Positions 1 through 64,000 of a stretch of 64,000 nucleotides of DNA are shown piece by piece. The notes under the pieces are model-generated. The model was not told the DNA's origin. It searched no databases and worked only from the letters and a program-made list of their open reading frames with translations. How positions within the stretch are numbered: the first letter of the stretch is position 1; every line of letters starts with the position of its first letter. Origin of the DNA: Pocillopora damicornis. Taxonomy: Eukaryota. The stretch spans positions 372,001 to 436,000 of the forward strand of contig NW_020845410.1 in assembly GCF_003704095.1 (NCBI RefSeq). Reading direction: 5' to 3'. The position numbers were made by a program, and so were the translations under genes.

Positions 1-11600: not shown

Positions 11601-14600
11601 TCATCTATGATGACTTTCAAGATGGGCCAAGCTATATGGAACTGGAGGCACATTTGGAACACATCTGCCCTGAAGAATTACTGCTGCCTGAATCCCTGAC
11701 CATCCAAACAGAGAACTTCATCAAGGATTTTGTTACAAGGGTGCAAAGGTTTGTCATAAACTCTCTCCATTTAGAGGGAAACCTCAAAACTAAGAAAAAT
11801 ACCCCCCATTAAAGGGTCAGAGGAGAATATACTACATGATGGCAGGGACTATCCAAGTTCAGTGGTTAATTTCTACCCAATAAGAGCAGAATTCTCCAAT
11901 TTGTGATGTTAATGGAACACTCCATAATACACAAAAATTCATTTATAAATTTTTCATGGTGGTACCAAAGATCAAAGAAAGGATCTCACCATAGTTAAAC
12001 CTGGGTTGTAATACCTTTTCTTTTATGTCAATATTTCTAAAGCAAACAATTATTGCAGTATGTTCGGAATTCACAAATATAAGGGTGCCAAAAGGGATTC
12101 TTTAAAGTTATGATGCAATTTATGGAAGATGTATCTAACAAATCCCTATCCTTATTGTCCAGCATTCCTTGATAAGCTTGTAACATATTTTTCAAGAACC
12201 CCTTTAAATTTGTGTTTAGAAGTTTGGGTATCAATAGAAGCATTAAGGTTAATAGTGTTTTTTGTTACTGTTATGCAGACCAGAGGATAGTATAAGACTT
12301 GAAAGAATGCCTGATCAATTTTTTGATCATTCTACTTCTCTGAAATGCATCACTGAATTTTATGAGGAACAAAGGCCAGTGAGGAATGAAGAACTCTGCA
12401 AAGTAAACATTACCCAGGAACTGCAGGAAAACAGTTCAGCATTGGAAATAATCCTCAAGCTTCCCAAATCAGTTCAGTCTTGCTTTGCTGCACTTGTCAA
12501 ATATCTTAAAGACTTCAGGCTGGAAAAAATTTTTAGGTCGATAAGGTATGTTCAAATAGTCCGGTAGTATTTCCTGAGCAATGCATGTGACAGATATACT
12601 TCTTATATGTGAGGATTGATTGATTCTCAATTGGTATTAATTGATAAATGTGTTTTTTTTTAATTCACAGTAACTTTTCAAGATTTTCTGTACAGAACAA
12701 GTTTCTAAAATTAAATGGCCAAACTCTGAGGAACTTGGAAATATTTAAGAATCAGGTATTTTGCTTGACTGATATTTACACTTGTTTTGATTGAATTACT
12801 TTTCTTGATAAGTCAAGAACTCTAAAAATTCAACTAGCTCCAAGAATTTGCGAGCATGAAACGTCTTAAAAAGGGAAAATTGAAGTGTTATTCAAAATTT
12901 AAATAAATTTCTTTAGCTTACTTTAAGGTGCATAAACATCCTAATTTTATCCACAGACAAATGGTAATGAAAAGTCGTCACTCTTCTGGATCATTAACCA
13001 CACAACAACTGCATTTGGGCGAAGGCTTTTAAAGAAATGGATTTCACAACCTCTTCGAGATGTTAGGTGCAGGTTGCTCTTTCCCATGTTGTTTTTTACC
13101 AATCATAACTGTGGATCTGGACTGGTTTAACTTGAATTTTTCACTGAACATTTTTGTTTCAAGTCCATTTTCCACCCTCAACCGTTTTTTGTTTTTGTCT
13201 ATTCTTGCCTCTGGGGTATTTTTCTTTTTCTTACTTTTATGTGAATACAATTTCTTAATAACGTGTCATATAGAAGGCACATTTAGCTTAGGTAGTTGTG
13301 CCCACTGCGCAACAGACGGATGTGTTCTGTGAATGCACCAAGGTGCACGGTTGTAGAAAACCCTTAAAGAGAATTTTCATCTCCTTTCTAAAAACTCAAC
13401 ATCTTTTGTGTACATTTCAATCAGTGAGATCGAGAAGAGGCTTGACGCCGTGACAGAGTTGTGCGGTCCTAGTGCATCATGTTTAGCATCCTTAAAAGGC
13501 CTTTTGTCGCAGCTTCCCGACCTAGAGAGAGGATTATGCACCATTTGCCATAAAAAGGTTTGTTCAGGTCGACAGTAACGTTGTTTTTCGAGAGGAAGTA
13601 CAGTGTAGGTATAAGAAGGGTATGGGAAGGAAAGATGTTGGATGGTCTCGCGCAAGAGGAAAAAACAGATTCGGAAAATGTATGTCCTCGAGTCAAAAAA
13701 CTGAATTGCTTAGCTTTTTACTCGCGTATTTGAGTATAATTGCCATTTACGACGAAAGTTTGTCCTGAATTTTGTAACATGAAGTGCCAAGAAGATTTGC
13801 TACTTCTCTTGGACGGAATACTAGTTCAGGGCAAGTTATTCCTCACCATTTCGTTAAGTTTCCCTGAAAATTTGTTTTTTTAAACCATTTACATTACAGG
13901 GTGGCGGCAAGAAAGAGCAGATCAGAGTGGAGCATTATGCGCTAGTCATTTAAACAAAGTTTAACAGTTGTTTCGTAAAAAACGCGCTCTAAACTATCTT
14001 GAGTGTAGCTGAATCTTTTATCTGAACGTTTATTTTTGTGAACAGTGTCAAGAGGGCCGAAAGCTAACAGTGGAAGGGTTGAAAACAACCCTCTCATAGA
14101 GACCTTGTCTAAATAACGGGTCCTATACAACCCTATACAACCCTGAACAGAGTTCGAACCCAGACTTCTCGGTGGGAAATCCCTTGTACTAATGATCAGG
14201 CCTCCGTGTTTCCAACTCGCGTAATTTGGCCATAAATATTAGCCATTACAAACACAATGTTCCCCTTTGGGCTCGCATGTCACACAAGTCATGTGAGAGT
14301 ACAAAAATCTGCTTTCTCAGGTTTCAACTGTAGAGCTACCTTTGTGACGCTCAAAATTTATACTGATGAATGTGACACTGCATTTTACTATGTGTTTTTT
14401 TATTGCTCACCATAGTGCACACCAGCAGAGTTTGTCACAATAACAAAATCTCTGGTAAGGATTGCAAAACACCTTCAGTCAAACAAAGATGTTGCCACGA
14501 GCAAACTTGAATCTTCACTTCTAAGAAACGTTTTCACTGAGGTATGTAGAATGAAGTGGTGTCGACATTACGATGTTATTATATACGCTTTCCACTTACC

Positions 14601-17600
14601 TTAACGCTTGACCAAGAAATTATTTTTCTAATTTTCTTTTCAGGTGCCGACGTATTTGGAGGATGTTGAAGATTTTCTTCGACTGGTTGATGAAAAGGCT
14701 GCCAAGTAATTAACATTCCTTAAATAAGAGTTTAGCGGTTTGGTTTCCAACGTTCAAACGTTTATACAGATGTAGTAGTCCTGAACTGAAGAGACCGTCG
14801 ACTTCACGGCAGATACTGTTAGTTAGCGAGCCAGAACACAGGAATTTCGAATCGAGGTCTCTTCAGTGGAAGGCCTTCAATTGTAGCTGCACTGATTGTA
14901 GGGAAAAGAGAGAGTGAACTAATAAATTCATTCTTAGACGGTTTTACGACGTAAAGTTTAGTTTTGCGGTTTTTTATTGAGTAGTGTTGTCAAAGTTCAT
15001 GTCCTAAAACTTTTAATTCACTCTTTCGAGTTATCAGTGCGCAACTAAAAATGTTGAATCTAAATCAAAGATCTAGCTCATCAGAATAAAGGGAATGGCC
15101 GACTGCTATCTCTGTTCAGCTTACCTAGCCATCGTTCCATTTTATTTCCAGAGACGGTGACAAAACCAAGCTGTTTTGTGATCTAACGCAGTTCCCTATG
15201 ATAATGAAATGTAATTTGGTGAGTCAGAGACCATTTTGTTCCAATAAATGTTCAAACAAAGCGCACAGTTTTTCAATTCACCTACTGTTATAAAATTTCT
15301 TCTACGTTCAATATGAATTGTTTAAGAGTTTCTTCGTTTATTAGGAAATTGAGAAGATTCTGACCGACTTAAGGAACCATCGTTCAGAGTTTAGACAGGT
15401 GTTACGACATCCATCTTTGGATTACTGCTGTGTTTCAGGAAACGAGGTATTTTCAATCCATTGTTTCGCTTTGCTCAGCTCAGGGAAGTAAACTTGAATT
15501 TTCTGAAGAGAAGAGTGAACATGTTGAAAATGAGCACGAATCGCAAATCAGCGCTTTAAACAGCCCCGAATGAACTGATCACAACGTCATAGGAACTGAG
15601 TTTTAACCAAAGTTTTTGTATTGTTTATTTCAGTTCTTAATCGAAGTAAGGAACACGAATTTGAAGACTGTGCCTGCCGACTGGATAAAAATAAGCGCGT
15701 AAGTCTACAGAACTCATTAAGCCTCTTCTCTTCGTTGTATCATTTAATAAAACGTTGCGTCTAATTTCCACTGATCATTCCGCCTTTAAAAAGAGTTGAT
15801 GAGTCATGTTTTCCGTGGGAAACAGTTTATAAGGTGCCTGATTGTAGTATTGCAAAGGAATAACTGCTTAATTTTGAAATAGTTTTTAAAAGATAATTCT
15901 GCTGCTGATACTCCTACCTTTGTCTTTAAACCTTCTCAAACTAAGGCTAAAAAGTTCTCACCAGTCTCTCAATCAATCATGAGCGAAATGTGAATCAAAC
16001 GCTGCCTAGTATTACAAACGTGGTCACTCACGTTTTTCCCGCGCTTTTAATAGATGACTTGCTTTTACCGCGAGCTCTCATTGGCTACTTGAATTGGAGC
16101 GCTTTTCGATTCATAAGACACAACCAAAGTTAACAGCAATTCGAACACAAGTTCATAAAACAAGGAGCCAATGAGCACTCGAAATATAAACAGGCAAACT
16201 ACTTGCAGCGCGGATAAACGCTAGGGACCAAGTCATTATTTGTCTTAGTTTTTTATCTGATTAGTTGAGAAGCTGATACAAGTTTTCAAAACCAGTCGTA
16301 GAGCGAAGAAAGGCGAACTAATAAAATCTCTAATCACTAACGAGTGGCCTTAACTTTTCAAAATTGTAACAAAGTACCCTTTGTGCGGTTTTAAGTAAGT
16401 TTTAAGTAAAATTCTCGCTTATTTGATAGCGGTTTGTGCAGTGAATAGCGCTGTGCGATTTTCGAACTACAAAATTTTCCGAATGGTTTTGTATTAAGGT
16501 ATTGATTTACTGACGATAGGTTCGATATGAATCACTTTTGTGTGTGGTTTTTCCAGTACGAAACAGGTGTCAAGATTCAGGACACCATTCGTAGAGGACA
16601 AGTTCAAACTTCTTTGCCAGTGGCGAGAACAACTGTCAATCTGCTGTCAGGAGGCGTGGCTAGAATTTCTCGCGCTCTTTTCGGAAGCGTGCGCAAGATA
16701 CCGGCGTGCCGTATGTCATATTGCCACGCTCGACTGCTTGTTCTCCTTGGCAACCGTGGCCAGTCAGCGAGGTTTTACCAGGTATGGCTTGTTATCAAAT
16801 GGGAAATATTTTCTATTTAATGTTGAATAAATGGTTGTTCTCACGGTGTGAGGTCACTTTCAATTAAAGAAAAAATGTGAAGCATTTTTTAAAGCCATAT
16901 CCGAGTTTGCTGTAAGAATTCAAACCCAAGCCCTATGTCGTCACGGTCCTGAGTTTGTCAGCATGGTGGAAGGGATTTTAGATTTGCCAACATTGCTGAC
17001 GCTGAATTTAACATCTTTTCTGAGAGAAAACAATTTTTATAATGAGAATTTGTTTTGAAATTCTCTGCATTCACGGTTCTTTACAAATTGTCCTTGTAAG
17101 TAATATCTCTATAGTGATAAACAGAGTTCTAACATATCCGCTTGCGGATTTGAATTATTCTGCTCGTACTGACTTTACCTCTCACTCGTTCGCCTCGTGG
17201 ACTCGAGAGAGATATCGTCAAAATACCTGACATTAGAATTCGATTTCAAGGAACACTTGTACAAATTTCCATTAAAATGTCATTCTTATGCGCACGGTAA
17301 CTGAAAGAAGGTTTTGCGGCGTAACTTTCGGTAGAGGGCCCTCTCTTGGTTTTGTTACCGTGGGAAATGTACTCGCCTTGCATTCTGTGAACTTATACTC
17401 TTTTCTGGCTAGCTCTTGAAAGTAATTTGTTAAGTACATTTGGACATCCGTCAAAGATTGCGATTTGAGTATTTTCCACTCGGCAGTTTCCGAAATTTTG
17501 CGGGATCGAAATGTAATAGGAGGGAGCTTTGCGTAATTTTCACTCGACAATAATTGAACTTAAGCGAGTTAAATTGATATATATTCTGAGCGAAGCGATT

Positions 17601-20600
17601 AGTCACCTTACCTCTTAGCTTGATGTACTTTAGAACGAAATTACATTTGCTTGATGCTCTGTTATCTTCAAAATGGGTGCTTAAAGTTTACTACTTCCCG
17701 AAATAATAGTTGTACGTCATATCAGATACTTATTTTAAGTGCTCTGCGCAAAAGTTTTCTATTCGGGAGTATATTACTTCTCTAGCTTCATACTATATCA
17801 AATCAGTTGAAGACTAAACAGAACCAACGTTTGCAAGAATGGTCATGAACACCTCTGATTTCGCTGAGGAACCCCAACTACGAACCTGTGTTATGAACAA
17901 AGTTGTCTGGAGCAACAGCTATGACACAGAAAAGACAAGCTTTGCCATCATCGCTATAATCCTCAATGGTCTTAGCATGCCTGTGATAATTCTCATGAAC
18001 GCGTTGGTGGTCGCAGCGGTGAAGACAACACCCAGATTGCGAACAAATTATAACTTTTTGTTGGCTTGTTTGGCAGGTACAGATCTGTTGGTAGGAATTG
18101 TTGTTCAGCCAAGTTTCATTGCCGTACAAATTAACGTTCTAAGGGGAATATCTTTGGAGCAATTCTGCCAACACGAAAAAGAGTTTTCTTACTTCGCTAT
18201 CATTCCCATTCTCTCATCTTTTTATCATCTCATCCTTATAAGTGTTGAGCGCTTTGTAGCGATAAAACACCCCTATCGTTACACCACTGTTTGTACTAAT
18301 CGTCGCCTGATTACGGCAGTCGCCATCTCGTGGGTCATGACTTGTTTGCCAACCGTACTTCACTCTCTTGACGAAAGATTACAACCGATAGTCAGAGCTT
18401 TTCGTGTTTGTTTTTCGATGTTTAACTTTTTCGTAATTATATTCTGTCATATTTCGGTTTACTTTGTGTCGCGTCGACATGAGAGTCGGATCAGATCGGA
18501 GCAAGTGTCACTGCAAGCCGCTGCTGACTTTGCCAAGGAGAAGAAAGCTTTGAAGACAACTAGAATTATTATACTGACTTTACTTTTGTGTATTCTGCCT
18601 CCTTCAGTGTATGGTTTGTTTTTGCGCATCTTCTCCAACAGCAGTAATTATGTTGTGACAGTAGTACATTTGAGTCATCCTGTCGTATCAACTTTTAGTT
18701 TACTTAATTCTGTTTGTAACCCGTTCATATACTGCTATAGAAACAGGACATTTCGGGGCAAATGCGTCAGGTTGCTGAAATTTAGATGCACATATCAAGG
18801 CACCGAAGAATATTGACTCTACCTACGTTTGTGATGGAGACATCTTAAAATTATTAAACTTTGTCCAAGTGTTGTTTTTTTTGGTTTTTTTTTTCTGAAG
18901 AGTGAAGGTGGTTGCCCTCAGTTGTGACGTTGTGTTCTTTTTGGGGGTTCTTGAAAGTTTAAAGTCCAAGTGAGGGCTGTTTCAAATTAATATTTGATCA
19001 CTCTACTGAAGGTAAAAGATTTAACGCACTTCCCATATCAGAAAGGAATTCAAGGTTGAAAAAAATTTCCTATCTTGACACGAAATAGCCATAAAGATAT
19101 CTTTGTAACCCGACGCCGGTAAAATATGCGTCCCTATTGGCTGACTTACTCACCAACTATTGGCTCATGAATAAGGTGTAGAAGATTCAGGGTATTAGCA
19201 ATTACACCTGTGTTTCAATAATTGTGCAGGTTTCTGGGAACCAACACTCAGTAAATTTTTTGCGGCTGCCAGTGATATCCATAATTGATTTCTCGAAAGG
19301 CTTCCGATTTGGTAAAGAAATAAGCTGCCCACTTGTATTTTCCGCTTCTCATTCTTTTCGGAATGGCAATTGAAATAATACACTAAATGAAATACGTCTT
19401 CATGCTTTGTGGACAGTTTCTTTACAATGTGCGACCTTTTTTACCTGGCGGTAATTCAAACACGGTACCGTCAGAAATGGTACTTGAGAATACTTTGCAA
19501 GAGTCCTATCATTTCAATCAAAATGAGATTTACATTGTGAAGTGCGATATTGTTCGTGTCTCTGATTGGATGAACGGTTTATTTTCGCAATCGTTCACTT
19601 CCAATCTTTAAAATGTGTCGATCAGCAAGAAAAAATCTCAGCATATATGATTTAGAAACATCATATCTTGGAAAGTGCTTGAACGATCACTATTTGCGTG
19701 TTGCGGTGCATCAAACAACGAACGAGTGAGCGCAGCGAACGAGTGAGTTTTTGATGCATCTCAACTCGTGAATAAAGATCGTTCGTGCGCACTTTGTGGA
19801 ATATTCTCCATTAAATGCGTCGTGGGGTGATTCTTTGTTACAGTGAGGTGTTATTCTGTTTTTGATCTATTGCCTGCTTGTCGAAAGTTGAAAATATTAG
19901 CTACTGAGCTACACTGTAAATTTAAGATAAAATATATTCATTTACATATGTATGGGGACAAAGTCTGCACTTCACGAAAAAAAATTTTTCAACGTATTAA
20001 GTGGTCATCAGAAGACACAAGCTTGCAAACGTTTATTTAAGGCGTTTCCGTAAATGTAATCATACGCTCCGCAGGAAAAAGTTAAATTTACCGAGAAATA
20101 TTCTAATGTAAGTGGCAGCATTGGGCTATTTATATGAGTAAAAAAGTCTTCATAAGCCGCAAACTTACTGCAGAGACAGAGGCTCATCATGTGCCTTTGT
20201 TTATGCGGTGTTAGTGAAGACATCACTTAGATTGCAAACAAATTATAACGTTGTTTTGGTTTGCTAGGCAGGTACAGATCTGTTGGTGGGAATTGTTGTT
20301 CAACCAAGTTTCATCGTTGCACAAGTTTATGTTATAACGGGCAGATCTCCAAAACGGAAACGTTCTTTCCTTGATCCTCGTTATTCCTATATTATCATCT
20401 TTGCATCACCTACCCTCGTAAGTGTAGTGCGCTTTGTAGCGATAAAACACACCTATCGTTATACAACCTTCTTTACTGCACGTAGCTTGACTCTCGTGGG
20501 TCTTGGCATGTTTGCCAACCTTCATTTTCTTGTCGATAGATTAAAGCGTACGATCAGAGTTTTTCGTGCTTCGTTTACATTTATCGACGTGCCTGTGATG

Positions 20601-23600
20601 ATTTGCTGTCGTATTTCGTGTCCCGTCGATATGAGAATCGAATCCGATCGGAGCAAGTTTCACCGCAGGCCGCTTCCAACTTTGTAAAGCTTCGAAGACA
20701 ACCAGAATTATTATACTGACCTTACTTTTGTGTTTAATACCCGTTTTCGTGTGTGCTATATTTGTTGGCATCTCATCCAACAGCAGTAAATATATTGTGA
20801 CTGTAACACGTTTGAGTCGTCCTGTTGTTGTAACCACTACTTTCATTAATTCCATTTTTAACCTGTTCAAATACCACCACAGAAATAGAATATTACGACA
20901 AACATGCAAAGCGTTGCTGAAAATGAACCGTGAATTTATAACGACGATTGATAACTCTTTCTTTTCATTTAACATAGACATTTAAAGTCTTTTCCATATA
21001 TATATATATATATATATATCCCTCTGTTAGAATAAACCTTTTTGAAACCTCATTGTGTAGTTTTTGACTACATAACAGTGTGACTTGCACGGAAAGGTGA
21101 GATGATATTTGTATCCTTCAAGTTTGCTTGAGCAACGCTCGTTTTGAAGGACAACGAAAAACTTCTCTTATCCGCTATATTTGTGAATAATTTTTGCTCG
21201 TATCTTGAACGCCCTTCCTGTTTTCTTCCATTTACCTTTTAGTCCCATGTCGAAAGTCTCAGTGATTGAGGTAAATTTCTATGGGAGAGCTCCCCGCCTC
21301 CCCCATCTCTACGGGCGCCCTATCAGGCGAGATTGAGTAAACTTCAGCAAGACTCAACCGACGAGCTGTGAAACAAGCGACAATTTAGTACTCATTACAA
21401 CCTTTTCAGTCTTGATTTTGTTGTTCCAGGCCTGTCGTAAAAGACTGTGAAGCCCATATTTACATTAAACAAGGACGACATCCAGTGTTGGATACACTTC
21501 TCTCAGAGAATGAACAGTTCGTCCCGAATGATACGCAAATGGATGTAAGTGAATTATAAATTACCAGGAGGTTTATGAGCACGGGCAGCAAGTTTGAACA
21601 CGAACAGAAAATTAAGTGAAATATTTGGCTACGTCTAAAGCACAGCAGAAATGTAAACCTAGGTGCGATTAAATTGAATTGAAAAACATGGCAACTGCAG
21701 TGAGGTATCCGCGTGTCTCTGATTAACAGGGTTCACGTAATTCTGGTCATTTGGGGCATCATTAGCTTCCTTTCCTTTCAATTGTCCAATAGGCGAGAGC
21801 TCAGTCCTAAACTCTCCCAACTAGAGTTTAAGGGAAAGTGATGAAAATGTCTGTTCTGTCGGTCTTGGAATTTGGAGTTTTCCGGGGAGATTCTGGGTTC
21901 GTGTTTAGCAGTACATAATTTGACTGCCGATTGTTCTCTTTGTAGGTCAACAGCAATCGCTGCATGATCATTACAGGACCAAACATGGGAGGAAAAAGTT
22001 CTTACATAAAACAAGTACGATTCTACCTTGAAGAAAGCAGTTGTATTCTACTGTCGTTGTTTTTAAGAAAGGTTAAATCTAAGTTAATTCACACTTTACT
22101 TCGCAGGTTGCTTTGATTGTTATTCTCTCCCAGGTCGGCTCTTTTGTACCGGCCGAAGAAGCACGGGTTGGAGTTTTAGATGCAATTTTTACCAGGTAAA
22201 AAATATTACCAAGCCAAAATTCATTTTTACGCTCGTTTGGTTTCTAGTCCTTTGTTACTTTTTGTTTCATTGCAATTACGTCATATATTGACAGGATGGG
22301 TGCCACAGATAACATTTACAAAGGACAAAGTACATTTATGGTTGAACTTCAGGTAAGTTGAAAATTTATTTCATTTTCATCTACAGTTAAGTCTGTTTAC
22401 TCAAGCCGGTAACGAGATAATAAAAGATTTAAAGCGACACTTCATTATGTTGTACGCACTTTGTGATTAGTTTAATTTAGCATTAAGATGCACACTGTAA
22501 CAGTTCATTGACCGACTATTGCTTTCGTTGCAGGAAACGTCTGACATCATTGCCCAGGCTACTCCTAAGTCACTTGTCATTCTGGATGAGCTAGGCCGCG
22601 GTACTAGTACCCATGACGGCACGGCTATTGCTTATGCTACAGCTCACCACTTCATAAGCAAGGTTGGTGTCACTTATGGCTGAATGAAGGCACTACTTCT
22701 CAGTGCAAAATCTGTAATTTGGCAATATACCATAATTGTGTGGGACGTTCCCTTCAATCCTACCAATTTTTCCCCACAGATAGCAAGCTTGACTCTGTTT
22801 GTAACACACTATCCGTCTCTTGCGGAGCTGGACGGATTATTCCCAAACCAAGTCACCAACAGCCACATGGCATTTATGACATCAGAAGAGCCAGGCGCCA
22901 AACACTGTGCCGATGGTGGGGAAGGCGAAGACAACAATGTCATGTCTCCCGTACCGTCAGTTACGTTTCTGTACCACTTGGTGAATGGAGCAGCCGCGAG
23001 AAGCTACGGGTTAAACGTTGCTCGCCTGGCGGGAATTCCCAATGAAATCATTAACACAGCAGCCGCAAAATCACGAGAAATGGAGAATTTGATCATGTCA
23101 AGACGGTGGGTACTTTTCAGTTAGATTAGAAGGGTTGTTGGCAGACTTTACCAAAGCTGCGAAGATGTTTGTCGTATGCAAATAAACCGTGAGTTTTCTA
23201 AGGAGCAAACTTGTGATTAGAATCGAGAGGTTTCTGATCGGTTTGTTGTCACTTGATTTTATGATAGATTTGCTTCGCTCTCAGTTTATACAAATTTTAA
23301 CCCAAGTACGAGCTGCTTTGACCCTTTTTAAAAGTCATTGCATTAGTTGACGGTTCAAACAACTGGCTATTGTCAGGATAGCTAAGAAATGCCCCTTGAT
23401 GAATTTCACACGACCCATTACTTTTCAGTTAAAGTTATTAATCGTGAGTATTTTTTTTTCTTTTAAGTATAGCGATATTTGATATCATCAGATTAATAAT
23501 GTTCTTATCTTTTTTTCCTTACAGATCCATCAAAACTAGTTTTCAGGAAATTTTCTCAAAGTCGCCAACAACGCGCGAAGTTATCGAGCAGCTGAGAACT

Positions 23601-23633
23601 GCTTTGCAGAAGATTTCACCCGAAATCGTTTAA
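8676..23633 (+). CDS. MSH3: DNA mismatch repair protein MSH3 (23 exons)
   Basis: Exons 8676-8882, 9134-9736, 10062-10156, 10668-10807, 11029-11159, 11576-11748, 12279-12545, 12671-12755, 12957-13066, 13425-13557, 14416-14541, 14644-14705, 15152-15218, 15345-15446, 15634-15698, 16557-16781, 21430-21544, 21946-22014, 22107-22195, 22295-22352, 22534-22662, 22780-23105, 23525-23633. N-terminal PIP box QTTISSFF; MSH3-type '[13 protein letters not shown]' (not MSH6 GKFYE); Walker A '[10 protein letters not shown]'; 'STFMVEL'; Walker B '[14 protein letters not shown]'; 'FVTHY'; '[10 protein letters not shown]'. Confidence 0.95.
10410..10545 (-). mobile_element. Degenerate copy of the tRNA-derived repeat seen at 23685-23990
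   Basis: 'GCTGAGTCC..GTATTGAGCCTCAAACATTTGGATTT..CCCTACTAGTGACCCA' aligns loosely with 23725-23800. Confidence 0.45.
13780..14215 (-). mobile_element. Degenerate tRNA-headed SINE, interrupted by an insertion
   Basis: Reverse-strand B-box-like GGGTTCGAACTC at ~14150-14162; body 'GCTACTTCTCTTGGACGGAATACTAGTTCAGGGCAAGTTA...CCATTTACATTACAGGGTGG' resembles recalled metazoan SINE cores. Confidence 0.4.
16020..16330. repeat. Interspersed repeat with inverted arms
   Basis: 'CGTTTTTCCCGCGC...GAGCTCTCATTGGCT' faces 'AGCCAATGAGCACTCG...GCGCGGATAAACG'. Confidence 0.5.
17839..18816 (+). CDS. Intronless class A (rhodopsin-like) orphan GPCR, nested in MSH3 intron 16
   Basis: 325-aa ORF with seven hydrophobic segments; TM2 '[12 protein letters not shown]', TM3 'SVERF', TM6 'CILP', TM7 'NSVCNPFIY'; N-terminal N-x-S sequon. 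Confidence 0.9.
   Translation: MVMNTSDFAEEPQLRTCVMNKVVWSNSYDTEKTSFAIIAIILNGLSMPVIILMNALVVAAVKTTPRLRTNYNFLLACLAGTDLLVGIVVQPSFIAVQINVLRGISLEQFCQHEKEFSYFAIIPILSSFYHLILISVERFVAIKHPYRYTTVCTNRRLITAVAISWVMTCLPTVLHSLDERLQPIVRAFRVCFSMFNFFVIIFCHISVYFVSRRHESRIRSEQVSLQAAADFAKEKKALKTTRIIILTLLLCILPPSVYGLFLRIFSNSSNYVVTVVHLSHPVVSTFSLLNSVCNPFIYCYRNRTFRGKCVRLLKFRCTYQGTEEY
19670..19797. repeat. Palindromic hairpin repeat
   Basis: Arms AAAGTGC..GAACGATC..TATT..GTTG..TGCATCAAA and TTTGATGCA..CAAC..AATA..GATCGTTC..GCACTTT around a 'CGAACGAGTGAG' duplicated core. Confidence 0.7.
20214..20985 (+). pseudogene. Decayed tandem copy of the nested GPCR
   Basis: Colinear similarity to 18020-18790 (e.g. GGCAGGTACAGATCTGTTGGT, GCGCTTTGTAGCGATAAAACAC, AGAATTATTATACTGAC), with a stop (TGCTAG), deletions, frameshifts, ERF changed to VRF, and NPFIY lost. 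Confidence 0.85.
20996..21019. repeat. (AT)n microsatellite
   Basis: About 12 AT units directly after the GPCR pseudogene. Confidence 0.9.
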
Positions 23634-23684
23634 CATTTATTTCCTCGTTTTCACGTGCAGCCAAACAATAGGATATTTAAAGAA

Positions 23685-23990
23685 AGATGTTTTTCATCTT
23701 GTCACAAGCGTTGGACAAAGAAAAAATTCTGAGACCCATGAGGAATCGTACCTCAGACCTTCGGATTCCGCGCTCCGATGCCCTACCACTGAGCCACAGA
23801 GACTCCACTTTGAGCAAGGTTCATAGGACACGCGTCCAGCATACTGCTAGGATCAGAAATGTAGATAGAGATGTAGATAGTGTTATGTTTGTAGATAGAA
23901 ATGAGAGAGATGGTAAATTCTGAGCTCGGTAAAGAAATAAAGAAATATTTTTTTTCGTCTTGTCACGAGCGTGGGACAAAGAAAAGATAT
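23685..23990 (-). mobile_element. tRNA-derived interspersed repeat with terminal direct repeats, in the MSH3 3' region
   Basis: Minus strand reads GGCTCAGTGGTAGGGCATCGGAGCGCGGAATCCGAAGGTCTGAGGTACGATTCCTCA (A- and B-box-like). Flanked by direct repeats TTTTTCRTCTTGTCACRAGCGTKGGACAAAGAAAA at ~23690 and ~23950. Confidence 0.7.
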
Positions 23991-25225
23991 TTGTACCCAT
24001 TATCGAGACATACAGAATACACCAGACCAAGTTACCACAAAGAGCCGCATAAAACTCGTAATCAAATCATTTGATTTAAAACTGAGCACTCCATGGAAAA
24101 CGAGATTTTGTAATTTTGGTCTGTCCATCCATAGTGGCAAGAATGTCTTCTTTACACAATGTAGTGCACGTGTATATCAGGAAACTTGATGAATGTCATA
24201 CTTTTTCTGATGGAAACTTGCTCGCATGGTTAGGACTTCGAAGAGGAACTACACATTGGTAAACAGTGAACAGTTTTTAGACACTTGAAGACAGTGTTCA
24301 TTCTCCCCTGTAAGTTGTTATAGAATGGCTCGGCTAAATCAGATTTACTTCAAAACAGAGTCAAACTTATTAAAGTTGGCCTAAAATCTGCGAGAATATT
24401 CCAAATTTTTTGAGTTTGGCAGAGGATGAGACCTCTACAGGTTATACAATGTGATGCGCGCCAATACATCGGAACCAGTCGGAGAGCTCTATCTATGTAG
24501 TGATTTGCTTTCATTTTCCCGCCTTTCCATTACTTGTTTTCCACATTATACAGGGCACGCCCATGAGCCATCTTTGAAAAAATAAATAAACCAAGTAATT
24601 TGTATATTGATTGAATTTCACCTGTCGGATTTTACACGAGCAACCAGGAAGCATCATCGAGTAACTGATTGAAAAGAGCTGAAGAACTTTAGAATGTGCA
24701 ATATTTAATCTATTTTCAAAAGTGGATTAGGTTGTTATCAAATGCACCCCTGATTTCGTATTTTTTAGGTACTGGAACTTGAAATAATTGGGAGGGACGT
24801 ATACAGCCTTGCACCGCCTGTCTTTACAAGACAACCTGTGATCTGATTTAAAAACGCCTGAGAGAAAAGACGGATTAACAACTCATTCGAGACATGACCC
24901 AAGCTTTTGTCACCGCACGGGACACCTTGTGACATTTGTTTTGAGTCACAATTTGCTTTTCCCTCATATTTCACTCGTATTTTTGAACCTTGAATAAATA
25001 GGAAAACGTAAATATTTTGAAAAATGCCAAAATAAAGGTGCGTTTTCTTGGTGAAAATAAATTGATCTTATCCTAGCTTCGACGGCGGGTTGCCCAGTTC
25101 AGGTAATTTACCTTAAATAAATAATGATTAAACATCTTTAGCCAATAGAAACTTCGCACACTTCAGATGAAATATAACTCCTGGAAATATAATATCATTA
25201 GCGTTTGCGAGCTAAGATCTTAAAA

Positions 25226-28200
25226 ATGCTGTCCTTTCTCGTTGCTTTAGCTGTAATTACTTGGCCAGGATGTCTTGGCTCTAATAATGTGTACAATCTT
25301 AATGAACGGGACTTCGAAGGGTACATCCGGGACAAAGACATAATGCTGGTAGATTTTTACGCGCCTTGGTGAGTTGTACATGAAAACTTATTGACATTTA
25401 GAATCGTGCGTTAAACGCTTGACTGCGTTCGCTAGCTTACGATATTGTTGACTGGTACAAAAGAACATCTTCTTTAAAGGGCCTTTTCCCTCCCTTTATT
25501 TATCTACTCCAATTCAAATATTGTTAAAAGACAAATTAAGAGGTTTGTTATGCAAATGAGTTATTAAAAGTGCTCTCGCTTTCAATGCTGTTTCTTCATG
25601 TTTGATGAAGAATTATGCGTTTTTCACAGCCATTAGATGGGACTTTATGTATTTTCGTTCGTAATTCTAACGGAGTATAAGAAACGTGTTTCTTCTCCAA
25701 GTTAATAAACAGGCGGCAGGTAGATGGTCTTTCATCACATCCTTGTTTTGAAGAGTTAGAATGACATCGTGGGCGTCAATTGCAATGTTTTAGGAACATA
25801 GAAAATTCACGACAATGTCCAGAGAGCACAAAAGAAACACAACTCTGTGAGATCTTACCTGCAAACTGTAGACTCCAAAAAAAAATCATTAACTTCAAAC
25901 ATAACTGTTGTTTTAGTGACATGTGTTGTTGTTATTGGAGTCATTTTATCAATTATGTCAAGCTCTTTTTCAGTCGAGTGAATAGTTTTCTTGACATTTA
26001 TGAGTGGAAACCGTTCAGATCAAAGCAGAATCACGGGTGAATGTGACCCCACCAAACATTTTTCTCTACCTGTCTTTTTTATTCCTTTCAATCTATGATC
26101 ATGCACAGACTTGAAATGATCAGCCACCGTTTTGTTAATGGTGAAAGGAAAGATGGATTTGGCTGAGGTGTTTTACGACTTTGTCACCTCCCAATCCAGA
26201 TAACTTAGTGAGGTTTTTGAGAAGCTACGTTCGTGAAACACAGTTGAATGTATGGGAATATGTAACGATAAGAAGAATTGCAGCCTCCCAAATTAATAAT
26301 CATATAGTCCAAATAAGGTGGGATCGAGGATGTATACACGCTACCGAGACATGTCAATGGCACGCTTCGTTCAAGCGTGGATTTTTGTGTTGTTTTGTTT
26401 TGTGTTTTAGAGTTTAGAGTGTGGGAAGTGACCTCAAGGGTATTATTTCTCCTCAAGCAATTGTTTTATCTTAACTTCCGCAGATCATTAACTTTTTAGT
26501 AGCTTGACATTGATTTTATCTCTATCAGGTGTACGCATTGTAAAGAACTGAGTCCCGAGATTGATGCAGCCGCTGACCAACTCGCCTCAAAGAATATGTA
26601 TGTGTTTGCAAAGGTGAGTTCACCGTGCTTAGTACGTATGGGGAGGGGAGGGGGTTGTGTGCGATGTGAAATGTTGCTGCTTAAGGCGAAAATGCGGCTG
26701 ATGCATTCTAGCTTGGCACTAAATAGTTTGCCAGTTAACTTATATTTAGCTATCTATTCATTGTTTCATGCTTAAGTATATTTATTTTATTCATTTTCTT
26801 ATTTATTCTCTTGAAAGGTGGACTGTGTCAACGACGGCAAACAGTTGTGTCAGCGGTTTAACATACAGGGTTATCCCACAATTAAGTTGTTCAAGTATGG
26901 TCAATACGTTGGAGATTATGTTGGACAGCGAGACAGAGGTTAGTGAGTGAAGAGAGTAGTTACTATTCACTGCGTCGATGAAGGCTAAGAGGAAACTTCT
27001 ATGATCGACATTGTGACAGTGGAAATCGTGAACATATCATAAGTAATAAACCTTTGCAATATATTTTACTCTGCGCAGGCTCATTGATGCAGTATGTGGA
27101 TTCGGTGGCCTCAACGTTCTCGCAACGTGCACCGCTGGTCAACAGTTTGGCTACACCTTTGGCTCAGTCAATTAACTACAGGCCTCACGCTCAATTATTA
27201 GCTTCGCACCATGCTCCTGCAATTCAGGCAGCAGCCGCAGCCGCTGCGCCGACTTTCGCCAATCAAGCAAACATGCACGCGAAGAACCCATCTCTTATGA
27301 ACTCGTTTTACGGTGCGTCAGCGCATGCGCATCATCCAGCTAACCTGGCCGCTTTTCTGGGCAAGCAACAAGCGAGCCCAGACTCTTTGCAGTCGAAATT
27401 TGGTAGTTTGTCGTCACTCGACATTTATAGAGCTAAACTTAAAATGATCGCAGCCTACAAGAACTATCAGCGTCGCCTTAAAGAGTACAGAATGAAACTG
27501 ACGGCAAGTAAAGCAAACGTGAATCCCAATCCGCAAGCTTTTCCGGGCGCGGTTACTCATCCGCCTCGTCCCGGTGTAAATGCATTCGCTCAGCCCCAGC
27601 CTTATCGCGGGTATTATCGACCAGAGGCCCTAGCAGCCCAGAATGTGCAGATAAACCGTGCGTATCCCCAAGCTGGATACGGTGTGAATACCATGGGTTA
27701 TCCCAACCAGTTTGGTAGTCCTTACGGATATCAAGCTATGGCCAGTAGTCCGTATTACAGAAGTAAAATGGGTCACGGGAAAGAGCAGCATCTTGGGAAG
27801 CAAAGGAGACCTGCACCGCGCCCTGCTGCTGTCAGAAAACCTGCCTACAACCGTCGACCTGGTACAGCTCGAGTCAACAGCCAGGCAGCTTATTATAACA
27901 ATCAACAACACCAGCGACAGCAGCAATTTCAACAAGCTTTCCGGCAGCAATACAACCGACAGCCAAAACAACAGAGACAACAGTTCACACAGAAGTCACA
28001 ACAGCAGTTTCAACAGGAGCCACAGCAAAACCAGCAGCAACAGCAATTTCAACAGGAGCCACAGCAAAACCAGCAGCAACAGCAATTTCAACATGAGCCC
28101 CAGCAACACCAGCAAAAACAACAACAACAGCTTCAACAAGAGCCACAACAACAATTTCAGCAAGAGCCACGAAAACAATTTCAGCAAGAGCCACAGAGAG

Positions 28201-28791
28201 ACCAACAAACCTACAAGCAGCAGCAGGTACTTCCGCTCGGTATTAATTCTGAAACTCGGCTCTAATTTCAGGTGCCTCAAAATACATACCTCAATGAAAA
28301 AAATACATAGAATATAAGCTATAAGAAAAGGCCCTCGAATTCAAGCGACCGTTAAAGGCTTAGGAACACCGATGTTCCAAACGATTCAATCCAAAGATTG
28401 ATTTCTTTGTAACTTTCCATGTCTGTTTGATTTGCAGCAGGCTCAACCTGAGGAGAAGTTTCCTTTATCTCTCCCTGAACAGCCAAGCAGTGCGCCATCA
28501 AAACCAGACACTTCAGCTCTGAAAGATCTGAAAGCAGACATTGAGAGCGCCATCCAGGATGCCCTTAGGAATGCTGTCTCAAAAAGTGCACAGAAGGCTA
28601 AGCCCAGTGAGGAGGTACACGTTGATGGTGAAAGGGCTAAGCCCCAGGTCCCTGCAGCGTCTCCTGAACAAGTGGGATCTGGTTCTGGGGTCCAGACACA
28701 AAATACACCTCACCAGGGTAGCACTGAGGATGCTATGACTGGCGAGACCCACAGTGGTAGTGGGTCGGGTTTAAAACCTGAATCCCGGTGA
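25226..28791 (+). CDS. Secreted single thioredoxin (PDI a-type) domain protein with long Ala/Pro/Tyr- and Gln-rich tail (~616 aa)
   Basis: Exons 25226-25368, 26529-26613, 26818-26938, 27079-28226, 28438-28791 (1851 nt, in frame). Signal peptide MLSFLVALAVITWPGCLG; 'MLVDFYAPW|CTHCKEL'; 'FAK|VDC...LC..FNIQGYPTIKLF'; ends LKPESR with no KDEL. Confidence 0.85.
27900..28226 (+). repeat. Coding Gln-rich tandem repeat (QQFQQEP units)
   Basis: 39-bp unit CAGCAATTTCAACAGGAGCCACAGCAAAACCAGCAGCAA repeated, plus 24-bp units. Confidence 0.85.
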
Positions 28792-29356
28792 AGAGCTAAA
28801 TTAAGAGGCGAGAGGCACCTAACGTTATTCCGAGTATGGAACAAGGATGTTTTTAAACCCAAAATTGCTCTCTGATTTTCAGTGAAGGATTCTCTTCACC
28901 CTGGATTAATTAGTGACATTCTTTTTTGGCGTATCCAGGTTCAATGTTCCTATCAAATCAATCTGCAGGTGGGAATCGTTTGAACGTGATAGTCTTCGAT
29001 CCAGTGTCGTTATTTAGTCCATCGAAAAATCAATGAAATGCGTTAGAAAAGAAATATAATAATTTTATCAGTATGGAGACTTGTTGGCTCGACTGATAGC
29101 AATTCCTTGTCTTTTCATCACTGATTAAAACAATTTTCCTTCCTCTCTCTCATGTTGCGGAAGAAAACAGAAATAAACTATGAAGAATTAAAACGGCCAC
29201 ACTGCTAATTATAAATCTAATAAAATCATATTTTGTAAAAGTCGGAGTACAAATGGAAATAAAATAATTTTTTTATTAATCAGTGTTCTTTATATATGTA
29301 TTGGAAAGTTATTTAGCATATGTTTTCCAAAGAGTTTCAATGTGAATGATTTCCAA

Positions 29357-29518
29357 TCAACCCGCTACACCCAAACATCAGTATGCATATTCTCCATACT
29401 GTTCTCTATACACATCTTAAGAAGCTGACCAGGAGAAATTGTTCGGCAATCAAGAGCTACCCAAGTTGGTGATCATTTCCTTTATTACAGTTACCTTAAT
29501 ATTTGATTCAGGGGTTAA
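29357..29518. mobile_element. piggyBac-like MITE family 1, truncated copy
   Basis: Shares 'CATCAGTATGCATATTCTCCATACTGTTCTCTATACA...' with 37366-37570. Confidence 0.7.
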
Positions 29519-30586
29519 CGAATAATCTTTCTAGGACTCGGCAACAGACACGAGGCGTTACGCTGCACACGCTGACGACATCACTGCGCTTCTTCAATAA
29601 ATCCTCAGCTGATCACACGAAATTAAACCAGCTCAATGGGGAACTCAGTTTCGGATTGGTACAAAAATGGGAATTGTCTCCAAGATAAGGTCTCCGTGTA
29701 TCCCAAGGAAAATTCGCGATATTGAGTTCTCCAGCTTGTGTAGCAAAGTACCGTTTAATATCGATATCGAAAAGCTTGAGTATTTTTATTTGGCAAACTC
29801 GAGAGGACGAAAACAGACAAAATCCTTGCAAACAAAGTCAAATAAGAGCAGTTTTAGATCAATCAGTTGATAGAACTTTTAATTATCCGCCCATTTCACG
29901 GGATGCACATGATATGACTGTGATTTTCCATGCAGCCTGGGTGACCTTTGCCCTCGTAGTACCGACATTTGACTCGTCCATTGCACTAACTTGTGTTTGA
30001 GTTTATTTTAACCCAAATAATTTTATGTGTATCACAGTGTGAGAAACCCACCCTCAACGACTGCTTTTTTCTTGACACTGAGTTGATTTTTACTATCACT
30101 AAGATAAACAAATTCTACATTACCTGAACAGGTCACTTGTTTGATAATCAAATCACCGACAGGTTGAAATTTTAATTCAACAGTTAAGCAAAACTACACA
30201 CCTGTTGTAGGCAATCACCGTGAGAGAAACAATATACAGTAAACAGATATAAGACATACACGCAACGTGATAGTTAATAGAACAAGAACGTGAAGTAGAA
30301 AACATTTTTGGCCTGATTTTGATGGTAAATCAGTGAAAAATTCGCAAAACCAGATCTTTGGTGAAATAATACCGGTAATTTTGTGGGTGATACCACATTG
30401 ATCCCATTACTTACACTTCGAATAACGTGATGCAATACAAAAACTACTCATTGATTGGCGGAGGCGACAACATTAACCAATCAGAGTGCTCGAATATGAC
30501 ATATGAAGGGTAGAATGTGGAGTGCCTTAAATAAATATTTTCGATTTTCTCGTAAATCGCACCCGAATTCCTCAAACAAGTGAACA

Positions 30587-32187
30587 ATGATTGCGGCTAT
30601 ACTTTCCATAGCCTTGTCCCTTGTAGGGACAATTTTTGGCGCTCCAGCCGATCCAGTCTTCAAATTGACTGACAACGATTTTGACCATTTTTTGAAAGAC
30701 AAAGAGACAATGTTGGTGGACTTTTATGCACCTTGGTAAGTTTTGATTTTTATTTTTTGGTTCGTGCTCACAACATAACTGAAAAATGAAGAAGTAGTAA
30801 ACAAAGAATTTCATGGGCAAACTTTTAGAAAGACATAATCAGTTTCCCAAGTACACGGCTCAAACCTAGAGCGTCTATTTTAAGACAAACGGGTGATAAA
30901 GAATCAAGTTGTTTATAAGTTTACGGATGAGTTGTACGACAGGTAGGACATTTATATATGTCACAAAAGTTTTCGTCTGGCTTATGATTTATTTTTCCTC
31001 GATAAGAGTTAATCTTGCTTGTCATTGGTGTTTCTAATACATATTTTGACGAACTGTTTTAACCTTTTATTGCACTCAAAACATTTCCATTTTACTTCTT
31101 TAAAAGAAAATCGAATGAATTCCGAATTCTGTCAGTAACAAAGTCACTCCTTGACGCCGTGTTCTTCGCCACTACTAATAAGAAATTATTCTAACCAAAT
31201 TAGGTGGTATCTTAAGTGATAACTCAGTCCCCTCCCGACCTTTAACGTTTCTTGTTCAAAAAGGGATAGTGCCACTAAAACAAGGAACCAGTAAAAACAA
31301 ATGACAATGTAATCCACCCCTCCCCCTCAGGTGCAGCGACTGTGCCAGATTAAAGCCTGAGTTCGACAAAGCCGCAAATGATTTTGCTCGGAAGGGAAAA
31401 TTTGTTTTCGCTAAGGTTTGTATTGTTACTTTACTTAGAGCTATAGAAATCTAGTGCAAGGCCCCTACAGCCATGCAGTGCAGAGATGAAGAAGGGCATG
31501 AGAGTGGGCGAGTACTCCTTCATCTTCATAGACAGCTTAGCTCTCCATAGAACTTAAAATTATAGCTTTCCCCCTCATCAAAAGCCTATTCAACACGATT
31601 TCTCAAGAGATATTGTGATACGATTACCATATTTGCCTGATACAAGATAGAACTCAGGCCTCCTAAAGAATCGATTACTGTTCTGAACAGATTGATTGCT
31701 TCGGCGAGGGAAGAAGCATCTGCGAAAACAGATTCAATGTACACAGCTGGCCTCAATTGAAAGTTTTCCGCCGAGGTCAATATGCGGGAGAATACAGCGG
31801 AAACCAAGACAAAGGTAGGTCTGCAAGGCGTGTTAATGGTGCCCGAGTGTCTTCGTTAGTCATGTTCTCTTAATTAGTCAGCGGTGATGCTAATCATTAT
31901 ATTTTAATCAAGATAGGTATATCGTACTTATAAAAGATATTTCAAAAGATCTACTTCACTCTTTGATTAAATTTTCCTTTTCTTTTCCAGCTTCTATTGA
32001 AAGATTTGTGAGCAGCCTTATTAAACAAAAAGTGCCAGATAATATTGGTCAGGACCAACCCCAGGAAAACCCGTCGGCAATCAAAGAGAACCCGTATGGC
32101 CCCTGGTACCAAAACGGATGGACTTATACGGCAGTGAGTCCTGGAAATGTCCCTTATCAGAACCCACCCGGCTGGAAAAGAGGATAA
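30587..32187 (+). CDS. Secreted single thioredoxin domain protein, paralog 2 (~184 aa), Pro/Gly/Tyr/Trp-rich tail
   Basis: Exons 30587-30735, 31331-31415, 31691-31814, 31991-32187 (555 nt), with the same intron positions and phases as paralog 1. Signal peptide MIAAILSIALSLVGTIFG; 'MLVDFYAPW|CSDCARLKPEF'; 'IDC...IC..FNVHSWPQLKVF'; ends '...PYQNPPGWKRG'. Confidence 0.85.
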
Positions 32188-34297
32188 GGCTGAAAATATG
32201 CCCAAAAGAAATTAACACTTAACATAGACCCGCAGCAATTTATGAGAGCCTAATGATCAATGGCTACAGCAGTTCACTCATGGAAAAGAGGTCTAGTTTC
32301 CGTGCTAAACCATATTATTTCAACCATATTATACGCAGTCGCTGAACTTGTTAAAATGTTGCATTTTGAAGCGTGCTAGTAATGAGAAAATTATATGCTT
32401 TTTGTAAAAATTAATCGAGGGAAGATATTCCTTTCCTCTTAAGCCTGTTTATCTACTTTCGAACAATTTATTCCAACACTAGCATTACTTTAAAGTGAAA
32501 GTATTTCAAATGAATTTCTCTGGAATGAAAAATTTCAACTTGTCAATAAGTGTGCTAAGTTTGTTTTGTTTAATTAAACGCCAACTTAAGAGTTCTTTAT
32601 CAGATTTGAAATGGCCCCTGATATTGAGGCATCAAGAACACTTTCTCTTAGTCGTTACAAAATGGACGTTCGAACGTGTAAAAATTAATTTTTTTCTTCT
32701 GTCTAAATCTGCCATAAATCTGCCATAAATAGAGCAGCAGAAAAACTAGTGGCAACGGAGCTGTAGAAAAATTTGGTGTTGATTTACTGAAAAGCAGACA
32801 ATTTACAGAGTAGAGACTATTCTTGCAAGGAGTGAAAGCAACTAAAATAGACAAGAATCCAGATGAAGCAGATTCTAATCTCATTTCAGATCTGGAAGAC
32901 ATGTTAGGTTTCATAACTAATAAATTTGTTTCCATAAAGATCACATTCGACTGAACCAGAACAAATTTATCATTTTTAACGTGGAGCACTATACAACTTG
33001 AGTCAAACCAATTTGTAGGTCTTCCTGACACCCTAAGACCTAAAGTGCTTCGGTAAATCAGAGATGAATGTGAATCCAGGGATTGATGACCAGCGCATCT
33101 TTCACGGCGTTAGGGCGTACGGCCGCACACAGAGTTTTAACTTCAACAGACAATTAAGACAGGCAGAGATTTTGCGTTCAGCTGATGACAATAGGGAGGG
33201 GACTGAGTTATCACTTAAGACACAAGCTAATTTGGTTAGAATAATTTCTTATTAGTAGTAGATAATAGAGGATTATTATCGCCACGTTGGAATTTCCCGA
33301 GGACGGTGAAAATGGCGGGAAATATCACTGCCGAAATTGAGGCTTGTTTGATAACAAAAATTTACAGCTAAGAGCAAAAACTCAGAAAATTTAATATACT
33401 CTGTGCAATTTCAAGCCATCAGAAAACATAGCGCAAAATCTAAACGAACATTTTAAACACAATGTCTTAAGTGAAAAATTATGTTTAATCTGGTTTGAGC
33501 AAACAAGACTACAAAACAGCCCCATAACTAGTTGACTGGAAGTTCTACCTCCAATTCAAATAGGACGATTTTTATAAAAGTTATATTTTCAATGCACAAT
33601 ATTTCGACGTACCAGGAAAACGTGTAGTATTCCTGTAACATAGCCTCTCTAGTTCTAAATTTATCTTATTCTAAGCAAATTTAATTTATTTGGGTTCTTA
33701 GTAAAAGACGAGAAATGAAGAAAAAACCTGTTGACGGAATCACAAATATGCATTCTTTCAATGCAAAAATAGAAAACCAACAAACGAAAAAAGGTAGTCT
33801 GTAAAAGCTGGTTGTGTCCGCAAGTCCAGTCTGAGATGGAAAAGTAAAACAGAACGATGAAAAATTAATTAGATAATGATAAGAGGAATAAGAAATATGA
33901 TGAGTGCAATTCCCAAACCAAACTTTGAAGCGAGACTGTGAAAAATACTTTTTAGGTTTAATAGTTACATGTAAAGAGGTTCGGTTTTCCCCCTCTCGGC
34001 ATTCGCTTTTCAGTTTTTCATACCACAGAAAAGCAGTTTCTAGTTTTTCCTACTCACTTGTCTAAATAAATGCTAACCACTATTTCATGCCCGTTTAGAT
34101 CATAGCCCTCGATGCATTTTCGAATTTGAACCATTTTTATGCCGGTTTTCCGTTTCCTGTTAGACGAGGAAGCCTCTCTAAATATAAGTTGGTGGTAATT
34201 GAGCAACCGATTTATATTTATTAACGTCCCGAGAAAAAATTCTAGAACAATTGTTTCAGTACTGGCCTTACCAAGTTTCATTAGACATCCAAGATCG

Positions 34298-37200
34298 TCA
34301 CTCTAATGGCGACAATCTGACCATCACTACACCACTCGGGTTTACAATGGCATGGAAGCTTCCCATGAATGTCCCAAGTTCCTTGTGTTCAAACAGGTCA
34401 CGTGCCTTAGCTTTCTCAGCACTTAAACCAACCTGAAGGAAAAAAAAAACACAATTACTTCAGTCTATTAAATAATATGTTTTTATCTTTGATAACCTTC
34501 AACTTTTTGGGGACATTTTGTAAAGCAACATCATTAATACAATTACTCTATGTTACTAACCAATTTAAAACTTGCTTCCATAGTTTCAGGGGTAGACTCT
34601 GAGTGTGAAAATAACACCACAGCAACTGATCCATCAGACAAGGGCCGTGCCCAGATCTCTTGATTTCCATCCTGAAATAGCAAACAATAACATGGCATCT
34701 AAACCCAGTATGCATAATCTCCATACAGTCCTCAATACATTTCCTAGGGAGCTGACAAAGAGAATTTGTTTAACAATCAAGAGCTTCTTTAGTTGACGAT
34801 AATTCCATATAGTCTTGTGACTTTAATGTATGATTCAGGGGTGATATTATAAAGAGAAATTAGAGGCTAGTCTCTCTTAAGGGTTAACGAAAAACATACA
34901 ATAAAGCATTCAATGAGCTCAAATTCATAAGATTGTTTGAGAGAATGATCAGCATGAAATCATACCAGCATGTCAGCAACTCATAACTAATACCCTAAAG
35001 AGCTGAAGATATGAATTCCTTACCAGCAGAACTCTCCTTCCCATTCTCCCCAGTTTGTCCTGATTGACAGCTATCACATCACTGAAAAATAAACAAGAAT
35101 GGGTTTCTTCAAGTAACTGTTTGACTGACTGATTGATGGCTGGCCCTGTTTTGAGGTTGGCAGATACATTTAACCATTAAACTAGTACCTCTCAAGAAAA
35201 CATTTTCCAAATTTTAGCAGTTTTAGCTGCAATTTTATTAACTGATCAGAAAAACTCTTAGCTCCCAAATTATACATAAATTATTCTGAATACAGAGTTA
35301 ATTAAGAAGTCTCCAATTTACCCATTTTGAAGGATTTCTTTTGCCCATGGTGCAATGTTACGAAGATCAGTGGACATAATTAGGGGCTGAAAAAAGTCAA
35401 ATTACATTGATTCAGTTCACAACCACAGTTGATAGCCTTGAGATCATCTGATTTTAAACTATGAATACAGTAGAAACCAATTAACTCAAACTCCCTGCTA
35501 ACTCCAACAAAATCTGATGGATTTGAGACCATTTTTGAATCATTTACTGAAGCTAACTTGAACTTAGTTGACTCAAACTCCCTCTTAACTCAGACTAATT
35601 TTAATTTTCCCTAGTTCCAATTTACCATGATAACTCAAACTTAAGTAAAAAGGTCATTAAAATGTCTGAACATGGCTGGTTGACACATCCAGTATCTAGA
35701 TTACATTCAACTTGACTTCCCAGACTAAACAGTCATATCAAAAAGTTCATTTAAAACAAACTGAATGTGCCAAAATGACTATTGATTGTAAAAGAATGGT
35801 AAAACCATGATTCCTTATTAATCATTAACAGGATAATTCAAATTCAAATTTCATCCTGATTAACTAGAGCCCCAGTGTAACTTGCCTTATTTTTCATTTC
35901 CCTTAGGAGTTTGAGTTAGTGTGGTTCTATTGTATCTGTGATGTATTTGTGACAAAGCTAATAATAAACTTTAATAATAATTAATAAAACTTTAATTAAC
36001 TTTAATATATTTTAGTGACAAAGCATCATATACAATATTTCAACTTCTTCCCTTACTTATTCTGTCCTTGTGTAAGAGCTATCAAAATCACTGTTTGCCT
36101 AATTGTTCAAGTAAAATACACTATTCATCTATATAAAAGATACTTACAGATGCCATAACAGACCACAGAGCAAACTGTGCCTTTGACTGTTCAAAACTTA
36201 AACTGAAATCACCAATAATGAGCTGAAATAGAACAACATACATTCAAATAAATTCAGATTTTCAATAATCCTGATATGAATCTAAAATCAATAACAGGAT
36301 CAATTTACAAATCAAGCTCAACTACACCTGGGATAGGCATAAGCATAACCTTGAACACTCTGCATCCAGAGACATTTTTTTTTTATCTCAATAGCTTTTA
36401 GCTACTCCTCATACACCAGAAGATGAGTGAGATATCAGGATTAACTGTCCCCCTAATGGCTGTGAGGAATCAGAAACTCCTTAAAATCATTTTTTTCCTT
36501 TTTTTTTTCTTTTTTTCAGTGTAGCTGTGGTAATTAAATCATTTTATTTTCTTCACCATATCAGGGTCATTCCAGTTTCCTGGTCCTGCAACTGGAATCA
36601 TTTCATCTTGATGGTCACCATACCACTTAACAATTGATGTAACACTTTGCCAAGAATCCTGTAGAAAGATAATTAGGAACAAGATTAACATAAGTGTATT
36701 AGTATGTGAACTATTTCAGTTTATATGCTTTGTTTATAAACACAGTACCTGTATGTCATCGTAGTTCCTCCACAAATTACAGTTTTCAGCTATCCATGTG
36801 TAGTTAGGCTGTAAAATTAACACTGCATGTCATTTAATAGTCACATATAGCTTACATTACCAGTCTATTACTTTTAATTATAATTTATATGTGTACACTT
36901 TCTATCAAATTGAGCAAGACATAATAATTTATATTTTTCATAAAGGCTCTGTAGTACTGAAAAGTAACAACAAGATCATAAATGTTCATCTCACGCAACT
37001 TCCTCCTCAGCATGGAAGTCAACATTGTGCACCAAGAAAAATATCATAACAATGAATTCTATCCTCACTGTTTTCTTTGCACTTTGATAGGCAGGCCAGC
37101 TGCAGGAAAATACTATTGGTCTGCCTGTGTTGTTAAGGGCTTTAGTAACCATTGGGTAACCCGTATCCATTTTGTCAGGGTCACTGTAGCAACCATCCAG

Positions 37201-40150
37201 CTTTAAGTAATCAACTCCCCAGCCTGCAAATGTCTGAAAAGGAATCACTGAGTAAATCAAAGGGAATATAGCTCACATAAAGGCGATTACAAATTAATCT
37301 ATAAAAATGCATTTTGAAAAAGATATACAGAGCCCTTAAGGGTCAAAAATATTCTACACAGCACTTTAACCCTTTACACTCTAATATCAGTATGCATATT
37401 CTCCATACTGTTCTCTACACACTTCCAAATGTGCTGGCAAGGAGAACTTGTTTAACAATCAGTTGCTTCTTTAGTTAGTGATCATTTGCTTTATTCTCAT
37501 AACTTGAGTGTTTGATGCAAGGATGATGTTGTGGAGAGAAATTTGGATGCTAGTCACTCTTAAGGGTTAAAGGATAAAGAAAAAAATATAGATGCAATGG
37601 TCACTTGAAGTGTCAACAGACAAAAGTAAGGTCACCTCTCACTAGTACTGTTCTGAAGCTAAAATAACTTATTCGTAGCAACAAACAACCCAACGGTTAA
37701 CTTACATCCATGTCTTGTTGAATGTGATCAATGGTTCCTGGATATCCTGCACAAGTTTTTGTTCCATAATCTGAAGAATTGTAAGAAAAAAAATGTTTTG
37801 ACCAATTGTGAAGTTTGTGAAGTGAATAAGGAACAAATTATATATAATATCTTTACAGATGGTCTTCAATTCTTTAACTCCCTGAAGTGATCAACATGTT
37901 ACTTTCTCCCAATAATATCCATACATTACCCAACAAACAAGTAATGAGAAGACTCAAACTTATCAGGCGATAGTTGTTATCTTGATCTAACACCAAATTC
38001 TTGTACCTGGCATTGAAGTGTGTTCAAAGCAGCTAGAGAGAGGGGAGGGAAGGGGGGGTTAACAATCAGATCTTGGGAGTTAAAATGTAAATTGCTACCT
38101 GCATATATTCCCAGCTTTAATCCTTTAGAATGAATCTAAAATTAAAATACAGACAATTTTAGAGAAAAGTTGGTCTGTCTCTTTTAAAACTAAGAGAAAA
38201 ACACAACAAGAAAGCAACAATCCCACCAAATTTGAATTTTTAACAACCTTAAAAGCACTATAACAAACTTACAAAGTCAGCAAGAGCTTTCATTCCACTT
38301 GGAAATCTGCTAGGATCAGGTTGAAGCTGGCCATCAGCCGTTCGGTTGTGAGACATCCAACAATCCTACAAATCAAAGAGACTTTCATGAAGTGTCAACA
38401 AATTTTGACTTAATCCTTCTAATGTCATCACTGATAAACCACCTAAGTGCTAAACATGACAGAAAACCAGAAAGTAAAGCAATGTGAATGTAAAATCATG
38501 TTTGTTAAAGATATGTTTGTGAATTGAAATCTCTCCACAGCAAGATCAGAACTCTTTACCTTCTAATCATTCTGAGTTACCTGTAACTGCCTATCTGGTA
38601 ATAAATCTATACAACACTTATTAAATTCATGGAGAACACTTCCTCCCAATACATTAGAACCAACAAAATAATTGGTCCAAATAGTCTTTCCTCACAATCA
38701 GATCTCTTTAATTTTCCAAGTAAACCAAGCAACAAATGTTGATAAATTTAAGCCAAAAATTATCAAACCTTACATCAATAGATACATATTTATAGCCAAC
38801 ATCCTTAAAACCATCCTCAGCCATGCGAGTTGCCATATCCATGAATAATTTTTCACTGAAAAACAAACACTGAAAACACTGAAAACAGTAAAAGCAACAA
38901 AAAAATTTTAAACCATACCAAACTTCTCCATATTATAGATCAGCAAGGGTTTCAGATAAAAAATACTGCTGGTTAACCCCCACCAATAAGACTTTCCATT
39001 AATTGCCATCTGTTTAGCAGCTGCCATCAGACTCTCATGATTGAGTTTTGCCCTATAGCACAGCTGCCTATTGCATTATCAGTAGCCATTTACCGAAAAA
39101 TTTATGGACACCCCACTCAAAGGTAGTCAAACTAGATAAAACTAAAGGAAAAAAACTAACCCATCCTTTGTTTTTAAGGACTGTTAATAAATGTAAACCA
39201 ACAAATCAAGCAGTTACCCAATGCAGTTGTCTGGGTCATTTTTGCAGTCTGTGTTACAACGGAATCTCTCCCAATCCATCCATCCCACTATAAAAGGATT
39301 AAGAAATTCAGCTTTATTAATAGAAAGGGTGTGGGCCAATAGAATGCATGTGATCCCTTCTCTGCCAGGTAAAAGTGATCATTTATATCTATAGCAATGG
39401 TCACAAACAAACTTATAAGCCCCCCTAGGGGTAGGACCTCTCATGGGAAAATCCTGTATACATCCCTGATAAATCTCTAATGCCCTCTATATGGTGGAAA
39501 ACGTCACCTTGTCCCCAGAAAACTCCGGGAGAATTTATTAATTATTTTGAGCTTCATCTTGTCTGTCAACACCTGTTCAGGTAAACACCTCTCCTGCAAA
39601 GAGTGACTCTTCTTTGACCGAGTTCCCTGCTACTGAAATTTAGCCATTTTGCCGAACACTTACCTAATCTTTGAAGCAAACAACTTCATGTAAATGTGGA
39701 AAAGATTTCCGTACAACCCCATACTATTTTTGAACAAAGCCGTTGTCCAAAAGGCAATCTGCTCAATAAAGTATAGGGCTTTTCGGAAATCTTGCCAGCT
39801 TTCAGTTGACTTCTAAATGAAGTTCAACAACTTAATTTGGTAACAAAACAACAAAGAACTTTAGGGGAAAGAAATCAGCTAGCCTCACGGTGCGATAGAA
39901 GAAGACGAGAGATTTTAGTCGAGGACACTTAACTAGCTGACTACAAGTCAGTGATCAGCTGAGTATCATGTGATATAGAACCAAAACTGATCTGTAAGAC
40001 TCTGCCGAAAGTAGCCAAAAATTATCACATCAGCAACTCACTTGGTGGCGTTAAGGCTAGGCCATTGTTAAGAGACTCTGCAAAGAAGTTTTCCTGCCAT
40101 GATGCCATATAAAAAATCATAGAGAGCAAGCAAGACAATCTGGGCGCCAT
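34298..40150 (-). CDS. NAGA: GH27 alpha-N-acetylgalactosaminidase-like, copy A (14 exons)
   Basis: Signal peptide then '[10 protein letters not shown]|[15 protein letters not shown]', 'YVSID|DCW', 'TCAGYPG', nucleophile 'YLKLDGC', 'FSCSWPAY' (NAGA-type), acid/base 'WRNYDDIQ|DSW', 'NWNDPDM'; last exon 34432-34298 ends '[14 protein letters not shown]'. Confidence 0.9.
34701..34887. mobile_element. piggyBac-like MITE family 1 copy
   Basis: Similar to 37366-37570; ends CTCTTAAGGGTTAA. Confidence 0.7.
35468..35932. mobile_element. Tc1/mariner (pogo/Tigger-like) MITE
   Basis: TA-CAGTAGAAACCAATTAACTCAAACTCC ... GGAGTTTGAGTTAGTGTGGTTCTATTG-TA: imperfect TIRs, TA target duplication, internal AACTCAAACT repeats. 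Confidence 0.65.
37366..37570. mobile_element. piggyBac-like MITE family 1, full-length
   Basis: TTAA-CCCTT ... AAGGG-TTAA termini; related copies at 29357, 34701 and 47785. Confidence 0.8.
37868..38083. mobile_element. piggyBac-like MITE family 2 copy
   Basis: Similar to 7998-8187 (AAACTTATCAGG..TTGTTATCTTGATCTAA..CAGATCTTGGGAGTTA). Confidence 0.65.
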
Positions 40151-40403
40151 TTTGCTCCTCTCACATCGGAAGGTCACGCAATCAGATTAACGCAATACTG
40201 GTCATCAGGCCTGACTGGTCATGTAACAGCAACTATGGGTGACCAAATAAATTCAGCCGATGTAACATATTTTCAATGAATAAATCCTTCTCAGCTAAAA
40301 AAAAAAAAGTTAGAACACGGAAGATGCCGAGTGAAACCTTTTTTCCACTTTCGGTATATATATGACTAGAGGCAGATCGTTTTCGCGTGACGTCGCTGAG
40401 AGA

Positions 40404-40629
40404 TGGGGGCATTGGATTTTTGGTTTTGCGGTTTTGGCCATTTTTAGATCGGTTTTTCGGTTTTTGTACCCAAAAACTTCGGTTTTTCGGTTTTGTTGTT
40501 CATTGCGGTTGGCGGATTTTCCGTTTTTTAACATTTGGTTTTCGGTTTCCGCGAAAAATACTGACGGGTTTTCAGATTTGATATCCGATACGGTTTCCGG
40601 TTTTTCCCTATTTGACCTATTTGGGTTCC
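40404..40629. repeat. CGGTTTT-rich repeat, probably the end of a DNA transposon, cut by an N-gap
   Basis: Many CGGTTTT/CGGATTT motifs spaced 10-25 bp apart, starting GGGGGCATTGGATTTT. Confidence 0.6.
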
Positions 40630-42716
40630 NNNNNNNNNNNNNNNNNNNNNNNNNNNNNNNNNNNNNNNNNNNNNNNNNNNNNNNNNNNNNNNNNNNNNNN
40701 NNNNNNNNNNNNNNNNNNNNNNNNNNNNNAATCAAACCAAACCGTATTGAAAAATGCTCTTAGGTGTTTTCAAGAGGACTTTCAAAGTTGCCAGCTGATT
40801 TAGCGACTTTTTTGGCAACTGCAACATCCATCTCCTTCTTTTTCCATTCATCGTTGATTTCGTTTTCCTAGAATAAATTTGAAAGTTTTTTTTCTTGAGC
40901 CTTGAGGATATAATTGTAACGCCAGCCATGATTGTCATTTTGCTGAATTCACTAAGACTCCTTTTGTAGTCAACATACTCCTGATCAATTATAATCTCTT
41001 GGTTGTAACGATCGCATGTGATTCAGTTGTCGTGACAAAAATTTCTGAACGGTCTGAAAAACTACTGGAACAACACTTTTTCAGATGTTCATTATGGAAT
41101 TTGGACACGTTGAGTGAGGGTCTCCCGGAAATGCAAGACCTGCATTTTTTGTTTGTTGTTGTTTTTTTTTCAATTACGTTAATTGTGCAGGGAGTGTTGT
41201 TCTGTCGAGCTAGCTACGTTAGAAGATCACCCTGCTTGGCTGGGAGTTCATCGTGAGCTCGTTAACGATGACTACAGCCGGTAGCTCTTTCCCGGGTCTT
41301 GTTGAGTCTAGTGTCCACACCATGTCAGATTCATCAGCCTTTTGCAGCTCGCTATACGGACGTAACTAAGAAAGAGGGTATGTTCCTAGCTTGCATTGCT
41401 TAACATTGGTTTAAAAGGCTCAGTTAAATGGCAAAACAGCCGCTCGGTAACTCGCCAGAGTGATTTGAGGTTACGCGAGTAAACGTAGTGTGTGGGTGGA
41501 TAGACAGAGACAAGACAGGCGTTGCAATAATGGCTATTTCGCTACAATATACAGTGTAATAGGCCTTCGTTTTATTTTCATATTTTTCTTCCTTCACCAG
41601 CTAGGATATCGTTCCACTTCAATGGAACTACGGCTTCCAGTAATTGAAATCAATAACTGAATGGACTTCACTCATAAATACAAGTCTATTTTCCTATGTC
41701 TGTTTTCTAAATGTGTCTATCTATGTATCTTAGTACAGGAGTTACAAAATAAATATCAACACCGCCTGGATATCAAATTTATACCTAAGTTTTGTATCTA
41801 AGTTTTATATTCTTACTCTATATCAAAATAGTTTTGTAGCAATTTTAGCTTTTAGATATGGACACACAACGGAAATTTACACTAATTACAAATCTTAACC
41901 CTAAATTAATAATAAAAAAATTATACATAAAAAGAAGAAACAAATCGATACGTATTGTAAGAAAAGGATTCTAGGTACACAATTTTTTCGCTCAATGTAT
42001 ATAATTCCGAGATCGAACGCAATTACAGTATATTGAACTTAATTCCAAGGGAATACTAACAATCTTCCCTGTTTAAATGGTGTCCATTCAAATCATTCAC
42101 ATATTCTATTTCCCACTTCCACAAAATTGACCGATCCGATTAAAAGAAACGAGCAAAAACTCCATATAAATTATTTGTCATCTGCGCTTGCCTTGGTTGT
42201 AAGCACTGATTGACACAGTTTATTGTGACTACTGCGCAGCCGCAGTAGATACTTTGCTATCATCTAAGTTCACGAACGTAGAAATAAGTAACAACAGAAT
42301 GACATCAGAACAAATCAAAATCCATTTAGGGGTCTTTCGGAACAATTCGCTTCACAAACGTTTGACAATTATTGTTTCAGTTGGAATTAAGGTTGGTTTC
42401 CTTTAGACTGATGTGACTGCTCTGTTTTAGAGACCCCGCCAATAAACGTGACTTGGTCGTGCGTGTTAATCAGTGTTGCACTTTACGCTGGTCATTTGGA
42501 TAGGTCTTTGAAAGTCTCACTGATTGGTTCACTACACTGCCTTCCTAAACTCTGAGAGACCGTTTTCAAAAATTACTGAGGTTTTCACAAAACCTGTCAT
42601 AAATACAGGGTTCGGCCTGTCAATATTTACGTTTAAAAATAAATAAAAACTTAGACATTTCACCATGACCTGTAGGTATACCCTACACTACATTAAAAAC
42701 TACTGCTGACCCAATC

Positions 42717-45700
42717 TTATAACTCATAATGTATAGGAGACAATTTGACCATCACTACCCCACTGGGGTTAACTTTGGCCCTGAAGCTTTTCTTGAATAT
42801 GCCCAGGTCCTTGTGTGCAAAAAGATCCCGTGCTTTGGCCATGATGGTAGGCACACCAACCTAAAAGAAACAATAATAACAATATGATCAAGCTGAAGAG
42901 GGGAACAAGTACAATAAAACATCTGTAACTATGTGTCTTTTAAAGTGATCACTTGTTTCTGAAACTAAAATATCGTTTTGTTATCTATGATTCTATGTTG
43001 AATACAAGCAGTCCCTTGTTTTTGGCAAAATCCGTCACTGTTTGGTTAGTGAGTCAATTTCCATGAAAATTCGCCGGCTCACATTTATACTATTGAGTGG
43101 ATAGAGGCACTGTAGGTAAGTACACTTTCACTGCCCGAGAAACTAAAACACCCAGTTCGGAAAGTATATATCACTAAAGATGTTTCCTGCTTAGAGCAAA
43201 AAGTAATTGTCACAATGATTTGCCAAACTCTACTGAAATAATAAAGCCTCAAAACTATCAAAGTCTCCATGTCAGAAATTTCATGTTTTAGCGGTACCTC
43301 GTGGAAGTAGGCCTCGATATGAATAGGCTGGTCTGTTCTGCGACTAGACAAAACAACAGCAACAGATCCATCATGCAGCTGACGACACCACACCTCGGTA
43401 AAACTCCTGGGGGACTAATCAATAAAACAAACGCAGATTCGGTCAGGAATGAGTTCCTGGCGATAGGAATATAACCAATGGAGAAAATACTGGTATGGCA
43501 AACTTTTTAAGTGAATGTCAAAAGTAGCCAAAGATTACATTCGTTTTGCTTCACCATATAGTGCTGCAAATGCCGCACACTGGCGTCTAAAATCAAACAC
43601 TGATTGTCAAGAAACGGGCACTAGTGTCTAAAATCAGACACTAGTGTTTAAAATCGGATTTTGGATATTAGGGTGTACATGGCACACAAGTATAAAAAAT
43701 TGGACACAAGTGTCTAAAATCGGACATAGTGTCTAAAGTCAGACACTAGTTTCTAAAATCGGTTACTTGTTTCTGAAATCTGGTCAATGGTGTCTTAAAT
43801 CCAACACTATTATCTAAAATCGGACACTAGTGCGTAAAACCAAACAGTTGTGTTTAAAAACAAAAACTTATGTTCAAAAATTGGACATTTGGGTCTAAAA
43901 TAGGACATTAGCCTCTAAAATTGGACGCTAGAGAATAAAATCCGAAACTGGCAACTAAACTCAGATGCTAGTGTCTACCATTGAACACTAGTGTCTTAAA
44001 TCAGACCATAGTGTCTAAAATTGGACACTGGTGTCTAAAATGAGACACTAGTGTCTAAAATTTGACACTGGTGTCTAAAATCAGACACTTGTGTCTAAAA
44101 TTGGACACTTGTGTCAAAAATTGGACACTTGTGTCTAGAATGCAGAAAATCATCAAAATCTAAATCTAAAATTATTAACATAAAAATGTTCTTGGCTGCA
44201 CTTGGATTCTCACCTGAGACACTCGCCGCCCCATCTTTGCCAGTTTGTCCTGATTCACATCTATCACCTCCCTGACAAAAACAAAAGGAAAGAGATTGAT
44301 AGTTAAATAAAAGGAAATCCACTGAAATTTGCCTAAGAGCAGGAAACTGGGGAGCAGCAATGATGAAGTGGTTGGAATGCTCGTTTTCTTACAGCAATGA
44401 TGAAGTGGNNNNNNNNNNNNNNNNNNNNNNNNNNNNNNNNNNNNNNNNNNNNNNNNNNNNNNNNNNNNNNNNNNNNNNNNNNNNNNNNNNNNNNNNNNNN
44501 NNNNNNNNNNNNNNNNNNNNNNNNNNNNNNNNNNNNNNNNNNNNNNNNNNNNNNNNNNNNNNNNNNNNNNNNNNNNNNNNNNNNNNNNNNNNNNNNNTTT
44601 TCTTACAGCAATGATGAAGTGGTTGGAATGCTCACTTCTTACTGCTGAGGCCTGGGTTCATTTCTCAAACCTGACATCACAGATGGTTTAAGTTTGCTGT
44701 TAATTCTTGTTATTGCTCGGAGAGTTTTTTTCTAGGGTTCTCAGCTTTTCCTCCAATTCAACAAGGAACATTGGACAAAAGGTCACTTAAGGAAGTCTCG
44801 CTTTTAACTTCCAATTTCACTATTTTATACCCATTATAATTCAATTGTTTCTTCATTTAAAAATTTCAAACCAACTGAACTTCTTACTTATTCAATAATA
44901 TTTCCCTGGCCCATGGAGCAATATCACGAAGATCATTTGACATCATGAGTGGCTATAATGACAAAAAAAAATTACATGAAATAATGAAATGAATGACCAA
45001 TAATCTCATATGTCTCCAAACAACATGTAAGATATTTACCATGATCACATCAAAGATCAAAGGACAGTTACTAAAAATTGTGACATAACTTACAGCAGCC
45101 AGAATTGCCCAAAGAGCAAACTGTGACTTGGACTGCTCATAGCTAAGACCAAAATTTCCAATCAATAGCTGATGAAACAAAACATGTCGTGAGCAATTGA
45201 TCATAACTCATATTCTAATAATGTAAGGGTTAAAATGGGTTTAATCACACCTGACATAAGTTAATTTGAACTAAATTTTTAATTTCTTTATTTGTACCAG
45301 TAAAATTAATGTTAGTGGCATGAAAGTTTGTGAGAAAGTTATAAATTCTATGTAGGTAGCTATTTGGCACTATTTTACTTAGCCCTTTGGAATATACAAT
45401 CAGAAAAAGAGCAAGTGACTAATAACATGATGATGAAGCTGGTCACTCAGCTAAAAGCAAATTTTAGGAAAGTAAGGAAAGTGCAAAAAAGTCCAAAAAA
45501 GTGATGCCAGTTGTTTAAAATAGAACACTTGGTGGCCGTTCTCCCCCTTCACCCACTTCCCTTTTTGCATACTGGCCAAGTTTTTTGTTTTCATCCAACA
45601 TCTCAAATGAAAGCCCTCTTAGGGGAGAATTACCCATTGCCCTGACATGGAGGTTGTGGTTACAATGTTGTGGGTTTTGGATATGAAGTTTTCTGTTGCA

Positions 45701-48700
45701 GGTGTGAAGTTGGGGGTCATGGGTTGTTAGCACAACAGCACAACATTGACAGGAAATGGCTTTGAAGTCAAGTGTGACACAAATGATACCTTTAAGTCTC
45801 TATTCAATAAGAACACTTCACCTGGTCAGGATCATTCCAGTGTCCAGGTCCAGCCACAGGTATCATTTCATGTTGGTGATCACCATACCATTCTACAATT
45901 CTTACCAAACTGAGCCAAGAATCCTTGCACATATAACAATAAACAAGTTGTCAAGAACAAAAAGGAAGCAATAATGATGCAGCACAGCTGGGGTTAATAA
46001 TCATGCATTACCAAACTGAATGCAAAATAATGAAATAAAAATCACTTTTGTTAGTCACTTTATAATGATGTCTCACCTGTATATCATTGTAATTCCTCCA
46101 TAAATTACAGTGCTTTGCAATGAGCTGGTAATTAGGCTAGCAAATTAAGAACACTCATTATCACAAATTGATCATAGCTGGTAATTTGCAATAGTAACAG
46201 AGAAATATCTTAGATATAAACGAAGCTAAATGTTATCCTATATGGATCCTAAAAACCATAAAAACTTGACAGAAAAAAGCCTCTCTGGCTCCTGGGAAAG
46301 TTACTTTACTTCTGATATGGCACTGAAGGGTGAAGGTTGTCTGCAAATAAACTAAAATTTATCCTCTTACACAACTGACATAGAAACTTAATCAAACCAT
46401 GGTCTTTGGTGCATATCACAGATAAGGGTAGGCCTAAAAGCTAGAAAGTAATTCATCTGAGATTAATCAAAAATTTTATTGCAAAATTACCGTCATTCCA
46501 CCCCACACTTGATAAGCAGGCCAGCTACAGGAGAACACAATGTGTCTCCCTGTTTCATTCAATGCTCTTGTAACTGTTGGGTAGCCTATGTCAAATGTAA
46601 GAGGATCAGCAAAACAACCATCCATCTTGAGATAATCCACACCCCAGTCAGCAAACAACTGTAGCAAATAAATGAAATGGGAATCTATAGTTATTTAACA
46701 GAGTGATGAATTTGATCTCTCACAAGTGCCTCTGCCAAAAACAGCTACAGCAGAAACTGCAACATGAATCTTGCTTGCAATTAAGCCATGGAAATGATTA
46801 TATCTTGTGCAAGTGGCAGTGTTTTAATTTGGTTTGAGTATTGCATTTTAAAGAGTTTTGTGTGCAAGTCAGTTTAATTGTGATACCATTTTGATGATGT
46901 TTCAGCCAATGATTTTTCAGAGGGTGTTATGTTACCTTTAATGAACAATGAAGTACCTGCATATCCTGTTGAATATAGTCTATGCTTCCTGGATAACGCT
47001 CACAGGTTAGATCACCATAATCTGGAAGAAGACAAAGTTCAAGTGCTGTGAATATTATTGATTCCTGTTTTGAACATGTATTTTTGATCAATTTAGATAA
47101 GGGAAACCACTGCCATAATTAAAAAGTTATGGTACCATTGTACCAAAGACCAGAGCGCTAATTAGATTGAAGCACATACTAATGGTATTTTCATTATTAT
47201 TAATGTTTATCAACACTTAATTTCAGCAAGCAAGTAGTTAAATCTGGTAAAAGAAAGTATTTCTAGGAACACAGTCATTTAGTTGTAATATAAAATCAAA
47301 TCCAATCTTTTGATTTTCTTCTGGAGAACTTCATGAGCATTGTTACCTGCATATAATCCAAACTTGAGACCTTTGGAATGAATCTGACGAAAAGAATGAT
47401 TGAAAAAGAAAATTCAATAAATCTGTGATGGAGAGTCACATCAAGCTACAACAGGAAGCCATAAGAGCAAAAGGGTTGGAATGCTTGTCTCTCCTGCTGT
47501 GACTTAGGTCTACCCTCCCTCCCCTCTCCCCCTCCAACTTGGCTCTGGTCCTTCTCACTCAGGCTTCAGTTCAGATCCTCAGCTTCTCATTGCTTATAAA
47601 ATTAATTTTTTTGTTTTTTCTTTTTTATTATTATTTTTTATTACTTACATAGTCAGCAAGCTTTTTAATTCCACTTGGAAATCTCTTGGGATCTGGCTGA
47701 AGATCACCTTCTAATGTGCGATTGTGAGAAGCCCAGCAGTCCTGAGACATGAGTCAGTAAATGTTAAAGTTACTTGATACTGCTAAACCTTGACACTCTA
47801 ACATCAGTAAGCATAATCTCCATACTGTTCTCCTAACATTTCCTAATGTGCCAACAGGGAGAATTTGTCTAACAATCACAAGCCTCTTAAGTCAGTGATC
47901 AGTTCCTATATTCTCCTCACCTCAATGTATGATATAAGAGTGATACCTAACCTTACTACAAAATAATTCTCAGATTATTATAACAAGTTCTACATGCATC
48001 AAATTATGGGTAACTAACAAGTTAAGCATGGTACTTACATCGATACAAACATATTCATATCCAGCTTTTTGAAAACCATCTTCAGCGATACGATCAGCCA
48101 TTTGCATGAACAATTTTTCACTTCGGAGGGAAAAAAAAAGTGACAACAACAAAGTATTAAATACCAATGAATAAAGGTAAAATATTTGAATCGTTATCCA
48201 GCAAATATCACATATTCAAATTACATATCTATCCACACGAAAATTATTTTTCTTCTCAGCTTTATACCCCTCATCAAAAGGAATCCCGGAGTGTATATCA
48301 TGCACATTTCAGTTTGTAAATAAAATAACGTCCTCAAAATTCAGTGCTCTCCTTTTCAGGTTGTAATCAGTAAAATTTACCACCTATAGTACCTCTCACC
48401 ATTGCCTAAAACTGCTTGGAATTCTAGAAAATTCAACAAGTGGAAGGATTTCTCTATGGGTTTCAATATTACTTTTACCTTTCATACTTAAAATAAGGGA
48501 GACCACAGAAGTTCCTATGGATAATCAGTGGTGAAAAAAGAATAACCAAGGTTACACATAAGTTTGAACTTGCTCTAATGTACTTTCAACAATCTTTTGT
48601 GTCCAGTATTTAAGATACAGGCAGGGCAGGACTACTTTTACCTGATACAATTTTGTGGGTCATCCTTGCAGTCTATGTTACATCGGAATCTCTCCCATGC

Positions 48701-49269
48701 CATCCATCCCACTAAGAATAATACCATTTATAAAACTGTTTACTCAAACAAACACTTAGTTCAATAAAATTGATGATAATGCAGTTGTTATTAAGCGTTT
48801 AAGAGTTAATAACGGTCATAATTGAGAAAACAGGTGCATCCCTGCCAAAATCATTTTTCCTACTACACATAACAAAGACATAACTTGCAGATAAGTCATA
48901 ACCTTTTTACTCTAGTTTATTAAAGTAAATAGCAAGGTGATAGCCTTCCTAAATTGTAAATACATTTTTTCTTCATTCATGCTCTTTCACTTCACAGCCT
49001 TTATATAAACAAATGTCATTCCTGGGGTTAAGAGATATGAAAACGCCTAAGCGTTGCACAAAAATCGCACATCCAATCAAAACAGCTGATAGAGGAAAAA
49101 AAAGCAATAAATATTCCTGTGTAAATATCTCTTATTCCTCGCTTATCTGAAACTAAACAATGAAAGCCTTACTTGGTGGAGTGATGGCTAAGCCATTGTC
49201 GAGGGCATGTGCTGGAAATATGACCAGAAGTGGAAAGAAAATAAGTAAGTTTCTAATTAGCACCACCAT
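42717..49269 (-). CDS. NAGA: GH27 alpha-N-acetylgalactosaminidase-like, copy B (14 exons)
   Basis: '[32 protein letters not shown]|[15 protein letters not shown]', 'YVCID|DCW', 'TCERYPG', 'YLKMDGC', 'FSCSWPAY', 'WRNYNDIQ|DSW'; same exon structure as copy A; ends '[10 protein letters not shown]'. Confidence 0.9.
43575..44140. repeat. 20-bp palindromic minisatellite (~28 units) in a NAGA-B intron
   Basis: Consensus CTAGTGTCTAAAATYRGACA; contains GTGTCT..AGACAC and the junction palindrome GACACTAGTGTC. Confidence 0.9.
44350..44810 (+). mobile_element. SINE-like element whose 5' end is tandemly amplified across an N-gap
   Basis: Unit TTTTCTTACAGCAATGATGAAGTGGTTGGAATGCTC occurs on both sides of the gap, followed by GGCCTGGGTTCATTTC (B-box-like) and 'GGAGAGTTTTTTTCTAGGGTTCTCAGCTTTTCCTCC'. 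Confidence 0.5.
47785..47945. mobile_element. piggyBac-like MITE family 1 copy
   Basis: 'CACTCTAACATCAGTAAGCATAATCTCCATACTGTTCTC...GAGAATTTGTCTAACAATCA' matches 37366-37570. Confidence 0.7.
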
Positions 49270-49435
49270 GTTCTTTCTGCTTTCAATCCCATCTATTTTT
49301 GTAGTCAGCGGTGATTTCTGAGGTAGTGTTGAAGAGCCAATCAGCGCTAAATATTTTCCATATTTTGACCAATCAACGATTAAAGTTAACAAGTTTGAAA
49401 ACAAAGCGCGAGCGATTGCTTTCAAACTGATAAAG
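49270..49435. promoter_or_regulatory. Bidirectional promoter NAGA-B / coiled-coil gene with two CCAAT boxes and CHR-like hexamers
   Basis: 166 bp between divergent ATGs; CCAAT at 49337 and 49369; TTTGAA at 49394; TTCAAA at 49421; AAGATGGCGG overlaps the ATG at 49436. Confidence 0.6.
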
Positions 49436-52400
49436 ATGGCGGACGGCTCCAATAGGAAGGAAAACTGTTTTTCCGTCGAACTGAAACTTTTAGAGGCTGA
49501 ATACGAAAGATCTAAGCTACAGGTGTTCCAAGATACGTTTTTCTGTAAACGGTCTATAGTAGAATTAGAACTCTTGTGTAAAAATGAGCAGCTTATGAAG
49601 AATGTTCGAGTCAATAACAAACTCCGAGAACACGAATGCAGACTGAAGGTAAAACTGAAGGACAATGGTAAAAGATGTAGTCGCATGTTTATTTACCAAA
49701 ATTTAGTCATTTTAGTTCTTAAATCACTGAATTTCACATCTATGGTCATTTGATAGGATGACATTTCAATCTTTTCTCCTGTATAGGAGCAGGTTGAATC
49801 CCTGTCAACGGAACTCGAAAACGTCACAAGCCGGCAACAAACCACTCAAAAGACACTCCAGGTAAATGCCGATTACCAATTCTTGTTTTCTTGAGCCTCC
49901 TTGGGATCGGCGAAATAGATCGCGATCGAGGTATTGTAGTGTAGGCTCCATTTTGGGTAACCTGTGGAAACCCTCCTCGAAAGTTCACACAGTTCTCGGA
50001 AAGATTCTAATTAAATTTGAGAGCGTCTGGATCTTTTATCATTATTCAATAGTCATTTTCATCATCATCATCTCCTCCGTGCTTGTCACTGCTGTTATCA
50101 TTATCTCATTTTAAACTTTGACCGATAGGATGAAAAAATTCAGCATCTTCTGGAAAAGAAAGAACTGGAAGACAGAATGAAATCGGAAATGGATGGAAAA
50201 ATTGAAAAGTACAGAGCCACTTCGAGTAACAAGGAAAATTTATTGAAAAGGGAGATTAAGACCTGGAAGGTAATTTTTACGAAGCATTTTTCTAACGAAC
50301 AAAAAGATGAAAACCTCTTGCTAGCCTTAAAGATAGTTTCATCACAAAGTGATATCCTATGTCCAAGGATTTGTACATGTCTTGGAGAATAGTTCTTGAA
50401 CCCCTCTCCAATGAAAACTCCTCCATTCATGGGGGCACGTCTTAGTTTTCAGTCATATTTTTCCTCTCCTTTCCGCAAAGGACAAGCAGATTCAAGCATC
50501 TAAGGACGCTGAAGAACTCAGGAGGGAGCTGAAAAAGAAAGAAGTTTCGATGAAGGTAAATTTTTTTTTCGTTTCACCATCCTTACTTGACGATTAAAGC
50601 GTTTTGAGTGCTATTTTTTAGTTTTTGTCCGTTCATAGAAGGGGGGAGACTCACTTTGTGAACTGAGTTGTAGTCTCTGTGGTCAGTTGCACGAGTTCAG
50701 ACTGGTTTCGATCCTTGTAACTGAACGTAGCATCAAAATTCAGTCACCCTGACAGATTTTCATAGACTTAATTCAGAGCACACGAAGAAAATTGTCGCTG
50801 CGACTTTTCCCCGTGAAACGTCGCTGCGAATTGTCGTTTAGTTAACCCGGCCTTTCAGTGCACCCAAATGTTAGCCAGAAAAAGAAACGAATGCGGCAGA
50901 AACGCCTTCAGTAAATCAGCTAGTTTGTAATAAATAACATTTCCTTTTTGGAACAAGACCAAGGGTATTCAAGCCAGGACTGATGTGAACAACGCTTCAA
51001 CAATGACTCAGGTTGATTCTCAAAAGAGTGACGCCTCGACACAAGTTCAAACCTCCGCTTTGATGAGCGAACTTTTCCAAGGGTCTAACGGCCAAGAGAT
51101 TGGCGGAGATCTGCAAAATGGGAATGCGAGTGACAATGGAAAGAAGGATGTTGTGAAAGCAGATAGGAAAATGAATAATCAGAGAGGAAGGAAAAAAGCG
51201 GAACCGAGGAAAGATCAACACAAATATGACAGGGGAAGAAAAGCGAAAGATAAAACTGTCCAAGACAGTAATAAAGAACAAGAAGACGACAAATTTGGTA
51301 AGAAAGAAAACGAAGGAAAACAAAAGAGTCCTCAAAAGGAGAAGGTTCTTCGTAATCATAACGTTACATGTGAGAGGAGTACTTCAAATACACTGAGAGA
51401 AGAGCAAAGGGAAATCCTTGAAGTCTGCAACGCCAGAGGTTTATCGATAGCATCCGGTGCTTCTGAAGAGGATGACGTCCCTTTCCAGGATTACAAAACC
51501 CCGGGGAAGTCACATAAATCACCAGAGACTGGTAAAAACCCGGATATAAGTGAAGATAAACCTGGTATGGAGGTTCAAGAGGAAGATGTAACCTCAGTGA
51601 AAAAGGGACGTGGTGAAATTGTACGAGAGGTGCTACAACACGCATTTGTTGAGGATATTGCAAACAGGAGAGAATTGGAAAGTGGCGAAGAAGGAAAAGT
51701 GAAATTAAAAAACGACGACTTGCAAGATCATGAAAAGAAATTTGAGAAGAAACCTTCACAGAAGCAGATTCCTGAAAGTTTGAATCCAGGGACTGAAGAA
51801 CAGAAGATCTCATCCATTGACGAAGACAACGATTTCTTTGTTGATTTGAGTGAAGAACAAAAACAATTGACTGAGGACAATAAAAAAGTAGAAACGTCTT
51901 CTAAAGATAAGCGGGATGAAGAGTTCTCGGGCGTCCAAGAACAGGACAAGAAAAAACTAAAGAGCACAAGGGAAAAAGGAAGCCAAAGACGAGTTACATC
52001 AACAGAAGATAAGTCTTCACCTGAGGAAGGCAACGCGATTGAGCAGAGAAGCGCACACGAAAACACAGATCAAGGGTCAAGAAGAGTCTTGAGAAGAAGA
52101 GCAAAAAAAATTAAACCAAAACCAAATGTTATTGACGGCGAGACCGTGGCAAAGAAATCCAAAGCCGGTGTCGAATGTCAGAAAGGTAGCGAACCCGCCA
52201 TTTCGAAGACATCATCACCAGAAGTTAATCCATTTCCTCGTGACATTGAGATGTCATCATGTGAAATTGATCGCCCGGGTGTTGACAAGTCACGCCTCTC
52301 ACGTGCGACGACAGCTCACAAACCTCTTGACGGGACATCTCAACAACCGGAAACGGAAGTGCTGGAAGGGCTGAGTAATGGGACATCCGCTCACGGCCAA

Positions 52401-54316
52401 CTTTCCAGAAAACAAAACAAAGGGAAGTTGGTTTTAAGCGACAATTCAATCAAAACGGTCGAAGAATCATTATCTGACCATGAAAAACCCTCACATAGCG
52501 AGAAATGCCAAAGTGGGCTTGAAATTAACAATGAAAAGGAAAAAGATGACCTCCCCTTGAAGAACAGAAACAAGAGGCACACCGCGCAGGAGTTACAAGC
52601 AGTTGATGATGTCATTAAATCAAAGAAACAACAAGACGTAGGCACCACTGACATGGATTCTAACACGCAACTATCGTGTCAGGCTAATGAACAGAACTCG
52701 CGGGACACAGGTCGATCAAGAAAAAACGGGCAAGGTCCCACAGAATCAGGGGGCAAAGGGAAAATAGTATGGGGCACAAAAGAAAATACACAAGGTGGCA
52801 AACAAAAGGTAATTAAGAAAAGGTAAGAAACTTTTCTTTTCTTTTTTCTTTCTTTTTTTTTTTTTGTGAAGTTGATGAGGTTTTGTCAAGAAAGAGGAGA
52901 TTTTTGCGAAAAGGTGATGAACATTTTTCAAAAACGTGACGACTCGAACCTCATACCTTACGATTTCTCAGTCTGATGCTTGATCAGCTGAGCAATAGAA
53001 CACTCGGCAATGAACAGGGCCTCTTTTCAGGACCAGAGGTGTATATTATTTTGAGGTATTTTAAGCTTAATATAAAAAGTCACTTTCCATTTTTTTTAGT
53101 CGCTACTCCATCTTCATTGGCGATTTCACTTTGTTATCTAGTGGATATTCAGTCTTCAGAGACAACTTCGAGTGAACACCGCCCTCCAAAACACAAATAA
53201 AATTATAAACGCCAAAGCGTTTAATCTAATTTATTAGGGAGTTTAATATCACTGAAATTCTTTCCTCCCTTTTTCCAACCACGACACGCAGAGATGACGC
53301 CAATAAGACTAAACAACATCCGAGCTTTGACAAGGAACAATAAGTTTTCGGCGTAAGATGGCATTTTGAGACAAATACTGCTGTGAAAAACAATGTCGAG
53401 AGCGTGACCTTGCAAAATATTCCTCAATAGATCACTTTCCTCGAGAATTTAAACTATGACGAGCTCAATAACAATACTGTCTTAAATTTAGATATTTCAT
53501 TCAAAAATACCAGGGGAAAAAATCTTTCCGGAGGCAGAACCTAATGAAATATATCTTTCCGGAGGTTTTCCTGCCTTTTAAACCTATTTTCTGAAACGAA
53601 GTGAATATCTTTCCGTTTTAAAGAGAGTCTCATTTAAAACGTCCTTCTTCGTATGGCTTGCTCACGAGGGGCACTTACGTCGCAGAAATCTCTTAGATTA
53701 TTAAAACTGTGCAAAATCACAAAAAACAACAACGTGGCTCAGTCGAACTAGAGAGATTCCCAGACCTTCGAGGTATTTTGGTTACCATCGAAAAGAGACT
53801 CATTGGGTTGCCCCACGTGTACCGATATCACTTAGTGCTTCTTGGGATTAGTGTTACTTAATCTGTCACTAGCGAGTCCAGCCCCTTTGTAAACACGTAA
53901 AATACTGTGGTGAAAAATGCTGTTTTTGTCTGGTCTTAGAAAACCTAGTCCGCGTGTCCGTGAGGTGTCCGCTCTATCCGAAAAGCAGTGTGGCTCGACC
54001 TGCACCACAAACACTGAAAACCCCTCCATATTGGACTGCACCAAAAAACGCAAGACTTTATTCAACTCGCGAGAAAATTCTCTACTGGTTCAGGTGCCAG
54101 ATGTTCAGGTAAGGAAATGAAAGGAGAGAAAAAAAATTGAAATCTAATCGTGGTTTCTTTCTGATTCATTATAATATTTACAGAATTTTTTTCTTCAAAC
54201 AGATATCGTTTGTGAATAAAACTTTGTCGAGAAGCCGTGCAAATGCTGGTATTCCACCATCCCTGTCGGCCTTCATGAGGAGTTTCATTGCTCCAAAACT
54301 CAAGAAATCAAGCTGA
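49436..54316 (+). CDS. Uncharacterised ~883-aa protein: N-terminal coiled coil plus long K/E/D/S-rich disordered region
   Basis: Exons 49436-49648, 49787-49861, 50129-50269, 50481-50555, 50958-52822, 53940-54108, 54203-54316 (2652 nt, in frame, GT-AG). Ends '...SAFMRSFIAPKLKKSS*'. Confidence 0.75.
52935..53000 (-). mobile_element. tRNA-derived SINE head fragment
   Basis: Minus strand TTGCTCAGCTGATCAAGCATCAGACTGAGAAATCGTAAGGTATGAGGTTCGAGTC: A/B-box-like but no clean cloverleaf. Confidence 0.45.
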
Positions 54317-57300
54317 TGTCACTCTTAGCGGGGTCGCCTTCTCCTGGATTCTTTCTGTGTAAATGAAGCTCCCGGAATTTTTCAAAGAATAAGCAGAGAA
54401 CAAGGCTGATAGTGTTTGAAAAAATTCACCAATGTACGATCAAAACAGGGCTCGGATTTATGCTCATGGAGGAACATTTTAAGGTCTTTTTGTTTACGTT
54501 GTGGCTCTCAAAAAATGGAGATAAAAGCAGGAAACACTAAAAATAGCATGAATTGAGCCGAAGTTTTTTTTTCGACGATCGATTACAAAATAAGTTACGT
54601 CCCCATTTTGAAATGGCCCATTACATACGCCCTCGAATTAGAATTTGTGCAAGACACAACAACAAGGTTAGATATTACCGCGGTCAAAAAATGCTTTGGT
54701 CTTCCGTGACAATAACTCATTTTTTATCGTTAGCTGAAGTAAAAAAACAATTGCGAATATGACTGATCTGCGTAGTTTGATGAATACTTTTGACCGCAAC
54801 TATATTGTAGCGATGTTTCAATCACAAAACTTGCAAAAAACTTATAGACTGTCACACGAGAAGGCGAGATCTAAACAGTATTGCCATTTGCGGAAGTCAA
54901 GCTGGCTACTTAGATCTATTTTAATTTACACATTTCTGTGTTGAAAAAAAAAAAAGTATTTTGAAGGAGGATTATTTGTTTTTTAACTGTATATGCAGCA
55001 ATATCTTTGACATAGATCGTAAGAGGCCGGATCATGTGTCAATATTAGGATGTATTTTGTTTTCCTCAGCGATATTTAGGTATAGTACTGGCGTATATTA
55101 GCCTGTGTTTACGCTCCCTCTTTACCCACCCCTCTCCCCAAGATTATAGAAAGTTTTTGCAATACCATCCACCATTGAACCCTGAAATAACGAGTAGCTA
55201 TTGTGGTTGTAAATTTATCATGTCTCAAAAAGGTGAAATCAGCTGTGCTTGTTTGTTTATTTTTCATCCATTGCATGTTTTTGATATTTAATGTTTTTAG
55301 ATGTTTAATTTGCATGCAAATTAAAACCCGCGTGTTATAATGATGTCAAGTAAGTTAGGCACAATATATTTAATGTCTCTTGGAATAATTAAACCTTTTT
55401 AATTATAACAAAGATATTTTTAAAACCGACCCTACTTTCAGTTCTATAGCATCTTACTTGTTTACCTTCCCTCTTCCCTTCATTCAAGACAAAATAACCG
55501 CATTAATAAAACAGACAGCAAACAGGTGGAAGACGTTACTTCGTCCCTTTGTGAACATTTTATTTCGCCTTCTAATTTTTCCATCAAGAGGGGACTAAAA
55601 AAAAAACCTCGTATCAGCTTTTGAGAAATGTGCGTCGAATTAAAACCTGTCATTAAGTGACAATATTTTTAAATCCGCCCTCTTCCTAAAAGCATTTGTC
55701 AGACAGTAAACAAAGTTCTGAAATGAGTTACTTTCCTTAACAAGGTTTAAAAGCAATTAAGGAATTCTCAATTTTCATTTTGAGTTTCCTGATGATCGAG
55801 TCTCGTGTTGGTAGGACAGAAACTGTCCGAAAGGTCCAGACCGTATCAGGGTGGGATTTGTTTCTCTTTTTTTGTTTGTTCTTCTCTTTTATAACTTTTT
55901 ATTCCACCGGTGATTAAAAATACGATTTTCTTCCGGCTGTTGGCAAAAAGTATCCTGTAAAGGGTAATTTCGTGGACCACCCAGGGAAACTCATCAATTT
56001 ATTCATTTTTACATTTTAGGCTACGTAATATCAGCAAATATTCTAAAGTACACCGATTGCAATATTAAAAGTTTGAACTCCAAGAACCGGTGCGCCGATA
56101 TTTAGCATTCAGTAAAAAGGATTGATGTTATCCCAATAAAATTTCGTGTTACAACGCGAAGCCCACGCGTGACGGACACGAAATGAAATCTTGCGGTGTT
56201 TCGAGTCTCATTCTGTCAGTGTCAATTTTTTATTCCTTCTCTAATGGCATGGGTTTCTCTGAGAGAATTTACAGATCGACAAAAGATTCGAAGGTTCAAT
56301 CATAACTCACGAAAAACTCTTTAGTAGAGAAAATGTCCTGATATTGAGTTCGATCCAGGAGATATTTACCTTGACTCAATCATGAACATTTTATTCCTCG
56401 GAAATTTTCCGGAAAATATGGAAAACTTGGACCTCCCTGGGTGTTGGAGAAGAACGGGTGCTTTGTTTTAACCCGTATAATAAACGAAACGTTAAACTGA
56501 ATATTAATGTTCTAAACTGAAAACAACGGTTGTTAAGTAGCGGCTGAATTCTAAATTGAAAACTGTCATTTTCTACCCGAAAAAAAAATTGAGCTGGTGG
56601 TTATGGGAGCAGCTTATTTTCTTTTTATGTTTCGCTGAGGTCTCTAAAAAAGCTCGACCTATTTGTTCAGTTGAAGTTATTCCAGCAAAAGCTTGATGGC
56701 TCCCAACGGCTCCCAAATACAAAATCACGATAACAAGCAGACTCCTCCACATACTCAGTGATTCTTCATACTGACAATTTTGTTCTCAGTTTGGTTTCGA
56801 AATTCTCCTTAAAGAAAGAGAAGAAAAAATGAAAAGGTATTTCAGTTATCTAATATGAACATTCTCCAGGCAGATGGAAGACAAAGACTGACTTGCTGTT
56901 TTTGTTTTTTCCCTGAATTTCATTGTTCGAAATCATTCAGTCGTTGACTACCAGCCATATTGACCTTAGCGTATGCGGTGTAGGTGTTTTCATTCAAGAA
57001 AAAAATGATAGGGTTTTTTTTTTTCTCATAATCTCCCATTATTTTGTTCTTGACATAATGTTCTACAAATGCAGTAAAAAAGCAGGAATTTTCGTTTTCC
57101 ATGCCATCTTGCCCAGCGTGATAACATCCCATTTTTCAGTTAGGACAGGTGGTTGATTTTATGAATGACAACTTAAGGGTTTTTGGCACGCGATGTTTTT
57201 CGCGAGGTGGTCTCTTCCTAAAGATGGTCGCCACAGGAGGCAAGATTGTTGGAAAAAAGGAACTAGCTCATTTCCTCGAAATTCTCTGAGGCAAAGTATA

Positions 57301-60300
57301 TATCAGAATGTTTTTTTTTTTTTGCTATTTCGATTTGCACATTGTGCTCATACACATCTGACTTCGCAGTTTTCTTTCCGATTACTAATTCATTAGAATC
57401 TATAAATACTTTCGCGATATCGCGCGATGTCCATGGGACGTCCACTCACCTGTCAGACCTGTTAAAACAGAGAAACGTGAACTGCATCAATTTGTGTGAT
57501 AAGCTAAATGTGCTATTAAGAGAATTCTGTCATTTCAGAGCTCAAGAGCAAAGGAAATTTACCGACCTTTCACCTGTTCGGCTATAATTGTGGTCGTTTC
57601 CTCCATTATGGAAAGATGATATGGACAATTTTCAGACTAAATTTGAAGTAAATGAAAAACTGCGCCTCCTTTTAGGATTAAGCTATAATTAACATGACCC
57701 GTTTGATGGTTGAGCATGTAAATTTAAACTTCCTCAATTTAAAGCACTCTCTAATCTTTCTTATCATCTTCAGCCAGTTGCTTCGGAAAAATAAAATATT
57801 TTCAAACAATTTTCGTTTGACTGAGTTCATTCGTTGCAATTACGCAACGTCCTTTTGTCTCGTTGGTCACTGCACCGAAAACCCTATGTAGAAGCAAACT
57901 GGTAAAATCGAGCAGTTTTGAATTATACATCATGTATAATATGCTTTATCGCTGGAATAATCAAACTTAGACTGGATATTGGATATGATCTTCCACCTAA
58001 AAACACCTTAAACCTGTTTGATAACTGCCACAAAGACAATTGGTTTTAAATTAATTTCTTCAGAGAACTTCACGGAAGGACAAAGGTTTGTTTTGTCTTG
58101 TTTTGCGTCCGTTTGCTTCGTTTGTATTACTAAGAGAAGTTTGATATTGAAACGAAAGAAGGTTGTGTTGATGATTAAAGACTTTGGAAGATTAATTTCC
58201 CAGAGCAATTAGTCATTTTTCTAAATGATTATCGTAATGAGTTCTTCGCTAAGTTGTTTTTTCGAGACAAGAAACATTATTCAATATAATAACCGTCTTT
58301 AAACTAGACAGGTGGAAGAGAATGATCTTAATTTGTGGAAAAGAGTTTGAGAAAACATAACAGTGAGGCAAAGGAAATAATAGCGAAAGAGACGATTCTA
58401 GATCAACAGCTTAGCAGAAAAAAGGTTTTAGCCGACATCAACCAGGGCAATTATGCAAAGGAAATAAGAACGGGTAACTCATTAGATGCAAAGACTGTTG
58501 TTGACACGTCGCTAAAAAGTTCATGTCTTCCGAATGGTGGGAAAGTTTATCATAATTTAAAAAGAGTAAAAAATAGCTTTTTTCCCTAATAAGAAGATTA
58601 AAACCTGTTAGGAGAGTTCATTGCTAGAAGATCTTGATTTCACGGTGCAAGCATTTACATCAACAAAACTAAGTTTTATTAACACCGAATCGTTCCTCTC
58701 TTCTTTTTTTAAAGAGCTGAATAACAGCTACAAAAGTGCTTAAGTCATCGATATTTAGGCTGATATTCATGCAAGTTATTCATCGATATTTGTGCCGAAT
58801 AAATGCCAGTTTTAATATTTGAGCCAGACACGATTTGTATTGCATAACAGCTTTCACTGAGATCCCATTCATGTGACTTTATCATCTGCCCTCTTCCGAT
58901 GAACATGGACTCTTGTCATCAATCACTCCCCAAATATTTTTACGTTTAGTTGTGTTTATGTATCTATGATATTTTTAGTGTGTGTGAGAGTGCTCATCGA
59001 GCTTGCTGTCTGAGTTTTTATCTCAAGTCCTTGGAAAAGTTCCTGGATTTCCTATCGTACTCAAAACAATATAAAAGTTATACTGAAACACACGAAAATG
59101 AACTTCGAGTTAAATCTACCTCAAAAATTTTATAATTAAGTGTAAAGTGAACTTGATTAGAAAACTTCTGACCAAGTACGGTTTTCTGTTGTTACTGATA
59201 TTGAATTCGGTTTTGAGCACAAAGTCGTGGTCTACATTTGTGTGAGCGAGCTTCTGGTCCAATCTTGCGTTTTAAGATGACTCTTAACAGAACTTAACAC
59301 CTTTCCCGTCAATATTTCAGGTCGCTAAAGGCGTTTATTGATAAGACAGCTTAAAGTGGCAATCCGCACAGTCTGAAATTATCTCTTTTGTGATGCAGGC
59401 CGTAACAGAAGACTTGTTACACGTGGCTGAAAAAAATAACGAACCTTTGCTCTTGAGGGCAGAATTCTATGTAGTTTTGTATTCTAGTGGCATGTGTTTA
59501 CATCAGTTCTTAAACAGTCACCTTCAGTTGAAGCGTGCTTTAACAACCTTATTTTATATTCAAATACTATTTCCTCCATTTTGAATTTTTCAGTTACAAC
59601 TAGAAGCCAAATTCATTTCAACTTATCTTAAGTTGATATAAATATAAGGAATGCGTGGTAAAGTTTACACCAAATTTCTTCGCTGTGCGACATCAAAATA
59701 AAGTTTGTGTTAAAGGAATCGGTGTCAAGACGAAACGAGGTGGCGTGGGTTTGGTGTGAAAACCGTAAAAAATTCAAAGTGTGTCTATATACAAACCACT
59801 AATTCAAAACTAATTGCTCGTAAAATCAAGCTAACAGAATGCAGATCAACCACGACACTAAATCTACCGTGTCCTGAATAAATTTCGGACCGCCCTATTC
59901 ATTATTTAGTGTGGTTTCCGATTGTTTCGCTTGAAAAAAGTGACCACAACAATTCTGCCTTGTGACAGTCTTTATAAACCCTCTCTAAATTGATATGTCG
60001 CACACATCTCAAAGACACAATTTTCAGTTGAATCAATTTTTTTTTTTTAATCTTAAGCCTCGCCGCTTTTTTAAAGGTGAGGGGCCGGATTAGTTGTAGT
60101 GAAGAACTAATTAATGGTTATACAAGGACCCCTGCCGACCTCGAGGGGCTAATTTAACTGATTGTAAATGTGGCGAAGAGAACTATCAATATTAAGTTCG
60201 ATTTTGCCGGACGATAAACGCTATAAACTGAAACAGTTCAAACCTCGCTTAAGAATAACATAGCATAAGGTATTTTACCGGCGGTTAGACTGAGAAGAAT

Positions 60301-62199
60301 TTGATATTCCACTGATTCAAAGGAAATATTTCTTTTACGTTGCTGATATCTTTTCGTCGAACAAATCTTTCCTGGCGTGAATAACTTTTGTCTCACTTGA
60401 AAACTTGATAGTTCTGTCTGACAGCTTCTTAAGATCCCAACAACAGGTCAACGAATGAAACTCTTGATCAAATCCAAACGATATCTTCAAATCCTCTTTG
60501 TGCATTTAGCACAGAAAGAACTTCATTGGAATTCAGTTCACGTCGCTTCACAGCAGTACTTCATGGGTTCCACAAATAGCCCTTGTTTCTCAGATCGCGG
60601 TGACTCGTCTTAATCCGACGATTCAAAAAGAAACTGTTGGTTTTCAACTGCTTGTAAACAAGACATTGTTACATCGTGCCGTGAATTCTGAGTTGGTCGA
60701 GAAAACTAATTTGTCCGTAATCAGCTCAGACCCAGTTGGAAATTGAAATGTGTTCATTTTTTGGACAAAAATGACCCACTGTGTCGGGGCCACCTTATCT
60801 GCATAACCTCTGTCTCCCACAGATTTTAATTTTCCTTTCTAGATTCCAAACAAACATCGCTGCTTGTCGTATGTTATTACAAACTTTCCTCCATGCCAGG
60901 GCTTAAATTGCGCCGGATAATTCCATTCTGTAACAACAGCGGGGCACGACCTTCAATTGAAGGATTGAAAACTCCTTTGAACAATCGTTGAATGTTGTTT
61001 AAGTTACCGCAATAACTTTGAGCTAACTGACGAAATTTACCTTAAAGCATCACAAGAAATTGCACAGTATACTTTTAGAGATTCACTTTTTGATAAACTG
61101 GTTAATTTTAATTTAAAGAGCTCAAACGTCAGGGGACGTCTTACAATTTTACCAAACAGCCTTTTAAGCTAAAAAGAGATGCAAGAAATGTTTAGCCACA
61201 GATAGCTGAAGTTAAGTTGAAGTAGTTAAAATTTAATAGACAATTTGTTGAGCAGTTAGAACTCGTTGCAAACTTGTTTTATTCAAACTCGTAAAACAAC
61301 AGGAAATTGACTCAAAGAAAGGCTCAGTGGCTCGACTGCTGATTATCGAAAGACTGAAAATTACTTCTCTTTCCCTCGAAGCTTCTCGCTGTGTACCCAG
61401 AGATTCTAAACCATTGTGATTCAATTTCACACGCTGTGCGCTTGCTTGTGAAATATGCGTTCTTGAGGGGCTCGGAAAACCTTTAATGACACCACCGGAA
61501 AAAGATTTTTGTGTCTTCGCGACGTGAAAGAAGACCAATATTCATTAGACGTGGGCGTCACAGCATATCATTGGGATAAGGACCTGGCAGCTTCGCAGCA
61601 CGCTGTTCGCATTTCAAGACCGCTTCTTCACTCCTCGAATAACTTATTTATACCATGCTCTCAAGGTGGAAAAAAACCGCGTTTCGAAAGCATGTTGAAT
61701 ATATCCGAAAACGAAGAAAACAACAATTTACAGCCTTATTGTAGAGTTATAATTCTGTTATTTTGTTTTTTGAAAAGCTTTTTATGTTATCTTTGTCTCG
61801 AACCCTTCCCAAATATGACATTTGTAATTTTTGAAGTGTCGAACTACAAAAGTATAATTAAGCTAAATCAACAGAAGTGTGTCATTAATAGCTTGCGCGG
61901 TTTGGTCGAGCTATAGAAGGATTTAGGAAGCTTAAATACTGTCACATGCTGTCACCTGGGAAAGGATTTCTGCTTGGTTTCACCGCGAAGATTTTATTTG
62001 TAGCCGTATGTGGCAGTAAGCTCTAGCAAGCTTTTGTTATTTGAGGTTAGAAGCATAAGTCGGAATCCCCCGGTGGTACTGTCAACACTCCTTCCCCCTT
62101 TGTAATTTTTAACAAGTCTCCGCCAATAAGCGAGCGAGGGAACAAAAGGAGAAATGATGAATGACAACCCGCTCAATTATGTACGAGTTCCGAGCTGGA

Positions 62200-62400
62200 T
62201 ACGGACGGCCGATTGGTCTGTTATGCAAGGGTACTTTGAATAGCCGCGGGCGATAATTCTACCCAGCGCCAACCAATGACGACAAAGAAAAGAACTTGTT
62301 GTTAATTACAATGACAGCTGCTTCGGTGGTTCTACTGTGACGGGAAACCACACTAGGGGGCTACTCAAAAAACGACAGCCCCCTATAAGAACTCGGCTTC
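62200..62400 (+). promoter_or_regulatory. Putative RGM promoter
   Basis: CpG-rich stretch with inverted CCAAT (ATTGG ~62212), CCAAT ~62273 and TATAAG ~62384. Confidence 0.4.
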
Positions 62401-62894
62401 TTTACCCAAGCCCTTTATTTGAACGTGGCTTGGCCAAAGTGAACGTTTGCTGTTAGAAATTTGCGACGGAATCGCGATCGTAACTTGTGAAAAGTTTTCA
62501 ATCGCCTGTAAGGGTCACTTGGGGCGGCGACGGCCTTGTTAATCAGTATCTTTGTATTGGAGCTGTCAACTCTCTGATTGATAAGTGAATTGAGTCATTT
62601 GGTTTTCATTCCCATCAAGCAAATTGGCCTGGACTGGATCGAGCGATCGACTCGCGAGGAAGAACAGAATTGTGACAGTGTTACATGGTCTACATGCAGT
62701 TATGTGCGACAGTTCAGACGGCAGCCTAACAGGGACATGAGTTTTCGATTGAAACGACGAAAAACTGACTTGTGCCGCGTGTTGCTCACGACTTGTTTAT
62801 TTCCGCTTCTACGTGAGTAGACTCTTCAATCGAACGCTCGGATCGCGCGTTCGTTACTATTCGATACGATTCACCGAGTAATCCTTATGTTGTG

Positions 62895-64000
62895 ATGGCT
62901 TTAAATGTAAATATACTCACATTACTCGTTCTCTCATTTGTGCTCGTAGTGCTGGTTGTCACAGCAGAGACACAAAAGTGTACGCAAATTATCAGCGACC
63001 GCTGCACTATGCCGTACATTAGGACTAGAAAAGCGGTCGGTGAGAACAACCAAGAAATCTGCACCGCTTTGGCTGTTTATTTACGCTGCATAGAGGACGT
63101 AAAAAAGACAGTCAAAAGTTGTCGCTCAGATCTTCAATTTCTTACAATATCGACTTTGATACCGATGAAAATGAAAGCCCGAAATTGTGGGAATATTTCG
63201 CTTCCTACAAACGAAACAGCTCTGATCGGTACAAAGTCTCCAACTAAGCCAACCACGAAACGACCTGGTTGTTTGAACTTTACATCTGAGGACCTCAAAC
63301 CTTCTAAAGAACAAATTAGGCTAAACCCACACCATTTTCGATTGTGTGCATTATTCGGGGACCCACATTTAAAAACATTTACGGAGGAACGTCAAACTTG
63401 CGTCGTTCAGGGAGCGTGGCCGCTTATTGACAATAATTATTTCTCTGTGCAAGTTACCAACGTGCCGCTGGTAGCGGGTTCAAGCGCTACAGCCACGAAC
63501 ACCGTAAGTACTGGTAAATTATTTTGAATTTGCGCACTTCTCTACACGGAACGTGTCCAAACAACACAGGCTTTTGAATTATGCATACACGTCCTACAGC
63601 TTACGGCTTCCTTACACTATTCAAATATGGTCTCCAACTGCTTGACAGAAACACGGCATGTCTTCAGCGCTGTGCCGCTTGTCAATTTCACAAGCTTGTG
63701 TGTTTCCCAATGGGTTTGCTAAACGGCTGCGGTGTCAGTTTAGTGCCCAACCGCTGCATTCATTAACCGTTTACTGTTCTAATCGTTCGTTGCACTGACC
63801 GATCTCGTTCGCTTTTGTGATGAAACTAATCACATATCATCATGCAATTTGTTTCTGAAATAAAGCAATCCATCATCACAGCTCGCACAAGAGGCTGCCA
63901 AAATTGATGGATCGCGATTTGGTGACTGTGTATGTTAATCGCTGCACTCATATTTTCTCTTTTAGATCACAGTGCTGATAAAAGCGAATGGAAAGGGCTG
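62895..64000 (+). CDS. RGM: Repulsive guidance molecule (RGM/hemojuvelin family), 5' part, runs off the window
   Basis: Exon 1 62895-63503: signal peptide, Cys-rich N-domain 'CTALAVYLRCI...CRSDLQF', autocleavage motif 'CALFGDPHLKTF', 'TCVVQGAWPLIDNNYFSVQVTN'. Donor ACC|GTAAGT; exon 2 starts 63966 'ITVLIK'. Confidence 0.93.

Follow-up and report, generated by a model that had tools for sequence, protein, structure and literature searches.

Results

Two adjacent genes each encode a single thioredoxin domain

The window (the 64,000-nucleotide stretch of Pocillopora damicornis DNA that was analysed) holds two genes on the forward strand, here called gene 1 and gene 2, each encoding a hydrophobic N-terminus, one thioredoxin (Trx) domain and a C-terminal tail (Table 1). 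Both genes are real, expressed and spliced as read in the original prediction, as confirmed by the joints in RNA contigs from four of the 22 runs listed (bulk RNA, four studies). Gene 1 consists of five exons in a single open frame of 616 amino acids. Its first joint, 25368/26529, was found in all four runs, that of intron 2 in three of them and that of intron 4 again in all four. Intron 3 is absent among the joints listed, yet two contigs (1324 and 1315 letters) match only the spliced length. Intron 4, which measures 211 bases and lies within the tail, had gone unmentioned in the original prediction; a four-exon form ending at 28265 (511 amino acids) is superseded by the five-exon form on the strength of the RNA contigs. 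In gene 2, introns 1-3 are joined in all four runs, and the product of 184 amino acids matches the stored protein P0192 exactly. A pseudogene or chance open reading frame is ruled out by the splicing together with a comparison of the Trx domain with the coral transcript L029, which gave a pN of 0.066 against a pS of 0.80, a value at which synonymous sites are saturated.

Table 1. Features of gene 1 and gene 2, in window positions.
Feature	Position	Strand	Content
Gene 1 exon 1	25226..25368	+	ATG; predicted signal peptide of ~18 aa; Trx strand 1 and helix 1, up to the split Trp codon
Gene 1 exon 2	26529..26613	+	CTHC active site at 26530-26541, then helix
Gene 1 exon 3	26818..26938	+	C-x7-C second cysteine pair; GYPT cis-Pro loop from 26869; conserved Arg
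Gene 1 exon 4, whole	27079..28226	+	Opens with the last Trx-domain helix
Gene 1 exon 4, mid part	after last helix	+	Basic, Ala/Pro/Tyr-rich; conserved predicted helical block ~27366-27500 (low-confidence model)
Gene 1 exon 4, end part	~27900-28226	+	Gln-rich repeat region
Gene 1 exon 5	28438..28791	+	Predicted amphipathic helix, conserved; C-terminus rich in Ser/Gly; stop; no KDEL-like end
Gene 1 3' UTR	28792..29245	+	Limit is the reach of the RNA contigs
Gene 2 exon 1	30587..30735	+	ATG; predicted signal peptide of ~18 aa; Trx domain begins; joint in 4/4 RNA runs
Gene 2 exon 2	31331..31415	+	CSDC active site at 31332-31343; joints in 4/4 RNA runs
Gene 2 exon 3	31691..31814	+	C-x7-C second cysteine pair; SWPQ cis-Pro loop from 31745; Gln replacing the conserved Arg
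Gene 2 exon 4	31991..32187	+	Last helix; Pro/Gln/Asn/Gly tail of 53 residues, its Trp and Tyr conserved; stop; no KDEL-like end
Gene 2 3' UTR	32188..32700	+	RNA contigs extend ~1 kb past 32700

The proposal of a pair of single-Trx-domain proteins is borne out by the open frames, the RNA contigs and a Pfam Thioredoxin match (E 6.7e-24; PF00085 is assigned to P0003 and P0186). The a-b-b'-a' layout of PDIA3/ERp57 with its two CGHC sites is absent, each gene having one domain only. The motifs CTHC/GYPT (gene 1) and CSDC/SWPQ (gene 2) lie where they had been placed and line up with the corresponding PDIA3 columns. The two genes indeed have three intron positions in common, including their phases: phase 2 in the Trp codon before CxxC, phase 0 after AK and phase 1 near the domain end. 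A six-frame search for WCxxC came back empty because the first of these introns splits the Trp codon. The domain of gene 2 is modelled by AlphaFold with a pLDDT of ~80-90 over residues 21-130, falling below 50 in the tail, and its Foldseek matches are PDI a-type domains (rmsd 1-2.6 Å among the top ten).

The N-termini are hydrophobic in both genes and likewise in their orthologues, and signal peptides are predicted on this hydropathy. Past residue 25 there is no hydrophobic stretch and no membrane helix in either protein (best 19-residue Kyte-Doolittle value 0.85 for gene 1 and 0.19 for gene 2). A KDEL-like end is found in none of the 14 family C-termini listed, while PDIA3 of the same genome keeps one. 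The claim that the pair lacks both a retrieval signal and a membrane anchor is thus upheld: the stop codons of both genes sit inside continuous RNA contigs, and, rare splice forms aside, neither contigs nor translations contain further downstream Trx domains, a membrane helix or a KDEL.

The tails fit the original description as low-complexity only in part. It applies to residues ~391-500 of gene 1, which are 57% Gln, but not to the rest of that tail, which contains conserved blocks, nor to the tail of gene 2, whose 53 residues are under selection. The gene 1 tail makes up 485 of the 616 residues, is basic and Tyr/Pro/Ala-rich ahead of the Gln-rich part, contains two conserved predicted helices and has no cysteine. 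It has no Pfam family and no usable Atlas match, and the structure predicted for an orthologue of gene 1 is too poor to be relied on (mean pLDDT 32). The tail region from exon 4 of gene 1 is single copy in the genome; no second copy of the gene 2 tail was found there either.

Gene order is kept in Montipora, Oculina and Acropora, with fused or consecutive gene models, and the database labels of the family include PDIA4-like, bromodomain-containing protein and fused models. The fused RefSeq models, four in number (P0001, P0181, P0204 and P0210, in Montipora capricornis, M. foliosa, Oculina patagonica and Acropora muricata), would agree with the two genes being halves of one read-through, two-domain protein. 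We regard this as very improbable, since a second signal-like stretch lies inside each of P0001, P0204 and P0210, Oculina and Acropora also have separate models, and in Pocillopora the gene 1 contigs pass their own stop into the 3' UTR, the gene 2 contigs begin independently and no gene 1-gene 2 joint is among the joints listed.

A likely origin from PDIA3

Both genes are likely derived from the a domain of PDIA3/ERp57 by partial duplication of its first exons. We favour this origin because four observations agree. All three intron sites recur in PDIA3 a only, among 25 other domains modelled in the genome; the C-x7-C spacing is also present in PDIA3 a; PDIA3 a is the best non-family BLAST match of gene 1, gene 2 and a third paralogue in the genome (106, 90 and 99 bits, vs 85, 76 and 85 for the next match); and the contig that holds the pair also carries, ~42 kb past gene 2, the PDIA3 gene itself (G000:C2045, about 446250-456190), as recognised by exons for b and b'. 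True PDIA3 is a separate gene, and the pair is not orthologous to this full-length ER PDI, from which it differs in having no b, b' and a' domains, no ER-retrieval end, and new tails. A sister relation of the family to PDIA3 a had support of 81/67 in two smaller trees, was not resolved in a 48-row tree and was absent from a 538-row FastTree. The 538-row tree left out L023 and six own-genome domains (poor spliced alignments or distant type), and the smaller trees also left out four long or partial own-genome rows, three near-duplicate orthologues and extra unassigned rows.

Gene 1 and gene 2 fall into sister clades (support 97/93 in the 48-row tree, 96/88 in a smaller tree), and the gene 2 clade includes Xenia and two deeper-branching sequences. 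That the pair arose by duplication had been proposed; the trees make this an old event, and a date before the split of soft and stony corals is well supported by them. The third paralogue and multi-domain relatives fall in the same clade, and one four-domain relative, P0030, has no orthologue in the Pocillopora genome (best matches 28-45% identity). In a wide search whose ranking by total score gives multi-domain proteins an advantage, the six single-stretch matches among the best 150 of 18,216 all belong to this family of mini-PDIs, and its named members are all cnidarian among the matches listed. ER-stress promoter elements were seen upstream of none of the three paralogues and not upstream of PDIA3 either, and are uninformative.

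Single-domain members of the PDI family include ERp18/TXNDC12, AGR2/3, TMX1-4 and small PDI-like proteins of plants, fungi and protists. All of these resemble the pair in having one Trx domain that serves in the secretory route, and in many of them the CxxC is unusual, but the pair lacks the membrane helix that follows the domain in TMX1-4. The Atlas look-alikes of the family are thioredoxin clusters of 140-190 residues from fungi and plants (0.90-0.93); ERp18 and AGR entries were absent among the best 60 of 252 PDB matches, and PF13899 stayed below the cut-off. The apparent origin from PDIA3 exons suggests that the truncation happened independently.

Active-site rewiring

The original prediction described both active sites as rewired. 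As judged from the alignments, this is so for gene 2 only. In its clade, His is replaced by Asp in CxxC, Tyr by Trp before the cis-Pro, and the catalytic Arg is lost; these three changes, which set gene 2 apart from PDIA3, are invariant across all 10 members of the clade, stony corals as well as Xenia. For gene 1 we reject the claim: the four rows compared all retain the two active-site cysteines, the His, the cis-Pro loop and the Arg, with CxHC, GYPT and Arg as in PDIA3. The second motif residue may be T, S, P or H in gene 1 orthologues, and variants of CxHC besides CGHC are common: over 564 domain matches of the fetched set, we counted CGHC 326 times and, partly in the family's own members, CPHC 19 times, CSHC 13, CTHC 6 and CHHC 6. 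The 45 CSDC matches in this set are mostly near-copies from fetched clusters and not independent. Given the three fixed substitutions in gene 2, it was sound to suppose that the two sites would differ in their chemistry.

That such departures are fixed together, and that two multi-domain relatives (P0150 and P0030) each have CxDC in one of their domains, might suggest that gene 2 has lost its role in redox catalysis and that CxDC and the neighbouring Trp form a metal-binding or substrate-holding site, as in a chaperone or sensor. We consider this improbable. The gene 2 clade keeps both cysteines, the Trp before them and the cis-Pro, together with a buried acid/Lys pair in which the Lys is matched by Asp or Asn, and its fold is intact by AlphaFold and Foldseek. 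In the literature, searched mostly outside subscription journals and without supplements, we found no paper that pairs CSDC with thioredoxin terms, names the triple change or mentions the family accessions.

Discussion

Our preferred reading, to which we assign a probability of roughly 45%, is that the pair catalyse disulfide chemistry in the late secretory route, accompanying cysteine-rich cargo, and that they do so most probably in stinging cells during capsule building. From PDI enzymology, gene 1 with its CxHC, GYPT and Arg would act like the a domain of ERp57 and form disulfides. In gene 2, where CSDC is combined with a Trp ahead of the cis-Pro and the Arg is missing, the site would be more reducing and its re-oxidation slower, which would suit the breaking and reshuffling of existing disulfides; the redox direction of CSDC is here extrapolated from other thioredoxin-fold proteins. 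With b and b' gone, the new tails would provide location or substrate grip, and the long, basic, Gln-rich tail of gene 1 would anchor the protein in a condensing protein matrix.

The nematocyst wall hardens, outside the ER, as minicollagens exchange internal disulfides for interchain bonds, and to our knowledge it is not settled which enzyme, if any, drives this exchange. The cargo of the pair would be minicollagens and related capsule proteins, polymerising by disulfide reshuffling in a Golgi-derived vesicle. Polymerisation of minicollagens via disulfide reshuffling is described in PMC4863159. Among the three cargoes first proposed, nematocyst proteins are supported indirectly by the literature (PMC6161364). 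The aragonite skeleton is unlikely to be the cargo of gene 2 because the soft coral Xenia has a gene 2 orthologue.

Passages of a Nematostella study list three cnidocyte-specific PDI-like genes, NVE15732 (47-fold, the first row of the table), NVE15733 (22-fold, labelled PDIA4) and NVE26200 (PMC6161364). PDIA4 is also the label that most databases give to gene 2 orthologues. Like the Pocillopora trio, the Nematostella genes are two with consecutive identifiers and one elsewhere. That they are orthologous to the coral pair is a guess from identifiers, labels and gene count. No ODF3-like gene, as NVE26201 is, was recognised beside paralogue 3. Consecutive NVE identifiers may also mean one gene split in two. 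The same passages make no mention of domain layout, active site or a missing KDEL, and suggest that the genes serve the usual folding of toxins and of structural proteins (PMC6161364).

It is also conceivable, if somewhat unlikely, that the pair assist secretory cells generally (gland, mucus and others), either residing in the ER or cycling between ER and Golgi, and are held by a partner or a free thiol instead of KDEL. Absence of KDEL does not prove export, as ER retention via a partner or thiol exists, and AGR2, which serves mucins, offers a rough parallel. The signal-like start, the PDIA3-type domain and the intact PDI active site of gene 1 would fit such a role, as would the transcripts in bulk RNA of all four studies and the two tail cysteines present in each of the gene 2 orthologues P0171, P0212, P0182 and P0013. 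These cysteines, however, are absent from gene 2 of Pocillopora and from its orthologues in Stylophora, Oculina and Xenia, and it argues against this role that none of the 14 family C-termini listed has the KDEL-like end that PDIA3 has kept. The Nematostella look-alikes, if orthologues, would also speak against a general role, being cnidocyte-specific in the passages cited (PMC6161364).

The sheer length of the gene 1 tail and its two conserved predicted helices raise the further question of whether gene 1 has a chiefly structural role as a secreted protein of the matrix (of capsule, mesoglea, mucus or skeletal organic matrix), its Trx domain being a covalent link to the network and gene 2 the only catalyst. 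In a narrow search, orthologues of gene 1 turned up in stony corals alone, which fits this reading. We nevertheless think it quite unlikely: gene 1 has kept its active-site residues as in a working catalyst, the tail is basic and without cysteine, whereas typical skeletal matrix proteins are acidic, and the tree dates the duplication to before the origin of stony corals.

Returning to the pair as catalysts of the late secretory route, a known relative in kind is the conotoxin-specific PDI of cone snails, which likewise arose as a PDI duplicate within one lineage, has altered CxxC motifs and serves cysteine-rich secreted products; it is, however, a full four-domain ER protein, whereas the pair are single domains without a retrieval end. 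In its most specific form, which we put forward as speculative and on balance doubtful, our reading would describe a cnidarian family of tag-less mini-PDIs, cut from ERp57 before the split of soft and stony corals and riding into the forming capsule, in which the CSDC/WP enzyme would be the missing catalyst of minicollagen reshuffling and its long-tailed CxHC partner an oxidase built into the wall matrix. The question of a minicollagen catalyst becomes directly testable with a small, soluble, easily expressed domain whose active site is fixed from stony to soft corals. Apart from stinging cells, the family would show clearly how truncation of ERp57 can give rise to new redox enzymes of the secretory route, and gene 2 provides a naturally occurring threefold alteration of the thioredoxin active site, with CxDC, a Trp ahead of the cis-Pro and the Arg missing.

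Gene models and protein features

RNA contigs confirm the splicing proposed for the tandem pair: all three introns of gene 2 are joined in each of the four RNA runs used (of 22 listed). For gene 1, the joints of introns 1, 2 and 4 appear in 4/4, 3/4 and 4/4 of these runs, respectively, and splicing of intron 3 follows from the lengths of the RNA contigs. The two genes are 1795 bases apart, and the stored protein P0192, labelled at source as Pocillopora damicornis PDIA4-like, matches the spliced gene 2 product exactly. RNA contigs also cover introns 1 and 2 of gene 2 (window 30737-31330 and 31416-31690) at a depth of 3-15, versus 14-446 at the joints, which reflects either unspliced or retained forms, or DNA. 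Between the genes, a short, highly abundant repeat (window 29360-29500) reaches a depth of tens of thousands in the RNA runs.

Features of the window and related loci. Positions refer to the window unless a fetched locus (L) or contig (C) of the same genome (G000) is named.
Feature	Position	Strand	Remarks
BTB-BACK-Kelch genes	246-6731	-	two in tandem
MutS-family gene	~8600-23100	+	presumably MSH3-like
Rhodopsin-type receptor	17818-18816	+	intact, single exon, inside MutS-family gene, same strand
Second rhodopsin-type receptor copy	~20270-20990	+	broken, inside MutS-family gene
Gene 1	25226-28791	+	five exons, 616 aa
Gene 2	30587-32187	+	four exons, 184 aa
Alpha-galactosidase-type exons	~36990-49700	-	possibly from more than one copy
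Charged exon	50934-52826	+	630 codons, no Pfam match
Repulsive guidance molecule exon	62817-63527	+	
Full PDIA3/ERp57 gene	G000:C2045 ~446250-456190 (L002, L003)	-	beyond the window, ~42 kb past gene 2, same contig
Paralogue 3	L009:4847-5002 + L006:2130-6920 (G000:C3334)		signal-like start, one domain with CPHC, short tail

Both proteins have a hydrophobic N-terminus and a single thioredoxin domain by Pfam, which for gene 2 is also backed by a structure model and fold search; the two domains are 46% identical. A sequence scan detected no later hydrophobic segment, N-glycosylation site or KDEL-like end in either protein, and both stop codons lie within unbroken RNA contigs that extend into untranslated sequence, in agreement with the predicted absence of a KDEL-like end or membrane anchor. 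With the stops so placed, it is hardly credible that the two genes form one read-through protein.

Active sites

In PDI enzymology, the histidine renders the site oxidising and the arginine assists re-oxidation, while potential and contact with the substrate are tuned by the residue that precedes the cis-proline. The original prediction described both active sites as rewired, which holds for gene 2 and not for gene 1. Gene 1 has CxHC with a variable x (T, S, P, H), and all 4/4 rows keep GYPT as well as the Arg that precedes the last helix; judged by these residues, its domain closely resembles a standard PDI a domain. In gene 2, Asp stands for His in all ten rows (CSDC in nine, CGDC in one), and so do Trp before the cis-proline and Gln or Glu for Arg (10/10 each). 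The Asp and Trp changes are absent from 16 of the 17 other own-genome rows and likewise from the seventeenth, while Arg is retained in these rows except for two, one with His and one truncated. With an acidic residue by the thiolate and no Arg, the site would be expected to be more reducing and to remain in the dithiol form for longer, and this would favour the breaking and reshuffling of disulfides over net oxidation. A non-catalytic role for gene 2 seems quite improbable.

Likely origin from PDIA3

A Pfam search gave 65 thioredoxin-like exon matches in the genome, and the main PDI loci were then aligned with a spliced aligner. As predicted, genes 1 and 2 have three intron positions in common, at profile positions 29 (phase 2), 58 (phase 0) and 95 (phase 1), and among 25 other own-genome domains modelled all three sites occur only in the a domain of PDIA3. 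The protein encoded by the PDIA3 gene on this contig has two CGHC domains and ends in a KDEL-like signal. Human PDIA3 is the best match to the middle exons (E 3e-13, versus 1e-5 for PDIA4), a second comparison being less discriminating, and in BLAST the PDIA3 a domain is the top non-family match of both genes. The pair and PDIA3 a also share a second cysteine pair with seven-residue spacing. Of 416 distinct census entries, 44 have this spacing, and 39 of the 44 belong to the mini-PDI family. The join of PDIA3 a to this family in trees is weak (81/67) and is absent from a 538-row FastTree; the case for descent from PDIA3 is therefore built mainly on introns, cysteine spacing and position. The PDIA3/ERp57 gene on C2045 is the likely parent of the pair.

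Paralogue 3, the third single-domain family member of this genome, shares all three introns and has Leu before the cis-proline and no KDEL-like end; because its intron 2 contains long runs of N, hidden exons are possible there. A GRIM-19/NDUFA13 gene comes after it. A starred clade unites genes 1 and 2 and their orthologues (97/93 in a 48-row tree, 96/88 in a further tree), and paralogue 3 falls into a starred clade with them in a 25-row tree (98/95) but not in the 48-row tree. Two multi-domain proteins with all domains catalytic and no KDEL-like end, P0150 from the anemone Actinostola (three domains, CPYC/CTDC/CFYC) and P0030 (four domains, CGFC/CIHC/CPYC/CCDC), group with paralogue 3 (94/90; whole set 89/94). 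Elsewhere in the genome, a gene labelled TXNDC5-like from similarity (L007, C295) has the non-standard sites CEYC, CSHC and CVHC, and an intronless PDI-like frame (L023, C2698) has HEQC and CELC where the usual motif is expected.

Conservation and tails

Orthologues of gene 2 were found in Pocillopora, Stylophora, Orbicella, Oculina, Desmophyllum, Acropora, Montipora and the soft coral Xenia, and further ones are P0013, P0145 and L031; P0145 and L031, which may be medusozoan, branch below Xenia in the 48-row tree. For gene 1, orthologues turned up only in Oculina, Acropora and Montipora, yet the tree places the duplication below the entire gene 2 clade. The order gene 1-then-gene 2 is conserved in both main stony-coral lines (fused or consecutive models). 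In comparison with the coral transcript L029, pN is 0.066 and pS 0.80 for the gene 2 domain, and pN is 0.21 and pS 0.71 for the gene 2 tail. The gene pair is real, old and conserved. In the RefSeq models P0001, P0181, P0204 and P0210, from four coral species, the two genes are merged into one, and Acropora gene 1 is wrongly labelled as a bromodomain-containing protein.

The gene 1 tail comprises 485 residues after the domain, with a basic region (31 Lys/Arg versus 5 Asp/Glu, 19 Tyr), a Gln-rich region (57% Gln) and a Ser/Gly-rich end; two blocks are nearly invariant between Oculina and Acropora and are modelled, at low confidence, as helices. A structural role for gene 1 appears unlikely. The 53-residue gene 2 tail has Trp, Tyr and Pro conserved among stony corals and is unrelated to the tails of the Xenia, P0145 and L031 orthologues. 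Neither tail had a match elsewhere in Pfam, own-genome or Atlas searches.

Comparison with known proteins and candidate function

From their sequences, the mini-PDIs would work like a PDI a domain. Genes 1 and 2 nevertheless differ from the PDI family in missing the ER-retrieval feature, from PDIA3 in domain layout and from TMX in having no membrane helix, and the mini-PDI does not rank with ERp18 or the AGR proteins, none of which is among the best 60 of 252 PDB matches. Small single-domain PDI-like proteins are known in fungi and plants, so the layout is not unique to the coral pair; what is new is the likely derivation from PDIA3 exons, together with the CxDC/WP/no-Arg site fixed in gene 2. 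The literature searched, which takes in few subscription journals, yielded no description of the motif or accessions, and earlier work may have picked up the genes as expression markers and left them uncharacterised.

PMC6161364 describes three cnidocyte-specific PDI-like genes of Nematostella, confirmed by in situ hybridisation and enriched 47-fold (NVE15732), 22-fold (NVE15733) and 9-fold (NVE26200). The first two identifiers are consecutive and the third stands apart, resembling the tandem pair and one paralogue here, and NVE15733 is labelled PDIA4, a label that databases also give gene 2 orthologues. The one synteny clue checked for a link between these genes and the coral family did not hold. 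A general ER or secretory helper is a less likely alternative for the pair. Minicollagens polymerise through disulfide reshuffling, according to PMC4863159, and cnidae are described as Golgi-derived in bioRxiv 10.64898/2026.06.23.733813; a capsule compartment of that origin would need a reshuffling enzyme without an ER tag. We therefore tentatively favour, at a probability of roughly 45%, a secretory role for genes 1 and 2 in cnidocytes.
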